From NCBI GenBank assembly GCA_020724555.1, contig DYGT01000003.1, positions 21,415 to 85,414 on the forward strand: a stretch of 64,000 bases of DNA. The letters are read 5' to 3'. The position numbers were made by a program, and so were the translations under genes. The notes beneath the pieces are model-generated. The model did no database searches. It had not been told where the DNA came from and was given only the letters and a program-made list of their open reading frames with translations. The stretch comes from Candidatus Microgenomatus sp. Its GTDB lineage: Bacteria; Patescibacteriota; Microgenomatia; UBA8517. Shown here in pieces: positions 1-64,000 of this stretch; positions within the stretch are counted from its first letter, which is position 1; each line of letters begins with the position of its first letter.

Positions 1-1648
1 TCTTGGGAGCATAATTTGAAACTTTTTCGCGGGGTTCTTTTATGGTTTTAAGCATGGATTCCAAAATAAACATCCTGCCTTCTTTTGCCTGGATTAGTGC
101 ATCTTTAAGAATTTCTGGCGTAAGATTTAGGGTTTTAACGTCCAGCTGAAGCGCGGTCACTCCATCTTTTGTACCCGTTACCTTAAAATCCATATCGCCA
201 TTAAAATCTTCAATGCCTGCAATATCGCTTAGAATGGCGACCTTTTTATCTTCAATTACAAGACCCATAGCAATACCGGAAACCGGTGACTTTATCGGCA
301 CACCTGCATCCATCAAAGATAATGTCGAAGCACAAGTACTGGCCATGGAGGTTGAGCCATTGGAACTGGTTACTTCTGAAACCAAACGGATGGCATACGG
401 AAAATCCTTTTCAGTGGGAATGACAGGCAGGAGCGCCCGCTCGGCCAGGGCCCCGTGTCCAATCTCCCGGCGGCTTGGGGAACCTACTCTCCCTGTTTCA
501 CCAACAGAATATGGAGGCATACTGTAGTGGTGGATATAACGCTTTTCTTCCTCACCTTCGGCTGTTTCAATTAATTGCCCCAGTGAAGGAGATCCCAAGG
601 TGGTAATATTCAAAACCTGAGTCTGGCCGCGGGTAAAGATGGCTGAGCCGTGCGTTCTCGGGAGCACTCCTACTTCTGAGCTTAATTCACGAATTTCATT
701 TAGCTTCCTGCCATCCGGACGTTTTCCGGCCAAAATCATTTCACGGATTTTTTTGGTTAAAAGAACATCAACTAAATCTTTTGCCTCCCGAGCGCTTTCT
801 TCGCCAACTGCTTGGGCAACAGCCTCTTTTAAACTATTCAAATCGCCTGCTCCACCTTCTTTTTGAGCCAGACGAAAAATTATGTCAGAAAGTTTAGCAT
901 CAACAAGTTTTTTGACTTGTTTTTCCAAATCAGGATCCGGAGTTTTATGGGCATACTCTTCTTTTTTATTGCCGACTTCTTTGGCAAAATTTTCAATGAA
1001 ATCAATAATTTCCTGGGATTCTTTGTAAGCAAATTCAATGCCTCCCAATATTTTTTCTTCAGGCACTTCCCTGGCTCCTGCTTCAATCATAACGATGGCA
1101 TCTTTTGTACAGGAAACGACCAAATCCATATCGGAAAATTCAACCTCTGATTCACGCGGGTTTATAAAAAAAGTGTCTTCTTTAAGCCCAACCGAGAGCA
1201 CCCCAACCGGTCCATACCAAGGAATAGTAGAAGCTTCTATGGCAGCGCTAACCGCCAGAGGGGCTATAAAAACCGGGTCGTTTTCCATATCCACGGACAA
1301 AACTGTAACGATTACCTGTACGTCTTTTTTGTAGGTCTTGGGAAATAGAGGGCGGATGGAGCGGTCTATAAGCCGGGCCTTTAATACTTCATCGTCGCTG
1401 GGCCTGCCTTCACGCTTTACCCAACGGGAACCTTTTATGCGGCCTCCGGCATAAAGGCGCTCCTGATATTCAACGCTTAAAGGAAAATAATCCAGCTCGG
1501 CCGTCAGATCTGAAGCTACAACCGTTGCCAAGACAACGGTCTCCCCATATTGCGCAATTACAGCCCCACTCGCCTGAGTGGCAACTTTACCCGTAGATAG
1601 GGTGAGGGTTCTTCCCCCAAATTCTAAACTTTTTTTAATTTCTTTCAT
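1..1648 (-). CDS. pnp: polynucleotide phosphorylase (PNPase), N-terminal about 550 aa; gene runs off the window start
   Basis: Manual reverse translation from ATG at 1648..1646 gives MKEIKKSLEFGGRTLTLSTGKVATQASGAVIAQYGETVVLATVV...DYFPLSVEYQERLYAGGRIKGSRWVKREGRPSDDEVL. Both RNase PH-like core domains are present and the gene sits directly downstream of rpsO. It is absent from the ORF track because the stop lies beyond the window. Confidence 0.9.
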   Translation of the reverse strand, partial: MKEIKKSLEFGGRTLTLSTGKVATQASGAVIAQYGETVVLATVVASDLTAELDYFPLSVEYQERLYAGGRIKGSRWVKREGRPSDDEVLKARLIDRSIRPLFPKTYKKDVQVIVTVLSVDMENDPVFIAPLAVSAAIEASTIPWYGPVGVLSVGLKEDTFFINPRESEVEFSDMDLVVSCTKDAIVMIEAGAREVPEEKILGGIEFAYKESQEIIDFIENFAKEVGNKKEEYAHKTPDPDLEKQVKKLVDAKLSDIIFRLAQKEGGAGDLNSLKEAVAQAVGEESAREAKDLVDVLLTKKIREMILAGKRPDGRKLNEIRELSSEVGVLPRTHGSAIFTRGQTQVLNITTLGSPSLGQLIETAEGEEEKRYIHHYSMPPYSVGETGRVGSPSRREIGHGALAERALLPVIPTEKDFPYAIRLVSEVTSSNGSTSMASTCASTLSLMDAGVPIKSPVSGIAMGLVIEDKKVAILSDIAGIEDFNGDMDFKVTGTKDGVTALQLDVKTLNLTPEILKDALIQAKEGRMFILESMLKTIKEPREKVSNYAPK

Positions 1649-1652
1649 TAAT

Positions 1653-1919
1653 TTATTTAATACCCAATTCTTTTGTTAATGCCCTGAAGCGATCCTCATC
1701 TCTTTTTTGAAGATACGCCAAAAGCCTCCGCCTTTTAGCAACCATGCTCAAAAGTCCGCGCCTGGAATGAACATCTTTATTATGAACTTTCAGGTGTTCC
1801 GCGAGTTTATTGATTTTAACCGTAAGAAGCGCTATTTGTACTTCCGGAGAACCTGTGTCTCCTTTTTCGCGGGCAAATTTTTTTATTATGTCTTGTTTTT
1901 CGTCTTTTAATAAAGCCAT
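1653..1919 (-). CDS. rpsO: 30S ribosomal protein S15
   Basis: 88 aa, [15 protein letters not shown]...[25 protein letters not shown] is the canonical S15 sequence. rpsO-pnp synteny, with only a 4-nt spacer to pnp. Confidence 0.95.
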
Positions 1920-2029
1920 AAGTCATGAGTCACTGAGAAAACGGAGTTTCACCGTCATCCCTGTTACACATCAGTGAGAATAATAACACACAAGCATGCT
2001 TTGTGCAATTGTTAGATTTAAGCTTAAAC

Positions 2030-2872
2030 TCAGCTTATATCCGTACCTTTGTAGATTTTGGGCTGGGTCCACTCACGGGGCGGTTCCTCAGCCTTCTCTC
2101 CTTCGGGGTTTTCAACTTTGCTTTCCTGGTAAGGGCGCATGGGTATTGCGCCAGTGGGGTAAGCTTTTGCCGAAACCGTGGGATTGGCTTTAGCTCCGGC
2201 TTGCATTAAGCGCGAAGCCAACGCAAAAGTTTCACTGGTCACATTATCATCGGCAAAATTTCGCGAGCCGGCGTATAACCCCAGCAAAAGATTTGTGGCA
2301 ATATCCTGGCTATAATCATCAATCAAACTGGCAACGATTTCAGAAACGCTTGTGGCTTTTTGCGAAAAGGACATCACTTCACGCGTTAGCTTAATGTCAT
2401 TTATTCCGATGTGAACTAACTCCACGTTTTTGAGCTCCTCTTTATTAAGTTGAGGAAAATGCCCGTCGTGGGCTCCACCAATCAAAATTGCCAAATCAGC
2501 GCTTAAGCCCGCGTAACTGACCTGAACGTCGCTTTCGGCCGGAGGTTTTTCACCCGGTTTGGGTATGACTATAAGTTTCATCTGGTTATCGACAACATCA
2601 TATGTCACGCGTTCAATTTTTTTGGGGTCATATTCTTTTAAAGAGAAAACTAAATTCTTGTTACCCATTTCCTGGGTGACCTTATTCACTCCCACCAAAC
2701 GGTTAAACTGAACAGTCATAGGTGAAGGACAATTTATAATCGTATCTTTTTTCTCTTTTAGATAAAGATAAAGTCCCAGCCCGGCTGCTACTTGGTCAAA
2801 ATAAGGATCTTTCGGCAAAAGTATTAAAATCGAATTTTTACTTTCAATAAGATTGTCAAATGAGTCTTTCAT
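2030..2872 (-). CDS. DHH-family (NrnA-like) phosphoesterase homolog with degenerate catalytic motifs
   Basis: 280 aa. N-terminal ILILLPKDPYFDQVAAGLGL aligns to the NrnA HxxPDGDAxGS region but H and the DGD aspartates are replaced. LIGGAHDGHF sits where the DHH motif is expected. LYAGSRNFADDNVTSETFALASRL resembles the NrnA GDTGxF segment. Position between infB and rpsO matches where DHH genes sit in other bacteria. Confidence 0.5.
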   Translation of the reverse strand: MKDSFDNLIESKNSILILLPKDPYFDQVAAGLGLYLYLKEKKDTIINCPSPMTVQFNRLVGVNKVTQEMGNKNLVFSLKEYDPKKIERVTYDVVDNQMKLIVIPKPGEKPPAESDVQVSYAGLSADLAILIGGAHDGHFPQLNKEELKNVELVHIGINDIKLTREVMSFSQKATSVSEIVASLIDDYSQDIATNLLLGLYAGSRNFADDNVTSETFALASRLMQAGAKANPTVSAKAYPTGAIPMRPYQESKVENPEGEKAEEPPREWTQPKIYKGTDIS

Positions 2873-2881
2873 TTTTAGGGT

Positions 2882-4285
2882 TTATACGGCCGATAGTATC
2901 ATATCGCCTTTATTAAAATCAATTTGCGGTTTAAATATTATGCCGCAATCCTCGCCGGCCTTGGCAACACCAATATCTTCTTTGCCGCGCTTAAGAGAAG
3001 TAATTGTGGCTCGTCCAAGCTCACTATCCCCACGCATAATAATCACCCTATCACCTTTTTTAATCTCACCTTTTTGCACACGGCATCCGGCAACTTTTAA
3101 CTTTTCATAAGGGAAGATATCTACTATTTCCGCTTCTCCTTTTGTGTGTAGTTTTTTGGCTTCCACCAGCTCCGAAACCCTTTCCAAAAGTTTATAAATA
3201 ATATCAAAAGTTTCAATCTTCACGCCTTCGGTGTCGGCTAACTTTTTAACTCCTGACGGCGCTTTAGTTCCAAAAGTAAGAATTGTCGCACCGCTTGTTT
3301 TGGCAAAAAACACATCTGATTCACTGACTTCCCCCACGCTCGAATCAATAACAACGGCGTCGGCCGGTAAACTCGCAAGCAAAGCCTCCAGAGACCCGGC
3401 ACTTGCCGCTTTTACTACTAAGCCAAGTTGTTTGTCTGATACTTCCGCGAAAAACTTTTTGGCTGGCTCCTCTTTTAATTTGTTGGTTGTAGCTTTGCCG
3501 TCTTTGTGGTCACCCACCAAGCTCTCACCCACTTGCGGCAAATCAGTAAAGCCCAATATCAGGGCAGGGTAGCCGGGGAATACCTCTTTAACTGGCTGGT
3601 TACGCTCTCCAAAAATGCCTCGTACACGGGCTTTTGTGCTCTGTGAGCTTAAAACCTGTCCGGATTTTAGTGTGCCATTTCTTACCACGACAGACACTAC
3701 CGCACCCCTTTTATCTTTATTAGTTTCTATGACAATAGCCTCAAGATCCCCTTCGGGGTCGCCTGATATACCTTCCACTTGGGCCATAAGTTCAATTAAT
3801 TCCAAAAGTTCATTCAATCCTTCTTTGGTTTTAATGGATGTTTTTACCCAAGGAATTGTGCCACCTCGCCCCTCAAAAAAAATTCCCTCTTCTTCAAGCT
3901 GGGATATTGCGCGTTCAATGTTAGCTGCGGGAAGATCGATTTTTGTTATGACGACAATCATGGGGGTTTCGGACTCACGGATATAGCTTATGGCTTCTTT
4001 TGTTTGCGGCATAACGCCGTCGTCAGCAGCTACTACCAAAAGTACAATATCAGCAACTTTTGCCCCACGGGCACGCATTTGGGAAAAAGCTGCATGTCCG
4101 GGAGTATCTACAAAAGTAATGGTCCCTTCCTGGCTTTTAAGCACCGAGGCACCGATGCCTTGGGTAATGCCACCCGCTTCGCGGCCTTGGATATTAGTTT
4201 GCCGGAGGGCATCCAACAAAGAAGTCTTGCCGTGGTCCACATGGCCTAAAACTGTCACAATTGGTGGTCTTTTGGATTCCTTCAT
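2882..4285 (-). CDS. infB: translation initiation factor IF-2, short form (G domain onward, 467 aa)
   Basis: VTVLGHVDHGKTSLLDAL P-loop, DTPGHAAF, ITKIDL, and C-terminal beta-barrel domains. Immediately downstream of nusA. Confidence 0.95.
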   Translation of the reverse strand: MKESKRPPIVTVLGHVDHGKTSLLDALRQTNIQGREAGGITQGIGASVLKSQEGTITFVDTPGHAAFSQMRARGAKVADIVLLVVAADDGVMPQTKEAISYIRESETPMIVVITKIDLPAANIERAISQLEEEGIFFEGRGGTIPWVKTSIKTKEGLNELLELIELMAQVEGISGDPEGDLEAIVIETNKDKRGAVVSVVVRNGTLKSGQVLSSQSTKARVRGIFGERNQPVKEVFPGYPALILGFTDLPQVGESLVGDHKDGKATTNKLKEEPAKKFFAEVSDKQLGLVVKAASAGSLEALLASLPADAVVIDSSVGEVSESDVFFAKTSGATILTFGTKAPSGVKKLADTEGVKIETFDIIYKLLERVSELVEAKKLHTKGEAEIVDIFPYEKLKVAGCRVQKGEIKKGDRVIIMRGDSELGRATITSLKRGKEDIGVAKAGEDCGIIFKPQIDFNKGDMILSAV

Positions 4286-4317
4286 AATTTTTTAAATAAC
4301 CAAGTTTATTCACCATT

Positions 4318-5367
4318 TTAATTTTCAGATGATTCGTCACTTGCGTCTTTTTGGGGGGCTTCTTCCTCGCTAGTAGTTGCCGGCCCCTCACCGTTTCCTT
4401 GTACTTCAATTTTCCAACCAGTAAGCTTTGAGGCAAGCCGGGCATTTTGCCCATCTTTTCCAATAGCCAAAGAAAGCTGCTCTTCCGGCACAGTAAGCAC
4501 AACGCTTTTTTCTGCCTCGTTAAATTTCATATCAATCACTTCCACGGGCGACATAGTGGCTTTTATAAATTCGCGCTCATCTTCGCTAAAAGGAACAATA
4601 TCAATCCGTTCTCCTCCAAGCTCATTGGTGACGGCCTGTACGCGTACACCTTTTTGTCCGACACAAGAGCCTACCGGATCCACCCCGGATTGGCTTGAAT
4701 ATACGGCGATTTTTGTGCGTATCCCAGGCTCCCTGGCGATGCCTTTTATTTCTACGCTGCCCGAGGCAACTTCCGGTACTTCACGCGCGAAAATTCTTTC
4801 GACAAAGGCTCTGTCGGCTCTGGATAATACTACCTGTTTTCCACGCGGAGTATCTTCAATTTCTTTAAGAAAAAAAGTTAGTCTTTGGCCGGGATTCAGG
4901 CGCTCGGTGGGAATGCGCTCAATGGCAGGCATAATCCCTTCGGTGCGGCCTAAATCCACGCGCACATTGGGCCCGTCAAAACGAAGGACAATACCCGAAA
5001 TAAGGCTGCCCACACGGGATTCAAATTCATCCATAACAACTCCTTTTTCGGCTTCACGGATCTTCTGGTGAATCACCTGCTTGGCGGTCTGGGCTGCGAT
5101 TCTCCCAAAACCCGGGGGCGTAACGTCTTTTTTTTCTTCGGGCTTTTCCGGATCCCAGGCCAATATTTTAGCCTCACCCGTAACTTTGTCTATTTCGGCG
5201 TCGTATTCAAGCTCGTCAACTTCAATGCCGCCTTCGCGTGCGTCGCGTTTGTAAGCCGCCACATAAGCCTGACGGATGGTTTCTAAAATCACATCCGGAT
5301 CCAGACCACGCTCGGTTGTAATGGCCTTTAGTGCTTGTGCAAATTCTGTTCTTGGTAATCCTGCCAT
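4318..5367 (-). CDS. nusA: transcription termination/antitermination factor NusA
   Basis: 349 aa with NusA N-terminal domain, S1 and tandem KH regions (GIAREPGIRTKIAV..., VGSCVGQKGVRVQAV...). Acidic C-terminal tail. Confidence 0.95.
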   Translation of the reverse strand: MAGLPRTEFAQALKAITTERGLDPDVILETIRQAYVAAYKRDAREGGIEVDELEYDAEIDKVTGEAKILAWDPEKPEEKKDVTPPGFGRIAAQTAKQVIHQKIREAEKGVVMDEFESRVGSLISGIVLRFDGPNVRVDLGRTEGIMPAIERIPTERLNPGQRLTFFLKEIEDTPRGKQVVLSRADRAFVERIFAREVPEVASGSVEIKGIAREPGIRTKIAVYSSQSGVDPVGSCVGQKGVRVQAVTNELGGERIDIVPFSEDEREFIKATMSPVEVIDMKFNEAEKSVVLTVPEEQLSLAIGKDGQNARLASKLTGWKIEVQGNGEGPATTSEEEAPQKDASDESSEN

Positions 5368-5598
5368 AATAATTTTAATATACGCTCGCTAACAAAAAAG
5401 GCGGGCACTCGTCCCACCAACTTTCATATTCTTTGGCTATTGTACCTCTTTGGCTTTATTAAAGTCAAACAAATACTGCATTACTATTACCCCCTCTATA
5501 TTAATGTATCGATACATCAATACAATACTTTATACAAAAAAATAATGCGAATTGGCCTTTCCAATAATTATACGGTTTGATGTTGGGGCTGAAGCTAC

Positions 5599-7722
5599 TT
5601 ATTCAGAGTTTGTCCCGTTTTGGGCGGCTGCAAGTATAATCTTAAAAGGTATAATCTGAGTGGAAAGCCCAGCCTTTTGAGCTGTGATGGCGACTGTTGA
5701 GTCAGGGTAAAGGGTGGGTGTCAGGCTAAAGGTGGAGTCAGCTCCTGTGGTTGCAGTGAATGTCTTCACTTCCCCAGGGTTTTGGTTGTTGACCACAGTC
5801 AGGCTGATGAGGGAGTCGGCAAAGGCAATACCAGTGAAGATGGGAGTAAGGGTGGTTGTGGTATAGCTTGTCCTCACGCTTTCCGGCCTGAAGGAAGAAA
5901 TGATGCCTGTGTTTACTCCAGTTGCCCGGTTGATCTGAAGTGGGAACCAAAAGCCCGAGAAAAGTGGCGTACTTTCCACTGAAACAAGGGCTTGGGTGAG
6001 GGTGAGAGGAACTACATTTGTGTCAAAGTGATTGCCCCATTTGTCAACTGCCCTCACTTTCACCTCATACTCCCCCGGGGTGAATGTGGCCTGGGCTGTA
6101 AGCACCCCTTCTGAATTGGCAGAGACTACTACTCTCCCATCCTCCCCTACTAGGCTCACAGGTACTCGCTTTAAGTATTGAGTGAAATTTCCGTCTTTGC
6201 CAATATACACCTCAAAGCGGTCAAGGTTACTTTTGATGTGCTCCACATTTTTACTGGGAATGTGGAAGGAAAAAGTAGGTACCGCTCCTTCTGTGCTCAC
6301 ACTGTCCAAGGTAAATGGCCAAAAGAGGAAAGCTTCCTGGGTTTCAATTCTGGACTGGTAGGAAGTGGCTCTGAAGTGAGCAGTGAAGCCATCTCCCTCG
6401 CTCCACCGGTCGCGTGGAGCCACCCCTGCCCATGGCTCAAAGTCATGGTAAAACTCAGTAATTGTCTCGTGGTCTGAGTGCTGGCGCTTGGAAAAATTCG
6501 TGAGTGGTCCAAAGCCCTGGTTGTTGATGGAAACCTCGGGGCTGCGAAGGTCAAACTTCCCATACTCCCCCATGACAATGTTTCCACTCAGCCTCATCTT
6601 GTCCCCACTGCTTTCAGGTGGGTAGTTCACGGTAAAGCCTGGCGTGGCAGTGGCTTCATAATCTTCAAAGATGAGGATGCGGTTGTTTCCAGAGTCAACA
6701 ACGAGCAATTTATTTTGATACTCAAATACTCTACCTGCCCCGGAGATGGTATTCGCGGAAGTTGTTCCTCCGGCATTACTCAGACTCCCAGATAAATCTG
6801 TTTGACCTATGACCACGTCCGCTGATGCCCCGTTTGTAGTAGGGATAGCATTGAAAATGAGAACACGATTGTGATTGGCGTCTCCTACGAATAATTTGCT
6901 CCCGCTTGAGAAAGGGATCCGTATGTTGCCAAGAGTATTAGGAGCCGCAGGTAGATCAGTATCAGTATCAAAGTCAGCCTGACCAATTACCACATCTGCT
7001 GGAACATAGTTTCCGGTTGGAATAGAATTCCAAAGCAGGATTCGGTAAGCATTTGGATCTGCCACAAAAAGTCTGCCTGATGTGTCTATTGTGACACCCA
7101 GACCGTTTACAATGGTGTATCGCGATGCCGAAACGCTATCACAGGTTGTAAAATCCGGTTGACCCAAGACCACATCGGCTGGAGCGTAATTTGTTGTAGG
7201 AATCGAATTCCATATAAGTACTCGGTCGTGACTTGCGTCGGATACGACTAATTTTCCATGGTGTACAGCCATTCCGTAGGGTACGTACAGAGTCTTGTTA
7301 TCACACGTGGCTTCTTGACTTGTCATGGTACTATTTCCCACAACAACGTCGGCAGGTTCTCCATTTGTTGTTGGAAATTCATTCCAAATAAGCACGCGGT
7401 GGTTATATGCGTCTGCAACAAAAAGCTTATCTTGGTAAACCCAGACTGCTGTAGGATTTCTAAGCGTATCAGCATCTCTAGCTCCTCCTCCGTTAATTGA
7501 CCCTGTGTCAAAATCTGATTGGCCAAGCACGAGGTCGGCTGGAGTCCCATTAGTTGCTGGTATCTGATTCCAAATTAGAACACGGTTATTGTTATATTCG
7601 GCTACGATTAAGTGCCCTTTTTCATCTACAAAAATCCCTGAAGGGCTGTTTAAACTAGTCGATGACGTTCCTGGAGAATTCGTGGAAAAGTCTGGTTGGC
7701 CAATGACAACAGAAGCTGGCAT
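5599..7722 (-). CDS. secreted NHL-repeat (six-bladed beta-propeller) protein, currently phase-OFF. The in-frame signal-peptide leader extends upstream to about 7857 but has no in-frame start codon.
   Basis: Seven or more repeats of NxRVLIWNxIPTTNGxPADVVxGQxDF (NHL-type) followed by a C-terminal beta-rich domain. The upstream in-frame translation (HSLT)nHSHKVLIGLFFSLFIFLVLVPSKAWGYYTN-MPASVV is a signal peptide with no in-frame ATG, so the annotated ATG at 7722 would yield a leaderless cytoplasmic product. Confidence 0.7.
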   Translation of the reverse strand: MPASVVIGQPDFSTNSPGTSSTSLNSPSGIFVDEKGHLIVAEYNNNRVLIWNQIPATNGTPADLVLGQSDFDTGSINGGGARDADTLRNPTAVWVYQDKLFVADAYNHRVLIWNEFPTTNGEPADVVVGNSTMTSQEATCDNKTLYVPYGMAVHHGKLVVSDASHDRVLIWNSIPTTNYAPADVVLGQPDFTTCDSVSASRYTIVNGLGVTIDTSGRLFVADPNAYRILLWNSIPTGNYVPADVVIGQADFDTDTDLPAAPNTLGNIRIPFSSGSKLFVGDANHNRVLIFNAIPTTNGASADVVIGQTDLSGSLSNAGGTTSANTISGAGRVFEYQNKLLVVDSGNNRILIFEDYEATATPGFTVNYPPESSGDKMRLSGNIVMGEYGKFDLRSPEVSINNQGFGPLTNFSKRQHSDHETITEFYHDFEPWAGVAPRDRWSEGDGFTAHFRATSYQSRIETQEAFLFWPFTLDSVSTEGAVPTFSFHIPSKNVEHIKSNLDRFEVYIGKDGNFTQYLKRVPVSLVGEDGRVVVSANSEGVLTAQATFTPGEYEVKVRAVDKWGNHFDTNVVPLTLTQALVSVESTPLFSGFWFPLQINRATGVNTGIISSFRPESVRTSYTTTTLTPIFTGIAFADSLISLTVVNNQNPGEVKTFTATTGADSTFSLTPTLYPDSTVAITAQKAGLSTQIIPFKIILAAAQNGTNSE

Positions 7723-7805
7723 ATTGGTGTAGTATCCCCAGGCTTTGCTTGGGACAAGAACGAGGAAAATAAAAAGTGAAAAAAATAAACCTATTAAGAC
7801 TTTAT

Positions 7806-7852
7806 GTGAGTGAGTGAGTGAGTGAGTGAGTGAGTGAGTGAGTGAGTGAGTG
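7806..7852 (-). repeat. tetranucleotide SSR: (GTGA)11 on plus strand = (CACT)11 in the mRNA sense, inside the 5' leader-peptide coding region of the NHL gene
   Basis: Direct reading of 7806..7852: g(tgag)x11 tg. The coding strand reads ATGTATGCA(CTCA)n...CACATAAAG. Confidence 0.95.
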
Positions 7853-8014
7853 CATACATTATTTTAAATTCAAAAGGCAAATTATTTGATCTGATTAATC
7901 TTATTAAAAGCATAAAGCCAAAAGGTTGTCAAGATTGAGAAGTTTCTAAAATAGGGTCTATACCCAAAATATTTCAATTTACAATTTTAGAAATATTTTT
8001 GGGTTCAAAATCTC

Positions 8015-8209
8015 TTACGAGAATTGCAAATTCGAGTAAGAGGAGTTTATCTTGGTATAGAGCTCGTCCTTAAATTGGGAAAATTTTTCTTCGAGCTTTT
8101 CGTCAAGTTTCTCTTCAAGTTTTTGCTCAAGCTTTTCTTCGAGCTTTTCTTCGAGCTTGCGCTCAACAACATCACTGATTTGTTTTAAATCCCTTGATGT
8201 TAATGGCAT
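8015..8209 (-). CDS. small coiled-coil protein with (EKLE)n repeats, hypothetical
   Basis: 64 aa, KLEEKLEEKLEQKLEEKLDEKLEEK encoded by imperfect 12-bp tandem DNA repeats (8091..8175). Weak evidence for expression. Confidence 0.3.
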   Translation of the reverse strand: MPLTSRDLKQISDVVERKLEEKLEEKLEQKLEEKLDEKLEEKFSQFKDELYTKINSSYSNLQFS

Positions 8210-8362
8210 ACATAATATATATAACAGGGAGAGTTAATTGGCAATTGCCAAGTTATGCTCTGCCACAAATGTTTGTTTAATTTGACTGCCCTGTGTTAAA
8301 ATTCAGCTGAAATGAGAGTGATTATTATTTCTAAAAAGTTTAGATTATTTTAGATTAATATT

Positions 8363-8968
8363 GTGGAAGATAATAAAGACAACAATCAAACTTCAGAACA
8401 TCCAAAACCAAAATTTATAAATGCTGAAAAATTTTTAGATACCTTTACCAAGCAAGTAAATGATCCGGGATGGATAGAAATAAGGAGGCAAAATGGCGCA
8501 GACACAGTCGTTTATACTTTAGGCAGCGGTTCTTCAAATGTGGAAACTGATGCAATTAATTTTTTGTGGCCAAATGCCAAAAAATTTGCAGTTGATCCCG
8601 ATAATACCGGCAAAATGGCAGCAGAATATTTTGGGTTTAATTTTATTACCAAATCGGCTACCGATCCGACAATTTATCAAGAGGGTGGTCAGGAGTTAAA
8701 CCCAGATTTGGTGATTATAAGAAATCCCAAACCAACAGGAGATAGTGAAATGTGGACTGAGGCTATTAGATTAGCATGGGAAAAAATGAAACCCGGAGGG
8801 ATACTTTATGTAACCGCTTCGTCTAATGAAAGGGAGAAAAATTCGGAAATACTTTCTAATGCCTTAAACAAATCAGAAGAGGAATTTATAGACAGCTGGA
8901 AGGTTAATCCACAAACTTTGGGTCTCGGAGCTTTTCCTGATCAGATAGTAATTTGCCTTAAAAAATGA
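8363..8968 (+). CDS. hypothetical protein, possible degenerate Rossmann/SAM-methyltransferase-like fold
   Basis: 201 aa, no signal peptide. TLGSGSS...AVDPD and LKPGGxL-like EKMKPGGILYVTAS resemble MTase motifs I and post-II/III but are not canonical. Confidence 0.45.
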   Translation: MEDNKDNNQTSEHPKPKFINAEKFLDTFTKQVNDPGWIEIRRQNGADTVVYTLGSGSSNVETDAINFLWPNAKKFAVDPDNTGKMAAEYFGFNFITKSATDPTIYQEGGQELNPDLVIIRNPKPTGDSEMWTEAIRLAWEKMKPGGILYVTASSNEREKNSEILSNALNKSEEEFIDSWKVNPQTLGLGAFPDQIVICLKK

Positions 8969-8972
8969 ATCA

Positions 8973-9851
8973 TTACAAACCCTCTTTCTGAAGCTCTTTG
9001 ATTAAATCTTTTTGTTTGTGGGTGAGTTTGGAGGGAATTTCCACATCCAGCTTAACATACTGGTCTCCCTGGCCACGCCCGTGAAGATGCGGCAAACCTT
9101 TGCCACGAAGCCGCACCATCGTCCCTGAGGCCGTGCCTTTTCGGATTTTCAGCTTAAGCTCACCGTCAATTGTGGGGACCGTTATAGTTCCACCTAAGAT
9201 TGCGGTACTAAAAGGCACACTTTGGCGCACATAAATATCTGCCCCATCCCGCTCAAAAAACGCGTGCGGCTTAACATTCACAGACAAAATAAAATCGTCA
9301 AAGCGGATACGGCTGCCGTCGTCAACACCTGCCGGAATTTTAATTTTTCGTCTTCTGCCGCCGATGTCCACTTCTTTTTGAGTACCACGGGCAGCCTCCA
9401 TAAATTCAATATCTATGCTATAGCGGGGAATACGCGTTGTCCGAGTTGCCCGAAACGGGCTGCCTCCGCCAAAAAACTGCTCAAAGATTTCAAACGGGTC
9501 GCCAAAATCAAATCCACCAAAACCGCCTTGGCTGCCGGAATAAGTGTAAGTAAACGGCCCCCACTGGCCGGTATTGCCAAAAGGGGAACTGCCGGCTCTG
9601 CCAAAGCCGCCACCGGGAGCAAATGCCTGGTGTCCGAACTGGTCGTAGGCACTGCGTTTTTCAGGATCGGACAAAACCTGGTAAGCTTCGTTAATTTCTT
9701 TAAAACGTCTTTCGGCTACTTCTTTATTGTCTTTGTGTTTATCCGGGTGCCACTCCAAAGCTTGTTTGCGGTAAGCCCGTTTTATTTCGGCATCCGACGC
9801 GTCTTTGCTTACTCCCAAAACATCATAATAATCAGCTTTGCCATCTGCCAT
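8973..9851 (-). CDS. dnaJ: DnaJ-family co-chaperone (type II/CbpA-like: J domain + G/F region + C-terminal domains, no Cys-rich zinc finger)
   Basis: DYYDVLGVSKDASDAEIKRAYRKQALEWHPDKH has the HPD motif. Gly/Phe-rich linker follows. No CxxCxGxG repeats. Last gene of the hrcA-grpE-dnaK operon. Confidence 0.85.
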   Translation of the reverse strand: MADGKADYYDVLGVSKDASDAEIKRAYRKQALEWHPDKHKDNKEVAERRFKEINEAYQVLSDPEKRSAYDQFGHQAFAPGGGFGRAGSSPFGNTGQWGPFTYTYSGSQGGFGGFDFGDPFEIFEQFFGGGSPFRATRTTRIPRYSIDIEFMEAARGTQKEVDIGGRRRKIKIPAGVDDGSRIRFDDFILSVNVKPHAFFERDGADIYVRQSVPFSTAILGGTITVPTIDGELKLKIRKGTASGTMVRLRGKGLPHLHGRGQGDQYVKLDVEIPSKLTHKQKDLIKELQKEGL

Positions 9852-9866
9852 ATCATTTAGTAGCCA

Positions 9867-11753
9867 TTATTCAACCACTTCTCCCTCTTCTGCATCAGAG
9901 GGCTTACCGTCGGAGGCTTTGGAATCCTTTTTATCATCGGCCGGTGCCGCTTCCTCTTTATACATGGCGGCGCCAACTTTCTGAAGCTCAGTGTTTAGCT
10001 CTTCGCTTGCTTTTTCCAGCTTCTCCGCGTCAATTTCAGTCTCACCCAAAAGATCTTTAACCGCTTTGATTTTTTCTTCAACCGCTTTTTTAATGTCCGC
10101 CGGCACTTTGTCTCCGGCATCTTTCAACGCCTTTTCTGAACCGGCCACCAGATTATCGGCTTTGTTTCGAGCCTCCACCATCTTTGCCTTTTTCTCGTCC
10201 TCGGCCTTGTGTTTTTCGGCTTCCTCGCGCATCTTTTCTACTTCTTCATCCGAAAGGCCAACCGCGCCGGTAATGGTGATATTTTGGCTTTTTTCTGTGG
10301 CTTTATCTTTGGCCGTCACTTTCAGGATGCCGTTACTGTCAATGTCAAAAGTAACCTCTATCTGGGGCACGCCACGCGGTGCCGGGGGAATGCCATCCAG
10401 AATAAACCTGCCCAAAGATTTGTTGTCCGCTGCCATTGGCCGCTCGCCTTGCAAAACATGAATTTCTACTTGGTTTTGATTATCGGCGGCGGTACTGAAT
10501 ACTTCGGTTTTACTGGCCGGGACTGTGGTATTTCTGGCAATCATGGGGGTGGCCACTCCACCCAAAGTTTCAATGGCCAAAGTCAAGGGAGTCACATCCA
10601 ATAAAAGAATGTCCTTTACTTCCCCGCCCAAAACGCCACCTTGGATAGCGGCACCGATGGCAACAACCTCATCCGGATTTACCCCTTTGTGCGGCTCTTT
10701 AGCGAAAAAGTCTTTAACCCTGTTTTGGATCATGGGCATTCTGGTCATCCCGCCAACCAAGATCACCTCATCAATATCTGCTACAGTCAATTTGGCGTCT
10801 TTAAGGGCAGATTTAACAGGATCCATGGTCCGCTCCACCAGGTCCTCCACCAAACTTTCCAGTTTTGCCCGGGTTATTTTGAGATTGAGGTGGAGGGGAT
10901 TACCGTCTTTTTGTGTAATATATGGCTGGTTAATTTCGGTTTCAGCGCTTGCCGACAGCTCAATTTTTGCTTTTTCGGCGGCATCGCGGATACGCTGCAA
11001 GGCCTGTTTATCCTGCCTAAGGTCAACGGCATTTTCTTTTTTAAATTCATCGGCAATAAAATCCACGATCTTTTCATCAAAATCATCCCCCCCAAGGTGA
11101 GTATCCCCATTTGTGGATTTAACTTCAAATACCCCGTCTCCAAGCTCCAAAATGGAAATGTCAAACGTTCCTCCTCCCAAATCGTAAACTGCTATTTTTT
11201 TACTATCTTTTTTATCAAGACCGTAGGCTAAAGCCGCAGCCGTAGGCTCATTAATAATGCGTTCCACCTTAAGCCCGGCGATTTCTCCTGCTTGTTTTGT
11301 AGCTTGGCGTTGGGAATCGTCAAAATATGCAGGGACCGTAATCACGGCAGATTCTACGCTTTCGCCCAAATAGCTTTCGGCATCCTTTTTAAGCTTCATA
11401 AGTACACGCGCTGAAATTTCCTGAGGGGTATACGTTTTATCTCCCACTTTAACTACGGCCATATTGTCTTTACCCGCGGTTATCGTGTAAGAAACCATCT
11501 TTTTGGTTTTTTCTACCTCGGTGGCGTTTTCGCGCCTTCCCATTAAACGCTTTACTGAATGGATAGTATTTTTGGGGTTTAAAATCATTTGGCGCTTAGC
11601 CACATCCCCCACAAGATTTTTTTCAGGTTCGACAACAGATGGGGTGATATTACGCCCCGTATCTGCCGCAGGAATTACTTTTGGTTGCCCTGCTTCCATG
11701 ACAGCAACGACCGAATTTGTTGTTCCTAAATCTATTCCGATAATTTTACTCAT
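9867..11753 (-). CDS. dnaK: molecular chaperone DnaK (Hsp70)
   Basis: 628 aa, [39 protein letters not shown] signatures. Acidic C-terminus. Confidence 0.97.
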
Positions 11754-12198
11754 TTTTATTTTCCTTTCTTTTTACTGAAACGATTACTTTTGCAGGTCTT
11801 ATTATATAATCCCCAACCCTGTAACCAGTCAAGCTGCATTCTAAAATATCGCCATCTCTTTCTCCATCTCTGGCGTCAATTGCTTCATGAATATTTTCAT
11901 TAAATTTATGACCCGTTTGCGGTTTAATGACTTCTACTTCAAGTTGTTGTAAAACTTTATTAACCTCGTCTATCGCAAGCGCTAAACCAGAATCTTTTAA
12001 ATGTAATTGAATATTATCAAGCATATCAAACACTGGTAATAATTTTGTAAGAATTAAAATCTTTTGCCGAGCTTCTTCATCTTCGCGTTCGCGCATAACC
12101 CGTTTTTGCAGGTTGTCATAATCAGCAAGAGCACGCACCAATTGTTCCCGCAAAGCCTCATTTTCTTTTTGCAATTTGTCTTTTTTTACTTTTGGCAT
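11746..12198 (-). CDS. grpE: nucleotide exchange factor GrpE
   Basis: 150 aa coiled-coil N-terminus plus GrpE C-terminal beta domain ([14 protein letters not shown]). Overlaps dnaK start by 8 nt. Confidence 0.9.
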
Positions 12199-12201
12199 AA
12201 A

Positions 12202-12930
12202 TTATTTACCTCCAACTTGCTCTACTAAACTTCCAAAATATCTGACGGTGGGAATAATGGCCGGGTAATTCAAACGAAATGGGCCAATAACCCCAATTGC
12301 ACCATGTTTTCCTTGTACCTCAAAACGCGAAGCCACAATGCCTATTGGCTCAAAATATTCCCACCCCAGCTCTTCTCCAAAAAGTACTTCAATGGGGCTT
12401 AGCCCCTGGAATTTCTCAAAAAAAAGCTCATGCAGGCGCCTGCCTTCTTCCAATGTTGAGAATAAAGTTTGGCATACCTGAAAATTAAAAAACTCCGGGC
12501 TGTTAAAAAGCTGGGAATGTCCATAGCTCCAAAAATCCCCGTCATCCATGGCTGCCACAGACAAAGTTTGTGTCCGCTCTGATAAAGCTTTTGTAGCGTG
12601 GCGCAAAAGCTCATCCAAGTCCGAGCGTACATCCCAGACATTTTCCCGCGCCTTAACTTCCTCGGTAAGGCTCAATCTCCGCTCCTCCATGAGCTGGTTA
12701 ATATAAAATTTCATGGCTTTGGGAGTAGGCACGCGGCCGGCTGAAGTGTGTGGTTGTTTTAAAAAACCAGTCCGTGTCAAGGACGCCATTTCATTTCTAA
12801 TGGTTGCCGGAGAAACTCCAAGATTATATTTTTTCTCAAGCGCCATTGAGCCTACCGGGACTGCGGTTTCAATATATTCGTCTATTAAAGCTTTTAATAT
12901 CTGTGTTTGTCTTGCTGTTAAGCCTTCCAT
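12202..12930 (-). CDS. hrcA: heat-inducible transcription repressor HrcA (short, 242 aa)
   Basis: N-terminal winged-helix LTARQTQILKALIDEYIETAVPVGS is typical of HrcA. A perfect CIRCE operator lies immediately upstream. First gene of hrcA-grpE-dnaK-dnaJ. Confidence 0.85.
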   Translation of the reverse strand: MEGLTARQTQILKALIDEYIETAVPVGSMALEKKYNLGVSPATIRNEMASLTRTGFLKQPHTSAGRVPTPKAMKFYINQLMEERRLSLTEEVKARENVWDVRSDLDELLRHATKALSERTQTLSVAAMDDGDFWSYGHSQLFNSPEFFNFQVCQTLFSTLEEGRRLHELFFEKFQGLSPIEVLFGEELGWEYFEPIGIVASRFEVQGKHGAIGVIGPFRLNYPAIIPTVRYFGSLVEQVGGK

Positions 12931-12931
12931 C

Positions 12932-12958
12932 TTAGCACTAATATAATACGAGTGCTAA
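12932..12958. promoter_or_regulatory. CIRCE operator (TTAGCACTA-N9-GAGTGCTAA) embedded in the hrcA promoter. The -35 TTGACA (plus 12963..12968, minus-strand sense) lies in the last codons of murJ and the -10 is supplied by the CIRCE spacer.
   Basis: Read directly: ttagcacta atataatac gagtgctaa, 1 mismatch from consensus TTAGCACTC-N9-GAGTGCTAA. TTGACA-17-TATATT arrangement on the minus strand leaves only about 9 nt between the -10 and the ATG, so the mRNA is nearly leaderless. Confidence 0.85.
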
Positions 12959-12974
12959 GATGTGTCAAGCCTTA

Positions 12975-14687
12975 TCAGATACCGGATGTGTCTGAAGCTA
13001 CTGGACTGACTGATTCTCCCTCTTTGGGAGGAATAGTAAACTTTCTGTGTTTAAGTACACGCAAAAACACCTGAAGTTCGCTGGTACGAAGCAAGGCGTT
13101 GATTGCCAAATATACAATTCCGCCCAATATGGCGGTTATAACCGTTAATAATAATAAATTGGCGCTGTAGCGGGTATCCAGGACAAAATTCTCAAAATTC
13201 AACGTTTTTAAAGATTGGATGTTTGTGATAAAAGACAAACGCTTGACCCAAACCGAACGGTCAAAAAACTTTAAAGTAATAAACATCACCGAACCGGATA
13301 AAAATGCAGATAAAGTGTGTTTAAAGATAGGCGTTAAGGCAAACAGGCTTCCTCCATTTAGCCTGCGGCTCAAAAGAAAATATAAAATTACCGCCTGAAA
13401 AGCGTTATTAATGGAATATGAAAGCGCCAGTGCCCAAGTAGACATACCCAACCCTAAAACAAGCACCAAGGAAACCATTACGTTTACTATCACACCAATA
13501 ACGGAAACTATTAGCGGTGTTTTTGTGTCGTGCAAAGCAAAAAAGCTGCGCGTCAAAAGTAGAAGCACCGATTGAAAAAAAACTCCCAAGGCAAAGGCAG
13601 AAAGAACATAACCGGTTTGGACTGTCGCCGACCAATCAAATAAATGTGTCCCAAACAAAAGCCTGACGATGGGTATACGCAAAACAATCATTCCCATAAC
13701 AACCGGAATAACAAAAAAAGAAATTTGGTAAAGCGAAGTCAGAAATACCGTTTTTAATTTTTTCGGTTCATTTGAATAATGAGCAAGTGTAGGAAGAGCT
13801 GCTTTGGCAATTGATAAACCAAAAAGTCCGACTGGCAAAGCCTGTACGGACAAGGCAAAATTGTAATAAGTATATGCGGGCGTAGAAATGAGTGAGGCCA
13901 AAAACAGCTCAACCGTCTTGGCAATTTGCAATATCCCCAGTTCAATCATTCTGGGTGTTGCCAGTTTACCTATACGTTTTACATTTTTCCCAGCTTTAAG
14001 CTCAAACCTGAACCTAAATCCCAATTTATAAGCAACTGGTAACTGGACTAAAAAATGCGCCAGGGCGCCAATTACCACGCCTATTGCAGGCGCCAAAAGA
14101 CCCAGGCTCGGTGCAAACAAAATTGTTCCAAGGATTATTCCCAGGTTATAAAACAAGGGAGCAAGGGCCGGAACAACAAATCTTTTTAAAGATTCTAAAA
14201 CGCCGGTCATTACATAGCTCACAACAAAAAATCCCTGAGCTGCAAATAAAACCCGCGCTAAATAAGCGATAGTTTCGGTTTCGGGACCGCTAAAACCAGG
14301 GGCAATCAAAGCATAAAGACTATGGGCAAATAGCCCGAACACCAAATAAAACCCCAAAAAAACGATTAAACCAAAATTAACCACCCGGCCTGCGGTTATC
14401 CAAGCCTCTTTTTGTTTTTTATGAAAAGTTCTGGCAAAAACCGGTATAAATGCAGAGGATAAAGCACCCAAAGTAAATACCTCAAAAACAAGGTCGGGCA
14501 GACGAAAAGCAGCAAAAAAAAGCGCCAACTCTTCATCAATAAAATAGTGGCCTAGGACTCTAAGGCGAATAAGGCCGCTTAGGCGTGCCACAAGATTCAT
14601 AAGCATGATAATCGTCGCCGCTGAAAGAATTGTTGCTTGCGGTGCCAAGAGAAGATTTTTGCCTTTTTTAAACCAACTGCTAACCAT
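12975..14687 (-). CDS. murJ: lipid II flippase MurJ (MviN)
   Basis: 570 aa, about 14 TM polytopic MOP-superfamily protein with a typical MurJ N-terminus (LAPQATILSAATIIMLMNLVARLSGLIRLRVLGHYF). Confidence 0.85.
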   Translation of the reverse strand: MVSSWFKKGKNLLLAPQATILSAATIIMLMNLVARLSGLIRLRVLGHYFIDEELALFFAAFRLPDLVFEVFTLGALSSAFIPVFARTFHKKQKEAWITAGRVVNFGLIVFLGFYLVFGLFAHSLYALIAPGFSGPETETIAYLARVLFAAQGFFVVSYVMTGVLESLKRFVVPALAPLFYNLGIILGTILFAPSLGLLAPAIGVVIGALAHFLVQLPVAYKLGFRFRFELKAGKNVKRIGKLATPRMIELGILQIAKTVELFLASLISTPAYTYYNFALSVQALPVGLFGLSIAKAALPTLAHYSNEPKKLKTVFLTSLYQISFFVIPVVMGMIVLRIPIVRLLFGTHLFDWSATVQTGYVLSAFALGVFFQSVLLLLTRSFFALHDTKTPLIVSVIGVIVNVMVSLVLVLGLGMSTWALALSYSINNAFQAVILYFLLSRRLNGGSLFALTPIFKHTLSAFLSGSVMFITLKFFDRSVWVKRLSFITNIQSLKTLNFENFVLDTRYSANLLLLTVITAILGGIVYLAINALLRTSELQVFLRVLKHRKFTIPPKEGESVSPVASDTSGI

Positions 14688-14733
14688 ATTTTCTAATTAC
14701 AAACAATACACCCTTGTCGTTTTGATATCCAAT

Positions 14734-14762
14734 TTGATATTTTACCCCGTGTCAGCTATACT
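14734..14762 (+). promoter_or_regulatory. sigma70-like promoter for rpsT (TTGATA-17-TATACT)
   Basis: Read directly at 14734..14762, about 22 nt upstream of the rpsT ATG. Confidence 0.45.
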
Positions 14763-14784
14763 CTCAAAGCAAAAGGGAATAAAT

Positions 14785-15024
14785 ATGCCAGTTACCAAAA
14801 CCGCCAAAAGAGCTCTTCGGAGTTCAAAACGAAAAGCAATTATAAATAAACGTAACACAGCCCGATTGGAAATTGCCATACGTAAAGCCGATAAAGTAAA
14901 AACCCCAAAAGCCATACGCGAGGCGATATCTATTGTGGATAAGGTTTCCAAAAGCAATTTAATCCACAAAAACAAGGCAGCCCGCATTAAAAGCAGGCTC
15001 AGTAAACTTGCCAACGCTAAATGA
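14785..15024 (+). CDS. rpsT: 30S ribosomal protein S20
   Basis: MPVTKTAKRALRSSKRKAIINKRNTARLE...SRLSKLANAK is a canonical S20. The ORF-track start at 14605 overlaps murJ and is not used. Confidence 0.9.
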   Translation: MPVTKTAKRALRSSKRKAIINKRNTARLEIAIRKADKVKTPKAIREAISIVDKVSKSNLIHKNKAARIKSRLSKLANAK

Positions 15025-15071
15025 CAGGCTTCAATATTTCCTCGGGCGTATGATATATTTAAGTAAATCAC

Positions 15072-15668
15072 ATGCCTGCCCAACAAAAAAAGAAATTGGT
15101 CAACCTGGTTCCTCGAAGCAACTTTGAGGACACAACAGCCGGGAGAGTCTTAAAATGGACTCTTTCTACCTTCCGCATGCTGGTCATATTTGTCGAGCTC
15201 GTGGTAATCGCCGGCTTTATAGCCCGTTTTTGGCTGGATGTCGTGCATTCGGACTTAAATGACGAAATAAAACAAAAAACACAGCTTATTGAATCTTACA
15301 GCTCTTTGGAAACAAACTTCAAAAAAGCCCAAACTAAGCTTCTTCTCTTTAAAACAATAGATGAACAAGAAAACCGCAATTCAGACCTGATCGCCGCTCT
15401 AACAACAAAAATTCCCAATGGCGCCAACCTGTCACAATTCAAAAGAAATGCAAGTTTGATGGAGATCTCCATTGAAAGCGTATCGGAACAAGCGGTGTCA
15501 CAATTGATTTCAAATCTACAGGCTTTCCAGGATTTTACCGATATGAAGCTTATACGTGTGCAATCCCAGGAAGGTAATCCGTATGTTATTTATACTCTGC
15601 AAAAAAATATAGTAGTAGAAACAGATAATTCTGTTGTTGAGGATCAGGAAAATGGAAACCAGATTTAA
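15072..15668 (+). CDS. type IV pilus assembly protein PilN-like
   Basis: N-terminal KKKLVNLVPRS (PilN INLLP-like) followed by a single TM (LVIFVELVVIAGFIARFWL) and a periplasmic coiled-coil/ferredoxin-like domain. Confidence 0.5.
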   Translation: MPAQQKKKLVNLVPRSNFEDTTAGRVLKWTLSTFRMLVIFVELVVIAGFIARFWLDVVHSDLNDEIKQKTQLIESYSSLETNFKKAQTKLLLFKTIDEQENRNSDLIAALTTKIPNGANLSQFKRNASLMEISIESVSEQAVSQLISNLQAFQDFTDMKLIRVQSQEGNPYVIYTLQKNIVVETDNSVVEDQENGNQI

Positions 15669-16332
15669 CAAAAACTACCAGCTTTACCGTAAATATTTAG
15701 AACAAATAATTGTCATGTACCAAAAAAGGAACGATCTCCGATTATTTTTGGAAACGTTTTTGACCATAGGGGCTGTTGTCTTTTTTGGATTATTTGCAGT
15801 GAAACCAACGCTCGTAACCGTAGCAGAACTTTACCGAGGAAAACAAGCTAAAGAGGAAACTTTAAATACTTTAAATACAAAAATTGAAAACCTAATTCAA
15901 GCAGAAAAGCTTTATAACCAATACGAAAACGAAATTGCACTTCTCCACCAAGCCATACCCTCAGAACCTCAGGTTGAAGAAGTGGTCCGCCAAATAGAAG
16001 GCGCTGCCAATAAAAATGAAGTATTACTTTTAGCGTTTGATCTTGACCAGGTAGTTATCAAGGGCCAAGCCATAACGAATGAACAAAACGACCAACAAGA
16101 AAACGCCACAAATAGCGAGAAGCCGGGTGCAGCAAAAGAAATAGTTTTTGAATTAAGCGTAGCCGGCGAATATAACCGACTATTATCATTTCTTACTCAT
16201 CTTGAAAGGATGCGCCGGCCAATAAAATTCCTGGAATTTGATTTTAGAAAACCACCAACTGGAGTGGAAGCAACCGGTCCGATTTTGCTAAACATAAAGG
16301 GAGCTACTGTTTATACTCAAGAAAATGAATAA
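15652..16332 (+). CDS. type IV pilus assembly protein PilO-like
   Basis: Short cytoplasmic N-terminus, single TM (FLTIGAVVFFGLFAV), coiled coil and C-terminal domain. Overlaps the pilN-like stop. ATG at 15652 chosen over the TTG at 15634. Confidence 0.45.
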   Translation: METRFNKNYQLYRKYLEQIIVMYQKRNDLRLFLETFLTIGAVVFFGLFAVKPTLVTVAELYRGKQAKEETLNTLNTKIENLIQAEKLYNQYENEIALLHQAIPSEPQVEEVVRQIEGAANKNEVLLLAFDLDQVVIKGQAITNEQNDQQENATNSEKPGAAKEIVFELSVAGEYNRLLSFLTHLERMRRPIKFLEFDFRKPPTGVEATGPILLNIKGATVYTQENE

Positions 16333-16720
16333 AAAAGAAAAACCATTTTTAGTCCAAGTGGCAATCCTTACAGCCATTACTACTTTGGTGTGGATTGGCT
16401 TTAGCGTTTACAAAGCATTGACAAACGAACCGGAACCAACAGTATCAGAAGAAGTTCTAGCCGTAATTCAACCCACGCTTGAGACTGACATTTTAGAAAA
16501 TTTGGAAACCAGATTGTACTTGAACGATGAAGAAATTGGCGATACTGTGTTAATAAACAATTTATCACCAGCTACCGACACTAATGACGATCAAATTGAA
16601 GAAACGGAAAATGAAGAAAACACAGATCAGGAAAACCAAGAGAGTGAAGAAGAAACCGAACAAACTGGGGAGGAAGATTCCGGAATCACAGAGGAGGAAA
16701 ATATAAACATAAATGAATAA
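16325..16720 (+). CDS. small membrane protein with highly acidic C-terminal tail
   Basis: One TM (LVQVAILTAITTLVWIGF) then a D/E/N/T-rich tail (EETENEENTDQENQESEEETEQTGEEDSG). Confidence 0.4.
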   Translation: MNKKEKPFLVQVAILTAITTLVWIGFSVYKALTNEPEPTVSEEVLAVIQPTLETDILENLETRLYLNDEEIGDTVLINNLSPATDTNDDQIEETENEENTDQENQESEEETEQTGEEDSGITEEENININE

Positions 16721-18068
16721 GAAAAAAACCATACCGACAATTTTGGGCATTTTCGTCTTAATGCTGGGTGTTGCAACCGGAGTTTTTTTGCTTCAAAGAC
16801 AGCAAATATTCCGCCTGGGAGCGGGAGGTGACACCGAACCCAAAGATGTACGCATTACCAATGTTACTGATACCAGCTTTACCATATCCTGGGTTACCGA
16901 TAAACAAACCACTGGTGCAATTGAATGGGGAACATCACAAAACTTAGGACAAACTGCCCATGAAGACAACGGCCTGGCTACAATTATCCACACAGTCACT
17001 CTTAAGCACTTAAACCCAAATACTAAGTATTATTTCCAAATTCTTTCGGATAATAGTGAGTATACCCAAGCCGGTTCACCATGGCAGGTAACTACAGGAG
17101 CCGAATTGCCACCGCCCGAAACATCAAATATAATTTCCGGCCAGATACAAACTCCGGACGGGACGGAGGCCAGCGGAGTTTTGGTATATGCAACCGTAGG
17201 AAACGCGCTTCCCCTCTCTACTACAACTTCCCAAAATGGAGAGTGGGTAATATCCCTTGCCAACGCCAGGAATCAGTCGGCTTCTGATTATGTAAATTTA
17301 ACCCCGGAAACGTTAGTAGAAATCTATGTACAAGGAGGGTCAATGGGTGTTGCCTCAGCACAAACTTTGTTAAAAAATGCCAACCCGACCCAAATCATTA
17401 CTCTTGGCAGTAGCTATGACTTTAAAAATGAAACCAGAGATGTTACTAATGAAAACCCCGAGGCAGAATTATCCTTACCCAACCAAACCAACGAGCGCGA
17501 ATCCGGCTTTAACTTAACAAACGACGCTGGGGAAGGCAACGACGAAGTAGTTACTATCGAAAGCTTAGACAATAATGAAATAATTTATACACAAAAGCCT
17601 GAATTTTTTGGAAGTGGCCCGACCGGCGCGGAATTTACCATTACAGTTGAATCAGACCCAATTAGCGATCAAGTAACGGTAGGCCCAAGCGGATGGAGCT
17701 GGAGCCCTCCTCAAAATCTTGAAGAGGGAGAACATACTTTAACTATCAGCTGGATAGATGCCGAAGGAATCTTAAGAAAAATCACCCGCACTTTTGTTGT
17801 CCAAGCGGCCGAAGACGAACCATCTTTTGAATCAACGCCGTCGGACACGACTACACCGCGATCAACACCTACACCAACACCTACTATCACACCAACACCT
17901 ACCATTTCTGCTTCTGCCACACCTACTGGCTCACCAAGGACCAGCATCACAGCCAGTGATTCGGCAGAAATGCCAGAAGCAGGAAGCATCAAACAAACAA
18001 TTTTTCTGGCGATAAGTGGCTTTAGTTTATTAACTGCCGGTGTTTATGTTAGTATTAAAAAGTCATAA
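16713..18068 (+). CDS. surface protein with N-terminal signal/TM, fibronectin type-III-like domain, Pro/Thr-rich linker and C-terminal hydrophobic anchor (MPEAG-TM-KKS)
   Basis: VRITNVTDTSFTISWVTDKQTTGAIEWGTS...KYYFQILS is FN3-like. TPTPTPTITPTPTIS linker. C-terminus EMPEAGSIKQTIFLAISGFSLLTAGVYVSIKKS. Confidence 0.7.
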   Translation: MNKKKTIPTILGIFVLMLGVATGVFLLQRQQIFRLGAGGDTEPKDVRITNVTDTSFTISWVTDKQTTGAIEWGTSQNLGQTAHEDNGLATIIHTVTLKHLNPNTKYYFQILSDNSEYTQAGSPWQVTTGAELPPPETSNIISGQIQTPDGTEASGVLVYATVGNALPLSTTTSQNGEWVISLANARNQSASDYVNLTPETLVEIYVQGGSMGVASAQTLLKNANPTQIITLGSSYDFKNETRDVTNENPEAELSLPNQTNERESGFNLTNDAGEGNDEVVTIESLDNNEIIYTQKPEFFGSGPTGAEFTITVESDPISDQVTVGPSGWSWSPPQNLEEGEHTLTISWIDAEGILRKITRTFVVQAAEDEPSFESTPSDTTTPRSTPTPTPTITPTPTISASATPTGSPRTSITASDSAEMPEAGSIKQTIFLAISGFSLLTAGVYVSIKKS

Positions 18069-18069
18069 A

Positions 18070-19194
18070 ATGGATCCTACTGTCCCAAATAATAACCCAC
18101 CGTTTTCAAATACCATCCCCCAGGAGTCCACAGCCGGTATGGCGATAGAGACTCCCACCAATCCCACGCCAAACATACAAACACAACCATCCATTGCCAC
18201 TTCTCCACCAAATAGTAATTCTAAAAATAAAACAAAAATTATTGCCGGAATTTTGGGTATTATTGTTTTGATAGGCGGAATTATTGCCGGTGTTATCTTA
18301 TTAAGACAAAACCAAGCTCCCGAGCGCCAAGCAGCCAACTGCAGTGACTGGTGTACCAGTCCCCAGGATTGTTCCAACGCCGGCGGCGTCCAGACAACAC
18401 CTTGTAGTTTTGAATTTTGTAGCCCGGGACTGGTTGCTTGTACACTTGACCCGGAAGGAGGCGGGGCCCCACCACCGGATACCGGTCAGTGCAGTGTTAC
18501 TTTCCCAGGAGGAGTCACGGGAAGCATTGTAATTTCCTCATCCTGTGGATCCATCCCTTTTAACGCTTATTACCGGAAAGCTGATGCTGGCACCACCGAT
18601 GGCGACTGCGTGGGCACGAATGAAAATTCGCTTGGAGTTAAAAATTTGGGACCGGGCACACACAACCCCAGAGATTATGGACCGGGTGGGTGCGGCTGGT
18701 GTGTACAACTGGACAGTAGTCACGGTGGTTCGGCCCAATATACAGGCGATTGTCCCGTACCCACACCCACGGCAACGCCGACAATACCACCGGAAACTTC
18801 TCCATTGCCGACGGCAACGCCGACGCCAACGGCTACAGCTACGCCTACAGCCACTCCGACTATGCCACCAGGAGTCAATATCACAGCTATGTGTTTGGAT
18901 ATTCGTGCATATGACAGCGAATGGAATAGTTTGACCGCAAGCGACTTGTCGCAATTGAAACCCGGAGATTTTGTGCGCTTTAGTGTCCGAGGCAGCGCCA
19001 GCGACAACGGTATAAATAAAGCCCGTTTTAGTTTAAACGGGGGTGCACCCATAGAAACTACCAAAACCAAACCGGGAACAGATAATGAATATTACCAAGA
19101 ATTTACTCTGCCGAATATCCCTGAGGGTAAAGAATCTTTAACAATTAACGTAAAGGCAGAACTGTTTCATCCTATACTAAATATGTGGTTTTAA
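18070..19194 (+). CDS. Cys-rich secreted/membrane-anchored protein with Pro/Thr-rich linker
   Basis: N-terminal TM (IIAGILGIIVLIGGIIAGVILL), about 16 Cys in the ectodomain (CSDWCTSPQDCS..., GGCGWCVQ), PTPTATPT linker. Start at ATG 18070 just after the upstream stop. Confidence 0.6.
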   Translation: MDPTVPNNNPPFSNTIPQESTAGMAIETPTNPTPNIQTQPSIATSPPNSNSKNKTKIIAGILGIIVLIGGIIAGVILLRQNQAPERQAANCSDWCTSPQDCSNAGGVQTTPCSFEFCSPGLVACTLDPEGGGAPPPDTGQCSVTFPGGVTGSIVISSSCGSIPFNAYYRKADAGTTDGDCVGTNENSLGVKNLGPGTHNPRDYGPGGCGWCVQLDSSHGGSAQYTGDCPVPTPTATPTIPPETSPLPTATPTPTATATPTATPTMPPGVNITAMCLDIRAYDSEWNSLTASDLSQLKPGDFVRFSVRGSASDNGINKARFSLNGGAPIETTKTKPGTDNEYYQEFTLPNIPEGKESLTINVKAELFHPILNMWF

Positions 19195-19196
19195 AT

Positions 19197-19682
19197 ATGA
19201 AAGATTTTTTAAGTAATAACAAGACAGCATTAATGGTAACCAGCATAACCGTGGTTTTGGCTGGTATTGCGGTGTTTACCGCTCTTCGCCTTTACCAGTT
19301 GCGAGACACCCAAGTGGCCCCCACCGCTCCCGAGCGGCCCAGAGCGGAGGCACCACAATCCTGCGAACTTTTCTCCTTTACTATTACCAATCCGTCGCAG
19401 ACGCCATCGGCTTCACCTACGGCAACGGCAACGGCGAAAGCGTCTCCTTCACCCACAGCTACTGCCACACCCACAGGGACACCCAAAGCTACGCCAACAA
19501 ATACTGCCACACCGACGGGTACTGGCCAAACAACACCCACTGCCACGCCAACCGCAACGGCACTGGCCCAAGGACCAACGGCGACTCCGGCTCTACCTGA
19601 TGCGGGCATAGGCACGCCCGCGATAGCGGGACTTGGAATGGGAGCGCTTTTGCTGCTTTTTGCGATACTTCTTGTCTTTTAA
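19197..19682 (+). CDS. small Pro/Thr/Ala-rich surface protein with N-terminal TM and C-terminal LPDAG + hydrophobic segment
   Basis: MKDFLSNNKTALMVTSITVVLAGIAVF...(PTATATxxSP)n...ATPALPDAGIGTPAIAGLGMGALLLLFAILLVF. Confidence 0.55.
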   Translation: MKDFLSNNKTALMVTSITVVLAGIAVFTALRLYQLRDTQVAPTAPERPRAEAPQSCELFSFTITNPSQTPSASPTATATAKASPSPTATATPTGTPKATPTNTATPTGTGQTTPTATPTATALAQGPTATPALPDAGIGTPAIAGLGMGALLLLFAILLVF

Positions 19683-22072
19683 CGCCAAGAGTCAAACCAA
19701 AAATATGAGTCGTTTAACCAGACTGGCACTTTAATGCCCGTCCAATGGGGGTAAAAATAAACAAATAAGATAAAAGCCAAAGGCAAAACAAAAAATGCGG
19801 CTTTTAGATGTTTTCTTAAAGTTAAACCTATGGCCATTGACATAAATGCAACCGAAGGCAAGTAATGATACAAAAACATTATTCTGGGAGAAACTGCCCA
19901 TGCGGCAAAAAAGACTAAATAAGAAAATACAATTAAACCAATTTTTTTATTTTTATGGGTAAATGCTAAATAAGAAGCATAAATTACGCTAATAATTCCG
20001 CTCCAAAAAATTACAGGATTACCCATCGCATAGATATTCCCTATCTTTCCCATACTTTCACCTGTTGTGTAAAGCCAAATGGGACGCTTAAGTAGTGGCC
20101 AACTCCACCATGGTGACGTATAAGCATGAGTAGCGTCGAGTCTCGTGTGATACCACCACATCTGTTTTTGTACTTCTACAAAGCTGTCCCATCCGTGCCC
20201 CGAAGTGAACATGGGGATATAGCTTCCAATGTATAGCAAAGGTGGCAGAATAAAATAAAAAACCAAAGAAAACTTAAACTTTTGCCGCAAAGCCAAAAAC
20301 GAAACTCCCAATATTGGCAAAAACCACATTACGGACCATTTGGAGGCGGCAGCAAAACCCAAAGCTAAGGCAGACAACGGATGGTTTTCTTTTAAAAAGA
20401 AATAAAAACTCAAAAGCACAAAAAATACTAAGTACATGTCATTCATCCCGATTCTGCTCATCACAAGCGCCAACCCGTCCAAACTAAAAGCTAAAGCCGC
20501 AATAATTCCTGCCCATTCATCCGCAACTAAACGCTTTGTAATTAAATATATTAAATAAGTAGCACCTACTCCCAAAGCTGCGGCGGGTAAACGCCAACCT
20601 AGGGCATTTTCCCCAAAGACACGCATCCCAAGAACCATCCCCAGCTTAGCCATGGGAGGATGTGTCCACTCATAGGCATAACCCTCCGGGTTTGGGTTCC
20701 ACCATTCCCAAGCTTTGGGGTCATTGTTCAACATCGCTCGCGCAGTAAAAGCGTGGTAAACCTCGTCAAAATACTCCCCCTTAGGCAAATGAAGCATATA
20801 TACCCGGCTTATGAAAGAGAAGATTAATACTAATACCAAAGCATGTTTAGGATTAATAGATTTAGTTATTTTGGGAAATTTTACTTTTGTTTCTTTAAGT
20901 GCAAAATTTATTTTTTTTATCACAGGAGCTTTGTATTTTTTATTAAGCGCATAAAGCCAAAAGACGAATATCGCTACAGCTAACCCACCAACCACTTTTG
21001 TTGCATCCGGTCCTATTATTTGGTAAAAATCATTTTCTATCCAAACAAAGGCATAATAAAGATTTAAAATATACAGCAAAGATAAACCAACGTATACGCT
21101 TAACGAAACGGGGGAAAAAATACTCAAAACAGAAAGCGGAGCAAAAACCGGCAACATGTGCCGCTCGTGGATCCTAGTCAAAAACAAAAATGAAGAAAGC
21201 ATAATCCCCGCCAAAAAAAAGTATGGTTTTAAGGCAGGATGAAATTTAACTTTGTGCATACGGACAAACACAAAAAAAGATGAAATAAAAATCAACACAA
21301 AGCCCAAAAGACGAAGGCTGACAACACCTCCCGTATCACTTTTCCACATGCCGAAAATTGCCCAAAAATTAAATGCATTTACGCTTGTATAGGGGTACTC
21401 GGCCAATGAAAAAAACGTACGTCTAAGCGCAAACTCAAAAAGGCTTCCTTGAGAAAAAGGAATAAAAGCTAAAAAATATATAAATGCACCAGTAAAAACA
21501 TAAATTAAAAAATTTTTATAACCGGTTTTTTTTGAAAGCATCATCCACAATACTACGGGTGCGGCAGATGCTGTTTGTGGCTTTACCAAGGTACCCAAAG
21601 ACAGCGCTACTGCAGAAAACAACAATTTGTTATTTGCTAAAAAATAAAGAGTGAGCATGGAAAAAAGTGCCACCAAAGAATCTACCTGTCCCCAAAAAGT
21701 TGAATTTGCAATTATGGCAGGATTAAAAACATATAAAGCCACCGCCCAAGGCGCTAATTTTTTACTTCGCGGGTAGACTATTTTATAGATAAGATAACCC
21801 GTTAAAATATCTGAAATAATTGCGGGTAATTTATAAAATAAATCACTCCAAAAAGATATACCCAGCTTCCCTAAAAACCACAAAACATACAAATAACCGG
21901 GTAAATAATCCGACCAACCGTTATAAAAATTTCCAAAACCCTCGGTTGCCAAACGGTAGCTCCAACCGACAAATGTGTTGTGATCAAGCTCAAGTGTGCC
22001 GAAAAAAGAAAAAATGAGCCTTAAAAAAAAGCCGGACAGTAGTATAAAAATGATTTTATTTGCGCTTTTCAT
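19679..22072 (-). CDS. large two-module polytopic membrane glycosyltransferase. The C-terminal module is PMT/GT39-like GT-C with a DE motif; the N-terminal module is a second GT-C-like polytopic domain.
   Basis: 797 aa, more than 20 predicted TM segments. The C-terminal half has GEYFDEVYHAFTARAM, the PMT-family catalytic DE motif in the first loop. The N-terminal half (res 1-400) is an independent polytopic domain. Confidence 0.7.
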   Translation of the reverse strand: MKSANKIIFILLSGFFLRLIFSFFGTLELDHNTFVGWSYRLATEGFGNFYNGWSDYLPGYLYVLWFLGKLGISFWSDLFYKLPAIISDILTGYLIYKIVYPRSKKLAPWAVALYVFNPAIIANSTFWGQVDSLVALFSMLTLYFLANNKLLFSAVALSLGTLVKPQTASAAPVVLWMMLSKKTGYKNFLIYVFTGAFIYFLAFIPFSQGSLFEFALRRTFFSLAEYPYTSVNAFNFWAIFGMWKSDTGGVVSLRLLGFVLIFISSFFVFVRMHKVKFHPALKPYFFLAGIMLSSFLFLTRIHERHMLPVFAPLSVLSIFSPVSLSVYVGLSLLYILNLYYAFVWIENDFYQIIGPDATKVVGGLAVAIFVFWLYALNKKYKAPVIKKINFALKETKVKFPKITKSINPKHALVLVLIFSFISRVYMLHLPKGEYFDEVYHAFTARAMLNNDPKAWEWWNPNPEGYAYEWTHPPMAKLGMVLGMRVFGENALGWRLPAAALGVGATYLIYLITKRLVADEWAGIIAALAFSLDGLALVMSRIGMNDMYLVFFVLLSFYFFLKENHPLSALALGFAAASKWSVMWFLPILGVSFLALRQKFKFSLVFYFILPPLLYIGSYIPMFTSGHGWDSFVEVQKQMWWYHTRLDATHAYTSPWWSWPLLKRPIWLYTTGESMGKIGNIYAMGNPVIFWSGIISVIYASYLAFTHKNKKIGLIVFSYLVFFAAWAVSPRIMFLYHYLPSVAFMSMAIGLTLRKHLKAAFFVLPLAFILFVYFYPHWTGIKVPVWLNDSYFWFDSWR

Positions 22073-22125
22073 AGTATTTCACTTGGCAAGTTGCATATAA
22101 ATATATAATATAAGAAGGTACACCC

Positions 22126-22518
22126 GTGAACAACGAAGCCACAAGCCCACAAAATAAACCACTCATTCTAATTGTAGAGGATGATAGGTTTCTTTCTAAA
22201 ATGTATGCGCAAAAATTTAAAATCGAAGGCTTTGAGGTGATCATAGCCCAGGATGGAGAACAAGGATTAAAGTATATAAGCGAACAAAATCCCCAAGCAG
22301 TACTTTTAGATATGATTTTACCCAAATATTCGGGCGGGCAACTATTGGAAAAACTAAAAGAGATGCAAAAAAATGTCGTAATCATTGCCCTCACCAACCT
22401 TGCCAACCAAGAAGATGCCCAGCGCGCCATTGCCATGGGGGCCAAAGAGTACCTCGTCAAAGCCATGCACACGCCCGAGGAAGTTGTAAATATTGTTAAA
22501 AAACATCTGGCGGGGTAA
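22126..22518 (+). CDS. stand-alone response-regulator receiver (CheY-like)
   Basis: 130 aa. LILIVEDD acidic pocket, phospho-acceptor D in LLDMILP, conserved T/K positions. No output domain and no kinase in the window. Confidence 0.85.
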   Translation: MNNEATSPQNKPLILIVEDDRFLSKMYAQKFKIEGFEVIIAQDGEQGLKYISEQNPQAVLLDMILPKYSGGQLLEKLKEMQKNVVIIALTNLANQEDAQRAIAMGAKEYLVKAMHTPEEVVNIVKKHLAG

Positions 22519-24415
22519 ATATTGCCACTCCCCCACGCTGATAAATAAGATTATATTTAGCCTCGATTAATTTTAAATAAATTCCCGGGTAATCTTTTTC
22601 TACATTTTCATCCCAATAGATATAATCTACCTTGTATTTATAAAAAACATTTTTGGCACTCCAAGTGTCCGGGTTTTCATAAACTTTCTCAATGTCTTCA
22701 AGACGAACAAAAACATTATCTTGTCCCACGTTATACCCATGACTATATGGCCATGTAGTATAAGACAACACCCGAAGTCTGCCGGCGATTTGGGTAACCG
22801 GTGAGTGAACCGTAGGGGGGGTCAAAAATACCGAAGTCTGTGGTGTATTATTCTTTATCCACATCCCCGCTAAATACTGGTCGTTAGTATAAGCCTGAAA
22901 CTTATTTAATCCGCTCCACAACAAAGTTAAAATAGACGTAGCACTAATAATAAATAATAAAAGCAGTGCAAATACTTTTCCCCATTTATATTTCCACAAA
23001 AAGCTCAAACCTAAGGCACTTAAAACTATAAATCCAATCTGGGAAAAATAAAAAAATTTAAACATATCCCATTCATATGCAGTAAAAACAACGATCACCG
23101 GCAGCAAAAGACAATATAGTGAAAATATAAAAAGGAAGCGAAGCTTTTTATTTTGATTTTTCCTTAAGCTAAATAGTCCCCAAAATGATCCCAAAATAAA
23201 ACTCATCCCCAAATTAGCCGGATAAAACAACAAAAACCAACCCGGGCTCGCATCCTTATTCCATGGACCAAAGCGCAAAGTAGACTTCATAACTTCTATA
23301 AAACTTAAACTACCGACACGGCTTACCAAAAGCCAAATTACAACTATAATAACCGGGATTGCGAGAAGTCCCAAGGCTTTTAAGATTACTTTTTTATTTC
23401 TGTGTCTGAGGTTTGTTAGAATAGATAAGCCTATAATCCCAAAACCAACAACACTGGCAAAAAGCTGAAATTTAAAAACGAACGCGCTTAAGGCCGATGC
23501 TAAAAATAAAGCCTTTGGCCAATGTTTTTTTTCCAACACCAAAATCATCACACACACAACCGTTGGTAACCCAACCATCATGGGACGGTTTTGCAAAAAA
23601 TAATCCGCCATCGGCACCATGGTTATCACCGTATCAAAATCCATGGTATATCCTTTGTCCCGAAGAAGCTCCGGCAAAGTACTAAACAAAAAACCTCTAT
23701 CTGCCCAATCCGAAATAAAATATAAAAACATAAAACTTCCTACAAAAACGCTTATTAGAGCGGCAAAAAGAGATGCCGAACGGCTGCGTGTTACTGACAT
23801 GGTTAAGCCATAGATACTTAAGCTAAAAAGGGCGGCAAAAAAGGGGTTGTCCCAAACAAGCACCTCCCAAGACGGCTTATCAGCAAAAAAAGAAACCACC
23901 GCCGTATGCAAATCGGAAAAATAATAATATGTTAAAGGCTGGCCGCTAAAATACGGGGCTTGAGGTAAAAAATTTCCTTCACGGATGCTTTCCATAATCC
24001 CCAAGTGCATGGCCGTATCCTGCCAATTAACCGCGGACATGACCCAATATCCATTAAAAAAAGTCATAATTCCCGGTGCAAGCGCCGCAAAAAAAAGAAT
24101 GTAAATAAATGCAGAAATAAGCAGCGCCCGCTTAGGAAGACTTCTTTTTTTAAATATAAATTTTTGCTTTAGCGCATACAAAATAAAAATAAGACTAAGT
24201 AAAGCTATTAAAAATCCCAAGACAACTCTGGAAAAGCCAAAAACAATAAACACAAAATAAACAAGATAGGTCGAAACGATTATACTGGTAACGCCAATCA
24301 GGGGAATTTTTTTGTATGTGGGAAGATAGGCATAAAAATTTTGAATAATTAAATATCCCGGTAAAAAAAAGGAAAAGACAAACCCCCAAAAAAGAAGTAA
24401 ATAATTGATATGCAT
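22496..24415 (-). CDS. large polytopic membrane protein with C-terminal extracytoplasmic domain, putative GT-C-type glycosyltransferase
   Basis: 639 aa, about 13 TM N-terminal region with a conserved extracytoplasmic loop (MESIREGNFLPQAPYFSGQPLTYYYF), then a soluble C-terminal domain. The architecture resembles oligosaccharyl/ArnT-like transferases. Confidence 0.5.
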   Translation of the reverse strand: MHINYLLLFWGFVFSFFLPGYLIIQNFYAYLPTYKKIPLIGVTSIIVSTYLVYFVFIVFGFSRVVLGFLIALLSLIFILYALKQKFIFKKRSLPKRALLISAFIYILFFAALAPGIMTFFNGYWVMSAVNWQDTAMHLGIMESIREGNFLPQAPYFSGQPLTYYYFSDLHTAVVSFFADKPSWEVLVWDNPFFAALFSLSIYGLTMSVTRSRSASLFAALISVFVGSFMFLYFISDWADRGFLFSTLPELLRDKGYTMDFDTVITMVPMADYFLQNRPMMVGLPTVVCVMILVLEKKHWPKALFLASALSAFVFKFQLFASVVGFGIIGLSILTNLRHRNKKVILKALGLLAIPVIIVVIWLLVSRVGSLSFIEVMKSTLRFGPWNKDASPGWFLLFYPANLGMSFILGSFWGLFSLRKNQNKKLRFLFIFSLYCLLLPVIVVFTAYEWDMFKFFYFSQIGFIVLSALGLSFLWKYKWGKVFALLLLFIISATSILTLLWSGLNKFQAYTNDQYLAGMWIKNNTPQTSVFLTPPTVHSPVTQIAGRLRVLSYTTWPYSHGYNVGQDNVFVRLEDIEKVYENPDTWSAKNVFYKYKVDYIYWDENVEKDYPGIYLKLIEAKYNLIYQRGGVAIFTPPDVF

Positions 24416-24449
24416 ATATTATTTTATTGTAACCTTTTAAAATGGAGTT

Positions 24450-25601
24450 ATGAACAAAAAAATAATAGGTATTGTTTTTATTTTAACTTTAATTGTTTAT
24501 TTTATATCTTCTCCCGGAAAAACACCTTACAACTATTTTGTTTATCTGGCCCAAAGCTTAGTCCAAGGGAAACTTTATCTTGTTAACCCACCTTCTTGGC
24601 TTAACGAACTTGCTCCTGCTGGGGGCAATTTATACGTGGTTTATCCACCCATGCCGGCTTTACTTCTTTTGCCATTCGTTACTTTTTTTGGCCAAGCGTT
24701 TGAACAGCAATGGTTGGCCCACATGCTGGGGGCCGGTGGCGTTACTTTAAGTTATATGCTTGCGCGTGCACTCAACAAAAGCGAGATTACAAGCCTTTGG
24801 GTTTGTATCTTAACCGGTTTTGGGACTATTGTTTGGTATCTGGCAAGCTCGGGGTCTGCCTGGTATTTAGGCCAAATCACAGCTTTCTTTTTTGTTATGG
24901 CGGCACTTGTTGAAAGCCAAAAGAAAAAAAGGGCTTTTTTGGTGGGTATTTTTGTGGGGTGCGCTTATTTGGCCAGACTACAAACAATTCTGGCCCTTCC
25001 ATTTTTTCTTTTCGTTTTGGGGGTAAAGGACAAAAAACTACAAATTACAAAAATAATTAAAATCTTAATCCCGGTTTTTATTTTTGTAAGCCTTAACGCC
25101 TTATATAATCTTTTGCGTTTCGGAAGCCTTTTTGATAAGGCATATGTTTTAATACCCGGAGTATTGGATGAGCCATGGTACAGCCGTGGATTGTTTCACC
25201 CTGGCTATATTCCCAGACACTTAAAAACCCTTTTCTGGAGCTTTCCCAGGGTCCATACAAAATTCCCATATTTTTCCCCGTCCTGGGGAGGATTGGCAAT
25301 CTGGATAACCACGCCGGCATTTATACTTATTTTTAAAGCCCCGCTAAAAAAAACGATTACGTACATTACCTGGTTTACAATAATTGCCATCTCTTTAGTA
25401 ATTTTTATGTATGGAAGCACCGGATTTTCCCAATTTGGATATCGCTACGCCGTGGATTTTTATCCATTTTTAATTTTTTTAATTATATTGGGAATCCACA
25501 GCAAACCAAAAGCTTACCACTGGCTGCTACTGGCGATTAGCATTGCCGTTAATTTATGGGGAGTACTTTTAATAAACAAACTGGGAATTGTGGGTTACTG
25601 A
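24450..25601 (+). CDS. polytopic membrane protein, putative GT-C (PMT_2/ArnT-like) glycosyltransferase
   Basis: 383 aa, about 10 TM, resembles bacterial PMT_2-type short mannosyltransferase-like proteins. Motif-level support is weak. Confidence 0.45.
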   Translation: MNKKIIGIVFILTLIVYFISSPGKTPYNYFVYLAQSLVQGKLYLVNPPSWLNELAPAGGNLYVVYPPMPALLLLPFVTFFGQAFEQQWLAHMLGAGGVTLSYMLARALNKSEITSLWVCILTGFGTIVWYLASSGSAWYLGQITAFFFVMAALVESQKKKRAFLVGIFVGCAYLARLQTILALPFFLFVLGVKDKKLQITKIIKILIPVFIFVSLNALYNLLRFGSLFDKAYVLIPGVLDEPWYSRGLFHPGYIPRHLKTLFWSFPRVHTKFPYFSPSWGGLAIWITTPAFILIFKAPLKKTITYITWFTIIAISLVIFMYGSTGFSQFGYRYAVDFYPFLIFLIILGIHSKPKAYHWLLLAISIAVNLWGVLLINKLGIVGY

Positions 25602-26716
25602 GCAAGCAAACTCTTTACCCAGCTTTGTACTTCGGACCAATCTTTTTTTCTGGGAACAAATACGTATAAATTTTGGAATTCACGGGGATCGGGGTTAATT
25701 AATAATTCCTCGGGCAAAGTATGGCTTTCAACTTCCGCACGCGCATCATAAACCCTGCGAGCCAAAATAGCAATTTCTCTCTCACTTAAATCAGTCTCCA
25801 GGCTTGCCATGGTTTCTTCCCAGATCTGCTTTAATTTAGACGGATTTAATACAATCTCTTTTGACATCAGCTTCTCTTTAAGCGCATGTAGTACTTGTTG
25901 CTGACGGAGCGATCTGGCAAAATCAGTGCCTTCGGCTTCATCCGCCGATTGCCTTGAACGCACATACTTTAATGCACGTTTGCCGTCCATGTGCTCTACC
26001 CCTTTTTCAAAAACTATTGTTTCATAGCGGCAGTTATATTCAGGGTCTCCTCCACAAAGATCGTTTTCCCGTCCGGGAATGGGGAAGCGGCTATCAGTAA
26101 AACCGTGCTCAATTTGCACATCAATTCCGCCGACAATATCAATTAATTTTTTATAATTATTAAAGTCGATCACAGCGGCGTAATGAATCGGAATCCCCAC
26201 AATTTCCTCAACCGTTGATTTGGCAAGTACCAACCCGCCTCCGTCTTCTTTTTCATTTCCCCAAAAATAAACACTGTTTAATTTTGTCTCAAGTTCCCCA
26301 ATCCAGATATCACGCGGCAGGGAAAAAAGCACAAAATTAGAATCTTTGGTATGACCAACGGATGCAACGATTATCGTGTCTGTCAGATCCGGCGCGGTAT
26401 AGCCCTCACCTGCTTTCCCCAAAATTAAAATATTGGTGCGCTTGTCTGTCTGGGCTACTCCCTCTGTCGGAGCAAACACAAACGCTTGAACCAAACTCAA
26501 ATATCTATCTGCTCCAAAAAGCAGCAAAAGCTTGTAGATAAAAATAAATGCAAAGGCAATTATCCCTAAAATTACAAATAAAAAACTCAAACGCATTACC
26601 CACAAATGGCGGGAAACAAGCCTTCTTTTCAAACGCATAAGTCCTGCTTTTAATTTTTTATTGTTTCGGTTTCTTGGATATGATTTTTTCGTGGTAGAAT
26701 GACCTTTGTCAACCAT
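25595..26716 (-). CDS. LytR-CpsA-Psr (LCP) family glycopolymer-peptidoglycan ligase
   Basis: N-terminal TM then NILILGKAGEGYTAPDLTDTIIVASV (LCP hallmark) and conserved Arg/Asp positions. Confidence 0.85.
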   Translation of the reverse strand: MVDKGHSTTKKSYPRNRNNKKLKAGLMRLKRRLVSRHLWVMRLSFLFVILGIIAFAFIFIYKLLLLFGADRYLSLVQAFVFAPTEGVAQTDKRTNILILGKAGEGYTAPDLTDTIIVASVGHTKDSNFVLFSLPRDIWIGELETKLNSVYFWGNEKEDGGGLVLAKSTVEEIVGIPIHYAAVIDFNNYKKLIDIVGGIDVQIEHGFTDSRFPIPGRENDLCGGDPEYNCRYETIVFEKGVEHMDGKRALKYVRSRQSADEAEGTDFARSLRQQQVLHALKEKLMSKEIVLNPSKLKQIWEETMASLETDLSEREIAILARRVYDARAEVESHTLPEELLINPDPREFQNLYVFVPRKKDWSEVQSWVKSLLAQ

Positions 26717-26752
26717 ATTTGTTGTTATAAAACAATTGTAATTATATAACCC

Positions 26753-28603
26753 ATGCGAAACAACTTAACCACAGATTTAAATGAAATGCAAAAAAGGGCA
26801 GTGACCCACCCGAACGGGCCTTTGCTGGTCCTCGCCGGTGCCGGCAGCGGCAAAACAAAAGTACTTACCCATAGAGCTGCCTGGTTTATTGCCGAAAAAA
26901 AAATTGAGCCGGAGTCAATACTCCTTTTGACTTTTACAAACAAAGCCGCCGATGAAATGAAAAAAAGGATATTTGATTTATCCGGCTATATCCCTTCTTA
27001 TTCAGGTACTTTTCATAGCTTTTGTGTCAAAGTCTTAAGGCGCGACGGACACGAGCTTGGGATCCCGAAAGAATTTGTAATTTACGACCAAACCGACCAA
27101 AAAGACGTTATTAAAGAAATTCTTCACGAGATGAACCTGCCCCTCGAATCCTATAATCCAGGGAATATCAGCTACAGCATCTCTGAAGCAAAATCAATGA
27201 TGATAAGCCCTTGGGAATACGGAGAAATTGTCCAAAATGAAAAGCAAGAAAAAATATTTGCGATTTACAACCGCTATGAAAAAATCCTAAAAGATTCGGC
27301 CGCTTTGGACTTTGACGACCTTTTATTAAAAACCGTGCTTCTTTTTGAACAAAAGCCCGAGGTCCTTAAAAAATGGCAAAACCGCCTGTCGCATATTTTG
27401 GTTGATGAATGGCAAGATACAAATAAAATCCAATACACTCTTACAAAATATTTAGTAGGTAGCGGAAAAAATATTACAGCAGTTGGAGACGCCAGCCAAT
27501 CGATCTATTCTTGGCGTGGTGCCGACTATCGTAATCTAAATTATTTGCGCGATGATTATCCGGATATTACGATTATTAATCTGGAACAGAATTACCGCTC
27601 AACCCAAACAATCTTAAACGCCGCCAACAGCGTTATCTCCAAAAATTCAAGAAGCCATCCGATTTTAAAACTTTGGACCAAAAACGAAAAAGGCGAAAGG
27701 ATTAAACTTTTTAAAGCAAATAATGGGCTTGATGAGGCAAGCTACGTGATAGAAAACATAAAATCACTTATCGGCCAAGGGTACAAGAAAAGTGAGATAG
27801 CGGTTTTATACCGTACTAACGCCCAATCGCGTACCCTTGAGGAGGCATTCCTTCACGCCGGTATCCCATACCGTATTGTCGGCGGTGTCAACTTTTACGA
27901 CCGCGCTGAAATCAAAGACGTGCTTTCGTATTTGCGTTTTTTACTTAACCCCCGAGACACCGTTTCAAAGAAACGTATCCAAAAAACCGGCAAAACCCGC
28001 TACAAAGCAATTTTGACGTTTGCCCAAGAGGTGAGTATCAGTAAATTTACAACGCTTGAGCTTATGGATGCTTTGCTGGAAAAAAGCAAATATTTAGATA
28101 AATATAGCCGCGAAACCGAAGAGAACCTGGCGAGGCTCGAAAACATCAAAGAGCTGAGATCGGTCGCACGGGAATTTCCCAAGCTGGACGAATTTCTGGA
28201 AAACGTGGCGCTTGTCGAAGCCGAACAGCTGTCCAACAAAAGCCTTCACTTTGGTGGCGACAACCAAGCGCTAGTCACGCTTATGACGCTTCATGCCGCC
28301 AAAGGCCTGGAGTTTCCGGTTGTTTTCATTGTCGGTATGGAGGAAGGCCTTTTCCCCCATTCGCGCTCGCTTTTTGACGCAAACGAATTGGATGAAGAAA
28401 GGCGTCTGGCTTATGTCGGGATCACCCGCGCCAAAGAATTATTATTTTTAACTTACGCAGACAGGCGCCTTTATTTTGGCCAATGGCTCAGCAATCTCCC
28501 TTCCCGCTTTTTGATTGACATCCCTGAAGAACTTCTCAACACCATCGATATACCTGTTTCTAAAATCGAGTACAACTTTGAAGATGAAGATATAATATAT
28601 TAA
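26753..28603 (+). CDS. UvrD/PcrA-family ATP-dependent DNA helicase (short, 616 aa)
   Basis: Motifs I (AGAGSGKT), Ia, II (DEWQDTN), III, V and VI (VGITRAKE) present. Reduced 2B/C-terminal region. Confidence 0.9.
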   Translation: MRNNLTTDLNEMQKRAVTHPNGPLLVLAGAGSGKTKVLTHRAAWFIAEKKIEPESILLLTFTNKAADEMKKRIFDLSGYIPSYSGTFHSFCVKVLRRDGHELGIPKEFVIYDQTDQKDVIKEILHEMNLPLESYNPGNISYSISEAKSMMISPWEYGEIVQNEKQEKIFAIYNRYEKILKDSAALDFDDLLLKTVLLFEQKPEVLKKWQNRLSHILVDEWQDTNKIQYTLTKYLVGSGKNITAVGDASQSIYSWRGADYRNLNYLRDDYPDITIINLEQNYRSTQTILNAANSVISKNSRSHPILKLWTKNEKGERIKLFKANNGLDEASYVIENIKSLIGQGYKKSEIAVLYRTNAQSRTLEEAFLHAGIPYRIVGGVNFYDRAEIKDVLSYLRFLLNPRDTVSKKRIQKTGKTRYKAILTFAQEVSISKFTTLELMDALLEKSKYLDKYSRETEENLARLENIKELRSVAREFPKLDEFLENVALVEAEQLSNKSLHFGGDNQALVTLMTLHAAKGLEFPVVFIVGMEEGLFPHSRSLFDANELDEERRLAYVGITRAKELLFLTYADRRLYFGQWLSNLPSRFLIDIPEELLNTIDIPVSKIEYNFEDEDIIY

Positions 28604-29629
28604 ATGGCCTTAAGAGAAGTCGGCAGCAAAGACAAAAATTTAATAAATAAGCTCGCACCACACCCTTTGCAAACCTGGGAATGGGGAGAATTCAGAAAAG
28701 AATGGGGAAACGAAGTTACCCGCTTAGGAAGCTTTAACAAGAATAAATTAGAAAATGTATTTACAATTGTCAGTTCCCCCTTGCCAAAATCATATTTTAA
28801 AATAGCCACACTTATTAAATGTGAGAACCCCAGCAAAAACGAACTGAACGATCTTGTGGCTGAGGCTAAAAAAAGAAATTTTATTTTAATTAAAATTGAG
28901 CCATGGGAGCCGATTGAAAAAATTTCCAAAAGCGACTCCATTGCGCGGTTTAAAAACGCAGGTGCTATACCCGGAAAAACTTTATTTACGCCTACAACTT
29001 TTTGGCTCGACATTACCCCCAGCGAAGACAAAATTTTAGCCTCTTTCCACAAAAAAACCCGCTACAACATCCGTTTAGCACAAAAAAAAGGAGTAAAAAT
29101 AATTGAAGATAATTCTGACACTGCTTTTGAGCGCTACCTTACCCTTACCCGCGAAACAGTCAAGCGCCAAGGCTTTTATGCCCACACCGAGCGCTACCAC
29201 AGACTTATGTGGAAGCACCTCCATACCAATATGGTGAGTGCCAAAAAAAAGCCGATCGCCCGCCTTTTAACCGCTGTTTATCAAAAACAAATTATTACCA
29301 CCTGGATTCTGTTTCAATGGAAAGATTTTTTGTATTACCCGTATGGCGCGTCCACTCAAGAATACAAAAACGTAATGGCTAACAATTTAATGCTTTGGGA
29401 AGCAATCCGCCTGGGTAAAAAAGAAAAATTAAAAACATTTGACCTTTGGGGTAGGGAGCCGGGCAAAGGTTTTACTGATTTTAAACAAGGTTATAACCCT
29501 AAAGTGGTTGAATTTTTGGGAACTTGGGATTTGGTCACAAGTCCGCTATATTGGCCGTGGCGGGTTGTTGATAGCGCGCGCTGGCTATATTTACGCGGCA
29601 AATCCCGCTTCATCTCACCCAATTTTTAA
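28604..29629 (+). CDS. FemAB-family peptidoglycan bridge-forming aminoacyltransferase
   Basis: 341 aa. N-terminal PLQTWEWGEF (FemX/FemA QSYEWA-like), HKKTRYNIRLAQKKGV, and a two-GNAT-lobe architecture. Confidence 0.7.
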   Translation: MALREVGSKDKNLINKLAPHPLQTWEWGEFRKEWGNEVTRLGSFNKNKLENVFTIVSSPLPKSYFKIATLIKCENPSKNELNDLVAEAKKRNFILIKIEPWEPIEKISKSDSIARFKNAGAIPGKTLFTPTTFWLDITPSEDKILASFHKKTRYNIRLAQKKGVKIIEDNSDTAFERYLTLTRETVKRQGFYAHTERYHRLMWKHLHTNMVSAKKKPIARLLTAVYQKQIITTWILFQWKDFLYYPYGASTQEYKNVMANNLMLWEAIRLGKKEKLKTFDLWGREPGKGFTDFKQGYNPKVVEFLGTWDLVTSPLYWPWRVVDSARWLYLRGKSRFISPNF

Positions 29630-29631
29630 TC

Positions 29632-30459
29632 ATGGATATCCGCCAAAGCGATAATTACGCCAGATACCTTGAAAACACAGGCTGGGTAATTGAAAATATT
29701 AACGACGTTTATTATTTCATCCGCAAGTTTACCCCGCTCGGAAGCTTTATTAAAATCCAAAGGCCAAAAAAAATTGACCTTAATGCCATTAACAAACTGG
29801 TCAAAAAATACCGCGCCTTTCAAGTTCTAATCGAGCCGCTGGCAACTACTAACTACCAACTACTAACTACCAACTACGGTTTCAGGCCAGCAAGCCCTTA
29901 CTTGCCTTCTAAAACCTTAGAACTTGATCTCAAAAAATCCCAAATAAAGCTTTTAGAGCAGATGCGCAAGAACACCCGCTACGGCATCAAGCGCGCAGTA
30001 ACTTCTCTTAAAGCCAATCCCGATTTAGCTCTCTTTAGAACTAGCTGGAAAAGTGCGGTTGGTCTAAAAAGGTACGTGCCGTCAAGCAAAAATCTTGCCG
30101 CACTCAAAAATGCTTTTGGCAAAAACGTACTTTTTTTAATTGACCAAAATACAAATTCCGGCGCTATTTTTCTCTTAAGCGACAAAAAAGCTTATTACTA
30201 TCAAGCCTTTACGGATACCAAGGGAAGAAAAAATTTTGCCCAATATCAAATAGTCTGGCAAGGAATTTTGTGGGCGAAAAAAAATAAAGCCCGGGCGTTT
30301 GATTTTGAAGGCATTTATGACGCGCGTTTCCCTAATCCAAAATGGCTTGGATTTACCCATTTTAAGGCGGGATTTGGAGGAAGTGTGATTACCTATCCGG
30401 CAAGTTTAAAAAAATATTATTGGAAAAACTTGCTGATTAAAAAAAGCAGGGAAGTCTGA
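29632..30459 (+). CDS. second, divergent FemAB-family-like protein
   Basis: 275 aa, KNTRYGIKRAV is paralogous to the HKKTRYNIRLA segment of the upstream gene. Contains a 14-bp tandem repeat (about 2.5 copies) at 29844..29878. Confidence 0.55.
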   Translation: MDIRQSDNYARYLENTGWVIENINDVYYFIRKFTPLGSFIKIQRPKKIDLNAINKLVKKYRAFQVLIEPLATTNYQLLTTNYGFRPASPYLPSKTLELDLKKSQIKLLEQMRKNTRYGIKRAVTSLKANPDLALFRTSWKSAVGLKRYVPSSKNLAALKNAFGKNVLFLIDQNTNSGAIFLLSDKKAYYYQAFTDTKGRKNFAQYQIVWQGILWAKKNKARAFDFEGIYDARFPNPKWLGFTHFKAGFGGSVITYPASLKKYYWKNLLIKKSREV

Positions 30460-30485
30460 CGCTTGTAAGAAAATTTTTTGCCTAG

Positions 30486-30625
30486 GGGAGCACGGTATTT
30501 TGATACGGGCTCCCCCCGGACCTCTCGGCTGCATTTAATCAACCTTCCCCGCTGCTTTTCAGCTGAACCAGCACTGGTTCGCGGGTTGGATTGAGCCGAG
30601 AGAGAACTTTCGTCCTCTAAGCGCA
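30486..30625. ncRNA. candidate structured ncRNA of unknown family in a GC-rich island between convergent gene ends
   Basis: 7-bp GGGGAGC/GCUCCCC hairpin (30486..30516). Long-range helix CCUCUCGGCU (30521..30531) / AGCCGAGAGAG (30611..30621) enclosing CCCCGC/GCGGG, AAUCAACC/GGUUGgAUU and GAACCA-GCAC-UGGUUC helices. Local GC is about 55% against a background near 38%. Confidence 0.3.
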
Positions 30626-30649
30626 ATTATAGAAAGAATTTTATTTTTT

Positions 30650-33592
30650 TCAAGAGTGGATAGCATTTTGACGCGCTAAGTCTTCGCTGCAAAACATGGC
30701 ATATTCGCAATTATTCAGACAATAATAATGCCCAGAACAGGAAAAATCAGAAGATTCTATTTGCGCTTTTAGGCTAAACAGCTCATCTTCCAATTGTCTT
30801 AGTTGAACTTTTGTTCTGGTGGTTGTAATTTTTTTCTGCTCTTCAAAGTAATACAAGGACAGCTTGATTTGTTCGGGCTTTAGGCCCAAAAAGGGGGGCT
30901 CTTTTATTTTTGTTGCCGCCAGAGCGTATAGCGTGAGCTGCATATTTTTGTCCACGTCTTTCTGGCTAGGCACATTTTCTACGGTTTTATAATCAATAAT
31001 TTCAATGCCACCTTTTGTCTTATCCACCCGATCCATGGTGCCGCCAATTTTTAGCTGAATCTTCTTTTTACCCTCATTTTTAAGCAAAGGAATAACAAAA
31101 GGGTGCTCTAAAAGCAGCGGAAATTTATCTGGTTCAAAGCGTTTTTTAAAATATTGGGTCAGCATTTTTTCTGCGCTTTGGTAAACGGTTGTTTCATGGG
31201 TTTTACTTTGGTAACCAAGCCTAATCCAATTATCCTTAAGGCAGTCAATTATCAAACTTTGTGTAGGCTTAACCCCGGCTTTTACCGCGGCATAAAAATC
31301 TCTCAAGGCTGCATGCATACTGGAACCGAAACTCAGTTCTGCGGCAGGAGGGGTGGGAATATTTAAAATATACCTTAATTTGTAATGAAGCGGGCAAAGC
31401 TGAAAAGTGTTTATCTGTGAATATGATAAATAATGTACATGATGATGAGTAAGACTGTCTTTTCTCTCTTTTCTCTTTTTTAGCTTATGATTATTTTTAT
31501 AATCCACAAGACTGAGCTGTTGGCTTGCCACGCCCTCTTGGGAGACCACGTCACTGCCTAGTGCCTCAAAAATAAATTGGCTTAATTTCTTTTTGCGTTT
31601 TTCCTTACCATAATAATCAGAGGCAGTAAAATAAAGCCTATCTTTCGCCCTGGTCATCCCAACATAAAACAGCCGCCTTTCTTCCTGCAGCTGAAAATTA
31701 CCGGATGGTAAGGTTTCGGCAATTAGATCCACAGGAATAGGTAAAAGTTCTGACCGTGCCCGGGTGGGAAAGCGCTCGCTCACCAGGTTCACTAAAAAAA
31801 CAACCGGAAATTCAAGACCTTTGGCGGCATGAACAGTGAGAATGTTTACGGCATTAACCTGAGTCCAATCTTCCCCCGCGGTCAAAGGGGATTCGCCAAG
31901 CTCCAAAGATAGTTCAATCCAATCAACCACTGCAGCTACGCTTGCATCATCGTGTTGGACCTCGTAGCCTTTTAGTTTGTCAAACAAGCGCGAAATATTA
32001 TCCGCACTTTTTTGCACATTTGGAGTGTCCGGACGCAGCAAAGTTTTTAGATAACCGGTTTTGTCTAAAAAATCGTATAAAATCTGCCCTGCAGTTTCAT
32101 CTCTCATCTTTCTTAAGTGGGTATTTATTAAAGACAAAATTTCTTCTATTTTGTCTTTGGTACTTTTGCTGATTTTTATTTTGTCCAATTCCTCACAGGC
32201 TTCAAATAAAGTTAGATTGTATTTTTTAGAGTAACTTAATATGGCTGCCAAATCCCGCTCTTTTAAATTAAAATGCTTAAAGTTTAAAACCCTATAAAGG
32301 CTGAGCGAATCTTCAGGGTCATAAAGAACTTTTAAATATGAAATCAGATCCACTATTTCCGGTTCTTTAAAAAGTTTTCCCGGACCCAAAAACTGGTATG
32401 GTATGCCAAGCCTGTCAAAAGCTTTTAAAAAGCCGTCCGCGTGATTGTTGGCCCTTACTAAAATTGCAATGTCGCCATAATCATAACCGTTTTCTACTAA
32501 ATTTTGGATTTCCTGCCCCACATATTCTGACTCGTTTTCAAGCTTTTGTGCGTGTATAAACTGTATTGGCTCTCCTTTTTGTGTTTTTGCGGACGATATA
32601 AGCTTTTTATCAATATTTTCCACCACCTCAAGCCTATCCGGGTTGTTAAATCGGATCAGATTGTAGGCGTGGTCCAAAATAGTCTGAGTTGAGCGGTAAT
32701 TTTTGGTTAAAACCACCATTTTGCTTTCCGGGTAATCACGGCGAAATTGCAAAATGTTGGAAACGGCCGCACCGCGAAAACGGTATATGCTTTGGTCGTC
32801 GTCTCCCGTGGCCATAATATTCGCGCTACTGCCGGCAAGAATTTTTGCCAACTGATACTGGGAAAAATTAACATCCTGAAATTCATCTACTAAAACATAG
32901 CGGAATTGTTTTTGGTAGCGCGCCAGCACATTCGGACGGGTACGAAAAAGCTCTAAAGTTTTAACAATTAAATCACCAAAATCCATAACGCCTTCCGAGA
33001 TTTTAAGCTCTTCATAAGTCTTATATGCTTTTGCTAATTCAAGTATTTCCGCTGCTTCAGATTTCTCGCTTTCTCCATTAGTATTTTCCAAACTATTTGC
33101 ATAATCTAAATATTTTTTTACACTCACGTCTTCATCCTGCAGACGGGAAAAATGGGTGAGCATCGCCGAAATAAATTTGGTAGGATTTCCGCGCGGCCTG
33201 AAATAATCAAGCTCAAAATCATAGATATGTTGGCGGACCAGCTGGGTCGCTTCTGCCTCACTTGCAAGTTTAAAGCGGGGGTCAAGTCCGATGTGTAGCG
33301 CCTCCTCACGCAGTATTTGGTCACAAAAACTATGAAATGTCATAATCCACATATTGGTATAGCCGTAAGGCAGGGCAATATCTACCCGCTCTTCCATCTC
33401 GCGTGCGGCTTTTTCAGTAAAAGTCAAAGCCAATATTTCGTTTATGCTTACACTACCTTTCTCAATAAGTCTACAGACCCTCTCGGTTACTACGGTTGTT
33501 TTACCTGTGCCAGCTCCGGCAATCACAAGAAGCGGACCGCGGTCGTGTTCAATCGCTTTGATTTGCTCGGCGTTTAATTTTTTTGCAGCCAT
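30650..33592 (-). CDS. AddA/PcrA-like helicase-nuclease: UvrD-family SF1 helicase fused to a C-terminal PD-(D/E)xK (RecB/Cas4-like) nuclease with a 4-Cys cluster
   Basis: 980 aa. N-terminal helicase motifs (AGAGTGKTT, DEFQDVN, VGMTRAKD). C-terminal IIDYKT nuclease-core-like segment and CSGHYYCLNNCEYAMFC Fe-S cysteine cluster. Confidence 0.85.
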   Translation of the reverse strand: MAAKKLNAEQIKAIEHDRGPLLVIAGAGTGKTTVVTERVCRLIEKGSVSINEILALTFTEKAAREMEERVDIALPYGYTNMWIMTFHSFCDQILREEALHIGLDPRFKLASEAEATQLVRQHIYDFELDYFRPRGNPTKFISAMLTHFSRLQDEDVSVKKYLDYANSLENTNGESEKSEAAEILELAKAYKTYEELKISEGVMDFGDLIVKTLELFRTRPNVLARYQKQFRYVLVDEFQDVNFSQYQLAKILAGSSANIMATGDDDQSIYRFRGAAVSNILQFRRDYPESKMVVLTKNYRSTQTILDHAYNLIRFNNPDRLEVVENIDKKLISSAKTQKGEPIQFIHAQKLENESEYVGQEIQNLVENGYDYGDIAILVRANNHADGFLKAFDRLGIPYQFLGPGKLFKEPEIVDLISYLKVLYDPEDSLSLYRVLNFKHFNLKERDLAAILSYSKKYNLTLFEACEELDKIKISKSTKDKIEEILSLINTHLRKMRDETAGQILYDFLDKTGYLKTLLRPDTPNVQKSADNISRLFDKLKGYEVQHDDASVAAVVDWIELSLELGESPLTAGEDWTQVNAVNILTVHAAKGLEFPVVFLVNLVSERFPTRARSELLPIPVDLIAETLPSGNFQLQEERRLFYVGMTRAKDRLYFTASDYYGKEKRKKKLSQFIFEALGSDVVSQEGVASQQLSLVDYKNNHKLKKRKERKDSLTHHHVHYLSYSQINTFQLCPLHYKLRYILNIPTPPAAELSFGSSMHAALRDFYAAVKAGVKPTQSLIIDCLKDNWIRLGYQSKTHETTVYQSAEKMLTQYFKKRFEPDKFPLLLEHPFVIPLLKNEGKKKIQLKIGGTMDRVDKTKGGIEIIDYKTVENVPSQKDVDKNMQLTLYALAATKIKEPPFLGLKPEQIKLSLYYFEEQKKITTTRTKVQLRQLEDELFSLKAQIESSDFSCSGHYYCLNNCEYAMFCSEDLARQNAIHS

Positions 33593-33594
33593 TT

Positions 33595-34617
33595 TTAATC
33601 CTCAAGTTTTTTTGCTTCATCTTGCATTCCTTCCCCCAAGGTCTGCGTGGAATTTATTTTTTGGCCTAATTGGGAAAAAGCTGAGTAAACATTAGCCATC
33701 ATGTTATAGGCATTGTTTAAATGCCGCTGAAGCGTGGAAAGGCCATCTTCCACTCTGGCATAGTCCTTTTGAATAGCGCGGAGCGAAGACACCACTTCAC
33801 GCGCTTTTGCTTCGATTTTTTGTCCTTCAAAACTCATAAGAATGGCGCGCAAATAAGCATAAAAAGTGGTGGGGGAAACAGGAAGCACACGCCGGTCGGC
33901 TGCATATTCAAATAATTCAGTATCATTGACAATCTCGTAATATACCGCCTCCGACGGCACATACATCAAAGCGTAATCAATCGTCCCCTCATCCGTTAAA
34001 ATATATTTTTGCGATATGGCGCGGATGTGTCCGCGGACGTCGTTAATAAACTGACGCCTGATAACTTCTTTTTCTTTTTGCGTATCGCTTGCCGACATTT
34101 TTCGAAAATTCTCCATAGGAAACTTGGAGTCAATCGGGACGATCCCTGCACTGGTTTCTATGGCGGCATCCACTTTTTCACCGGAACGAAATGAATATTG
34201 CAGATGAAAACTTTGCTTGGGAAGCATTTGCTCTAAAAGCTCCTTTAGCACTTGCTCACCGATATTACCCCTTAACTTCGGGCTTTGTAAAAACTCCTGC
34301 AGATCCTTCATGCTGCGCCCGATTTCACTCATCTCGCCTATGTTTTTTTGAACGTCTGAAATTACCCGCGCCGCATTATCGAGCCTTTCGTTTAACACTT
34401 TAGTGGACTCGTGCATACGCTCATTAAAAGTTCTATTTTGTTCATCGAGACGCATATTGGTAGTTTTTAGATATTCCAAAAGTTCGTCTGAGGGTTTATT
34501 TTGGCCGGCCATCTCAGTGATTTTCTTATTAATCCATAAGAACAAGGCCACCACCCCGGCCACTAAAACAACTAATACAACTAATAGGGAATTATCCATT
34601 GGATCCCATTGTACCAA
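33595..34617 (-). CDS. rmuC: DNA recombination protein RmuC
   Basis: 340 aa. N-terminal TM, long coiled coil, and RmuC C-terminal nuclease-like domain (GIVPIDSKFPMENF...YALMYVPSEAVYYEI). Confidence 0.8.
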   Translation of the reverse strand: MVQWDPMDNSLLVVLVVLVAGVVALFLWINKKITEMAGQNKPSDELLEYLKTTNMRLDEQNRTFNERMHESTKVLNERLDNAARVISDVQKNIGEMSEIGRSMKDLQEFLQSPKLRGNIGEQVLKELLEQMLPKQSFHLQYSFRSGEKVDAAIETSAGIVPIDSKFPMENFRKMSASDTQKEKEVIRRQFINDVRGHIRAISQKYILTDEGTIDYALMYVPSEAVYYEIVNDTELFEYAADRRVLPVSPTTFYAYLRAILMSFEGQKIEAKAREVVSSLRAIQKDYARVEDGLSTLQRHLNNAYNMMANVYSAFSQLGQKINSTQTLGEGMQDEAKKLED

Positions 34618-34637
34618 GTCTTGAGTTACAATGAAAT

Positions 34638-34982
34638 ATGCCCAAAAAAAAGATAGTAAATAGACAAAAGGAAGTCAAACTCAGAAAAAATGTCTTTCCC
34701 GCGATAGTCTTGACAATAATATTTTGGTTTTTATTGGCATTTACTGTCCTGGCTATCCCTCCCACAAACAGTTTTGCTGTGCTTCTATTTTTTATTTTAA
34801 GCTTTTTAAGCATTTTTTTTACCGGTTCTTTATTACTGGGAAACTCAAGGCGTGGCTTACTGCTTTCAGGAGCTGTGGTTATTTTTTTATTCCTGCGCTA
34901 CTTGGGGATCGGAAATTTTATTAACTTTATTCTGATTTTTGCTTTAGCCATTATTTTGGAAATATACATCTCATCTACTTGA
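34638..34982 (+). CDS. small membrane protein (3-4 TM), hypothetical
   Basis: 114 aa, basic N-terminus then hydrophobic helices. Confidence 0.4.
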   Translation: MPKKKIVNRQKEVKLRKNVFPAIVLTIIFWFLLAFTVLAIPPTNSFAVLLFFILSFLSIFFTGSLLLGNSRRGLLLSGAVVIFLFLRYLGIGNFINFILIFALAIILEIYISST

Positions 34983-35054
34983 CGATTTGATATTGATTGT
35001 TATACTTCAATTAAATAAACTAGAAGATTGAATAAACTAGAAATAAATATAAAC

Positions 35055-35408
35055 ATGCGTGTTTCTAAACAAAACTTAAATAGATCGCTAAAAAAAGAAA
35101 TCGAGAACACCTTTATCCAACTCATTGCTGATTTAAATAATGAAAGCAAGGTTAAAGAATTTATGGGCGATTTTCTGACTCCGGCAGAAATGGAAACTTT
35201 TGCCAAAAGGCTGGCTATAGCTTACTGGCTTAAAAAGGGCAGAAGTTATGCCAATATCAGGGAAAACTTAAAAGTTAGCAGCGCTACTATAGCAACTGTG
35301 CAAAATATGATGGTTAACACCGGTTTCCAAAAAGGCCTTAAAGAAGTGGAAGCAGACGAATGGGCAAACCTTTGGGAACAAAAAATTAAAAAATTTGTCG
35401 GCAAATAA
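35055..35408 (+). CDS. TrpR/YerC/YecD-family helix-turn-helix DNA-binding protein
   Basis: LTPAEMETFAKRLAIAYWLKKGRSYANIRENLKVSSATIATV matches the Trp-repressor-like HTH core. ATG at 35055 preferred over the TTG at 35028. Confidence 0.55.
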   Translation: MRVSKQNLNRSLKKEIENTFIQLIADLNNESKVKEFMGDFLTPAEMETFAKRLAIAYWLKKGRSYANIRENLKVSSATIATVQNMMVNTGFQKGLKEVEADEWANLWEQKIKKFVGK

Positions 35409-35462
35409 CATTATAACTATTTGCCAAGATAATATTGGTCCATTTTTGCTAAAATACTTCAT

Positions 35463-36869
35463 ATGGAGAAAAATTTTTATATTACAACCACACTACCTTA
35501 CGTCAATGCAGATCCGCATCTTGGCTTTGCCTTAGAAATCGTCCAGGCGGATGTTATTGCCCGTTATCACAGATTAATCGGAGACAAAGTGATTTTTAAC
35601 TTTGGCACGGATGAACACGGCCAAAAAATATACCAAAAAGCACGAGAGGAAAACAAAAACCCCAAAGATTATGTCGACGAATACGCCGCAAAATTTAATA
35701 AGCTTAAAAAAGCCCTTAACTTAAGCTACACCAATTTTATTAGGACAACGGATGAAAGCCATATAAAAGCGGCACAAAAATTTTGGGAAATATGCAAAAA
35801 AAACGGAGATATCTATAAAAAAAACTATAAAACCAAATACTGCGTCGGGTGCGAGCTTGAAAAAACCGATTCAGAACTCGTTGGGGGAAAGTGCCCTCTG
35901 CATCCAAATATAGAGCTTGAAATTATAGAGGAAAAAAATTATTTCTTTCGCTTTTCCAAATACCAAGATAAACTTTTAAAATTTTATGAATCTCACCCGG
36001 ATTTTGTGGTTCCGGGCTTTCGCTTTAAGGAAATAAAACAATTTGTTGAAAAAGGCCTGAAAGATTTCAGTATTTCACGGCTCAAAGAAAAAATGCCGTG
36101 GGGAATAGATGTACCGGATGATCCGGACCAGGTGATGTATGTTTGGTTTGATGCTTTAATTAATTATATTTCCACCCTGGGGTGGCCGGAAAAAAATATT
36201 GATGATTATTGGCCCGGTATTCAACTATGCGGCAAAGACAACCTCCGGCAGCAAACAGCCATTTGGCAGGCGATGCTTATGTCCGCAAATATCGCCAATA
36301 CCAAGCAGGTGTTTGTCCACGGCTTTATCTCCCTGAACGGACAAAAAATGAGTAAAACCACGGGAAACGTAATTTACCCGGATAACTTAACAGAAAAGTA
36401 TGGAACGGATTCAGTCCGCTATTATCTTCTGGCACACGTCCACCCGATAGAAGACTCAGACTTTACCATGGAAAAATTTGAAAAAGCATACACCGCCGAC
36501 CTTGCAAACGGCTTGGGGAACCTCGTTTCCCGGGTAACAGCTATGGCGCAAAATTACAAAATATCCAGCAAAAACCCCACCCAATTGACTAAAAAGGTAG
36601 AAAATAATTTAAAAAAATACCGTTTCGATAAAGCCTTAAACAATATTTGGGATAATATTAGTGCGTCAGATAGTTTAATTAATAAAACTGAGGTTTGGAG
36701 TCTAAAAGAAGATAAAAAAATTACCATACTAACCGATTTAATTAATCAAATTAGGCAAATATCTTACGATCTTACCCCTTTTTTGCCGGATACTGCTGAA
36801 TTCATTAACAAACAATTGTCATCACCAAAGATAAGAAAAAACAAACCACTGTTTCCCCGCTTAAATTAA
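35463..36869 (+). CDS. metG: methionyl-tRNA synthetase (short form, 468 aa)
   Basis: Class I aaRS signatures PHLGFA (HIGH-like) and KMSKTTGN. GTDEHGQKI and the insertion pattern are typical of MetRS. Confidence 0.9.
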   Translation: MEKNFYITTTLPYVNADPHLGFALEIVQADVIARYHRLIGDKVIFNFGTDEHGQKIYQKAREENKNPKDYVDEYAAKFNKLKKALNLSYTNFIRTTDESHIKAAQKFWEICKKNGDIYKKNYKTKYCVGCELEKTDSELVGGKCPLHPNIELEIIEEKNYFFRFSKYQDKLLKFYESHPDFVVPGFRFKEIKQFVEKGLKDFSISRLKEKMPWGIDVPDDPDQVMYVWFDALINYISTLGWPEKNIDDYWPGIQLCGKDNLRQQTAIWQAMLMSANIANTKQVFVHGFISLNGQKMSKTTGNVIYPDNLTEKYGTDSVRYYLLAHVHPIEDSDFTMEKFEKAYTADLANGLGNLVSRVTAMAQNYKISSKNPTQLTKKVENNLKKYRFDKALNNIWDNISASDSLINKTEVWSLKEDKKITILTDLINQIRQISYDLTPFLPDTAEFINKQLSSPKIRKNKPLFPRLN

Positions 36870-38363
36870 ATGCTTAAAAAATTTTTAATCAAACACGAAA
36901 AAAAGGCGCTTCGGTTTTTTGAAATTTTACCTGGGTTAATATCCTGGAACCTAATTCTTTTCCCTTACTGGGGGATATTTGTTATACCTAATATAGTTGC
37001 TTACTTTATACTTATATTTAATGCCTATTGGTTTTACCAGGCATTTGGCATAGCATTCACCTCCGTTTTATCGCACATGCGTATCCAAGCTTCCATGCAT
37101 TACGATTGGATGGGGGACCTTAAAAAATTTCCGGATTGGCAAAAGGTGCACCACGTTGTCATAATTCCAACCTACAAAGAACCTCTTTACATCCTTAAGC
37201 GTACAGTGGCATCGCTCGCCGCCCAAGAACTTCCTGGAAAACAAATAACCGTCGTCTTGGCTACAGAATTTAAAGAGGATAAAAAAGAGCGGGAAAAGAA
37301 AGCCCGGGCGCTTCAAAAAAAATATGGTGACAAATTCGCTAATTTTATCATTACTGTTCATAAACTAGCCCCGGGTGAGGCGGTCGGTAAATCTTCAAAC
37401 GAGCGTTATGCTGCCCTTGAGGCTAAACGCATTTTAATTACCGAGGGCAAAATGAACATCAATTACATGACCGTAACAAGTTGTGACGCAGACCACGTAT
37501 TTCACCCTAAACACTATTCGTCCCTTACTTTTAAATTTTTAGACAACCCAGACCGCTACCGTTATTTTTGGCAACCGGCCGTACTTTTGTACAACAACAT
37601 CTGGAAGCTGCCTGCCATCACCAGAGTTCCCAACACTCTTGCTTCTATTTTTATCCTATCCATGCTACCCCGGCGTGACCGTTTAATTAACCAGCAAAAC
37701 TACACTTTATCGTTTAAACTATTGGATAAAACAGGCTACTGGGATCCGGACAGAATTCCCGAGGACTGGGGTATTTTTTTCAAAGCCTTTTTTGCCAATA
37801 AAGGCAAAATTGAGGTGGAACCGATTTATCTTCCGCTCTACGCCGACGCCATGCAATCCACGAGCCATTGGCGGACATTAAAGGGGCAATATTCCCAGGT
37901 AAAACGTTGGGCCTGGGGAGTATCTGATTCGTCTTGGATTATTTACAATTATTTAATCACTCCCGGGATATCCTTTTGGGATAAAACTACCCGCGTAAGC
38001 ACTTTTATTCACGGCCATTTCCTATGGCCGGTGCATTGGTTTGTGATCACAATAGGAATAAGCTTACCCATCATCATTAACCCCGCTTTTGGGAGAACCA
38101 CTCTGGGATACTTAACGCCAAAAATCTCTTCGCTTATTTTGACCATTGCTTTGGTATTTTTAGTTGTGATGTTGATCTTAGATTACATTTATAAACCAAA
38201 GCGCCCCAAAGATTTTCCTCTCTGGCGGGCGCTTTTGGTACCTTTGGAATTTGTTCTCATGCCGGTGGCTACATTCTTTTTTACCACTCTTCCCGGCCTT
38301 GACGCCCACACCCGCTTGATGCTAGGCAAATACATCGAATACAAAGTTACGGAGAAAGTTTAA
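36870..38363 (+). CDS. processive GT2-family beta-glycan synthase (CesA/BcsA/PgaC-like), integral membrane
   Basis: VIIPTYKEP, DxD (TSCDADHV) and QxxRW (QVKRWAWG) motifs, flanked by TM helices at both ends. Starts at the nucleotide after the metG stop. Confidence 0.85.
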   Translation: MLKKFLIKHEKKALRFFEILPGLISWNLILFPYWGIFVIPNIVAYFILIFNAYWFYQAFGIAFTSVLSHMRIQASMHYDWMGDLKKFPDWQKVHHVVIIPTYKEPLYILKRTVASLAAQELPGKQITVVLATEFKEDKKEREKKARALQKKYGDKFANFIITVHKLAPGEAVGKSSNERYAALEAKRILITEGKMNINYMTVTSCDADHVFHPKHYSSLTFKFLDNPDRYRYFWQPAVLLYNNIWKLPAITRVPNTLASIFILSMLPRRDRLINQQNYTLSFKLLDKTGYWDPDRIPEDWGIFFKAFFANKGKIEVEPIYLPLYADAMQSTSHWRTLKGQYSQVKRWAWGVSDSSWIIYNYLITPGISFWDKTTRVSTFIHGHFLWPVHWFVITIGISLPIIINPAFGRTTLGYLTPKISSLILTIALVFLVVMLILDYIYKPKRPKDFPLWRALLVPLEFVLMPVATFFFTTLPGLDAHTRLMLGKYIEYKVTEKV

Positions 38364-38810
38364 CTAAAGCCATAAATTAAATAAATAAACTGTAGTGATT
38401 ACTGAAACTACGGTAATTACCTGACAGGTGATTTGATAGATAAACCAGATAGTATATTCATCATTGAAAATTTTATAGCCGGGCAGGGATTTGCCTGGCA
38501 TACGTTTAACCTCAGAAAATTGCTGATTGAAATAATAAATTGTTTCCCCAACGCTTCGCACAAGCCAAAAAACAGAAAAAATAAGCAAAAACAAAACCCA
38601 GTCATTTAAAGCCAAGCTAACAATCGCAGCTCCCAACCAAAACAGACCAAATATTACTCCATCTGCCCAAACAAATATTCCCAGAGGCAAGAGGGGATAG
38701 GTGATCCCCAGATTATTATTTTTATACTTACATTGATAGAGGCTAAAAATAAAAACCAGAAAATTAAATACGGCAAAAAGAGTTATAGATAAATTTTGCA
38801 AACTGGTCAT
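38364..38810 (-). CDS. small polytopic membrane protein, hypothetical
   Basis: Start moved to the internal Met (MTSLQNLSITLF...). The first 30 codons of the ORF-track model read through the 113-bp repeat copy in reverse orientation and are unlikely to be real. Confidence 0.45.
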   Translation of the reverse strand: MTSLQNLSITLFAVFNFLVFIFSLYQCKYKNNNLGITYPLLPLGIFVWADGVIFGLFWLGAAIVSLALNDWVLFLLIFSVFWLVRSVGETIYYFNQQFSEVKRMPGKSLPGYKIFNDEYTIWFIYQITCQVITVVSVITTVYLFNLWL

Positions 38811-38826
38811 GGTTGTATTATATACA

Positions 38827-38939
38827 AAAATTGCTTTCCCCAAATCATAGAAATCATCCGCCGCGACACTTCTCCGCCTTTGTACAATATCACCGAACAC
38901 CTAGCTTTCAGACTCTTTGGCGTCAGCGAAATTACCATC
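38827..38939 (+). pseudogene. orphan 5' fragment of a GT-C glycosyltransferase gene: 113-bp near-perfect direct-repeat copy A of 41264..41375
   Basis: Encodes PQIIEIIRRDTSPPLYNITEHLAFRLFGVSEITI, identical to residues about 30-63 of the intact GT-C protein at 41177..42535. A single-C insertion lies after position 38929. Confidence 0.75.
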
Positions 38940-38995
38940 CCGCGGGCTTTACGCCATTATGCACCAATTATTAATCTGGCGCGGGTTAAGAGAAG

Positions 38996-41086
38996 CTAAA
39001 ACGGATACCCTGAAACAAGCATATAGTAACCACCCTGTTTGGTAACCACGGCCACGGTTTTATTCACCATGTCAAGAACTGAGTTGGGAAGGACCTTCCA
39101 CACTTCACCATCTTGGGAATATGCAAGCTTAAGGTTACCCTCTGGAAGGTTGGGGTCTAGTTTAATGGGATCATACTTAATGGCCAATAAGTATGGTGTA
39201 GCAATAACCTCAGGCATGATTTTGGCGTCATTAAAAAATGACTTGTACCAAGCGTTGTAAATGCCGCTTGCCTGCCAATATGCCCCACTTACCCGTCTTG
39301 TTCCTGTCTGGGGGGTATGGGAGACGTCAAGGTATACATCCCACAAGAATGTCGCAGGCGGGGCAAAAGAAATTACATCATTTTTGACAGTGAATCCTGA
39401 GTGTGTGGCCAAAAGATCAGGCTTTTTGGGGGTAGGAGCCGGAGCACCCGGACCAGGGATGCTTCCCCCAAAGTTAGGGCCAAACTCGGAAGTGCTGCCA
39501 TTTTTGTTGGTGGCAAGGGCGGTGAAAGTGCTTAAGCTTCCTTTACTGTCCCCGGAAACCGTTACCTCCATGCTCCACATGCGCTCGGAAGTAGTCATTG
39601 TCCCTAAAGATTCAAGACACCCTCCATAGCCTGAGGAGTGATTTGAGGATTTACACACCTCAATGGTAAATGGCGCCTCAGCTAAATTCCCCTCCAGCCA
39701 TCCCCAGATTTTGTATTTTCCATTTCCCAGATATTCCGCCCCTTGGATTTCCGGGTAGTTCATAAGGTCGTTTGGACCGGTGTCAGTATCCCCAGGGTCG
39801 TTAGGTGTTACCGTATCGCGATCGTCCCCAGCCGTCAATAAAGCGATATCGAGATTTGCGTTTCCGAAAACCCTGTTTTCTCTAAAGGTAATGCCGGATG
39901 ACTGATTAAAATCGATGCTAATTCCATTGCCATTGTTATGGGCTACCACATTTTTTCGAATGAGAACATTTGATGAATCAGCGTCTCGAACGACTAAGCC
40001 AGCCCGGATAAATATACCGCTGAGTGCATCGAAATCAGGGTTTGTACCGATATAATTTCCTTGAACTGTAGTCTCTGAAACTTTCATCAGCCGGACCAAC
40101 CCTCGTTCTTCGGTCGTTATACAGGCAAAAATGTTTGCCTCTTCACTATCGGATACGCCATCGAAATTTGTGCCTATTTGATGCCCAGTACCATTATATA
40201 AGTAAAGGTGATTTCTATATCTATCTCCTCCAGCACATTGTTTTCCAGTCTTATCAACGCCGACGTAGTTTCCAGCAAAGACAAACTCAGAACTCGGTGG
40301 CGCCCCAGTAAACAGCTCGCTAACTAAAAATGTTCCTTTATTTCCAGCATTGTAGTTTGATCCCATGATCAAATTGCGCTCGCCAATATCATCGTTCCCA
40401 TCCCCATTGGTTCCGAAAGTATTTCGGTGTGAACCATTATGAAACAGAAAACTTGCATAATTACTTGAAGTTGAGCCGCTAATGTCACTACCGAAAAAAT
40501 TCCCGTCTATCCGATTGTCATTTGAAGAGTTAAAGAAAAACGTGGCTCTACCAGGATATGCTGATCGAATCGCCAATCCACTTATTCGGTTTTTATCACC
40601 TGTGAAGTTCATCCCATCGACGTTTGCATTAACGTAGAGAGCGATTGTCAATTTGGTATTTAGCGTCTCGCCGAAAGCTGCGGTGTTTCTGGATGCACCT
40701 GTTTGGGAATAGCCGTTTATGAAAACGCCTTCCTCATCCGAAAGTGCAAGTGTGCTGGTACTTTCAATTTCCCAATAAGCATGTACGTCACCGGAGGCCG
40801 GAACATAACCAGCGTCGGTATCTGGAATATCAAATTCAATGGTGTCGTGGCCGGCGTTGGCGTTGGCGGCGGCGATGGCTTCTCTGAGGGAACAGTCGGC
40901 GTCACAGACACCATCGTTGGTGTCTTCCGTTTTGGTGACCGTATAGGTTGCGGCGCGAACCAATGAATGATTATTAATAACTAATGGATAAAAAAACAAA
41001 AAAGCCAGACTCAAAAATAGACCGCCTAAGAAACCTATTAAGAGTTTATGTGAGTGAGTGAGTGAGTGGGTGGGTGAGCATTGCAT
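38996..41086 (-). CDS. secreted parallel beta-helix (pectate-lyase-like PbH1 repeat) protein with SSR-containing signal peptide, in-frame (phase-ON)
   Basis: MQCSPTHSLTHSHKLLIGFLGGLFLSLAFLFFYP leader is paralogous to the NHL gene leader. The body has repeated NxxxGNxxxxxxGxxI beta-helix rungs (NRIDGNFFG, ISIDFNQSSGITFRENRVFGN). Confidence 0.7.
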   Translation of the reverse strand: MQCSPTHSLTHSHKLLIGFLGGLFLSLAFLFFYPLVINNHSLVRAATYTVTKTEDTNDGVCDADCSLREAIAAANANAGHDTIEFDIPDTDAGYVPASGDVHAYWEIESTSTLALSDEEGVFINGYSQTGASRNTAAFGETLNTKLTIALYVNANVDGMNFTGDKNRISGLAIRSAYPGRATFFFNSSNDNRIDGNFFGSDISGSTSSNYASFLFHNGSHRNTFGTNGDGNDDIGERNLIMGSNYNAGNKGTFLVSELFTGAPPSSEFVFAGNYVGVDKTGKQCAGGDRYRNHLYLYNGTGHQIGTNFDGVSDSEEANIFACITTEERGLVRLMKVSETTVQGNYIGTNPDFDALSGIFIRAGLVVRDADSSNVLIRKNVVAHNNGNGISIDFNQSSGITFRENRVFGNANLDIALLTAGDDRDTVTPNDPGDTDTGPNDLMNYPEIQGAEYLGNGKYKIWGWLEGNLAEAPFTIEVCKSSNHSSGYGGCLESLGTMTTSERMWSMEVTVSGDSKGSLSTFTALATNKNGSTSEFGPNFGGSIPGPGAPAPTPKKPDLLATHSGFTVKNDVISFAPPATFLWDVYLDVSHTPQTGTRRVSGAYWQASGIYNAWYKSFFNDAKIMPEVIATPYLLAIKYDPIKLDPNLPEGNLKLAYSQDGEVWKVLPNSVLDMVNKTVAVVTKQGGYYMLVSGYPF
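41050..41078 (-). repeat. short, interrupted (GTGA)4-(GTGG)2-GTGA tract in the leader-peptide codons of the beta-helix gene
   Basis: gtgagtgagtgagtgagtgggtgggtgag, encodes the THSLTHS leader and is in frame with ATG 41086. Confidence 0.9.
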
Positions 41087-41176
41087 CTTAATTCATAATA
41101 TTTATTATTTTTCGACTTGTAAAGTCTTATTTTTATGCTTAAAACTTAAGTATCCCAAATTGCATTCCCAAGCGTT

Positions 41177-42535
41177 TTGCCGCTATATTTAAATATGAAC
41201 CAGTTTACAGCTCCTTTGTGGGGAGATGAGGCATTTTCCGCCATTTTGTCCATGAAATCTATCCCCCAAATCATAGAAATCATCCGCCGCGACACTTCTC
41301 CGCCTTTGTACAATATCACCGAACACCTAGCTTTCAGACTCTTTGGCGTCAGCGAAATTACCATCCGCGGGCTTTCTTTTTTTTATTATCTTTTAACCAT
41401 TGTTTTTGTCTTTTTAATCGCCAAATTAATCTGGGATAAAAAAACCGCCATTTTAGCTTCACTTTTAACCTTTTTTAACCCCTTTTTCTTTATTTATGCT
41501 TTTGAAGGAAGGATGTACGCGATCATGGCTTTGGGGGTAGCAGGCTCCATGTATTTTTTCCTAAAATTATTATTTGCTGCAAAAAAAACCAATAAAGCCC
41601 CAAAAGGAACCATCTTGGGCTACATTCTTGCAACCTCCTGGGCTTTGTACAGCCACCACTTTGCCATATTTATTGTCTTTATTCAGGGATTTTGGTGGCT
41701 CTTTGAATTAATCACAAAAAATTTCAAATTTATAAAATGGCAATTAATCGCGTTTCTTGGCACCGGAATTTTATATATACCCTGGCTTTTGCCTTTATAT
41801 GAGCAAACACAAATGGTAGGTGGGGGATTTTGGTTGGGTAAACCTACTTTAACAGATTTAAGAACATTAATTTATGAATACATTGCCACAGGCATCAAGC
41901 ACCCTTTGGCAGACTATGCCTTATACCTTAGTTTAACCGCACTACTCATCAGGCGCTGGGATAAAAATATCAAAATCAGCCTCATCCTCGCAACTTGGTT
42001 TTTAGGCCCAATCATTATGACATTTACAATCTCCCAATTTTTCCAGCCGGTTTTTTACAACAGATACCTTTTGTACACCATCCCGGCTTGGGGGCTTCTT
42101 ATTGCCGGCGCCAGAAGAAAAGTAATTTCTTTTATAATTATCGCCGGCATTTTGAGTCTTTTTATCCGCATTGATTGGCATTATTTTAATAATCCCACAA
42201 AACTTCCTTTTAACCAGCTTGCTCAGTTTGTTATTGAAAGTAAAAGAAACGACGATACTTTAATAAACTGGTCTGCCGGTTCACACCACTTATGGGAAAG
42301 CAAATTCTACGGGATTCCCGCCCCGATTTATGTAAAGGAAGGTGGGGGAGAGCTTCCTTTTTTTGTGGGTACGGCACTTATGGAAGAAACGGATGTAATA
42401 AAAACTTTGCCTGATGAAGGCCGAATTGGCGTTATCACGAGTGGCCCAGTTGAGGAAGTTGCCATTACTGGTTATACTGAAATTGAGAGCAAATCTTTTG
42501 GCAATCTTAAATTTATATGGCTAGAAAAAAATTAA
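41177..42535 (+). CDS. GT-C superfamily glycosyltransferase (PMT/ArnT-like) with N-terminal DE motif
   Basis: 452 aa, about 11 TM. WGDEAFSAILS catalytic DE motif in the first extracytoplasmic loop. Contains repeat copy B (41264..41375). Confidence 0.7.
   Translation: MPLYLNMNQFTAPLWGDEAFSAILSMKSIPQIIEIIRRDTSPPLYNITEHLAFRLFGVSEITIRGLSFFYYLLTIVFVFLIAKLIWDKKTAILASLLTFFNPFFFIYAFEGRMYAIMALGVAGSMYFFLKLLFAAKKTNKAPKGTILGYILATSWALYSHHFAIFIVFIQGFWWLFELITKNFKFIKWQLIAFLGTGILYIPWLLPLYEQTQMVGGGFWLGKPTLTDLRTLIYEYIATGIKHPLADYALYLSLTALLIRRWDKNIKISLILATWFLGPIIMTFTISQFFQPVFYNRYLLYTIPAWGLLIAGARRKVISFIIIAGILSLFIRIDWHYFNNPTKLPFNQLAQFVIESKRNDDTLINWSAGSHHLWESKFYGIPAPIYVKEGGGELPFFVGTALMEETDVIKTLPDEGRIGVITSGPVEEVAITGYTEIESKSFGNLKFIWLEKN
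41264..41375 (+). repeat. direct-repeat copy B (112 bp) inside the GT-C gene, identical to 38827..38939 except for 1 nt
   Basis: Base-by-base comparison of the two segments. Confidence 0.95.
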
Positions 42536-44025
42536 ACCAATTCCTAAACGCCATTCATACCCCGAACTGGGTTGCTCTTCTACTTTTAGGGCTATTTTTG
42601 CTTCGCATCCCTAGTTTTTTTGAGCCTTTTAATTATGGCGATGAAATGATTTATTTGACGCTTGGCCAGGGAATTAACAAAGGGCTTGTCTTATATAAAG
42701 ACATCCACGATAACAAACCTCCCCTTTTGTACCTTACCGCGGCTGTAGCTGGAAACGTTTTTTGGTTTAGGGTAATACTGGCATTTTGGATGATGGCTAC
42801 TACCATAATTTTTTGGAAGTTAACAGACAGGCTTTTTCCCAAAAATACAAAGCTTGTCAAAGCCGCCACAATCTTTTTTGGCATCTTTACGACCATTCCT
42901 TTGCTGGAAGGCCAAACCGCCAATGCTGAATTATTTTTAATAGGACCGGTTATCGCTGCTTTTTATCTGGTTGTTAACAAAAAGGCAAAACTTTGGCACT
43001 ACGCTTTCTCGGGGTTATTGTTTTCCATCGCTACATTATTTAAAGTTCCGGCGGCTTTTGATGGTTTAGCATTAATTTTTGTTTTGTTTATTCTTAGTAA
43101 AAATAAATTAAACAAAAAGGATTTCTTTCAAAAAAGCCTGTTGGTCTTGTTCGGCTTTATAACCCCAATTTTTGTGAGTTTTGTTTGGTACTGGTTGCGC
43201 GGCGCCTTGAATGAATATCTTGTTGCAGCATATTTACAAAATGTAGGTTATCTTTCCTCCTGGCGGCCCGGGGACGCCACTGAGCCTTTTATTGTGCGAA
43301 ACGCCCCGCTTCTTGCCAGGGGTGTCGTTATGTTTGCCGGTTATGCAATCCTTTATCTTTACCGCAAAAAATTGTCACTTCCCTTTTTACTGGGAAGCGC
43401 CTGGCTACTAAGCAGTCTTTTTGCCATAACTTTGTCGGAGCGGCCTTATCCTCATTACCTGGTGCAAGCCATTCCCGCGATTTCTCTCTTGTTTGGGATG
43501 CTACTTTTCAAAAAAGACATAGAACAAACCTTTACTATTATTCCCTTATTTTTGGCACTACTTGTACCTGTATATTATAATTTCTGGCACTATCCGACGC
43601 TACCTTACTACACACGATTTATTAATTTTGCAACGGGTGCTATTAACAAAGAAGAATACTTTAACCGTTTCGAAGGCAATGTTAACCGTAACTATGAAAT
43701 TGCCAAATTTTTACGCGAATCCAGTGCGCCTCACGATCGGGTATTTGTCTGGGGAGATGCGGCATCAACTATCTATGCTCTTTCAAGAAGACTGCCGCCA
43801 ATTAAATATGTAGCAACCTACCACATCAACGATTTCGCAAGCAAAGAAGAAATAATCACGGCCATAGATTCCCAAAAACCCGCATATGTTATAGTATTAT
43901 CCGAAGCTGAACATTTTAACGAACTTAATTCTTATTTAAATTTAAATTACATGCAAATAAAGACAATAGACGACGCCGTTATCTGGCGTCTTATTAATCC
44001 CCGGGTGCTGAGTATCATCCGCTAG
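42517..44025 (+). CDS. GT-C superfamily glycosyltransferase (ArnT/PMT-like), second paralog
   Basis: 502 aa, NYGDEMIYLTLGQ DE motif after TM1, about 12 TM, C-terminal soluble domain. Overlaps the upstream GT-C stop. Confidence 0.7.
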   Translation: MARKKLNQFLNAIHTPNWVALLLLGLFLLRIPSFFEPFNYGDEMIYLTLGQGINKGLVLYKDIHDNKPPLLYLTAAVAGNVFWFRVILAFWMMATTIIFWKLTDRLFPKNTKLVKAATIFFGIFTTIPLLEGQTANAELFLIGPVIAAFYLVVNKKAKLWHYAFSGLLFSIATLFKVPAAFDGLALIFVLFILSKNKLNKKDFFQKSLLVLFGFITPIFVSFVWYWLRGALNEYLVAAYLQNVGYLSSWRPGDATEPFIVRNAPLLARGVVMFAGYAILYLYRKKLSLPFLLGSAWLLSSLFAITLSERPYPHYLVQAIPAISLLFGMLLFKKDIEQTFTIIPLFLALLVPVYYNFWHYPTLPYYTRFINFATGAINKEEYFNRFEGNVNRNYEIAKFLRESSAPHDRVFVWGDAASTIYALSRRLPPIKYVATYHINDFASKEEIITAIDSQKPAYVIVLSEAEHFNELNSYLNLNYMQIKTIDDAVIWRLINPRVLSIIR

Positions 44026-44026
44026 T

Positions 44027-44392
44027 ATGAAGAAAAAAAAAATTTCTAACCTGCCAATTAGCCGGCTGGCATTCCCATCTACCTACTTAGTGGTACTGGT
44101 ATTTAATCTTTTAACAATAGCTTTAATATTTTTGCTAAAATCACAGCTTCCTCCTGAAATTCCGCTTTTTTATGGCAGGCCTTTTGGCCAAGAGCAACTG
44201 GCGCAAAGCATCAAGCTGATTATTCTGCCTATAACGGCTTTTGTTATTGCACTTTTTAATGCAATACTTAGCGTTGTTATAAGCAGCCGTTTTTTAACAC
44301 AAATACTTTTAGGGGTGGCGATTATCACCACCACCCTTGCCTTTATAGCCGTACTGCAGATTATATTTTTGGTAGGCAGCTTTTGGCCATGA
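44027..44392 (+). CDS. small 3-4 TM membrane protein (GtrA-like size/topology, unverified)
   Basis: 121 aa, sits between the GT-C genes and the WecA-like gene in the same operon. Confidence 0.4.
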   Translation: MKKKKISNLPISRLAFPSTYLVVLVFNLLTIALIFLLKSQLPPEIPLFYGRPFGQEQLAQSIKLIILPITAFVIALFNAILSVVISSRFLTQILLGVAIITTTLAFIAVLQIIFLVGSFWP

Positions 44393-45450
44393 ATCAAACA
44401 TTTCATCTAGCTTTTGTCGTTTCTGCTTTTTTAGCTTTTATCCTTACTTATCCTGTAATTAAATTGGCAAAAAAATGGGGGATTGTGGACGACCCCCAAA
44501 AAAACAAACACCCCAAAGTCACTCACACCTATCCGGTGCCAAGGGGAGGTGGTTTGGCAATATACTTAAGCTTGGTTATAAGCGCCTTATTTTTTTTACC
44601 ATTAGACCAACACTTATTGGGAATTATCCTTGGTGCCAGCGTCCTTCTCATCGTCGGCCTGCTGGATGACAAATTTGACCTTAACCCCTACCTCAGGCTG
44701 GGGGCTCAATTTTTAGCAGCATCTCTTCCTATTATGGCCGGCATCGGTATCGCATATATGACAAACCCTTTTGGTGGAATTATTGACCTTTCCCATCCAC
44801 AAATAAGTTTTTTTCTGTTTGGCGAAACCAGAAGTATTTGGATTTTGTCAGACTTGTTTGCCCTTTTTTGGATCGTCACTTTGATAAATTTCATAAATAT
44901 GGGCGCCAAAGGAGTAGACGGCCAGCTTCCCGGGGTCGCGGCTATCGCTGCTTTTACATTGGCTGTTTTATCTCTTCGTTTTTCTGCCGACATTACCGAA
45001 TGGCCGGTAATAATCCTTGCACTCATCACCGCCGGGGCATTTTTGGGTTTTTTACCTTGGAATATGTATCCGCAAAAAATAATGCCGAGTTTTTCAGGGT
45101 CTAACTTAGCCGGCTACATGCTGGGGATTCTTTCGATCTTAACAACCGCCAAAATCGGAACGCTTTTGTTGGTCTTGGGCATCCCGCTTATCGATACCAG
45201 TTTTACAATAATAAGGCGCATCTCCCACGGAAAATCGCCCGTCTGGGGGGATAGGGGACACCTTCACCATAAACTTTTGGATGCAGGCCTTCCGCGCAAA
45301 AGTATTGCTCCCATATATTGGCTGTTTACAGCAATTCTTGGCTTTGGTGCTTTATATTTGAACGCCACCAATAAGTTATATACAATATTGGGGATCTCAT
45401 TATTATTGGCGGGAATACTGCTATGGCTTACCTATCGACAAAAACATTAA
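44383..45450 (+). CDS. polyprenyl-phosphate N-acetylhexosamine-1-phosphate transferase (MraY/WecA/TagO GT4 family)
   Basis: GLLDDKFDL (DDxxD), NFINMGAKGVDGQLPG (NxxNxxDGxDGL), GDRGHLHHKLL (His-rich cytoplasmic loop). About 10 TM. Confidence 0.85.
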   Translation: MAMNQTFHLAFVVSAFLAFILTYPVIKLAKKWGIVDDPQKNKHPKVTHTYPVPRGGGLAIYLSLVISALFFLPLDQHLLGIILGASVLLIVGLLDDKFDLNPYLRLGAQFLAASLPIMAGIGIAYMTNPFGGIIDLSHPQISFFLFGETRSIWILSDLFALFWIVTLINFINMGAKGVDGQLPGVAAIAAFTLAVLSLRFSADITEWPVIILALITAGAFLGFLPWNMYPQKIMPSFSGSNLAGYMLGILSILTTAKIGTLLLVLGIPLIDTSFTIIRRISHGKSPVWGDRGHLHHKLLDAGLPRKSIAPIYWLFTAILGFGALYLNATNKLYTILGISLLLAGILLWLTYRQKH

Positions 45451-46373
45451 TTGGCTTAATCCGGGTTGCCAGGCCCGTACATTGGATCAAAAACTTAGGA
45501 ATTTTTGCAGCTATAATTTTTTCCGGAACCTTATTTGTGGAATCATATTTTATAAAAACTGTACTGGGATTTTTAATTTTTAACCTAGCCGCAAGCGCAA
45601 CTTACACCTTTAATGACCTCCTTGACGTCAAGCAAGATCGCCTGCATCCCATTAAAAAAAATCGGCCGATAGCAAACGGCAGTGTGCCTCCACCTTTAGC
45701 GCTGGCCTATGCCGCTTCATTAGCCTTAAGCGCCTTGGTTTTTGCCTACTTTTTGTCTTACCTTTTTTTCATTCTAATAGGTATTTATCTCGCCTTGCAG
45801 GTTGCCTATTCTTTGTACCTTAAAAATATTCCCGTAATTGACATTTTAATTATTGCGTCCGGTTTCATCATCCGCGTTTACTCAGGTGCTTTTCTTATAG
45901 ACGCACATTTATCCGTGTGGTTTCTTTTGTGTGTGGTATCGGTGGCTTTATTTTTGGCCTCTGGTAAAAGAAGAGCTGAAATCGGGGTAGTAAAAGAAAA
46001 GGGGAGTACACGAAAAGTTTTGTCTAAATATTCACCTGAACTACTTAATTCTTATGTAACTATGTTTGGCAATGCGGCGTGGATGAGCTGGGCATTGTTC
46101 ACTTTTTTTGAATCACCCGAGGCCAGCCGGCCTTTATGGCTTTTTTTGGCAGAACTATCGCGCACCACCACCATTAACAAACTTTTGATGACCACTGTAC
46201 CTGTAACAATATTCGGCATCATGCGTTACCAGAGTTTAATTTTCCAAAACCGCTCGGAAACTCCCGAAAAACTGCTTTTGACGGACCGCGCATTGATTTC
46301 TTCCGTTACGGTTTGGTTAGTGATGGTAATATCGATATTATATAGCGGCTTGGTTATTGGCTTTGCTCTTTAA
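45423..46373 (+). CDS. UbiA-family prenyltransferase, decaprenyl-phosphate 5-phosphoribosyltransferase (DPPR synthase, Rv3806c)-like
   Basis: NDLLDVKQDRLHPIKKNRPIANG matches the NDxxDxxxD...RP(I/L)AxG signature of DPPR-synthase-type UbiA enzymes. About 8 TM. Confidence 0.7.
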   Translation: MAYLSTKTLIGLIRVARPVHWIKNLGIFAAIIFSGTLFVESYFIKTVLGFLIFNLAASATYTFNDLLDVKQDRLHPIKKNRPIANGSVPPPLALAYAASLALSALVFAYFLSYLFFILIGIYLALQVAYSLYLKNIPVIDILIIASGFIIRVYSGAFLIDAHLSVWFLLCVVSVALFLASGKRRAEIGVVKEKGSTRKVLSKYSPELLNSYVTMFGNAAWMSWALFTFFESPEASRPLWLFLAELSRTTTINKLLMTTVPVTIFGIMRYQSLIFQNRSETPEKLLLTDRALISSVTVWLVMVISILYSGLVIGFAL

Positions 46374-47241
46374 GGGTAGCATACTGGGAAGATATCCAGC
46401 CGGTTGTTTCCTCATCGATTTGGATTTCATACCAATCTTCTTGTTTATCCAAAAGCAGGTATTCTTCACCCGGTTTCACTTGGGTTATCTCCGGGGCGCC
46501 GGTAGACGCCTCCGCCCGGACTCGTAAAAATCCGGTAGGCGTATCTAAAATTACCACCAATTCTTCGGCATTTTCATCAATTTCTTCCCCGTCTTTAGCT
46601 TCATCCGTTTGTGCCTCTTCTTCGGGTACTTTGGCCATTTCTACATAAGCAGTCAAACTATAACCCGATATTAACTGAACTGAAAACGATCTTTCTTTAT
46701 AGCCTTCTGCTTGCAACATTATCACATGGATCCCGGGGTCCAAATCATTATATTTAACAGGGGTTAAGTCAATATAATTTTGATCCACATAAAGACTGGC
46801 GCCTTCCGGCACGCTCACTACCGACAAACTTACATTCCCATTTGCTTCTTTTTCAAAGGATATTTCTTCGCCTTGACTCATGCCCTCCTCTGCCCCAAAT
46901 TCGCGTCGCACAATAGTTTCAACTCCTGAAGTTAAAAACACTTTCGTCTCATATGGCATCAGGGCTTGTTCAAAAGATTCCGGAACTAGCTTTAAATCAA
47001 TTTCATGCTCCTCAAATTCCCCTTCATAAGGGGTTTTGCCCACCTGTTCACCGTTCACAAAAACCTGGGAAACAGGATCTGTTTCAACCACAAGCATGGC
47101 TTTTGCAGGATTAATTACAAACCGCCAAACTAAAAAGGCGACTAAAGCCAGTACTAATAAGAATATTGCTATGAAAATAAATCTTTTTTTTCTCACGTCA
47201 CCCAGTTTAGCAAACACAAAAACTCTTGACAAATAAAACAA
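46354..47241 (-). CDS. membrane-anchored PEGA-domain + SH3b-domain protein
   Basis: N-terminal TM, PEGA-like beta-sandwich (MLVVETDPVSQVFVNGEQVGKTPYEGEF), acidic linker, C-terminal bacterial SH3 (GFLRVRAEASTGAPEITQVKPGEEYLLLDKQEDWYEI...GWISSQY). Confidence 0.6.
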   Translation of the reverse strand: MFYLSRVFVFAKLGDVRKKRFIFIAIFLLVLALVAFLVWRFVINPAKAMLVVETDPVSQVFVNGEQVGKTPYEGEFEEHEIDLKLVPESFEQALMPYETKVFLTSGVETIVRREFGAEEGMSQGEEISFEKEANGNVSLSVVSVPEGASLYVDQNYIDLTPVKYNDLDPGIHVIMLQAEGYKERSFSVQLISGYSLTAYVEMAKVPEEEAQTDEAKDGEEIDENAEELVVILDTPTGFLRVRAEASTGAPEITQVKPGEEYLLLDKQEDWYEIQIDEETTGWISSQYATLKEQSQ

Positions 47242-47285
47242 ATATTTTTAATATGTAATTAGCACTCACACCATGTGAGCGCCAA
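47226..47285 (+). promoter_or_regulatory. sigma70-like promoter (TTGACA-17-TAATAT, 47226..47254) followed by a CIRCE-like operator with a degenerate right arm (TTAGCACTC-N9-GAGCGCCAA, 47259..47285) upstream of the sHSP gene
   Basis: Read directly. Left arm perfect, 9-nt spacer, right arm has 2 mismatches to GAGTGCTAA. Confidence 0.55.
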
Positions 47286-47300
47286 AAGGAGGTGAAAAAT

Positions 47301-47675
47301 ATGGCAATTACACGTTGGGACCCTTTCCGCTTACCCAGCCTTTTTGATGAATATTTTGAAAGCGCCAATTCCCGCGGGCTAAAAATAAGAGAAACTGATA
47401 AAGATATTATTGTCGAAGCCGTTGTTGCTGGCGTGCCCGCAAAAGACGTTGAAGTACACATAGAGGACGGCGTTTTAACCATCAAAGCCGAAACTCAAAA
47501 AGAAGATAAAGAAAGCCGAGCTTCATACCAGTATTACTATACTACGGCATTATCCGGCGGAGCTTGGGATAAAGCAGATGCAGACATCGAAAACGGAGTC
47601 GTAACCGTAACCATACCTAAACAAGAATCTGCTCGTCCGCGAAAAATTACGGTTAAGGAAAAAAAGAGTGAATAA
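47301..47675 (+). CDS. small heat-shock protein (Hsp20/alpha-crystallin family)
   Basis: WDPFRL N-terminal motif, alpha-crystallin domain (DIIVEAVVAGVPAKDVEVHIEDGVLTIKAE...ENGVVTVTIPK). AGGAGG RBS 9 nt upstream of ATG 47301. Confidence 0.9.
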   Translation: MAITRWDPFRLPSLFDEYFESANSRGLKIRETDKDIIVEAVVAGVPAKDVEVHIEDGVLTIKAETQKEDKESRASYQYYYTTALSGGAWDKADADIENGVVTVTIPKQESARPRKITVKEKKSE

Positions 47676-47694
47676 TCCTCCCTGCTTCACTTTT

Positions 47695-47727
47695 CCCCTC
47701 CGTTTAAAGCGGAGGGGTTTTTGTTTT
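47695..47727 (+). terminator. rho-independent terminator after the sHSP gene
   Basis: CCCCTCCG-tttaaag-CGGAGGGG 8-bp GC-rich stem followed by TTTTTGTTTT. Confidence 0.75.
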
Positions 47728-47768
47728 GTATAGAAAATTTTAATTTTGTTGTAAAATAAGCTAAATCC

Positions 47769-47840
47769 GACCGGGTAGCCAAGTGGTAAGGCAAGGGTCT
47801 GCAAAACCCTCACTCGTGGGTTCGATTCCCATCCCGGTCT
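47769..47840 (+). tRNA. tRNA-Cys (anticodon GCA), 72 nt, CCA not encoded
   Basis: Manual fold: acceptor GACCGGG/CCCGGTC, D-arm GCC-AAGTGGTAA-GGC, anticodon arm AGGGT-CTGCAAA-ACCCT (U33-GCA-A37), variable loop CACTC, T-arm GTGGG-TTCGATT-CCCAT, discriminator T. Confidence 0.9.
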
Positions 47841-48727
47841 CAAATTATATTTTCTTTAAGATAAGCTTTAAATTCCCGGCTTATATCTTTGTGCTTTAAC
47901 GCGTGGTCAACTATGGTTTTTAAATAACCAAGTTTATCGCCGGTATCATAATACTTTCCTCCCTTGATCTCCGCGGACAAAATTTTTTCGCCTCCGGCAA
48001 GCATCAGCTTTAATACGTCATTATAGTAAAGCTCACCCCCATTTATATTTGTCAAGGCTTGGTCTAAATATTTAAAAATATCAGGAGTAAAGAGAAAACT
48101 ACTTACATTGCCCAAATCACTTGGCGCGTTTTCTTTACCGGGTTTTTCAATAATATTTTTAATCTCAATAACACCGGGCTCAATTTCAATACCTCCCGCA
48201 TACCCATATTTTTCATAATCCGCGTCGACTTGGGCTCTAATCCCGGCCAGCACACTGCACTTATATTTTTCATGCAGAGCTATAAGCTGCTTGAATTCAG
48301 ATGGCTGAGCCTCAATAAAATCGTCACTCCATGTATAAATAAACGGTTCTTCCCCCACAATTTCGCCCACATTCAATAAAGGTGTTCCATTGCCATACGG
48401 ACCCTTTTGCCGCACATAATAAAAATTAGCTAAATTCGCAATCTTTTCAATTTCCTCCAAAAGATGGCGTTTTTTTTCGCCCCCAAGCTTTAAATTTTCA
48501 ATAAGCTCCAGCGAAGGGTTGTCAAAATGGTCTTCGATGGCACGCTTGTGGTAACCGGTAACAATAATAATGTCGGTTATCCCCGCCTCGACCAAATTTT
48601 CCACAACAATTTGGATTACGGGTTTGTCAACAACCGGCAACATCTCTTTGGGCATAGCTTTGGTTTGGGGCAAAAAACGGGTTCCGAAACCGGCGGCTGG
48701 AATTACTGCTTTAGTCACACTTGCCAT
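47840..48727 (-). CDS. galU: UTP--glucose-1-phosphate uridylyltransferase
   Basis: AVIPAAGFGTRFLPQTKAMPKEMLPVVDKPVIQ is the GalU N-terminal signature. 295 aa. Stop codon abuts the tRNA-Cys 3' end. Confidence 0.9.
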   Translation of the reverse strand: MASVTKAVIPAAGFGTRFLPQTKAMPKEMLPVVDKPVIQIVVENLVEAGITDIIIVTGYHKRAIEDHFDNPSLELIENLKLGGEKKRHLLEEIEKIANLANFYYVRQKGPYGNGTPLLNVGEIVGEEPFIYTWSDDFIEAQPSEFKQLIALHEKYKCSVLAGIRAQVDADYEKYGYAGGIEIEPGVIEIKNIIEKPGKENAPSDLGNVSSFLFTPDIFKYLDQALTNINGGELYYNDVLKLMLAGGEKILSAEIKGGKYYDTGDKLGYLKTIVDHALKHKDISREFKAYLKENII

Positions 48728-48738
48728 GGAACTTAATT

Positions 48739-49608
48739 TTACACCAAATAATATTTGCCTGCACTCTCGCGGATTAACCCTTTTAGGCTCAAATTTGTTA
48801 TAGCAATAGACACATTCGAAACGCTATCTTTAAGCTCATAAGCTATCTCGTCTAAACTTAAGGCTTCTTGGCCAAGAATTTGCCACAGCCGCAGTTCATT
48901 TCCGCTTAAATCTGCCGGGGGCGTTTGTTTTTGGGTTTTGGGTCGGGCTGATCCTAAAATATCGAGGCTACAAGTTACCAACTTTGCCTTGCCCTTTTTA
49001 ATCAACTCATTGGTGCCGCCAGACACGCTTGAGGTAATAGCACCAGGTACAGCGTAAACGCGCCTGCCTTCTTTATGCGCCAACCGAGCCGTAACCAAAG
49101 AACCACTTTTATCGGCTGCTTCAATTATTAAAACTCCAATAGTCGAAAGCCCAACCACAATCCGGTTTCTTTGGGGAAATTTCCACAGATGAGGCCTGGC
49201 TTTAGGTTCATATTCAGAAACAACGAGCCCTTTGGTCTTTAAAATATCCTCATATAAACTTATATTTTCCGGGGGGTAAACAACGTCAAGTCCGCAGCCA
49301 AAAACCGCAATGGTTTGCCCGCCAAGTGCTATGGTTTGGGCGTGCACTTCACTATCTACGCCGTACATAAAACCGGATATGGTTACCACCCTTTCCGATA
49401 CTATGTCCGGCAGCAAGCGCGCGATGACAGTCTCGCCATAGTGTGTCATCCTCCGGCTACCGACAATAGCCAGCGTTTTTGAGGTAAGTACATCCGGGTT
49501 GCCGCGTACGTATAGCTTCCTCGGCGGATTTTTAATTTTTTTTAAACGCCCGGGAAAATCTTTATCGCTTAAACTTATTTCCCGGATCGGATAAGCAAAA
49601 ATACTCAT
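48739..49608 (-). CDS. dprA: DNA-processing protein DprA (Smf)
   Basis: Rossmann-like DprA core (LAIVGSRRMTHYG, IVVGLSTIGVLIIEAADKSGSLVTARLA) plus a C-terminal winged-helix-like tail. Confidence 0.9.
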   Translation of the reverse strand: MSIFAYPIREISLSDKDFPGRLKKIKNPPRKLYVRGNPDVLTSKTLAIVGSRRMTHYGETVIARLLPDIVSERVVTISGFMYGVDSEVHAQTIALGGQTIAVFGCGLDVVYPPENISLYEDILKTKGLVVSEYEPKARPHLWKFPQRNRIVVGLSTIGVLIIEAADKSGSLVTARLAHKEGRRVYAVPGAITSSVSGGTNELIKKGKAKLVTCSLDILGSARPKTQKQTPPADLSGNELRLWQILGQEALSLDEIAYELKDSVSNVSIAITNLSLKGLIRESAGKYYLV

Positions 49609-49614
49609 TTATAT

Positions 49615-49995
49615 TTATAATTCCACACTTTCATAATGATCAATCCTTATGACTTCACCGCTACTATCTAAAACAATGGCGACTACATCAATCTGCCACA
49701 AAGGATACTTTGCCGCTATCTCACTGTTTTTTTGTAGATAAGCAAGAGCCGTGTTTTGCACCTGAAGCAGTTTACGGCGGTTTACCATTTCCTCCGGAGT
49801 CCCAAACATCACGCCTATTTTCAGCTTTACCTCAATAAAAACTAACCTATCGCCATTTAGACCAATTAAATCTATTTCCCCAAAACGGGTAGAAAAATTT
49901 TTTTCGATAATACGAAAACCTTTACGCGCAAGGTAAATTGAGGCAATCTCCTCCCCTCTTTGGCCTTTTTGGAAATTAAACTGTTTCACTTTCAA
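49615..49995 (-). CDS. yraN: YraN-family (UPF0102) PD-(D/E)xK endonuclease
   Basis: 126 aa, GEIDLIG...LVFIEVK core. Confidence 0.8.
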   Translation of the reverse strand: MKVKQFNFQKGQRGEEIASIYLARKGFRIIEKNFSTRFGEIDLIGLNGDRLVFIEVKLKIGVMFGTPEEMVNRRKLLQVQNTALAYLQKNSEIAAKYPLWQIDVVAIVLDSSGEVIRIDHYESVEL

Positions 49996-49998
49996 TTT

Positions 49999-51531
49999 TT
50001 AACTAACACCCCTTACTCTATATTGAAGAGCTTCGGCAACGTGGCTAGCTTTTATGTCTTTGGCGCCTTCCAAATCCGCAATGGTTCTTGCTACCTTAAT
50101 TAAACGGAAATAGGTTCTCGCCGAAAGACCATATGTATTAACTGCCTGTTTTAAAAGTAAAAGTGAATCCCCCGTGAGTTCGCAATATTTTTTAATATGC
50201 TTATTTTTCATATCAGCATTGACTATAATTTTATCTTTGGCAAAGCGCGCTTTTTGAATATTTCTGGCGTTAATTACTTCTCCGCGTATTTCCTTTGATG
50301 TTTTAGATTTAAAAGCCGGCATTTTCGCCATAAGCTTATCAGTATCCACCGCCGCAACCGTTAAGTGAAGATCAATCCTATCCATAAGAGGACCCGAAAG
50401 CTTGCTTTGGTAACGCATTATCATCCTGGGGCTACAAGTGCAGGCTCGTTTTTCGTCTCCCAAATATCCGCACGGGCACGGGTTACTCGCGGCAACCAAC
50501 ATAAACTGTGCCGGATAAGTTACCGAGCCGGCGGCACGCGTTATGGATACCCTACCGTCTTCCATGGGCTGCCTTAAGGCTTCAAGCGTACTTCTGGAAA
50601 ACTCGGGAAATTCATCTAAAAACATCACACCCCTATGAGCCAGGGAAATCTCCCCGGGGTGTGGATTACTGCCTCCACCGATTAAGCCTATGCGGCTTGT
50701 TGTGTGGTGGGATACACGAAAAGGACGCTTGGTCATAAGCGATGAACCGGGCGGGATATTGCCGGTCACGGAATAGATTTTTGTCACTTCCAGACTCTCC
50801 TCCTCGGTTAAAGGCGGAAGTATCCCGGCCATGGCCCGGGCAAGCATGGTTTTACCCGCACCCGGCGGACCCTGAAGGTGTACGTTATGGCCACCGGCTG
50901 CCGCGATAGTTAAGGCACGTTTGGCTTGCTCCTGGCCGATTATTTCTGAAAAATCAAACTCGGCTCTAAAAACATCTTTTTTATTTGCTATTTCCACCAA
51001 CTTATGGGGAGAAATTAAATTAACGCCGTTTAAATGCGATATTAAATCATTTAAAGTCTTAACCGGATAGACATTTATCCCCTTTACTACAGCGGCTTCA
51101 TTGGCAGAAACGTAGGGTACAAATAAATTTTTAACTTTTTGCTTTTTGGCGGACAGCGCCAAAAGCAGAACACCTTTGGTATGCCTCAAAGTCCCATCCA
51201 ATGATAATTCTCCATAAAAATATGATTTTTCTTTAGGCATGGGTATGGCCTCCATGCTCCGGAGAATTCCTATAGCGATAGGCAAATCATAGGCACTGCC
51301 TTCTTTGGGAATGTCGGCAGGGGCCAAATTGACGATAATTTTTTTATTTGGGAAATCTACGCCGCTATTGGCAAGAGCAGTTTTAACCCTTTCTTTGGCC
51401 TCTTCCACAGATTTTCCGGCCAAGCCGATAACGGAAAAACCGGGGAAACCTTTCGAAAAGACATTAACCTCGACCTCTATTGGAATTGTCTCCAGGCCAA
51501 AATGTGTAGCAGAGAGAACTTTTGTCAGCAC
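49999..51531 (-). CDS. comM: YifB/ComM-family Mg-chelatase-like AAA+ ATPase
   Basis: 510 aa. N-terminal Lon-like domain, AAA+ Walker A (LQGPPGAGKTMLA) and Walker B (MFLDEFPEF), C-terminal Mg-chelatase subunit ChlI-like domain. Confidence 0.9.
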   Translation of the reverse strand: MLTKVLSATHFGLETIPIEVEVNVFSKGFPGFSVIGLAGKSVEEAKERVKTALANSGVDFPNKKIIVNLAPADIPKEGSAYDLPIAIGILRSMEAIPMPKEKSYFYGELSLDGTLRHTKGVLLLALSAKKQKVKNLFVPYVSANEAAVVKGINVYPVKTLNDLISHLNGVNLISPHKLVEIANKKDVFRAEFDFSEIIGQEQAKRALTIAAAGGHNVHLQGPPGAGKTMLARAMAGILPPLTEEESLEVTKIYSVTGNIPPGSSLMTKRPFRVSHHTTSRIGLIGGGSNPHPGEISLAHRGVMFLDEFPEFSRSTLEALRQPMEDGRVSITRAAGSVTYPAQFMLVAASNPCPCGYLGDEKRACTCSPRMIMRYQSKLSGPLMDRIDLHLTVAAVDTDKLMAKMPAFKSKTSKEIRGEVINARNIQKARFAKDKIIVNADMKNKHIKKYCELTGDSLLLLKQAVNTYGLSARTYFRLIKVARTIADLEGAKDIKASHVAEALQYRVRGVS

Positions 51532-51647
51532 TCTGGTTTTAGTTTATATGAAAGCAAAGGTCTGAAGCAATAAAAACGGCAACTCCTAGTAGTTGGATTG
51601 TGTCAAATATAAGTTAGAATGGATATGACAAAAAGGAGGTGATTAAC

Positions 51648-51965
51648 ATGAGTTTTGACCAATACCATGAACCGGCTGAGGAAATGAAGCCGGAAACGCG
51701 CGATTTTGCCAGAATTATTGCGTCCCTAACTGAAGAAGCAGAAGCCATTTCCTGGTACGAACAAAGAATTGCGGCCTCAAAGGACAAAGAGGTAAAAGCC
51801 ATTATGCGCCACAGCATGGAAGAAGAATTTGAACATTTTGCCATAGCCCTTGAATGGTTAATCAGAAGGCTTCCCAGATGGGGTGAGGTTTTGCAGACCA
51901 TACTTTTTCAAGAAGGCGACATTTTAGAAAACGCCGAGAAAACTGAAAAAATACAAAAAAAATAA
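51648..51965 (+). CDS. encapsulated-ferritin-like (EncFtn/Flp) four-helix-bundle protein, no detectable cargo-loading peptide
   Basis: HEPAEEMKPETRDFARIIASLTEEAEAISWYEQRIAAS...MEEEFEHFAIALEWL. ExxH di-iron motifs and a WY(E/D)QR segment, as recalled for the EncFtn family. AGGAGG RBS 12 nt upstream of ATG 51648. Confidence 0.6.
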   Translation: MSFDQYHEPAEEMKPETRDFARIIASLTEEAEAISWYEQRIAASKDKEVKAIMRHSMEEEFEHFAIALEWLIRRLPRWGEVLQTILFQEGDILENAEKTEKIQKK

Positions 51966-51967
51966 TA

Positions 51968-53614
51968 TCAATCAAACAAATTGGTTTGGGCGTTTTTAAG
52001 CCTTTTAAGCTTTATCCTTTCAAGCTTTTTAAGGGCTTGGGAGTCTTTTGTAACTTTAAAATATTTGTTTATCAGACCATAAAATTGCGAGGCCTGCGTT
52101 TTTTTATTTTTTCGTTTTTTGGCCCGCGTTATCACAAGTTTATTTTTTGCACGCGTTAAAGCAACATACAAAAGCCGCTTTTCCTCTTCAAGCATCGCGC
52201 TATTTTGCGCCTTAGAGCTCGGAATTACTCCCTTTTCAAACCCCAATAGATAAACACAATCAAATTCCAGGCCTTTTGCCGCGTGTATGGTCATAACCGA
52301 AATCGCCTTTGCTTTTGGGTCATAAAAATTATTGGAGGATAAAATGTCCAGATAATTTAAAAACGCACCAATAGAGTTTTCTTGTTTATCATAATGGGCA
52401 ATCACATCAATAAACTCACCAATGTCTTTTAAACCGGCTTTTTGCGAAATATTAATAACCAAATCGCTTAATGGGACATCTTTATTAAAGGTATATTTAT
52501 CTTCTGCAAAAGATACTACTTGGGGGTTTACTTTTTCCCGATCACCGTTTAAAAAACGCAAAACATCAATAATAAAAGCAACTTTTTTATCTAAATATAT
52601 GGATTCTCCCGACACATCCTGATACGGAATATTGTTTTTGGCAAGGGTTTTTTTTATAACATTTGCCAGAAAATGGGTTCTGGCCAAGATTGCAATATTA
52701 GACAAATCCATGTCTTTTTCATCGTTATAAGTACTTGCTTCCAATAAATCAACGCCGCCCAAACTTTTTTTAATGTCGGCGACTATGTATTCTGCTTCAG
52801 AAAATTCATTAGGAGTGTGTAAAAAAATAAGCTCTCCCTTTGTTTTGTTGTGGGTTTTTAACTTAGTTTTTGTCGGAAACAAAGCTTGCGACGTTGCCAC
52901 TATCGGCTCTGCGCTTCTATACGTTTCAGCAAAAACAATTGTTTTGCTCTGATAATCTTTTTTAAACCTGCCAAAAATCATGGGCTCGCTTCCGCGGAAA
53001 GCGTAAATTGCCTGGTTGGGATCGCCTATCACTTGGACGCAAGCATTCCCGCTTATTTTTTGTAAAAATTTATATTGGGCCGGGTTAGTGTCTTGGAATT
53101 CATCAACAAAAATAAAATCATATTTAGGAAACTTGGTAAGATTCATGGCCTCAAGAATAAGATCGTCAAAATCCCAATAACCTTCTTTCTTAAGGAGCTT
53201 GTTATACTCACCACAAAGCTTTTCGGAAATCTCATCAACACTTCCGCCGCCTTTCTGCCGGGAAATCACAAGCGATGCCTCAGAAACTTCAACCTTATAT
53301 TTTTTGGCAAGTGATTTTATCAATACCAGGCGTTTGTAATCATCGATAAGATTTAGTTTTTTGTTTTGGCTCAAAAGTGAAAAACAAAAGCCATGGAAAG
53401 TGTTAATAATAACGTTTTTTTTGTGCCCCACCCTGCTTTCAAGCTCTCCGGCCGCTTTTTTTGTAAAAGTTAAGGCTAAAATATTTTTATTTTTAGTGGC
53501 TTCTTTTTTTATTTTTTCGGAAAGGGCAAGGGTCTTACCCGTTCCCGGACCAGCGATTACCGAAGCGTGAGAATTTGTGTTTAAAAAAGCTACTTGCTTG
53601 CCATTAAGTTTCAT
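51968..53614 (-). CDS. UvrD-family SF1 helicase (very short, 548 aa)
   Basis: Motif I (IAGPGTGKT), II (DEFQDTN), III, V-VI (VALTRAKN). 4-bp overlap with the upstream PHP-domain gene. Confidence 0.85.
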   Translation of the reverse strand: MKLNGKQVAFLNTNSHASVIAGPGTGKTLALSEKIKKEATKNKNILALTFTKKAAGELESRVGHKKNVIINTFHGFCFSLLSQNKKLNLIDDYKRLVLIKSLAKKYKVEVSEASLVISRQKGGGSVDEISEKLCGEYNKLLKKEGYWDFDDLILEAMNLTKFPKYDFIFVDEFQDTNPAQYKFLQKISGNACVQVIGDPNQAIYAFRGSEPMIFGRFKKDYQSKTIVFAETYRSAEPIVATSQALFPTKTKLKTHNKTKGELIFLHTPNEFSEAEYIVADIKKSLGGVDLLEASTYNDEKDMDLSNIAILARTHFLANVIKKTLAKNNIPYQDVSGESIYLDKKVAFIIDVLRFLNGDREKVNPQVVSFAEDKYTFNKDVPLSDLVINISQKAGLKDIGEFIDVIAHYDKQENSIGAFLNYLDILSSNNFYDPKAKAISVMTIHAAKGLEFDCVYLLGFEKGVIPSSKAQNSAMLEEEKRLLYVALTRAKNKLVITRAKKRKNKKTQASQFYGLINKYFKVTKDSQALKKLERIKLKRLKNAQTNLFD

Positions 53615-54897
53615 ATCAGAAGACTGAGCTGATTTTCGGCCGTATTTTTTTGAGAAAAAATTTTTACCACCCCATAAACTCCGTCATATCCCGGTTCAAT
53701 AATCAGGTCGCGTTTTCTTACTTTATCAATAGCTAAAGCCATTTTTGCACCCGAGACTCGTTCAACATCTTTTAAATCAACTTTTCTGATAAGATTAAAT
53801 TCGTCGCCCAAGTGATTTATCATGTTTAGGTACTCTTCCTGGACGCTTTTGCCGTTTACTGACTTAACGCCCAAGACATCTGCAATTATTATTTCCAAAG
53901 GAACAATATATTCCACAACCTTATGTTGGTTAGGCACATAATCAAAGGGCTTATCGGCCAACTCATCCACGCGCTGTTCAACGCCAAGGACTAATTTTTT
54001 CCCACATTTAGGGCAAATAAACTTTAAATCTTTGGCCTTTTTCGCACTCAAAGAAATCCCACATTTTTGGTGGCCACTAAAGTGGTACTTGCCCTCTTCA
54101 GGATAAAACTCAATTGTGCCAACAAAACGATCGTCGTTTGTCCGAATTGCGCCTATAATATCTTTATAATTTAATTCTGCATTTATTAGATTTGCCTCCC
54201 GCCCAAGTTTTCGCGGCGAATGTGCATCTGAATTTGAAACCAAGGTTCGCCCGTCTAAATCCGCTATCCGCCAATTCATAAAAGGATCTGATGACAATCC
54301 GGTTTCCACAGCCACGATCTTATTTGCCAGGTCTCCGAAAGCTTCCTCAACACTGTCAAATCCGCTTTTGCTGCCAAACATGGCAAACCACGGAGTCCAA
54401 ATGTGTGCCGGAAAAAACAAAGTGTCAGGATCAGAATCCAGGCTAATTTTCAAAAGGTCGTAGCTATCAAGCCCCAAAATGGGACGGCCGTCTGACTTTA
54501 GATTGCCGATTACATTTAATTTTTCATTTAGATAAGAAACGGCACTAAAACTTGAGGCAACTATTACGTTATGCAGTCTGCGGGTTTTGTCGTGGCGCTT
54601 ATAAATATTGCTTATCTCAACGGTCAGGATAAAACGCATGATATTGTTTCGCACCGATGCCGGAAGCTCACTGTCTATTTTGTCAGCAATTTGTTTTTTT
54701 AATTTAAAAAGCCCTTCTTCGGCCGGCTCCAGTTTCTCCCGAATCTCACTAAACCAAGCGGGGTGAGTAAAATCACCTGTACCAATGATATTAATGCCTT
54801 TAAGCTTTCCATAGCGATATGCTGATTCCAAATTCATGTCGCGGCTCGTAGCGCGTGAGTAATGGGAATGAAGATGGAGGTCAACGATTAGCTGCAT
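53611..54897 (-). CDS. PHP-domain protein with C4 zinc finger, endonuclease Q (EndoQ/TIGR00375)-like
   Basis: N-terminal DLHLHSHYS PHP motif and further His/Asp metal ligands. FICPKCGKK Zn-finger insert. About 428 aa as in EndoQ-type proteins. Confidence 0.65.
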   Translation of the reverse strand: MQLIVDLHLHSHYSRATSRDMNLESAYRYGKLKGINIIGTGDFTHPAWFSEIREKLEPAEEGLFKLKKQIADKIDSELPASVRNNIMRFILTVEISNIYKRHDKTRRLHNVIVASSFSAVSYLNEKLNVIGNLKSDGRPILGLDSYDLLKISLDSDPDTLFFPAHIWTPWFAMFGSKSGFDSVEEAFGDLANKIVAVETGLSSDPFMNWRIADLDGRTLVSNSDAHSPRKLGREANLINAELNYKDIIGAIRTNDDRFVGTIEFYPEEGKYHFSGHQKCGISLSAKKAKDLKFICPKCGKKLVLGVEQRVDELADKPFDYVPNQHKVVEYIVPLEIIIADVLGVKSVNGKSVQEEYLNMINHLGDEFNLIRKVDLKDVERVSGAKMALAIDKVRKRDLIIEPGYDGVYGVVKIFSQKNTAENQLSLLI

Positions 54898-54988
54898 GCC
54901 TTTAAAGCGTATCTTACACCCAGACTTTATTCAAAGGCAAAGAATCTAAGCACACATTAAACAAAATTTAAAGGAGGAGTGTTGTTAA

Positions 54989-55477
54989 TTAAACACTTTT
55001 GAGCTTGGAGGTACACTCCGGGCAACGGGTTGCGCGGTAAGGGATATTAGATAAACAATAGGGGCATTTTTTACTGCTTGGCTCTTCCGGTTTATCTGTT
55101 TCTTTTTTACCGGAAATCTGGCCGATTTGCCCTTCTAATCTGTTAAAGGCTTTTATCACCAAAAACATAGACAGGGCAACAATTAACAAAGCCAAAACAT
55201 TATTTACAAACAGCCCCCAATTTATGGTTATTGCACCTACAGATTGTGCCTGCTCAGGGCTGCTGTAGGGAGGAGGAACTGACCCTTCTTTTAGGACAAA
55301 CATTAAATTGGAAAAATCGGTTTTTCCCATTAAATACCCAATGGGGGGCATAAGGATATCGTTCACCAAAGACCGGGCAACGGTACTAAAAGCGGCTCCA
55401 ACCGTAAAACCAATGGCAAGATCTACCAGGTTTCCGCGAAGGATAAACTTTTTAAATTCTTTTATCATCGATTTCAT
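54989..55477 (-). CDS. mscL: large-conductance mechanosensitive channel MscL with C-terminal zinc-ribbon extension
   Basis: FKKFILRGNLVDLAIGFTVGAAF (MscL signature), two TM. Extra C-terminal CPYC-x12-CPEC. Confidence 0.85.
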   Translation of the reverse strand: MKSMIKEFKKFILRGNLVDLAIGFTVGAAFSTVARSLVNDILMPPIGYLMGKTDFSNLMFVLKEGSVPPPYSSPEQAQSVGAITINWGLFVNNVLALLIVALSMFLVIKAFNRLEGQIGQISGKKETDKPEEPSSKKCPYCLSNIPYRATRCPECTSKLKSV

Positions 55478-55536
55478 TAAATTGCGTATAGTATACGAAG
55501 GAATACAAATTCTTACAAGGCAAGCTTAAAAACTAA

Positions 55537-55737
55537 TTACTCTTGGGAAGGGGAAGCAGGTTTTTGGGGATTGGTGCCATAGGTTATTCCAATCTCGTCT
55601 TCAAGAGCATCTACGTCTAAGGGTTCCTCTTTTTCTTGTGAAGTTCTTTTGGGTTTTGGCGAAGCTAATTCTTCAATTTCCAATTCACCTGCCTGGGTAT
55701 AAATTTCTTCAACTGTTCTTTCTTTCATATACCGCAT
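55537..55737 (-). CDS. small acidic hypothetical protein
   Basis: 66 aa, E/D-rich, no recognisable domain. Confidence 0.25.
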   Translation of the reverse strand: MRYMKERTVEEIYTQAGELEIEELASPKPKRTSQEKEEPLDVDALEDEIGITYGTNPQKPASPSQE

Positions 55738-55771
55738 TTTATAATTTATATTCTTTCAAACAGTCTCAAAT

Positions 55772-56524
55772 TCAGTGGGCATGAGCGCCAGTGATATTCA
55801 CCAAATACATAAGTATTACTCCTAAAAGAAGTGCTGCAATTTTAAAGGCTGCGTCTTTTTTGTCACCTGCATCTTTGGGCAAAAAATCTCCTGCTGCCAA
55901 ATACAAAAACATTCCGGCGGAAACCGCCAGTAATATACCAATCAAATCCTGATTGTTTTGTCCTAGATAAAACACGTATAAAGCGCCAACTATAGTAAAA
56001 GAAGCCGACAAGGCGTTTATGGCCAAAGTTTGAAGCTTGTTGTAACCACCCGCCAAAAAAACACCAAAATCACCAATTTCATGCGGAGTCTCATGTAAAA
56101 AAGAGGAAATAGAAACCACAAACCCCAACGATGGCTCCAGCAAAAAAGCTGCTGCGATTGACACTCCATCAATAAAATTGTGAATGGTATCGCCCACCAA
56201 GACCAAGGGTATTGTCCCCGAAGTAATTTCCTGCTCGTTTCTGTGCCCATGATGATGTAATTTAGTGAACCCCTCCTCAAAGATAAAAGATGCCAAAAAA
56301 GCTATTAAAACAACGGTAAAGGCGTTCTCATCAAGCAAATGGTAAGACTCGGGCATAAGATTAAGCAAAGATACTGTTAGAAGCACCCCGCTGGCAAAAG
56401 GAATAGAATAGCGGCAAATAAAAGTGCTCAATTTATCAGGTAAAAAGTACACTAACCCTCCGATAAGCCCCGCCACACTGCCCAGCAGCGAAAGACCAAT
56501 TAAATACAATAATGAATTTTGCAT
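55772..56524 (-). CDS. ZIP-family divalent metal transporter (ZupT-like)
   Basis: 8 TM. His-rich loop HHHGHRNEQE. HNFIDGVSIAAAF and HETPHEIGDF metal-binding TM motifs. Confidence 0.85.
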   Translation of the reverse strand: MQNSLLYLIGLSLLGSVAGLIGGLVYFLPDKLSTFICRYSIPFASGVLLTVSLLNLMPESYHLLDENAFTVVLIAFLASFIFEEGFTKLHHHGHRNEQEITSGTIPLVLVGDTIHNFIDGVSIAAAFLLEPSLGFVVSISSFLHETPHEIGDFGVFLAGGYNKLQTLAINALSASFTIVGALYVFYLGQNNQDLIGILLAVSAGMFLYLAAGDFLPKDAGDKKDAAFKIAALLLGVILMYLVNITGAHAH

Positions 56525-56547
56525 ATTATTATTTATATTACCCTGCT

Positions 56548-57090
56548 TTAATTTTTAGTCTCTTTTATGTATGTCGTCAAAAACATAATCATGAGGGAAA
56601 AAGCGGTCAAAGCCATCATGGGAATAGTAATATAGCCAAACTCTTTTACGAAACTGTCGCTGCAGGAAACGGAATAACCAACCACAGGGCAAACCGATAT
56701 ATCCACAACCTTCATTTGCAATAAATAATGATACAAAGAAATGCTGCCGCCGATTGCCGAAAGACCCAAAGAATATGGGTGAATAATTGCTTGGTCTTTA
56801 TATAATGCTAGCAAAAATAAAATTGTCTGGGGATACATAAAAATTCTTTGATACCAACAAAGCTCGCATGGCGTAAATTTAGCAACTTCCGAATAATACA
56901 AACTTCCCAAAGTGGCAATGAGAGAAATGATAAAAACAAATAAGTACGCGTTTTGGGAAACGATTTTTGAAAAATTATATTTTCCGAGCTTAAGAGGGCG
57001 AAAAAAATTAAGCAAAAGTATTATTAAAATTACATGTCCCAAAACCGTCAAAATTGCTAAAATTTGGTGGATTAAATCAGCACTTAACAT
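56548..57090 (-). CDS. disulfide-bond formation protein B (DsbB/BdbC family)
   Basis: 4 TM. CELCWYQR redox pair in the first periplasmic loop and a second Cys pair (VCPVVGYSVSCSD). Confidence 0.7.
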   Translation of the reverse strand: MLSADLIHQILAILTVLGHVILIILLLNFFRPLKLGKYNFSKIVSQNAYLFVFIISLIATLGSLYYSEVAKFTPCELCWYQRIFMYPQTILFLLALYKDQAIIHPYSLGLSAIGGSISLYHYLLQMKVVDISVCPVVGYSVSCSDSFVKEFGYITIPMMALTAFSLMIMFLTTYIKETKN

Positions 57091-57180
57091 CTAAAAGATG
57101 GAATATTTTAACCGTTTAAACAAACAAAATCCAGTATATTTTATGGAAAATAATTTTTTTACTATTGCAAACAGTTATTA

Positions 57181-58239
57181 CTATTGCAAATATTTTTTGT
57201 AAAAATCAACCGTTCTTTCTATGGCCACAGAAAAACTTGCGCCATTTATGTTATGACCCCCGCTTTGGTATTCAAAAAATTCGTGCTTAATGCCATACTG
57301 CTCAAGAAGCTTTACCAGATTACGGCTATAACCAATATTTACTACGTCGTCGTCTGCTGCATGGTGGATAGCAATAGCACCACTATAATCTTTTAGGTAA
57401 TCAACAGGCGTCACTTGCTTCCAAAATTCACTCTCCATCCTAAATTCGCCGTGAGTATCAAACAGCTCCCTTACTCTTTGTCTTCCGGGTGAATTATCAT
57501 CGGCTGGCCGGCGGTAAGAATTATCGTTAATTCCCAAACTTTGAAAGTCTTCATAAGTATAAACCGCTCCCGCCCAGACAACAGCAGCCGGAATATCCGG
57601 CATGGCGGCAAGGCTTCGGATTATAATATTTCCTGCCATACTATGGCCCCAAAGTCCGATTTTGCCTCCATTGACAAAATCGCTTTTAGCAAGAGCCGCT
57701 CTGGCATTTAGCGTATCCACTACATAGTCGGATGAATAATAGGCCCCACGGGCCTCCCCCTCGGATTCTCCATGGCCACGAAGGTCTATTTTAAAAACTA
57801 CAAAACCGTTTTTCGCAATATAATTCACATAATCTTCATAGCGCTCTTGTGTTGAATACTCAGACGGTGGGATATAACCATGGATAAATATTACCGCCGG
57901 CCACCCACCCTCCGGCATTTTGCCCAAAGGTATAGTCAAAAGCCCATTAACCCTTAATCCGTCGGACAAATAGTGGGTCAAATATGTGGTGTAACTTTTG
58001 TTTTGTGATACTTGCGACAGCTCACCAAGGCTGCTTTCGTAGCTACGTTCTCTTAGGTATGGAATAGTCATTTCCCAAAAAGGCGGCTTTTCCTCACCTT
58101 GAGACAAACCCATACTGTAGGCCCGCTCCATAACTTCCTTTTGTGCTTGGGGCTTTGCGAATCTTTGCGCGGCAAATAATCCCCCCAGTGAAACTAATAA
58201 AAATAGCAATATTAAAATAAGCAATTTATCTTTGTTCAT
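57181..58239 (-). CDS. secreted alpha/beta hydrolase (S9/dienelactone-hydrolase-like)
   Basis: Signal peptide, GLWGHSMAG nucleophile elbow, distal Asp/His (AADDDV, GGHN). Confidence 0.8.
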   Translation of the reverse strand: MNKDKLLILILLFLLVSLGGLFAAQRFAKPQAQKEVMERAYSMGLSQGEEKPPFWEMTIPYLRERSYESSLGELSQVSQNKSYTTYLTHYLSDGLRVNGLLTIPLGKMPEGGWPAVIFIHGYIPPSEYSTQERYEDYVNYIAKNGFVVFKIDLRGHGESEGEARGAYYSSDYVVDTLNARAALAKSDFVNGGKIGLWGHSMAGNIIIRSLAAMPDIPAAVVWAGAVYTYEDFQSLGINDNSYRRPADDNSPGRQRVRELFDTHGEFRMESEFWKQVTPVDYLKDYSGAIAIHHAADDDVVNIGYSRNLVKLLEQYGIKHEFFEYQSGGHNINGASFSVAIERTVDFYKKYLQ

Positions 58240-59386
58240 AAATATCTCCTAAATTAACCTTCCAGTAATTCGAGCTGTTAAATTTATTTGCAAGTTCAAA
58301 AGCGTTCTGTGTCAGCTCATTTTGTCCGTTTTGGCGGTGTATTATCCCCCTTAGATAATAAAGCTCGGAAAACGCGCGATTGTAGTTGTTTAAAATGCTC
58401 TCGGCCATAAACATTACTTTGTCGAAATCACCTAGTTTGTAATAAGCCAAAATTGGCTCGATCTGGTACCAGAGCATTCTTGGAGGGAGAGAGTCTTCAA
58501 TTTGTTCGAAACTGTCGACCGCTTCTTGATATAAACCAAGCTTGTAATACGCCACAACCTGGTTAAACCTGGCATAAATATCATGAGGATTGTCTTCAAG
58601 TTGATTCTGCGACAAATCCAAAGCCAATTGCCAGGCACTGTTTTGATCTGTACGCTCGCCCAAAACCTGCTCTACCTGTAATATTTTTTCTTCGGGCACC
58701 AATACCAAAAACTCGTAATTAAATGCCTGCCACAAAGCGTTAAATTCGTCTTCGCTAAAAGCTAAATTGGCTCCCTGCAATGAATCATCCTGAATAATAA
58801 CTTTCTCGTTTTTATTAAAACCTTTCACTACGCGGTAATGACCGATGTCCTCTCCTAAGCTTAACCATGTTCGGGTAATTACCGGTAAGTCGAGAGTAAC
58901 TAATTTCTGCAAGATTTCAATGTTTCCTCCGGGCCGGTGATATGCTGTCAGGTTAAAATTGCGGGCATATAAGGCAAGCTCGGCAACCGTGACCGACTTA
59001 TCATCGTTATTACCCTGAGGGTTTTGAAATGGCCGAAGCGCTTTGCCCAAAACTCCTTGGCCTTCATTAATGCCATAGTAAGACAAAGCCATACCGAGAG
59101 AAGCCGGTCCGCAATTATTAAATGTTTGAAACACCTGCACTCCGCCGCTTAAGGTTTTTTGCGCAGGAACACTTATTGGCTCGGCGGTTGGCAACGGCTT
59201 AGGAGTGGGGAGAGTTTTAGAAAATACAGCTTGTTGTTGGCTTAATTTTTTAGATGGGGCATTTAAGCCACGACCTGCACCGGCCGATACCCCCATTGCA
59301 GCCAATATCAAGACAAAAATACTTGCAATAAAATATTTAAATTTAATTTTTCGAATATGTTTCAAACTTAAATTATAGCAAACCAA
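58226..59386 (-). CDS. peptidase C39-like (papain-fold) domain protein with C-terminal TPR repeats, membrane anchored
   Basis: N-terminal TM. QTFNNCGPASLGMALSYYG (C39_2-type catalytic Cys context), downstream His. TPR-like helical repeats at the C-terminus. Confidence 0.6.
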   Translation of the reverse strand: MVCYNLSLKHIRKIKFKYFIASIFVLILAAMGVSAGAGRGLNAPSKKLSQQQAVFSKTLPTPKPLPTAEPISVPAQKTLSGGVQVFQTFNNCGPASLGMALSYYGINEGQGVLGKALRPFQNPQGNNDDKSVTVAELALYARNFNLTAYHRPGGNIEILQKLVTLDLPVITRTWLSLGEDIGHYRVVKGFNKNEKVIIQDDSLQGANLAFSEDEFNALWQAFNYEFLVLVPEEKILQVEQVLGERTDQNSAWQLALDLSQNQLEDNPHDIYARFNQVVAYYKLGLYQEAVDSFEQIEDSLPPRMLWYQIEPILAYYKLGDFDKVMFMAESILNNYNRAFSELYYLRGIIHRQNGQNELTQNAFELANKFNSSNYWKVNLGDIYEQR

Positions 59387-59422
59387 ATCCAGTACTTTTT
59401 TGGGGGGAATTAAAAAAACACG

Positions 59423-60613
59423 TCAGTCCACAAAAGTTAAGGCTTTGCCTTTTTTGTTGGCGCGGCCGGTGCGACCAATGCGGTGTATGTAATCTTCATA
59501 AGACTCGGGCAAATCGTAATTAACAACATGGGTGACATCGCTAATATCCAAACCGCGGGAAGCAATATCGGTTGCCAAAAGCACTTTTACTTTATTATTT
59601 TTAAACTGATCGAGTGCCCTTTGTCTCTGGCTTTGTGATTTATTTCCATGGATTACCGCAACTGTCACCCGTTTTTGCACCAAATTTTTGGCTATCTTAT
59701 CAATACCTCTTTTGGTACGGCCAAAAACAAGCACTTTTTCAAATTCACGCCCGTGTAGCAGTTCATTTAAAACCTGCAATTTTTCGCGTCCGTTTAAGCG
59801 GACGATGTCCTGATCTATATTATTTGCTACAGCTTGAGTTTTTATTGTTAAAAAAACCGGATTATGAGTAAAAGTCCTGAGTATTTTTTGCGCCTCATTC
59901 GGCAAAGTTGCAGAAAAAAACAAAGACTGCCTGGGGGTGGATAATTTTGAAACAATTTTGCTTACGTCTTTTACAAAACCCATATCAAGCATCCGGTCAA
60001 CTTCATCCAAAACAATAGTTTTAAAAACCGAAAAGTTAATCTTTCTTCTCTCTTCCAAATCCAATAATCTTCCCGGGGTGCCCACTATTAAATTCGGATT
60101 TTTTTGTAATTTATTAATTTGGCTGCCGATCCCAATTCCACCAATGCATACGGCTGAGCGTAGATAAGTATTTTTGGAAAGATCGCGGAATTCAGATTCT
60201 ACTTGTACGGCCAGTTCGCGCGTAGGCAGTACGATTAATACCCGTTCTTTGTTGTCTACTAGCATTTTTTGAATTAGAGGAAGCAAAAAAGCAGCCGTTT
60301 TTCCGGTACCTGTATCGGCAACTCCCACTACGTCGCGACCATCAAGCAGTGGCCTTATTGCCTGATCCTGTATCGCAGTTGGTGTACTATAACCCTTTAG
60401 TTCAATATTTTTCAAAAGAGCTGGGTTTAAGGAAAAATCAGAAAATTTATTAACTGAACTATATAATTCAAGCGTCTCATCAGTAGCTTTTCTCACAAAC
60501 ATCATGGGGTTATAATTGGGAATTTTTTTCCTTGCCCCAAAACCTCCTCCTCCTCTTTTATTTCTAAAACGGCTGAAATTTTTGCCTCGGGAATACTTTT
60601 TGTTTTTATACAT
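59423..60613 (-). CDS. DEAD-box ATP-dependent RNA helicase with N-terminal RGG/basic extension
   Basis: Q motif, GTGKTAAF, PTRELA, DEVDRML, SAT, HRIGRTGR. N-terminus KYSRGKNFSRFRNKRGGGGFGARKK. Confidence 0.9.
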   Translation of the reverse strand: MYKNKKYSRGKNFSRFRNKRGGGGFGARKKIPNYNPMMFVRKATDETLELYSSVNKFSDFSLNPALLKNIELKGYSTPTAIQDQAIRPLLDGRDVVGVADTGTGKTAAFLLPLIQKMLVDNKERVLIVLPTRELAVQVESEFRDLSKNTYLRSAVCIGGIGIGSQINKLQKNPNLIVGTPGRLLDLEERRKINFSVFKTIVLDEVDRMLDMGFVKDVSKIVSKLSTPRQSLFFSATLPNEAQKILRTFTHNPVFLTIKTQAVANNIDQDIVRLNGREKLQVLNELLHGREFEKVLVFGRTKRGIDKIAKNLVQKRVTVAVIHGNKSQSQRQRALDQFKNNKVKVLLATDIASRGLDISDVTHVVNYDLPESYEDYIHRIGRTGRANKKGKALTFVD

Positions 60614-60913
60614 GTCTAATTTATTAGTATCAAAACAATAAAACTGCTTAAGTAAATAATCTATTTAAGAATGTAGCCGGCCAGTGCCGTTAACTGAAGA
60701 TGAAAAGATACAGTGTTTATATTGATAAAAAATGGGGTATCTTTACCTATCCACAGAATTCAAAAAATGTTAAAAAATTAAGCAGATCTATTGCTTTGAT
60801 CTGCCAATGCCAGTTAGTATAACACAAAAGTTAAAAAATTGCCACTTTTAAAAAACTAGCTAACGGGTTTATCCTTAAAATAGATCTGAATTTAGGTAAA
60901 GGAGGTGAGAAAA

Positions 60914-61309
60914 GTGGATAAAAAATTTGGCGTAAAATTTACCGGCTACTGGGTTGTCAACTTTTTAGTATTGTCTTTGGCAAACTCCTTTTTCCCGGAT
61001 GCATTTGAACTGGGAAACGCAGAGCTTTGCGTTCCGACGGCGGCAATATTTTCGGGATTTTTATTAACGACGCTCCTTTTTTTGGCAAGGGGGCTTGCCA
61101 GGACGAAATATATTAAAGTTAACGGGAGAGTAAATATGTTTGTCTATTATTGGGCGGCGGGAAGCGCGGGAATATGGATCATTGCCAGAATTGCGGATGT
61201 GAGCGGATTTGGAATTAGCCGCTTTATCTGGGCAATTGGAGCCGGCTTTGTCGTTTCCCTGACAAACTGGATACTTAGGCAAGCATATAAGGGAATGGAG
61301 GTGGCTTAA
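60914..61309 (+). CDS. small 4-TM membrane protein, hypothetical
   Basis: GTG start at 60914, 8 nt after AGGAGG. The ORF-track GTG at 60905 overlaps the RBS. Confidence 0.45.
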   Translation: MDKKFGVKFTGYWVVNFLVLSLANSFFPDAFELGNAELCVPTAAIFSGFLLTTLLFLARGLARTKYIKVNGRVNMFVYYWAAGSAGIWIIARIADVSGFGISRFIWAIGAGFVVSLTNWILRQAYKGMEVA

Positions 61310-61339
61310 TAAACCCCAAAAGGGGTTAGGTTAAAAAAC

Positions 61340-61594
61340 TTATTTTAAAGATTCGTTGAGAAGAATGGAGCTTATTGTTGCGGCACGATCAGAAGACCTG
61401 TAATTTCCTCCTTCAAGGTTGTTAATTTTTTCGATTTCTTGCCAAATATCCGGGTAGGGGCCAATTCTGCCGGTTAATTTATATTTACCTTTGGCGAGTC
61501 TCAAAAACCTCTTTGCCAAATCAATTTTTCCTTCATAAATCCAGTAAGAGACTCTTCTTAAATCAGTTGAAAAATTGGCTAAATCTTTATTCAT
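61340..61594 (-). CDS. small hypothetical protein (84 aa), downstream partner of an overlapping gene pair
   Basis: ATGA start/stop overlap with 61591..61926. No recognisable motif. Confidence 0.35.
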   Translation of the reverse strand: MNKDLANFSTDLRRVSYWIYEGKIDLAKRFLRLAKGKYKLTGRIGPYPDIWQEIEKINNLEGGNYRSSDRAATISSILLNESLK

Positions 61595-61926
61595 AATCTA
61601 AATTTTTCTTTAACTATTTTAATGAATTTCTCCCGAATTTCAGCGTCTAAAATCTCCTGACTATTATTGCCTTGGTTTGGGCGTAAATTGATAAGCGCAA
61701 CTGTCTCGATATTTTTAGCATTAAGATCTATCCCTCCTCCCCAAAGATTTTTTTGTTTAGACCCCTTTTCAACTAAAATTTTTTCGGCGTCAGCATGCCA
61801 TTCACCACCGGCGGCAAGCAAATTCTTTTCGATATCAACAACAACTTTGATATAAACCCCATATTCTTCAGAGGCTTTTCTAATATCTTTTTGAGTTACC
61901 CTGTCTTTGATAATAACAACAGACAC
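61591..61926 (-). CDS. small hypothetical protein (111 aa), upstream partner of the pair
   Basis: Soluble, mixed alpha/beta by composition. No recognisable motif. Confidence 0.4.
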   Translation of the reverse strand: MSVVIIKDRVTQKDIRKASEEYGVYIKVVVDIEKNLLAAGGEWHADAEKILVEKGSKQKNLWGGGIDLNAKNIETVALINLRPNQGNNSQEILDAEIREKFIKIVKEKFRL

Positions 61927-62016
61927 TACTAATATTATATTTCAACCTAATAGTATTCACTATACCCAGAAGACGGGACTTAATTGAAATATTAATTGAT
62001 TTAAATAATTTATATA

Positions 62017-62364
62017 TTAAAGCTTGTCAATGTAGGTTTGTAAACCCTTTGTCGTTTGTGGAAAAACTTTTACATTATGACCCCTACGTAGTTTATTTAA
62101 AGCTAAATTTAAAATTTCCTTTAAACGAAGGGTTTCTGTCAATGTAAGTATTTTATTACTTTTTAATTTTATGGTTATTCTTTTATCTATTTTAGATTCT
62201 TTTACCCAGGGCAATTTCTTATATCCGGGTAACGCTGGCTCTTTTTGCAGAACTTTTAATACTTGGTTGTTGGCAATATCAAGTGATTCCAGATAAGAGA
62301 TTATATCTTTTTTGCTCACTTTTGTTTTATTTAAGGCAGATATGCTAGCTGGATTGTTCACCAA
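62017..62364 (-). CDS. hypothetical basic protein (115 aa)
   Basis: K/L-rich, no signal peptide, no recognisable motif. Confidence 0.35.
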   Translation of the reverse strand: MVNNPASISALNKTKVSKKDIISYLESLDIANNQVLKVLQKEPALPGYKKLPWVKESKIDKRITIKLKSNKILTLTETLRLKEILNLALNKLRRGHNVKVFPQTTKGLQTYIDKL

Positions 62365-62426
62365 GATAATAACATTTTAACACAACCCAGTGAAGTTGGC
62401 TTAAAATTCTTGTATACTGACTATCT

Positions 62427-63080
62427 ATGGAACAATTTTTAGCAATTTTACACGACCTATCAACTAAAGTCCCCTTATCAATTTATGCTTCTGTCGGAGG
62501 ATTTATTGAAGAAATTCTTGCCCCTATACCCTCCCCTTTAATCATGACTTCTGCGGGCTCAATTGCCCAAGAACAAGGCCGGACGGCTATATATATTATT
62601 CTAATATCACTATTTGCGGCGGTTGGCAAAACTGTTGGCGCTTATATTATTTACTACTTTGCCGATAAAGCCGAGGATGTTATCTTATCAAAATTCGGAA
62701 AATTTTTAGGCATCACCCACAAAGAAGTGGAAAGCTTTGGTAAAAGATTTAATAAAACCTGGCACGATGACGTTCTTTTAATATTTTTGCGGGCTGTTCC
62801 CATATTTTCCGGAGCGCCAGTGGCTGCCGTGTGCGGACTTATAAAGCTAAACCTTCGAACTTATATCCAATCTACATTTGTGGGCGTGTGGATAAGAAGT
62901 ATGATTTTTGGTTACATAGGGTACTATGGCATGTCCCAGCTTAAAGAGGGTCTAGTAAGTGCCGAAAGCATCGGCAAAATTATAATACTTGCAATAATTG
63001 GCATTCCCACGCTTTATTTTTTTTACAAAAAACGAAACCATATCCAAGACTCCATCCTAAAAATGCTTGAAAAAAAATAA
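62427..63080 (+). CDS. DedA/TVP38-family-like membrane protein
   Basis: 217 aa, 4-5 TM with a re-entrant-like GxxxxPxP region (ILAPIPSPLIMTSAGSIA) and YYFADKAED. Resembles the DedA core. Confidence 0.5.
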   Translation: MEQFLAILHDLSTKVPLSIYASVGGFIEEILAPIPSPLIMTSAGSIAQEQGRTAIYIILISLFAAVGKTVGAYIIYYFADKAEDVILSKFGKFLGITHKEVESFGKRFNKTWHDDVLLIFLRAVPIFSGAPVAAVCGLIKLNLRTYIQSTFVGVWIRSMIFGYIGYYGMSQLKEGLVSAESIGKIIILAIIGIPTLYFFYKKRNHIQDSILKMLEKK

Positions 63081-63103
63081 TTGCTGACTATCCGGAAAAT
63101 CTA

Positions 63104-63487
63104 TCAACCCTTAACCCACTCTGTTAATTCCCCACGTATTTTTTCATCACTACACTCCACGCGCCGTTCACCTGTCTTAAGATTAACAACAAACGTACCG
63201 TTAACACCAATCTCAACCGGCTCCGTCCCCTCTTTCATTACAATCAGCCTTTCCTCATCCAACATTACAAAGGGCATTCTAAACACCCACTGGCGCTCAA
63301 GCCTTCCATTAACCCCCAACTGTGTATATTTCTCAAGCCTCCTCACCAAATGGTCCCACCACTCACTTCCACCTGCCTTTTCCTTTAAATCTACCTGACT
63401 CACTCCCCGAATTACCCGATGACCAACTGTCAACTCACCAAACCCGGCATATCCTCTAAAAGAAACCCCTCTCTCAACCGAAGACAT
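63104..63487 (-). CDS. hypothetical protein with atypical (G/V/E/R-rich) composition
   Basis: 127 aa. Lies in a segment whose plus strand is C-rich and G-poor, unlike the rest of the window. Confidence 0.35.
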   Translation of the reverse strand: MSSVERGVSFRGYAGFGELTVGHRVIRGVSQVDLKEKAGGSEWWDHLVRRLEKYTQLGVNGRLERQWVFRMPFVMLDEERLIVMKEGTEPVEIGVNGTFVVNLKTGERRVECSDEKIRGELTEWVKG

Positions 63488-63672
63488 AATTTCACTCTAT
63501 AAATCCAAACTCTACTTGTCAATCTGTCCATAATGTAACACCATATTTGCAACTATAATACTTACATCTAAACAAGCAGCAGGCCTTAACAAAAGTAGCA
63601 TACTTTTATTAAGAACTAACTGGCTCGGACGATGGTATACCCGCCCACAAAATGTTGCGTCACTTACGCCGC

Positions 63673-63993
63673 TCAAGTTTGTATTTGAACCATTGCTTGT
63701 TTAGCTCTTTCAAAAAAATCCGCATCAATGCTCTTGCCTTTATTAAGGTATTCCTGAACTACAGGTCTTAGCTTTTCGCCCAATAATTTCCTTTGCCTCA
63801 CCTCACGCTCATCTGTATCTCTGGCAACTGGGGCTAAACTTCCAATGGGTTCAATATCTGGTGCATAGATACCTTGGACTGCGTATGCAATACCCTCATC
63901 TAACAAAGTAGAGGCTCTACCTTGCTCGTTTGGAAAACCAGTAGTCGCTTCAAAGTCAGATGCAAACTTAGAACCTGGTCTGCTGTCTAGCAT
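63673..63993 (-). CDS. hypothetical protein, possibly N-terminally incomplete at the window end
   Basis: 106 aa, A/G/E/R-rich, same atypical composition as the neighbouring ORF. Confidence 0.25.
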   Translation of the reverse strand: MLDSRPGSKFASDFEATTGFPNEQGRASTLLDEGIAYAVQGIYAPDIEPIGSLAPVARDTDEREVRQRKLLGEKLRPVVQEYLNKGKSIDADFFERAKQAMVQIQT

Positions 63994-64000
63994 CCCGTGA

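Follow-up and report, generated by a model that had tools for sequence, protein, structure and literature searches.

A surface-protein gene inserted between a membrane-protein gene and a glycosyltransferase gene in an uncultured member of the Woesebacteria, with a copy of its target on either side

Introduction

Between two glycosyltransferase genes in an uncultured Woesebacteria genome lies a gene for a predicted surface protein, bracketed by a direct repeat of 112 bp that forms part of one of those genes. How did this gene come to lie there, and is the repeat a device of some kind or a leftover of the gene's arrival? The locus was analysed within a 64-kb stretch of DNA (the window) and by comparison with related loci, starting from an earlier note in which the repeat had been described and the bracketed DNA read as an inserted or duplicated cassette.

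The repeat and the flanking genes

The features of the locus, in window positions, are given here from left to right.

36870..38363, plus strand: GT2-type glycosyltransferase gene (Pfam Glyco_trans_2_3), the conserved left border of a variable slot
38364..38810, minus strand: gene X, a 148-aa predicted membrane protein without family assignment; ATG at 38810
38811..38843, no strand: left spacer part, the retained X-proximal part of the ancestral spacer between X and GT-C
38838-38950, plus strand: copy A, 113 bp, an orphan piece of GT-C#1 covering codons 24-60, one C longer than copy B
38951..38995, minus strand: cassette 3' tail, 45 bp, without counterpart in empty sites
38996..41086, minus strand: beta-helix gene, 696 aa; CSLREA domain, right-handed beta-helix, N-terminal signal anchor
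41050..41078, minus strand: SSR tract, an imperfect (GTGA/GTGG)x7 tetranucleotide repeat in beta-helix codons 3-12, in frame (ON)
41087..41150, minus strand: cassette-borne upstream region of the beta-helix gene, promoter-like TTTACA-17-TATTAT at 41123-41095
41151..41194, plus strand: right spacer copy, ancestral spacer positions 11-54, with a GT-C promoter-like TTGCAT-18-TATATT
41195..42535, plus strand: GT-C#1, PMT_2/GT39-like, 446 aa, intact
41264-41375, plus strand: copy B, 112 bp, resident repeat copy inside GT-C#1, codons 24-60
42517..44025, plus strand: GT-C#2, conserved right-hand neighbour

Copies A and B lie in direct orientation with a start-to-start spacing of 2,426 bp, and they differ solely at 38939-38941, where copy A has a C more (CCATCC[C]GCGGG). 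This confirms what the earlier note had reported, a 112/113-bp repeat about 2.4 kb apart with one C different. The 103-bp exact block common to the two copies is the longest exact repeat in the window, 10 shuffles giving 14-20 bp, and the repeat length of 112 bp is far above chance expectation. This is also the only long non-SSR direct repeat in the 64-kb window.

Copy B had been described as lying inside an intact gene, and it does: at 446 aa, GT-C#1 is full length by comparison with 120 homologues. The idea that the gene was 5'-truncated and missing its first transmembrane helix was considered and rejected, the homologues being 430-475 aa long and nearly all having just 8-9 residues ahead of WGDE, the conserved acidic motif in the first loop. 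Residues 9-21 hold the conserved WGDEAFSAILSMK motif; the WGDE..FSAILSMK motif is within codons 1-23 and is at least 80% conserved in the 120 homologues. GT-C#1 scores 30.6 bits with PF13231 (cut-off 26.1), above the Pfam PMT_2 gathering score, and by this match and the conserved motif is a predicted GT-C / PMT_2 (GT39-like) glycosyltransferase.

Copy A is an orphan: a start codon and codons 1-23 are absent, and its frame is broken by the extra C; it is non-coding. Its left edge is the junction of a 96-bp deletion, TTTCC/CCAAATC, and its right edge, 38950/38951, is a novel joint with the tail of the beta-helix gene. It lies 45 bp past the beta-helix stop codon, between that codon and the start of gene X. 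The earlier description of copy A as a stranded fragment holds, but not its placement upstream of the beta-helix gene; that gene runs on the minus strand, which puts copy A on its 3' side.

Gene X borders the ancestral empty site described below on the left, and its orthologues are 148-149 aa long with 67-84% identity (L010, L012, L021, L022, L031, L032, L034). A 178-aa ORF for gene X was rejected as an over-call, its extension running into copy A, and the JGI call likewise has 30 spurious codons added from the antisense of the repeat. A scan of the genome contigs for gene X gave three distant, non-syntenic loci only.

Empty sites in relatives

In relatives whose GT-C#1 is 62-88% identical, gene X is followed directly by GT-C#1, with a spacer of 54 bp in the closest. 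Empty sites of this kind were found at L010, L011, L012-L015, L021, L022, L031, L032 and L034, the 112-bp repeat is single-copy in the contigs L010, L011, L014 and L032, and the beta-helix gene is absent at every related GT-C#1 locus (about 20 loci). The empty-site comparison proposed in the earlier note was therefore positive, with gene X directly before GT-C and no beta-helix gene across about 20 loci, and the empty sites agree with its reading of the bracketed DNA as an insertion. The ancestral order was GT2, gene X on the minus strand, a 54-bp spacer and GT-C#1, and the surface-protein gene is an insertion between gene X and GT-C#1.

The GT2 gene is always upstream of the slot, with 82-94% identity in the closest relatives and 62-69% in more distant ones. 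The gap between GT2 and GT-C#1 is a variable slot of 26 bp to 6.8 kb among about 20 Woesebacteria loci, and in one of these (L036) a reverse transcriptase and a KilA-N gene occupy the equivalent position. No comparable flanking repeats were found in the relatives' slots. Nor was a donor arrangement, with the beta-helix gene adjoining GT-C#1 and with neither X nor copy A, found in 17 JGI loci or in the Logan and NCBI contexts.

BLASTN alignment with the empty-site contigs gave a left flank ending at 38843 and a right flank starting at 41151, with 22 bp present on both sides. Positions 1120-1141 of the empty-site contig L011 align both at 38822-38843 and at 41151-41172, the left and right members of an imperfect 22-bp spacer duplication. 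The left spacer part aligns contiguously with the empty-site spacers of L010, L011, L014 and L032, and the alignment then jumps into the repeat, so that 96 bp are lacking from the left copy, ie spacer positions 33-54 (GT-C promoter-proximal) and codons 1-23. The alignments place the cassette between two copies of one contiguous target, comprising spacer positions 11-54 and GT-C#1 nt 1-182; the right copy runs on into the intact GT-C#1, and the left copy is the orphan.

The two parts of this duplication have not diverged equally. The 22-bp spacer duplicates show 5 differences (3 substitutions and 2 indels) and the 112-bp repeat shows 0 substitutions, a contrast with a Fisher p of about 0.0004-0.003. 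The near-identity of the repeat had been taken to mean a recent event; because the 22-bp piece differs at 5 positions and the repeat has no substitutions, that conclusion is not secure, and gene conversion or a later patch is a possible alternative.

The cassette and its cargo

The cassette of about 2.2 kb is made up of the 45-bp tail, the CSLREA beta-helix gene, which is its only ORF, and 64 bp of the gene's own promoter-like region (41087..41150), which has no counterpart in the empty sites. The protein scores 39.7 bits with TIGR04214 (cut-off 25) and 33.9 bits with PF13229 (cut-off 25.9), and is a predicted CSLREA-domain right-handed beta-helix protein. Its nearest non-self homologue is 58% identical and is found in a different genomic context. 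The SSR leader sits at the copy-B end of the cassette, and the presence of both leader and promoter-like region bears out the suggestion that the cassette brought the gene together with its leader. No transposase or integrase domain was found in the cassette, and terminal repeats, inverted or direct, do not exceed chance at its ends, where alignment scores equal the shuffle means. A search for intrinsic terminators from the end of the beta-helix gene as far as gene X found none. A foreign composition was considered for the beta-helix gene and rejected: its GC of 0.458 and GC3 of 0.439 are within 1 SD (about 0.04) of the window gene means of 0.418 and 0.399, which suggests a related donor.

The (GTGA)n tract lies inside the first codons of the cargo gene, as in contingency loci of the Haemophilus/Neisseria type, a likeness that concerns the cargo and not the 112-bp repeat. 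No polymorphism of tract length was seen among the assemblies here; at the level of assemblies, the tract at 41050-41078 is identical in the window, the JGI contig and SRR6488487. A second gene with an SSR leader is present at 5599-7722, with its leader at 7806-7852 out of frame. That the two genes are paralogues was rejected, the proteins being unrelated and the common part being the 51-nt leader only. The cargo may hold more biological interest than the repeat; an SSR leader is common to two unrelated surface proteins, in frame in one and out of frame in the other.

Assembly

The data are metagenomic, and the Logan contigs (k=31, from SRR5011275, SRR6488484 and SRR6488487) break exactly at the repeat, as might be seen if two strains had been joined chimerically or a repeat mis-resolved. 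A k=31 graph, however, has to break at an exact repeat of 103 bp, and the spacer-repeat, repeat-tail and promoter-spacer junctions are each contained within contigs of independent runs. Contigs from SRR5011275 and SRR6488484 hold the left junction and end 30 or 19 nt into copy A (L002 at 38867, L003 at 38856). SRR6488487_150 (L009) covers 38917-41293, and therefore has both the repeat-to-tail and the promoter-to-spacer junctions inside it. On the right, L005 and L007 begin at 41337 and L006 at 41264. The JGI contig Ga0246236_1000119, a separate assembly with 7 mismatches to the window elsewhere and 0 at the locus, has the identical full gene order. The order of the pieces comes from short-read assemblies, and in k=31 graphs the integrated form looks no different from a deleted chromosome plus a circle. 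Since the new junctions recur in independent assemblies of other runs, an artefact was rejected and we regard it as extremely improbable; the assembly collapse which the earlier note had named as a possible refutation did not materialise, given the junctions in contigs of SRR5011275, SRR6488484 and SRR6488487 and the JGI order.

Origin of the insertion

The model that we consider best, and hold to be somewhat more probable than all others together, is that a recircularised fragment integrated by a single crossover (Campbell type) and that a deletion at a microhomology came afterwards. A DNA fragment already joining the cassette to the 5' end of GT-C#1 would have been taken up or cut out and then recircularised; its source could be a sister strain with the beta-helix gene in the slot. 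The circle would have entered the chromosome through a single RecA-type crossover within the sequence common to both, and the orphan copy would then have lost 96 bp by slippage at the CC(C)AAA microhomology, with removal of the GT-C promoter-proximal spacer and codons 1-23. The identity of the 112-bp block beside the diverged 22 bp might mean that the donor differed at the slot border only, or that gene conversion homogenised the long block.

Such an integration should leave a contiguous target segment on both sides of the insert, single-copy in the empty site, with one copy in an intact gene and the other truncated and joined to the insert, and this is what is found. The orphan should also hold the entire homologous fragment; the left copy is 96 bp short of this, and a later deletion at a microhomology has to be assumed. 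Counted in favour of the single crossover are the empty sites, the BLASTN and spacer alignments, the right copy in a full-length gene, the lack of a transposase or integrase, the variable slot, the GC and GC3 of the inserted gene, and the DprA and ComM-like genes in the window. Counted against it are the lack of a donor arrangement in about 20 related loci, the short-read basis of the order of the pieces, and the need for a second event, the 96-bp deletion. An extra assumption is also required, since the mismatch in divergence between the 22-bp and 112-bp parts is not predicted by a single duplication within the same genome.

There is an experimental precedent in E. coli (Amarir-Bouhram et al. 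2011, PMC3240628): in most cases, linear DNA with one-sided homology was recircularised and then integrated through a single crossover. The duplications of the homologous locus left there were 109-950 bp long, compared to about 225 bp here, of which 112 + 22 bp remain. In both cases a contiguous piece of the homologous locus is directly duplicated around the insert, one copy being part of the intact gene and the other cut short where the homologous stretch ends, and a dedicated recombinase is unnecessary. The Woesebacteria case differs in being a natural event in an uncultured organism, read from sequence, with donor and circle unobserved, and in having an orphan with a secondary 96-bp deletion and duplication parts of unequal divergence. 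Homology-facilitated illegitimate recombination, described in natural transformation of Acinetobacter, S. pneumoniae and P. stutzeri (PMC3240628), is similar in that foreign DNA is gained beside a homologous anchor with one illegitimate joint (here repeat to tail), and the window contains genes of competence type (DprA, ComM-like); in its classical form, however, recipient DNA is replaced or deleted and the anchor is not duplicated, whereas here it is. On the single-crossover model the mechanism is an ordinary one, of which the locus is a tidy example.

The most serious competitor, which we think unlikely though worth keeping in mind, is that the cassette entered the spacer illegitimately, earlier or in the same event, and that 107-113 bp of GT-C#1 were copied as filler to the left junction by template switching or break repair at the microhomology CC/CCAAA, in which case the orphan copy would never have had codons 1-23. 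Microhomology at the left junction is limited to a short C-run/CCAAA, one base (+C) is in error 10 bp away from the right joint, 0 substitutions in the repeat against 5 differences in 22 bp would fit a repeat younger than the insertion, and no donor allele was found. Yet at least two or three template jumps would be needed, the 22 bp of spacer on both sides are not explained by the patch itself, and such repair in these organisms is without direct evidence. A mobile element with its own recombinase, in which the repeats would be attL/attR of an integrase island or a long transposon target-site duplication, is highly improbable and already largely refuted. Identical direct repeats do bracket a discrete insert, and the slot is a hotspot in relatives, with a reverse transcriptase gene and a KilA-N gene in that of L036; as in island or prophage att sites, the accessory segment lies between the repeats, one of which makes good the target gene's end. 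Unlike those, the insertion here has hit a protein-coding gene at its 5' end, the cassette consists of one gene with no integrase, and one end of the duplication is imperfect. No transposase or terminal inverted repeats are present, and in place of a short identical target-site duplication there are 22 imperfect bp and 112 bp; a target duplication of about 225 bp with one imperfect end is far above transposon lengths. The one ORF of the 2.2-kb cassette has no integrase or transposase domain, no tyrosine or serine recombinase is in or beside it, no recombinase Pfam family occurs among the called genes 10 kb either side, and viral contigs give no match.

Consequences of the repeat

The earlier view of the repeats as a substrate for deletion stands, with the qualification that the product would not be the ancestral site. 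Recombination between A and B would delete the cassette and, with it, the GT-C promoter and codons 1-23 of GT-C#1, where the conserved WGDE motif lies. The predicted junction of the deletion product is left flank-repeat-...CCATCCGCGGGCTTTCTTTT, and that of a circle or tandem form is promoter/codons 1-23-repeat-...CCATCCCGCGGGCTTTACGCC.

Antisense transcription of copy A would require the beta-helix transcript to continue into gene X. Copy A might then be a retained regulatory element, the read-through transcript making a 113-nt perfect antisense RNA to the GT-C#1 mRNA that couples the surface protein to the neighbouring glycosyltransferase. Copy A does lie antisense in the stretch from the beta-helix stop codon to X, where there is no terminator-like site, and has 0 substitutions in 112 bp although it is non-coding. 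All cassette-bearing genomes are near-identical, however, there is no special fold over copy A (z = 0.49), and the identity is more simply explained by recency or gene conversion, so that we regard a regulatory element as very unlikely. Equally far-fetched, in our estimate, is the extended version in which beta-helix transcription would down-tune or co-process GT-C#1 by pairing of copy A with codons 24-60, selection would keep the identity, and the cassette would be locked in place because repeat-mediated excision destroys GT-C#1; neither a terminator nor a stable structure was found over copy A. The 112-bp repeat is most likely a recombination scar, a leftover duplication, and not a device. 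As a practical matter, the near-identity of flanking repeats is no safe clock, since here the adjoining 22-bp duplicate has diverged.

The beta-helix gene was probably gained by homologous recombination after DNA uptake. The locus is a base-by-base record of a tiny-genome bacterium of the candidate phyla radiation adding an accessory surface-protein gene, which landed in a variable slot of a conserved gene cluster for cell-envelope glycosylation, without mobile-element machinery.

Results

The 112/113-bp direct repeat described in the earlier note is confirmed. Copy A (38838-38950, 113 bp) and copy B (41264-41375, 112 bp) are spaced 2,426 bp apart and differ only by one additional C in copy A, CCATCC[C]GCGGG. 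The exact-match block is 103 bp, against 14-20 bp at most in ten shuffled windows, and the 64-kb window holds no other repeat of comparable length, a tetranucleotide tract excepted.

Features of the locus (window positions, strand)
35463-36869, +, MetRS
36870-38363, +, GT2-type transferase
38364-38810, -, gene X, 148-aa membrane protein of no family
38838-38950, +, copy A
38996-41086, -, 696-aa CSLREA-domain right-handed beta-helix protein
41050-41078, imperfect (GTGA)n tract in the first codons of the beta-helix gene
41195-42535, +, GT-C#1 (PMT_2); copy B is its codons 24-60
42517-44025, +, GT-C#2
44027-44392, +, 121-aa protein (p121)
44383-45450, +, GT4

Homologues of GT-C#1 are Woesebacteria proteins of 430-475 aa, so GT-C#1 is full length. 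Copy A, previously placed upstream of the beta-helix gene, is actually downstream, 45 bp past its stop codon and 27 bp ahead of the X start. It is non-coding, having neither start codon nor codons 1-23 and being shifted in frame. Read in antisense, the repeat yields one spurious peptide, MFGDIVQRRRSVAADDFYDLG, at each of its two copies (38811-38900 and 41189-41326, minus strand). The 178-aa ORF recorded for X at JGI is X plus 30 spurious codons from the copy A antisense, ie the extension from 148 aa is an annotation artefact due to the repeat. Elsewhere, inverted repeats at 28281-28326/31797-31842 (46 nt, 85%) and 27590-27629/32662-32701 (40 nt, 78%) connect oppositely oriented UvrD-type helicase genes (26753-28603 and 30650-33592) and are probably conserved motifs of paralogues.

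JGI contig Ga0246236_1000119 matches the window perfectly over the locus. Its seven differences over 21.5 kb mark it as a separate assembly; all fall in a single 64-bp stretch (48178-48241) of the NTP_transferase gene, a cluster resembling a brief recombination tract or a patch from another strain. Logan k=31 contigs break at the repeat, as a 103-bp exact repeat forces in such an assembly: on the left at 38867 (SRR5011275) and 38856 (SRR6488484), on the right at 41337 (two contigs, L005 and L007) and 41264 (L006). A 2,377-bp contig (SRR6488487_150) covers the interior, 38917-41293. Each novel junction (spacer to repeat, repeat to tail, promoter to spacer) lies within at least one independent contig. 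With these junctions in contigs from independent runs and the locus perfect in the separate JGI assembly, an assembly artefact was rejected. The linear order is taken from the two longer assemblies, the k=31 graphs being compatible also with a mixture of deleted chromosome and 2.4-kb circle.

The empty site suggested by the earlier note is present in relatives, where X is followed by GT-C#1 without the beta-helix gene. Loci of the closest relatives, with GT-C#1 homologues 87% (P0002; L010, L011) and 84% (P0003; L012-L015) identical, have the order MetRS, GT2, X (minus strand), 54-bp spacer, GT-C#1, GT-C#2 and onward, and lack the beta-helix gene. In L017 (P0004, 73%) X is missing too. Most of 17 further JGI loci retain the order MetRS, GT2, variable slot, GT-C#1, GT-C#2, p121, GT4; three (L025, L028, L037) have no GT2 within the available DNA. 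The slot is 26-43 bp without a gene in L023, L024, L029 and L033, X alone in L022, L031, L032 and L034, X plus an Exo_endo_phos gene in L021, and X plus two small genes in L012. In L036 (JGI Ga0209518_1000002, 161-7000) it spans 6.8 kb and encodes an Ig/fn3 surface protein of 682 aa, a reverse transcriptase (RVT_1), a KilA-N protein and an Lcl_C protein, which may be a diversity-generating retroelement and its target. In none of these related loci, the 17 included, does GT-C#1 have a beta-helix homologue nearby, so the DNA between the repeats was inserted into a known variable slot. MetRS identity to the window's gene is 87% in L010, 71% in L012, 42% in L017 and 39% in L021, with the adjacent GT2 at 82-94%; MetRS appears to have been swapped for a distant version in some lineages, beside a highly conserved GT2 gene.

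In BLASTN alignments of empty-site contigs the left flank reaches 38843 and the right flank starts at 41151, and one 22-bp segment of the empty site, spacer 11-32, matches both 38822-38843 and 41151-41172, as is also visible by eye. On the left, the ancestral spacer is unbroken from the X start to ...ATTGCTTTCC, then jumps to the repeat start, CCAAATCATAG; the 96 bp of the empty site that are absent comprise spacer 33-54 and the first 23 GT-C codons. With TTTTCCAAACG in the ancestral spacer and ATCCCCCAAATC in the GT-C gene, the jump falls at a CC(C)AAA microhomology. The right side retains all of spacer 11-54, with TTGCAT-18-TATATT preceding the GT-C#1 ATG. About 225 bp of target are thus duplicated, from spacer position 11 to nt 182 of GT-C, and the left copy is internally deleted.

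The cassette proper (38951-41150) comprises the ORF, a tail of 45 bp and a 64-bp stretch bearing a promoter-like TTTACA-17-TATTAT. It contains only this one ORF, lacks any domain of a transposase or integrase, and terminal inverted or direct repeats at its ends are at or below shuffle level. Its GC (0.458) and GC3 (0.439) depart by no more than one SD from those of the window's genes, and the viral contigs searched gave no match. The nearest non-self homologue of the beta-helix protein, 58% identical, adjoins a different PMT-type gene in L016 (JGI Ga0130016_10015079), a contig beginning 28 bp ahead of the homologue gene. Its leader (L016 1-240), MLTCSHKLIIGL, lacks the tetranucleotide tract, so the tract expanded in the window's lineage.

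Discussion

A contiguous piece of target is directly duplicated around the insert, one copy running into the intact gene and the other cut at a novel joint. Such a duplication is the textbook outcome when a circular molecule bearing a 5' gene fragment integrates into the chromosome by a single crossover. Direct measurements in E. coli showed that linear DNA homologous on one side only was mostly trimmed, recircularised and integrated through a RecA-dependent single crossover, leaving duplications of the homologous locus of 109-950 bp, and that true homology-facilitated illegitimate recombination was rare (PMC3240628). We favour a similar sequence here, inferring a circle, a donor and an order of events. 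The incoming DNA, plausibly derived from a sister strain with the beta-helix gene in its slot, would have carried the cassette joined to GT-C#1 nt 1-182. Once recircularised, it would have crossed into a genome with an X-type slot, after which the orphan copy would have lost 96 bp by slippage. Competence-type DNA-processing genes, DprA (48739-49608) and a ComM-like Mg-chelatase ATPase (49999-51531), lie 7-10 kb from the scar and would be consistent with gain by DNA uptake.

The age of the event bears on the main rival, a template switch or templated patch supplying the 112-bp block. The near-identity of the copies had been taken to mean a recent event. The 112-bp parts indeed show no substitution and one indel, where the nearest relatives differ by 18-19%, but between the adjacent 22-bp spacer parts there are three substitutions and two indels of one base each. 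This contrast is significant (Fisher p = 0.0026 counting substitutions, 0.0004 counting all differences), so near-identity is weaker evidence of recency than it looks. Such a contrast is not predicted by a single duplication within one genome, which leaves three explanations: a right-hand copy from a donor differing at the slot border, gene conversion homogenising the long block but unable to cross the 96-bp gap, or later copying-in of the 112-bp piece. A template switch or patch accounts for the younger look of the block and needs no deletion step. The data are compatible with both models; we favour the crossover.

The repeats had also been proposed as a substrate for deletion. Recombining copy A with copy B would not bring back the ancestral arrangement: the predicted recombinant is a 437-codon ORF from TTG 38796 that has neither the promoter nor the WGDE..FSAILSMK motif, conserved at 80% or more in 120 homologues. 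A cassette lost in this way would take GT-C#1 with it. No terminator-like site or unusual fold separates the beta-helix stop codon from X, so read-through RNA would carry antisense of GT-C#1 nt 70-181 and might have a regulatory side effect.

A second surface-type gene (NHL-like, 707 aa, 5599-7859, minus strand) has a perfect (GTGA)x11.8 tract at 7806-7852, after two ATGs. The frame leading into its signal anchor, HKVLIGLFFSLFIFLVLVPSKAWG, has no start codon, and the gene is therefore out of phase (OFF). Over 51 nt its leader matches that of the beta-helix gene (41028-41078) at 92% identity, although the two proteins are unrelated, which suggests that this CPR bacterium has a common leader module that may be phase-variable. 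The scar in this Woesebacteria glycosylation locus is real and well supported as an insertion scar of a known kind, and the repeat-bearing leader of its cargo may be more worthy of attention than the direct repeat itself.

What the first reader, a model, noticed from the sequence alone, without database searches (positions are those of the whole stretch)
41041..41090. Paralogous SSR-bearing leader peptide on a second, unrelated surface protein (beta-helix), here locked in frame
The 696-aa parallel beta-helix protein starts MQCSPTHSLTHSHKLLIGFLGGLFL. This is the same leader (tetranucleotide-encoded HSLT repeat, HSHK, hydrophobic core) as the NHL gene 33 kb away, while the mature domains are unrelated. 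Here the tract is short and interrupted (GTGA x4, GTGG x2, GTGA), which should strongly reduce slippage, and it is in frame with the ATG. The pattern points to a portable 5' cassette (promoter-proximal leader plus SSR) that has been attached to different secreted proteins, with one copy expanded into a switch and the other decayed into a fixed ON state.
Basis: seen in the sequence. Interest (0 to 1): 0.6.

Follow-up and report, generated by a model that had tools for sequence, protein, structure and literature searches.

The report
Shared repeat-bearing leader on two surface genes
Two unrelated secreted-protein genes in this small uncultured bacterium start with the same short leader containing a 4-base repeat, a classical on/off slippage switch: one copy is long and currently off, and the copy in question is short, interrupted and on. 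The mechanism is ordinary; it is notable only for the host lineage and the shared leader.

Summary
The 696-aa CSLREA/beta-helix gene (38996..41086, minus strand) begins ATGCAATGC-(TCAC)(CCAC)2(TCAC)4-ATAAACTCTTAATAGGTTT, which reads in frame as MQCSPTHSLTHSHKLLIG. The NHL gene 33 kb away begins ATGTATGCAC-(TCAC)11-ATAAAGTCTTAATAGGTTT and is out of frame. The two share the repeat and 21 of the 22 bases after it, far beyond chance. Their mature proteins are unrelated.

This is a standard tetranucleotide slippage switch placed in the N-terminal part of a signal peptide. The nearest described case is the AAGC tract in Neisseria autA/autB. New detail: both genes carry two ATGs in different frames, so two of three repeat-number classes are ON.

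The "portable cassette" idea is only partly supported.
- For it: the closest beta-helix homolog has the same leader with a fully decayed tract. The closest NHL homologs carry a different, conserved promoter and leader.
- Against it: the two promoters are not detectably alike, and no third member was found.
- Untested: no repeat-length polymorphism data could be obtained.

(TCAC)n tracts placed before signal-peptide-like ORFs occur in many other bacteria. Verdict: a new member of a known kind, of moderate interest.

The parts
38996..41086 (-). CDS of the 696-aa secreted CSLREA / right-handed beta-helix protein, read from the first ATG
   Evidence: ORF list. Pfam PF13229 at 33.9 bits. TIGR04214 CSLREA_Nterm at 39.7 bits against a cut-off of 25, residues 48-75. 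Homologs are named CSLREA domain-containing proteins.
41050..41077 (-). Interrupted tetranucleotide tract. Coding strand reads TCAC CCAC CCAC (TCAC)4, encoding SPTHSLTHS within the n-region of the signal peptide.
   Evidence: Sequence. TRF reports period 4, 7.2 copies, 92% matches. The perfect run is 4 units. The sequence is identical in L001, L137 and L138.
41079..41086 (-). Two start codons in different frames (ATGCAATG): ATG1 at 41086-41084, in frame now, and ATG2 at 41081-41079
   Evidence: Frame simulation: ATG1 is ON with 1, 4 or 7 perfect units, ATG2 is ON with 3 or 6, and 2, 5 or 8 units are OFF. The same ATGCRATGC is present in the homolog L002.
41031..41052 (-). 22-nt stretch after the tract (CACATAAACTCTTAATAGGTTT = H K L L I G F), 21/22 identical to the NHL copy
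40952..41086 (-). Predicted signal peptide, residues 1-45, with inferred cleavage at ..SLVRA|ATYTV
   Evidence: Inferred from alignment with homologs. These all begin their mature part at A|ATYTVTKT after a signal peptide of about 25-30 aa. No signal-peptide predictor was available.
41012..41014 (-). Alternative TTG start (codon 25) used by the NCBI and JGI annotations. It yields a 672-aa product and hides the leader.
   Evidence: P0001 and P0286 start at SLAFLFF. The upstream sequence is TAGGCGG.
41095..41123 (-). Promoter-like site TTTACA-17-TATTAT, ending 9 nt before ATG1. This would give a very short or absent 5' leader on the mRNA.
   Evidence: Consensus scan only; 1 site found against 1.0 expected, so weak evidence.
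7806..7852 (-). Paralogous long tract, CAC(TCAC)11, in the leader of the NHL gene
   Evidence: The length is the same in the JGI assembly. A contig from another sample ends inside the tract (L134).
7853..7859 (-). Two start codons of the NHL gene (ATGTATG), at 7859 and 7855, both out of frame at 11 units
   Evidence: ATG1 is ON at 9, 12 or 15 units, ATG2 is ON at 7, 10 or 13, and 8, 11 or 14 are OFF with stops within 5 codons of the tract.
7787..7808 (-). 22-nt stretch after the NHL tract (CACATAAAGTCTTAATAGGTTT = H K V L I G L)
5599..7806 (-). NHL-repeat surface protein reading frame from HKVLIG... to the stop. The only in-frame canonical start after the tract is the ATG at 7722, beyond the signal peptide.
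38817..38940 (+). Left copy of a 124-nt direct repeat that brackets the beta-helix gene. It is a remnant of the 5' part of the neighbouring glycosyltransferase gene.
   Evidence: 92% identity. Translations.
41243..41366 (+). Right copy of the 124-nt direct repeat, inside the 5' coding part of the PMT_2-type glycosyltransferase gene 41195..42535

Best explanation
The 41041-41090 feature is the 5' end of a secreted CSLREA/beta-helix surface-protein gene. A tetranucleotide repeat (TCAC)n lies between the start codon(s) and the hydrophobic core of the signal peptide.

How it works: this is the classical translational phase-variation design. Slipped-strand mispairing adds or removes 4-nt units, moving the signal peptide and everything after it in or out of frame with the upstream ATG. 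Out-of-frame readings stop within 5 codons of the tract. Two ATGs in different frames precede the tract, so two of the three repeat-number classes give full-length secreted protein and one gives none.

The two copies: in the beta-helix gene the tract has two T>C interruptions, leaving only four perfect units. It is in frame with the first ATG, so the gene is ON and should switch rarely (shown: sequence and frame; inferred: low rate). The NHL gene 33 kb away has the same leader with 11 perfect units, in the single OFF class, and is the active switch.

Origin of the shared leader: it comprises the ATG pair, the tract and the next ~22 nt, but not the promoter. It is most likely native to the beta-helix lineage and was copied onto the NHL gene, or homogenised with it, by intragenomic recombination. 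The direction is inferred.
For: - Sequence, frame and tract composition.
- Frame simulation with two ATGs.
- Stop codons after the tract in both OFF frames (ACA TAA; ATA AAG TCT TAA).
- (GTGA)n has TGA in every frame, and both tracts are oriented TCAC with respect to their genes (seen directly in the sequence).
- The NHL frame has no canonical start between the tract and the mature domain, so its signal peptide can only be translated through the tract.
- Homologs show that the mature proteins begin right after a signal peptide at ATYTVTKT and YYTNMPASVV.
- 21/22 identity after the tract, with 0 of 2000 shuffles reaching the score.
- The closest beta-helix homolog (58% identity) has the leader MLTCSHKLIIG. 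Its DNA is ATGCGATGC..TCACACAAACTTATAATTGG, a decayed three-unit tract.
- The closest NHL homologs (62-71%) have a different leader and promoter, conserved among themselves, while their mature start is as divergent from each other as from the window gene.
- The same architecture (ATG, (TCAC)n, signal-peptide-like ORF) recurs in unrelated bacteria.
- Published analogues and thresholds: AAGC repeats within signal-sequence DNA of autA/autB (PMC5118866); a cut-off of at least 5 tetranucleotide units (PMC6321876); about 1e-4 per generation for long tetranucleotide tracts (PMC2651432).
Against: - No tract-length variation was observed. The JGI, NCBI and Logan assemblies of what is probably the same sample give identical tracts. 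Logan contigs from other samples break at the tract, as expected for k=31, so they carry no length information.
- The NCBI and JGI pipelines start the beta-helix gene at a TTG 24 codons downstream. If that is the true start, the tract is in the 5' UTR and its frame is irrelevant for this gene.
- No signal-peptide predictor or expression data were available.
- The direction of leader transfer rests on one close homolog for the beta-helix gene and three for the NHL gene.
- Mismatch-repair status and slippage rates in this lineage are unknown.
Confidence: 0.65

Rival explanations
1. A mobile 5' cassette in the first reader's full sense: promoter, leader and SSR move as a unit and have been attached to many secreted-protein genes of this genome, forming a family of switchable genes.
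For: Two unrelated genes share the leader. The NHL 5' module is discordant with its homologs. The beta-helix gene is bracketed by 124-nt direct repeats, which hints at rearrangement at this locus.
Against: The upstream 100 nt are not significantly alike. There are only two copies in the 64 kb plus 8 kb examined. Exact-pattern scans gave no hits in GTDB genomes and only chance hits in JGI contigs. The leader-peptide search returned only microsatellite junk ORFs. Caveat: neither DNA collection contains the two metagenomes known to carry the leader, and the rest of the genome could not be read.
Confidence: 0.2
2. The tract is untranslated in the beta-helix gene. The true start is the TTG at codon 25, the repeat lies in the 5' UTR or promoter-proximal region, and any effect is on transcription or mRNA stability, or there is none.
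For: The NCBI and JGI gene calls use the TTG start. An AGGCGG-like motif lies upstream of it. 5'-UTR SSR switches are known (PMC12721329, listed).
Against: A TTG start would give a signal peptide with no charged n-region. The open frame and the HK[L/V][L/I]IG peptide are conserved in the NHL gene and in the 58%-identical homolog, whose own ATG lies upstream of this motif. Most genes in this window lack Shine-Dalgarno motifs, so the AGGCGG carries little weight. The NHL gene has no alternative start, so its tract must be coding. Both tracts are in the only stop-free orientation.
Confidence: 0.12
3. The two leaders are alike because of repeated gene conversion seeded by the identical repeat tracts, not a one-off graft of a cassette. 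On this view the CCAC interruptions are scars of such recombination rather than slow decay.
For: Identity is confined to the tract and its immediate flanks, as expected for a short conversion tract. Power et al. proposed that interrupted tetranucleotide SSRs arise from recombination between paralogous hgp loci (PMC2651432).
Against: Conversion needs both genes to have had a TCAC tract beforehand, and the NHL homologs show no such tract. Two identical T>C changes in adjacent units are also easily explained as one point mutation followed by duplication of the mutated unit by slippage.
Confidence: 0.2
4. Chance resemblance or assembly artefact.
For: None beyond the fact that SSRs are hard to assemble.
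Against: The flank matches at 21/22 with 0 of 2000 shuffles reaching the score. Independent assemblies give identical sequence. A contig from another sample carries the same ATG plus tract.
Confidence: 0.01

Closest known systems
[quoted passage not shown]
   Same: [quoted passage not shown] Two genes in one genome carry the same repeat. ON/OFF switching is by slipped-strand frameshift. Most alleles are found OFF. Shorter tracts are expected to switch less.
   Different: AutA and AutB are paralogous autotransporters, whereas here the mature domains are unrelated. The repeat unit differs, the host is a Patescibacteria-like MAG rather than a host-adapted pathogen, and no switching has been demonstrated here.
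Haemophilus influenzae tetranucleotide contingency loci (lic1/lic2/lic3 CAAT, hgp CCAA) (PMC2651432; dual-ATG behaviour of lic1 recalled from Weiser et al. 1989, not checked here)
   Same: The same tetranucleotide unit sits at the 5' end of several genes, including unrelated ones. Alternative ATGs in different frames give more than one ON class. Interrupted tracts occur in paralogous loci.
   Different: In H. influenzae only the repeat unit is shared between unrelated genes. Here the start-codon context and 22 nt after the tract are shared as well, and population polymorphism is undocumented.
Neisseria opa genes (CTCTT pentamer repeats in the leader-peptide coding region); from general knowledge, not checked here
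   Same: The repeat is translated as part of the signal peptide. A multigene family shares the same leader and SSR, with recombination between copies.
   Different: Opa proteins are homologous to one another. The unit is a pentamer that encodes the hydrophobic core rather than the n-region.
(TCAC)n-leader genes in other bacteria found here (Orbaceae bacterium ac157xtp L007/L015/L050, Nannocystaceae L026, and others)
   Same: The same repeat unit, in the same orientation, lies 6-25 nt after an ATG and is followed by an ORF with a signal-peptide or lipoprotein-like start. In Orbaceae, three loci share the same ATGAAAAAAG context.
   Different: There is no sequence relationship with the leader described here (one search found no match to its flank). 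These loci are unannotated and untested.

Membership tests
SSR-mediated translational phase-variable (contingency) gene | Tandem repeat whose unit is not a multiple of 3, located inside the reading frame downstream of the start codon | tested here: met
   A 4-nt unit lies between ATG 41086 and the HKLLIG... signal-peptide core. The NHL copy has the same layout.
SSR-mediated translational phase-variable (contingency) gene | Perfect tract long enough for elevated slippage (at least 5 tetranucleotide units in PhasomeIt, PMC6321876) | tested here: not met
   The beta-helix tract has 4 perfect units (7 counting two interrupted ones). The NHL tract, with 11 perfect units, meets the criterion.
SSR-mediated translational phase-variable (contingency) gene | Unit gain or loss leads to premature termination in the OFF frames and a full-length product in the ON frames | tested here: met
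   Simulation over 1-8 units (beta-helix) and 7-15 units (NHL). OFF products are 7-25 aa; ON products are 692-700 aa and 746-758 aa.
SSR-mediated translational phase-variable (contingency) gene | Tract length differs between strains or within a population | tested here: inconclusive
   The length is identical in the JGI, NCBI and Logan assemblies of what is probably one sample. Contigs from other samples stop inside or beside the tract.
SSR-mediated translational phase-variable (contingency) gene | Reversible, high-frequency ON/OFF switching of the product | not testable with these tools
   Needs cultures, single-cell or deep read data; the organism is uncultured.
CSLREA domain-containing right-handed beta-helix proteins (TIGR04214 / PF13229) | CSLREA N-terminal motif directly after the signal peptide, plus a parallel beta-helix region | tested here: met
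   TIGR04214 scores 39.7 bits (cut-off 25) at residues 48-75. PF13229 scores 33.9 bits (cut-off 25.9). 570 homologs were found, many named CSLREA domain-containing.
   21/22 nt after the tract, and a similar double-ATG context before it.
   The local score for the upstream regions is below the shuffle mean. It ranks 5-7 of 42 against other upstream regions in the window.
   No hits. Power is limited: the rest of the genome and both source metagenomes were outside the searchable DNA collections.
   NHL homologs share their own promoter (97-98%) and leader (77-84%), absent from the window gene, while the mature start is 58-70% identical in all pairs. The beta-helix homolog L002 shares the window's leader.

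The most novel reading that the evidence does not exclude
In this Patescibacteria-like lineage, a short translated module (double ATG, TCAC tract, HK[L/V]LIG) acts as a transferable 'plug-in' phase-variation leader. Recombination grafts it onto otherwise unrelated surface-protein genes. Copies then run through a life cycle from expanded switch (NHL, 11 units), through interrupted tract (beta-helix, 4+3 units), to fully decayed fixed-ON leader (homolog L002). This would make stochastic surface variation a regular part of the biology of these episymbiont-like bacteria.
Probability: 0.2. Interest if true: 0.6.

Novelty: new member of a known kind. Interest (0 to 1): 0.38.

Why it matters
Repeat-driven phase variation is textbook biology for host-adapted pathogens. 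I found no paper describing it in Candidate Phyla Radiation / Patescibacteria: no paper in the library held both 'phase-variable' and 'candidate phyla radiation', and none of the hits listed for the other searches described it.

If the NHL tract really varies in the population, these ultra-small bacteria would be using bet-hedging on surface proteins that probably mediate attachment. That bears on how they interact with hosts and phages.

There is also a practical point. The NCBI and JGI annotations start the beta-helix gene downstream of the tract and start the NHL gene at an internal ATG. Both the leader and the switch are therefore invisible in the public protein records.

Tried and rejected
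1. Exact-pattern scan for the leader flank (TCACTCACATAAANTNNTNATAGG) gave 0 hits in GTDB genomes and 0 in JGI metagenome contigs. A looser pattern built from the three known leaders gave 4 hits, all chance matches inside other genes or non-ORFs. These collections contain neither 3300029893 nor 3300009868, the two metagenomes known to carry the leader, so the negatives are weak.

2. A profile search with the three leader peptides against 5.8 billion proteins returned only short junk ORFs from (SLTH)n microsatellites, with E of 0.16 or worse.

3. Tract-length polymorphism was sought through exact-protein look-ups of the neighbouring genes. The species is present in at least four other samples. 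However, Logan contigs (k=31) end in or next to the 47-nt tract, and no other sample yielded a contig carrying the beta-helix leader.

4. Promoter homology was rejected.

5. A scan for (TCAC)6 in all GTDB genomes tested whether the motif is a CPR speciality. It is not: only 1 of the 80 loci listed (of at least 120 matches) is from a CPR genome, and there the tract is not in a leader.

6. Taxonomic naming through cluster look-ups failed, because no member carries a name. The 'Patescibacteria-like' label rests only on the source names of homologs.

7. An Rfam scan found nothing near either locus, only one tRNA at 47769-47840.

8. No solved structure is detectably related by sequence to the beta-helix protein.
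Full report
**What is there.** On the minus strand the ORF 38996..41086 (696 aa) begins ATG CAA TGC TCA CCC ACC CAC TCA CTC ACT CAC TCA CAT AAA CTC TTA ATA GGT. This translates as MQCSPTHSLTHSHKLLIG. TRF reports 7.2 copies at 92% matches, and the longest perfect run is four units.

The protein carries the NCBIfam CSLREA_Nterm domain at residues 48-75 (39.7 bits, cut-off 25) and a Pfam right-handed beta-helix region. It has hundreds of homologs, many named 'CSLREA domain-containing protein' and many from Patescibacteria/CPR bins. In those homologs a signal peptide of about 25-30 residues is followed by A|ATYTVTKT.DTNDG.CD.DCSLREA. I therefore place the signal-peptide cleavage site of this protein after residue 45 (..SLVRA|ATYTV). 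This is an inference, because no predictor was available.

**The second copy.** A perfect CAC(TCAC)11 tract lies at 7806-7852 (minus strand), 33.2 kb away. It is preceded by ATGTATG and followed by ATAAAGTCTTAATAGGTTT. That frame reads HKVLIGLFFSLFIFLVLVPSKAWG|YYTNMPASVV and runs into the NHL-repeat protein 5599..7722.
- The repeat motif occurs only at these two places, with 13 overlapping matches against 0.04 expected.
- The 22 nt after the tract are 21/22 identical and occur nowhere else in the window. None of 2000 dinucleotide shuffles reached the observed score.
- The mature proteins are unrelated. The best BLASTP segment is the leader itself, at E = 0.098.
- An independent Logan assembly (L001) and the JGI assembly carry the identical beta-helix leader. 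A contig from a different sample (L134, SRR8731049) carries the same ATGTATGCAC plus tract.

**How it reads.** I simulated unit gain and loss. Both genes have two ATGs in different frames just upstream of the tract: ATGCAATG at 41086/41081 and ATGTATG at 7859/7855.
- Beta-helix gene: 1, 4 or 7 perfect units are ON through ATG1. Three or 6 units are ON through ATG2. Two, 5 or 8 units are OFF.
- NHL gene: 9, 12 or 15 units are ON through ATG1. Seven, 10 or 13 units are ON through ATG2. Eight, 11 or 14 units are OFF.
- The assembled NHL allele (11 units) is in the single OFF class.
- OFF readings end within five codons of the tract (ACA TAA, or ATA AAG TCT TAA).
- (GTGA)n has TGA in every frame, so only the TCAC orientation can be coding, and both tracts have it.
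- In the NHL frame there is no ATG, GTG or TTG between the tract and the ATG at 7722, which lies beyond the signal peptide. A secreted NHL protein can only be made by translating through the tract.

All this is the anatomy of a translational slipped-strand switch in the n-region of a signal peptide. There, insertions of (SLTH)n are harmless.

**Is the beta-helix copy 'locked ON'?** It is ON. Its perfect run of four units is below the 5-unit cut-off used to call tetranucleotide phase-variable loci (PMC6321876). Long tetranucleotide tracts mutate at about 1e-4 per generation (PMC2651432), and shorter tracts are expected to switch less (PMC5118866). So 'rarely switching' is a fair inference, while 'locked' is too strong.

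The closest homolog (P0002, 58% identity, JGI 3300009868) shows the end state. Its leader is MLTCSHKLIIG, encoded by ATGCGATGCTTACTTGCTCACACAAACTTATAATTGG. That is ATGC(TCAC)3ATAAA with four substitutions, in frame with the second ATG. The double ATG, the tract position and the HK-L-I-G motif therefore predate the split of these two beta-helix genes. The three leaders form a series: 11 perfect units (NHL), 4 perfect plus 3 imperfect (this gene), and 0 perfect (L002).

**Is it a portable cassette?** The evidence points both ways.

For:
- The three closest NHL homologs (62-71% identity; L003-L005) have a different leader, MQKKAWLPIKII...ASA|YYT, and their own TTGACA promoter.
- Among themselves their promoters are 97-98% identical and their leaders 77-84% identical.
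- The first 96 columns of the mature part are only 58-60% identical among them, and 60-70% identical to the window gene.
- The window's NHL gene is thus an ordinary member by its mature domain but has a foreign 5' end, whose only relative is the beta-helix leader in the same genome.

Against:
- The shared DNA stops at the start codons. The 100 nt upstream of the two genes are no more alike than either is to 42 other upstream regions in the window, and the local score is below the shuffle mean. The promoter is therefore not part of the unit.
- No third member was found in the window, in 8 kb more of the same contig, in GTDB species genomes, in JGI contigs, or by a leader-peptide profile search.
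- These negatives are weak. The rest of the genome could not be read, and the DNA collections contain neither metagenome known to carry the leader.

My reading is that a short translated leader native to the beta-helix lineage was copied onto, or homogenised with, the NHL gene by intragenomic recombination. Gene conversion seeded by the repeats is a live alternative. Power et al. link interrupted tetranucleotide tracts to recombination between paralogous loci.

**The alternative start.** The NCBI and JGI annotations start the beta-helix gene at a TTG 24 codons downstream (P0001, P0286), which would leave the tract untranslated. I consider this unlikely, for four reasons:
- The resulting signal peptide would lack a charged n-region.
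- The open frame and the HK motif are conserved in the homolog, whose own ATG lies upstream of the motif.
- Most genes in this window have no Shine-Dalgarno motif, so the AGGCGG before the TTG means little.
- A promoter-like TTTACA-17-TATTAT ends 9 nt before ATG1, suggesting a very short mRNA leader (consensus match only).

**Population data.** The same species, with identical NusA and neighbouring proteins, is present in SRR5011275, SRR5011273, SRR8731049, SRR8925729 and JGI 3300027914. Contigs there end at the NHL stop codon on one side and inside or upstream of the tract on the other. This fits a strain-variable NHL gene and a tract too long for k=31 assembly. It gives no tract lengths. The refutation criterion 'no polymorphism' could therefore not be tested.

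**Comparison with known systems.**
- The nearest described case is autA/autB of N. meningitidis. AAGC repeats lie immediately after the start codon, within the signal-sequence DNA of two surface proteins, and most alleles are OFF (PMC5118866).
- The H. influenzae lic and hgp loci share a tetranucleotide unit among several genes (PMC2651432).
- A scan of GTDB genomes for (TCAC)6 found at least 120 loci in many phyla. A fair number have an ATG 6-25 nt upstream and a signal-peptide or lipoprotein-like ORF after the tract. These include three loci with a common ATGAAAAAAG context in an Orbaceae genome.
- The architecture is therefore common and not specific to this lineage. Only one listed hit was from a CPR genome.
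- I found no paper describing SSR phase variation in CPR/Patescibacteria.

**Verdict.** The feature is real and correctly observed. It is a new member of a well-known kind: a tetranucleotide contingency leader, here in degenerate ON form. Three modest points of interest remain:
- The host lineage.
- The sharing of start-codon context, tract and flank between unrelated genes.
- The dual-ATG, two-of-three-frames-ON logic.

Noticed in passing
window 38817-38940 and 41243-41366: A 124-nt direct repeat (92% identical) brackets the whole beta-helix gene together with its leader and promoter. The right copy is inside the 5' coding part of the PMT_2-type glycosyltransferase gene. The left copy is a non-functional fragment of the same sequence. 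Logan contigs break at these repeats (L001 is exactly the 2.4-kb interval). This suggests the beta-helix gene arrived by, or was involved in, a recombination or duplication event at this site.
   Followed up: partly
window 5599-8022; loci L128-L131, L132-L134: In at least four other samples the flanking core genes (NusA, DnaJ, the 201-aa ORF) are identical at the protein level. Contigs nevertheless stop at the NHL stop codon and upstream of the NHL promoter, and L134 has a different sequence from about 7950 onward (a 97-aa ORF instead of 64 aa). The NHL gene and its upstream region look like a strain-variable island between conserved housekeeping genes.
   Followed up: partly
L004 1412-5436, L005 1219-2811: The closest NHL homologs sit directly downstream of relaxase (Replic_Relax), TrwB/TraG coupling protein and DUF2958 genes, that is, on a conjugative or mobilisable element. 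Their promoters are 97-98% identical while the start of the mature NHL domain is only about 60% identical. That is a constant 5' module in front of a fast-diverging surface protein.
   Followed up: partly
window, upstream 20 nt of 42 ORFs: Few genes have a Shine-Dalgarno-like motif. Many have TATAAT-like boxes only 5-12 nt before the start codon (for example nusA, and the ORFs 28604.., 48739.., 54989.., 55772..). This suggests widespread leaderless or very short-leader mRNAs in this organism.
   Followed up: no
L007, L015, L050 (Orbaceae bacterium ac157xtp, CP133583.1); also L026, L094, L108, L119: In other phyla, (TCAC)10-23 tracts lie 6-25 nt after an ATG and before signal-peptide or lipoprotein-like ORFs. 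The Orbaceae genome has at least three such loci with the same ATGAAAAAAG start and related products (ASKTLKS...). These are probable unannotated phase-variable gene families.
   Followed up: partly
window 38996-41014 and 5599-7722 versus public records P0001, P0286, P0287: The public NCBI and JGI gene calls start the beta-helix gene at an internal TTG (672 aa) and the NHL gene at an internal ATG (707 aa, no signal peptide). The SSR leader is therefore absent from the deposited protein sequences.
   Followed up: yes
window 29843-29877: A 14-nt unit (CAACTACTAACTAC) is repeated 2.5 times at 100% identity inside ORF 29632..30459 (+). The unit length is not a multiple of 3, so a change in copy number would shift the frame.
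   Followed up: no
window 8085-8166: 12-nt and 36-nt in-frame repeats encode an (EEKL)n coiled-coil-like stretch in the 64-aa ORF 8015..8209 (-), which lies between the NHL promoter region and the 201-aa ORF. The C-terminal end of this small ORF differs in another sample (97 aa in L134).
   Followed up: no

Follow-up and report, generated by a model that had tools for sequence, protein, structure and literature searches.

A conserved Woesebacteria operon encoding a predicted polyprenyl-phosphate 5-phosphoribosyltransferase, a WecA/TagO-like transferase and GT-C enzymes: a probable envelope-glycan module

The operon described here belongs to a Candidatus Woesebacteria (Patescibacteria/CPR) bacterium, from a group whose members are ultra-small and uncultured, and consists of five forward-strand open reading frames at positions 41177–46373 of the window, the whole 64 kb stretch of DNA that was analysed, in which each ORF overlaps or abuts its neighbour. 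In 5' to 3' order these encode an accessory GT-C glycosyltransferase of PMT_2/GT39-like type (GT-C1; 41177–42535), a core GT-C fold glycosyltransferase of 502 amino acids (GT-C2; 42517–44025), a membrane protein of 121 aa containing three hydrophobic segments (44027–44392), a WecA/TagO-like polyprenyl-phosphate HexNAc-1-phosphate transferase of the PNPT family (GT4; 44383–45450) and a 316-aa UbiA-fold protein (45423–46373). The GT-C1 stop (42535) and the GT-C2 ATG (42517) overlap by 19 nt, the small ORF begins at an ATG (44027) 1 nt past the GT-C2 stop (44025), its own stop shares an ATGA with the probable GT4 ATG (44389), and UbiA begins at an ATG (45423) inside GT4, with a 28 nt overlap up to the GT4 stop (45450). 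All five genes listed in the initial annotation of this DNA were present on one strand with the content and coordinates given there, and only two start sites were shifted: GT-C1 likely starts at ATG 41195 and GT4 at ATG 44389, in each case instead of an upstream TTG.

Profile comparison placed the UbiA-fold protein in the Pfam UbiA family (76 bits) and above the cutoff (207 bits) of the NCBIfam DPPR synthase model NF008978 at 220.2 bits. DPPR synthase models scored 220, 219 and 163 bits, while the MenA, UbiA, heme-O and GGGP models all stayed at or below 56 bits, and the closest PDB match was Rv3806c (8j8j; E 3e-36). The motif NDLLDVKQDRLHPIKKNRPIANG, initially read as matching decaprenyl-phosphate phosphoribosyltransferase, is indeed present and aligns to N73–G95 of Rv3806c. 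The residues of M. tuberculosis Rv3806c that contact PRPP, Mg or polyprenyl phosphate, namely R22, K28, Y70, N73, D77, K87, R90, Q135, Y138, K143, Y157, K191 and K208 (PMC10994848), correspond in the same order to R17, K23, Y61, N64, D68, K78, R81, Q126, Y129, K134, F148, K182 and K198, such that all 13 mapped positions are kept, with Y157 as Phe; 12 of them were invariant among 35 homologues, the exception being K198. Included are phosphoribose contacts particular to Rv3806c-type enzymes, which are not conserved across other UbiA enzymes (PMC10994848). The family match, and source annotations that name some homologues 4-hydroxybenzoate polyprenyltransferase, would fit an ordinary prenyltransferase of quinone, heme O or lipid synthesis that makes no lipid-linked pentose, but the gap in profile scores (160–220 against at most 56 bits) and the invariance of the PRPP-specific residues effectively refute this identity and leave it a vanishingly small probability. 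Judged from its sequence, the protein is by class and active site a polyprenyl-phosphate 5-phosphoribosyltransferase (PPPRS, or DPPR synthase), and the initial preference for this assignment over a MenA/UbiA-type quinone prenyltransferase stands.

The GT4 protein matched Glycos_transf_4 (PF00953; 83 bits), carries the WecA-like motifs DDKFD and DRGHLHH, shares 27% identity with E. coli WecA and 21% with MraY, and has an orthologue labelled GlcNAc-1-P transferase by PGAP. NCBIfam scores were 100.7 bits for WecA (cutoff 326) and 45 bits for MraY. Where WecA has NM-VDGIDGL the protein has NMGAKGVDGQ, a conserved Asp to Lys change at the first Asp of the DGxDG motif of WecA and MraY, and this substitution together with a score far under the WecA equivalog cutoff makes its sugar substrate uncertain. 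The 121-aa membrane protein had no Pfam or NCBIfam match even at E 5; it was found in 78/78 species at a median gap of 1 nt to GT4, and its loop motif LPPxxPLFYG is conserved in 81 sequences. Two distant lineages, designated L088 and L091, carry it as an N-terminal fusion to GT4 (504 and 482 aa, respectively), and we infer that it is an accessory subunit of the GT4 phosphoglycosyltransferase. The pairing seen in these fusions had not been described in the initial annotation.

Both GT-C proteins carry the first-loop D-E pair originally reported for them, as WGDE in GT-C1 and YGDE in GT-C2, and they show no close paralogy (BLASTP E 0.02). GT-C1 matched Pfam PMT_2 (PF13231) at 30.6 bits (cutoff 26.1) with WGDE at least 90% conserved among 36 orthologues, while GT-C2 scored 21.5 bits, below the cutoff. 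GT-C1 occupies a variable slot (34/70 species) and is an accessory gene present in about half of species; only GT-C2, found in 76/77 species, belongs to the conserved core. PGAP labels GT-C2 a DUF2029 domain protein, and its YGDE, HDNKPP and SERPYPHY motifs are invariant in 60 homologues. Its AlphaFold model (pLDDT 89.7; pTM 0.89) comprises an ArnT-like membrane domain and a small C-terminal alpha/beta domain, for which Foldseek returned ArnT (5f15; E 8e-7, TM 0.54) as the best PDB match, followed by STT3, PglB, ALG9 and PimE, whereas AftB (E 0.17) and EmbB (E 0.6) were marginal structural matches. The modelled GT-C2 thus resembles ArnT and OST enzymes rather than Emb/Aft. The donor of ArnT is an undecaprenyl-phosphate-linked pentose (4-amino-arabinose).

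Gene order was compared across 80 related species (about 78 loci), where GT-C2, the small protein, GT4 and UbiA were adjacent in 76–79 of the loci with median gaps of 12, 1 and -28 nt at the core junctions; GT4 adjoined UbiA in 79/79 species (median overlap 28 nt). This last pair is kept in relatives whose UbiA protein is 36–45% identical. All four core genes recur among other flanking genes in L085 and L087 (UbiA 44–45% identical), four PMT-type GT-Cs follow the UbiA gene in L086, and L088 and L091 retain GT4 and UbiA but have a Wzy_C-family protein beside UbiA in place of a GT-C, so that the GT-C link is less universal than the GT4 link. It is important to note that the neighbouring MetRS, RmuC, DprA and HSP20 genes are likewise syntenic across Woesebacteria, and with MetRS, RmuC and DprA conserved close by, much of the synteny within Woesebacteria could be general collinearity. 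Adjacency might then derive from the conserved gene order of small CPR genomes with no common pathway, the PPPRS product feeding GT-Cs elsewhere (at least three further GT-C-type proteins in the window could use the donor) and GT4 starting an unrelated polymer. We consider this improbable, as about 78 species keep the start/stop overlaps and GT4–UbiA, often with GT-C2 and the small protein, is retained where flanking genes entirely differ. The module extends through the whole lineage of Woesebacteria and relatives; the earlier description of it as unusual for this kind of bacterium does not fit, and the NCBI pipeline already names the genes in this way.

Upstream of the operon lies a gene for a membrane-embedded, processive-synthase-like GT2 of hyaluronan/cellulose-synthase type (36870–38363, forward strand) that matches PF13632 and whose sequence shows the largely invariant motifs CDAD, PEDWG and QVKRW. 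Its AlphaFold model had a pLDDT of 69.8 with a confident GT-A core, and Foldseek gave Chlorella virus hyaluronan synthase (7sp7; E 8e-6) as the best match, then BcsA. This GT2 precedes the module in 53/62 species, and directly so in the distant L087, L088 and L091; such a conserved synthase-type gene had been absent from the initial annotation.

Downstream, a membrane-anchored protein with PEGA (56.9 bits) and SH3b (SH3_3; 46.9 bits) domains is encoded on the reverse strand (46354–47241), convergent with UbiA and overlapping its 3' end, and is the convergent neighbour in 73/77 species and also in L087, L088 and L091. We infer that it is a candidate wall-binding partner or acceptor. Its retention in distant lineages would also suit direct transfer of pentofuranose by the GT-Cs onto surface proteins (pilins, S-layer or the PEGA/SH3 protein itself), with GT4 serving another glycan. 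The PMT_2/GT39-like nature of GT-C1, the OST and PglB matches of GT-C2 and the type IV pilus genes (PilN/PilO) in the window point the same way, as does the precedent for protein pentosylation in TfpW-dependent arabinosylation of Pseudomonas aeruginosa pilin (PMC11127046). PPPRS is, however, coupled most tightly and most persistently to a phosphoglycosyltransferase making a lipid-diphosphate-linked sugar, a coupling that one-step protein O-pentosylation does not need, and we regard protein glycosylation as rather unlikely.

The LCP-family glycopolymer-peptidoglycan ligase proposed earlier at 25595–26716 (reverse strand) was confirmed by PF03816 (98 bits) and TIGR00350 (85.6 bits; cutoff 62.3). 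It lies 15 kb from the operon beside other GT-C-type genes (19679–25601) and is a possible downstream ligase unlinked to the operon. Among the scanned ORFs of the 64 kb window, which included all of at least 120 aa judged to be genes, no match was found to DprE1-type (FAD_binding_4/ALO), DprE2-type SDR, PAP2 or HAD families, which agrees with the earlier report of no DprE1/DprE2 epimerase there, and DprE1/DprE2 were likewise absent within 10 kb of the locus in the 80 related species. Searches for a 5'-phosphatase (HAD-type PRP or PAP2) and for a flippase (MATE, SMR or GtrA) gave no hit across the window or up to 10 kb from the locus in these species. In a Shapirobacteria relative, an FAD oxidoreductase gene overlaps the start of UbiA, such that some Microgenomates may oxidatively modify the lipid-pentose. 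That gene, and the presence of PPPRS, a WecA-like enzyme, GT-Cs and LCP in one window, could be read as an arabinogalactan-like pathway, in which DprE1/DprE2-type enzymes encoded elsewhere convert lipid-phosphoribose to lipid-P-arabinofuranose, the GT-Cs assemble an arabinan on a linker made by WecA, and LCP attaches the polymer to peptidoglycan. Given the lack of epimerase genes across the window and up to 10 kb from the locus in the 80 species, the ArnT/OST-like GT-C2 and the unlinked LCP gene, we hold only a small expectation of such a pathway.

On balance, we favour the operon as a probable Woesebacteria envelope-glycan module that would generate a lipid-carried, ribose-type donor for building or decorating a cell-envelope glycan. 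The UbiA-fold enzyme is predicted to move 5-phosphoribose from PRPP to polyprenyl phosphate at the cytoplasmic face. Proteins encoded outside the module would then carry out 5'-dephosphorylation and flipping, two steps that rest on unseen genes because no phosphatase or flippase was found. The resulting lipid-phospho-ribofuranose, ribofuranose being the default sugar as no epimerase is linked, would be the donor for extracytoplasmic GT-C2, plus GT-C1 where present, as the GT-C fold and adjacency suggest. The translationally coupled GT4 and 121-aa subunit would draw on the same lipid pool for a polyprenyl-diphospho-HexNAc primer that may accept or anchor the pentosylated glycan, the upstream GT2 may provide a backbone polymer and, more speculatively, the unlinked LCP ligase could join the product to peptidoglycan. 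The general idea of the initial annotation, a lipid-linked pentose donor feeding GT-Cs beside a WecA-type initiator, holds, with the class of the donor enzyme assigned by sequence.

Within the collection of papers searched, nothing tied these enzymes to CPR/Patescibacteria; the closest known systems are from other bacteria. The mycobacterial arabinogalactan pathway (Rv3806c, Rv3807c, DprE1/DprE2, Rv3789, Emb/Aft, WecA, Lcp1), with which the operon was first compared, shares an Rv3806c homologue with matching active-site residues and has counterparts here in a WecA-like initiator, GT-Cs and an LCP ligase within one genome region. The analogy is weak, however, as no DprE1/E2, Rv3807c-type phosphatase or Rv3789-type protein was found here, the GT-Cs are not Emb/Aft-like, the LCP gene lies beside a different GT-C group, and GT4 and UbiA overlap whereas mycobacterial wecA is not known to adjoin Rv3806c.

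The Streptococcus Group A carbohydrate (GacO, GacI/GacJ, GacK, GacL) likewise involves a WecA-type-primed wall polysaccharide, extracellular GT-C decoration from a polyprenyl-monophosphate sugar and a small membrane protein. Its donor synthase is a GT2 using UDP-GlcNAc in comparison to the PRPP-dependent UbiA-fold enzyme here, and GacJ is an activating subunit of that lipid-sugar synthase, whereas the phosphoglycosyltransferase is the partner of the small protein here. ArnT (undecaprenyl-phosphate-L-Ara4N:lipid A transferase), the top structural hit for GT-C2, likewise has a first-loop acidic motif and uses a polyprenyl-monophosphate-linked, pentose-type donor, as predicted for GT-C2, but sequence identity is 13–14%, a C-terminal alpha/beta domain is particular to GT-C2, the ArnT donor is UDP-GlcA-derived and this organism type has no lipid A.

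By analogy, the best counterpart, closer than mycobacterial arabinogalactan, is the three-component extracytoplasmic pentofuranosylation system of Citrobacter youngae O1/O2 (ORF15/ORF14/ORF12; Kelly et al., PNAS 2024; PMC11127046). Unlike that system, the operon has no fused HAD phosphoribose phosphatase or separate linked PAP2 and no MATE, SMR or GtrA flippase gene, GT-C2 (DUF2029 by PGAP, nearest structure ArnT) is at best a putative GT136 member, PPPRS is translationally coupled to a phosphoglycosyltransferase and small subunit, and the host, a peptidoglycan-walled CPR bacterium, shows no sign of an outer membrane or O antigen. In common are a PRPP-using UbiA-fold phosphoribosyltransferase encoded beside GT-C(s), a WecA-type enzyme starting the glycan to be modified, and the lack of a linked DprE1/E2 or ORF13-type epimerase, for which the framework predicts ribofuranose, as PPPRS and GT-C systems without an epimerase add this sugar (PMC11127046). 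The operon probably represents a new form of the pathway type described in 2024 and does not replicate mycobacterial arabinogalactan synthesis.

The five genes that the initial annotation had read as a single operon (41177-46373, + strand) were all present as open reading frames, and their overlaps and abutments were read directly from the sequence. In order, they encode a first GT-C protein (GT-C1; 452 aa, 41177-42535), a second (GT-C2; 502 aa, 42517-44025), a small membrane protein (121 aa, 44027-44392), a Glycos_transf_4 protein (GT4; 355 aa, 44383-45450) and a UbiA-family protein (316 aa, 45423-46373). GT-C1 and GT-C2 overlap by 19 nt, a 1-nt spacer separates GT-C2 from the small ORF, the stop codon of the small ORF shares an ATGA overlap with the probable GT4 start (ATG at 44389), and GT4 overlaps the UbiA gene by 28 nt; judged from the reading frames, this is the pattern of a translationally coupled operon. 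In a consensus scan of the operon, promoter signals did not exceed the shuffled expectation, and nothing inside it was convincing as a terminator. The base composition of the window was uniform (GC about 0.40-0.42) and hence gave no sign of recent import, and the closest homologues of every protein came from metagenome-assembled genomes (MAGs) of Candidatus Woesebacteria, Microgenomates or Patescibacteria. Automated annotation by the NCBI pipeline (PGAP) had already named the operon genes one by one.

The remainder of the window encodes MurJ, a FemAB pair, an LCP protein, PilN/PilO of type IV pili, chaperones and several UvrD-type helicases, a predicted gene content that fits a peptidoglycan-walled CPR bacterium. 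Three UvrD/Rep-family helicase genes lie within these 64 kb (26753-28603, 30650-33592 and 51968-53614), one of whose products ends in a C-terminal PD-(D/E)XK nuclease domain (AddA-like), and RmuC, DprA and a ComM-like Mg-chelatase-family ATPase are encoded as well.

Analysis of the UbiA-family protein with NCBIfam models placed it among the polyprenyl-/decaprenyl-phosphate 5-phosphoribosyltransferases (PPPRS/DPPRS), the family of Mycobacterium tuberculosis Rv3806c. It scored above the cutoff of the decaprenyl-phosphate phosphoribosyltransferase model NF008978 (220.2 bits; cutoff 207), just below that of NF008977 (218.8 bits; cutoff 234) and 162.9 bits against a third DPPRS model. The initial annotation had proposed a DPPR synthase and had named clustering with other prenyltransferases as the competing outcome; the best model of the latter kind reached 55.8 bits against 220.2, in agreement with a DPPR synthase. 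The only relatives in the PDB were structures of Rv3806c (8j8j, E 3e-36).

In Rv3806c, Mg2+ and ribose are contacted by N73, D77 (NDxxD) and Q135, the ribose 5'-phosphate by K28, Y70 and Y157, the pyrophosphate by R22, K87, R90, Y138, K143 and K208, and the decaprenyl-phosphate head group by K28, Y157 and K191, and these phosphoribose sites are not kept in ordinary UbiA enzymes (PMC10994848). Mapping of these residues onto the window protein gave N64, D68 and Q126 for the Mg2+/ribose ligands, K23, Y61 and F148 for the 5'-phosphate ligands, R17, K78, R81, Y129 and K134 for the first five pyrophosphate ligands, and K23 and K182 for the head-group ligands K28 and K191, all of them invariant in 35 homologues. 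K198, at the position of K208, was the sole mapped residue that was not invariant in this set. Phenylalanine at the position of Y157 is also found in some mycobacteria (PMC10994848). The HMM scores together with the PRPP-site residues effectively rule out a quinone or other prenyltransferase and assign the protein to the PPPRS class, and it would be expected to convert PRPP and polyprenyl phosphate to polyprenyl-phosphate-ribose-5-phosphate. Pfam and NCBIfam scans detected no fused domain in the 316-aa protein, and a check of longer family members (350-456 aa) for fused phosphatases likewise detected the UbiA domain alone.

GT4, directly upstream, matched the PNPT family signature PF00953 (83.3 bits). 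Its DDxxD-type Mg site, DDKFD, corresponds to DDRFD in WecA, and its HxHH sugar-nucleotide loop, DRGHLHH, to DRQHIHH; across 82 sequences both motifs are conserved at a level of at least 90%. Its score against the WecA equivalog TIGR02380 (100.7 bits; cutoff 326) was higher than those against the MraY (45.2 bits) and archaeal MraY (64.6 bits) models, with the WecA and MraY scores both well under the equivalog cutoffs, and the PGAP name of its orthologue is undecaprenyl/decaprenyl-phosphate GlcNAc-1-P transferase. A role as the MraY of the cell is unlikely, given this order of scores, an identity of 27% to E. coli WecA compared with 21% to MraY, and a His loop that reads HLHH in place of the HHH of MraY. 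The PNPT catalytic-loop motif of GT4 (residues about 169-184) reads NFINMGAKGVDGQ; at the NxxNxxDGxDG motif the protein has N-F-I-N-M-G-A-K-G-V-D-G-Q, which retains the second Asp of the motif but has Lys, together with a one-residue insertion, in place of the first, so that AKGVDGQ stands in place of VDGIDGL in WecA and TDGLDGL in MraY. This Lys-for-Asp change was conserved in at least four lineages and could point to a separate PNPT subfamily or to a different substrate. Because motifs and scores are WecA-like and the loop departs from them, GT4 is best described as a putative WecA/TagO-like transferase that is nearer to WecA than MraY and whose sugar substrate is uncertain.

The 121-aa protein has three hydrophobic segments by eye, with a conserved LPPxxPLFYG motif following the first, and gave no family match even at E 5. 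In two distant relatives, whose UbiA proteins are 36-40% identical to that of the window, it is fused to the N-terminus of GT4 (locus L088, 8026-9540, 504 aa; locus L091, 1902-3350, 482 aa), and these fusions argue that it is a subunit of the transferase. The small protein therefore belongs with GT4, and the lack of a family match at E 5 and the fusions both speak against a GtrA/SMR-type flippase.

Both GT-C proteins carry the first-loop Asp-Glu pair reported by the initial annotation, as an invariant YGDE in GT-C2 and a conserved, nearly invariant WGDE in GT-C1, and they are not close paralogues. GT-C1 scored above the Pfam PMT_2 cutoff and its orthologue is named a GT39 family protein by PGAP; GT-C2 fell under the Pfam cutoff and its orthologue is named DUF2029. 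A precomputed Pfam assignment of GT-C2 to Ccs4 (PF27757) leads to a family for which the literature gives no biochemical function. Sequence searches of the PDB with GT-C1, GT-C2 and the GT2 protein discussed below gave no useful match, and phmmer against PDB sequences found no Emb/Aft match. An AlphaFold model of GT-C2 built from a 60-sequence alignment was confident (pLDDT 89.7, pTM 0.89), and Foldseek comparison of this model with the PDB returned ArnT at the top (E 8e-7, TM 0.54), then the oligosaccharyltransferases STT3 and PglB, followed by ALG9 and PimE; AftB (E 0.17) and EmbB (E 0.61) were marginal. The predicted structure is thus a GT-C membrane fold of GT-C_A (ArnT/PMT/OST) type.

Screening of a single genome for each GTDB species identified a close relative of the UbiA protein in 145 species, and the best 80 of these loci were all of Woesebacteria or Microgenomates type. 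Among these 80, counting only loci with enough flanking DNA, GT4 lay directly upstream of the UbiA gene in every case (79/79), accompanied by the small protein (78/78) and GT-C2 (76/77); the convergent PEGA/SH3 protein (73/77) and, further upstream, a 497-aa GT2 (53/62) were also frequent, and GT-C1 was found in 34 of 70. Median gaps were 12 nt between GT-C2 and the small gene, 1 nt between the small gene and GT4, and -28 nt between GT4 and UbiA. PPPRS is encoded together with a GT-C, as UbiA and GT-C2 share one operon. The space between GT2 and GT-C2 is a variable slot that, depending on the species, is empty or holds GT-C1, an RmlB/UXS-like SDR or other genes. Comparison of positions in L005-L084, the loci of the 80 related species, found an RmlB/UXS-like NAD-dependent SDR in about 19 and an empty slot in 14. 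In the window, the slot holds GT-C1 and two minus-strand genes (38364-41086), one a 178-aa ORF and the other encoding a right-handed beta-helix protein of 696 aa that begins with a CSLREA domain. Many MAG records entitled 'uncultured Gammaproteobacteria bacterium', and one 'Alphaproteobacteria', hold plainly Woesebacteria-like loci (L005, L006, L010, L018, L020 and others), and these titles look mislabelled.

Housekeeping genes are likewise collinear in the Woesebacteria-type clade, and more distant relatives were therefore compared. When the library was clustered at 50% identity, Woesebacteria UbiA proteins formed essentially one full-length cluster, and the next relatives outside it were 36-46% identical. 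At L085, a GT-C2-like protein, the small protein, GT4 and UbiA recurred within entirely different flanks. L087 showed the order GT2, GT-C2-like protein, small protein, GT4, UbiA and convergent PEGA/SH3 gene. L088 and L091 showed GT2, the small-GT4 fusion protein and UbiA, then a Wzy_C-family protein and a PEGA/SH3 protein; no GT-C adjoins UbiA at either locus, and GT-C2 is absent from both contigs. L086 (Candidatus Shapirobacteria contig, 1431-10611) lacks GT4; the PPPRS gene there overlaps at its start with the gene of a 403-aa FAD oxidoreductase of amine-oxidase type (NCBIfam NF005560, 374 bits) and is followed by genes for four PMT/PMT_2 GT-Cs and a methyltransferase. This arrangement could represent a different tailoring of the lipid-linked pentose. 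Across these contexts PPPRS thus recurs beside polytopic glycosyltransferases of the envelope, with GT4 as its most persistent partner. Conservation was established alongside the enzyme classes and the operon structure.

Following the module at L085, a large convergent cluster (10960-19081) encodes an MptA/B-family GT-C, a PMT_2 GT-C, two GT2 proteins of which one carries a fused GtrA-like domain, a UDP-glucose dehydrogenase and two NAD-dependent epimerase/dehydratases. This gene set looks like an Arn-like or UDP-pentose pathway that would yield a second lipid-linked sugar.

Of all proteins encoded in this neighbourhood, GT2 (36870-38363, + strand) is the best conserved. Its conserved CDAD, PEDWG and QVKRW sequences correspond to the DxD, ED and QxxRW motifs of processive membrane synthases, and its AlphaFold model, of moderate overall confidence (pLDDT 69.8) with a confident GT-A core, was closest by Foldseek to Chlorella virus hyaluronan synthase (E 8e-6) and bacterial cellulose synthase BcsA. 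Motifs and fold both fit the processive membrane-integrated synthases of HAS/BcsA type, and GT2 may supply a backbone that becomes pentosylated. A gene for a GalU-like UDP-glucose pyrophosphorylase lies 1.5 kb downstream of the operon. On the opposite strand, the PEGA/SH3 gene (46354-47241, - strand) is convergent with the PPPRS gene, and the two overlap by 20 nt at their 3' ends. Its membrane-anchored product contains two PEGA stretches along with an acidic linker and an SH3b domain; this neighbour is retained in distant lineages whose flanks otherwise differ.

A second group of envelope-glycan genes was observed at 19679-26716, encoding a 797-aa PMT-type GT-C, a 138-aa ORF without a family match, a 639-aa DUF2298/DUF6798-like membrane protein, a 383-aa LA_3751/LA_3752-family putative glycosyltransferase and the LCP ligase (25595-26716, - strand). 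Together with the GT-Cs of the operon, this group brings the window to at least four or five GT-C-type proteins. PilN-/PilO-like type IV pilus assembly genes (15072-16332), followed by a gene for a 451-aa fibronectin-III/Big_13 protein (16713-18068), could provide surface structures and potential glycosylation targets.

The window scan took in all ORFs of at least 120 aa judged to be genes. Among the ORFs scanned we found no DprE1-type (FAD_binding_4 + ALO) or DprE2-type (SDR) protein, as the initial annotation had also reported for this epimerase pair, and no PAP2 or HAD phosphatase, GtrA, SMR or dedicated MATE flippase, or DPM1/GtrB-type lipid-hexose synthase. Among unassigned neighbour genes of the 80 species, the 25 commonest clusters were judged by reading their sequences, with one of them (c9) scanned against HMM libraries, and none resembled an epimerase, phosphatase or flippase.

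As to which molecules serve as donor and acceptor, which sugar is transferred and what becomes of the product, we infer a route whose core steps, taken as a whole, we consider somewhat favoured. PPPRS would convert PRPP to polyprenyl-phospho-(5-phospho)ribose, unlinked functions would dephosphorylate and flip this lipid-phosphoribose, and GT-C2, joined by GT-C1 where present, would transfer ribofuranose outside the membrane. GT4 with its small subunit would form a polyprenyl-diphospho-HexNAc primer or anchor of the same glycan, and the final acceptor might be an LCP-ligated wall polymer, the product of the GT2 synthase or a surface protein. A more specific proposal, which we regard as rather improbable, is that Woesebacteria and related Microgenomates make a hitherto undescribed wall-linked, ribofuranose-based pentofuranan, a counterpart of mycobacterial arabinan or teichoic acids. 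GT-Cs would assemble this polymer outside the membrane from a polyprenyl-phospho-ribofuranose donor directly on a polyprenyl-diphospho-HexNAc primer supplied by a dedicated two-part phosphoglycosyltransferase co-translated with PPPRS, and it would then pass to peptidoglycan or a surface protein. Since no phosphatase is linked, a variant of this pentofuranan may be considered in which the 5'-phosphate is retained and ends in the polymer or enters the GT4 reaction.

CPR/Patescibacteria make up a large share of bacterial diversity and are ultra-small and mostly uncultured. Within the literature collection searched, we found no paper tying DPPR synthase or GT-C enzymes to them. The module is kept in nearly every Woesebacteria genome examined, and the suggestion of the initial annotation that such a polymer would be unusual for this kind of bacterium was accordingly not upheld. 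That a module spending PRPP and polyprenyl phosphate persists in genomes of less than 1 Mb suggests that its product is important for the envelope or for host attachment. PPPRS, the pair of GT4 and its small subunit, and GT-C2 are clonable targets for in vitro reconstitution, and ribofuranose is the predicted marker sugar to seek in enrichments.

In comparison with known systems, the initial annotation was right in the biochemistry of the key enzyme and in the general scheme, but the closest analogue differs from the mycobacterial arabinogalactan pathway that it had invoked. That pathway shares PPPRS, a WecA-type initiator, GT-Cs and LCP with the Woesebacteria module in outline, whereas its defining epimerase pair was not found in the window or among recurrent neighbours and its Emb/Aft enzymes do not match GT-C2. 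Kelly et al. 2024 described a three-component system in which a PRPP-dependent UbiA-fold polyprenyl phosphoribose synthase acts with a 5'-phosphatase, a flippase and a GT-C to attach pentofuranose side chains outside the cytoplasm (PMC11127046). In that system the epimerase sets the sugar, giving ribofuranose where there is none, xylofuranose with an SDR epimerase and arabinofuranose with DprE1/E2, and Patescibacteria are not mentioned in the main text (PMC11127046). The Woesebacteria module shares the principle of PPPRS plus GT-C with this system and differs from it in having no linked phosphatase, flippase or epimerase, in the translational coupling of PPPRS to a WecA-like phosphoglycosyltransferase that has a small subunit of its own, and in its association with a PEGA/SH3 protein and a GT2 of synthase type. 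The general principle was already published in 2024, and the Woesebacteria module is a variant architecture of it, which extends PRPP-dependent pentofuranose glycosylation to a new phylum and a new gene arrangement.
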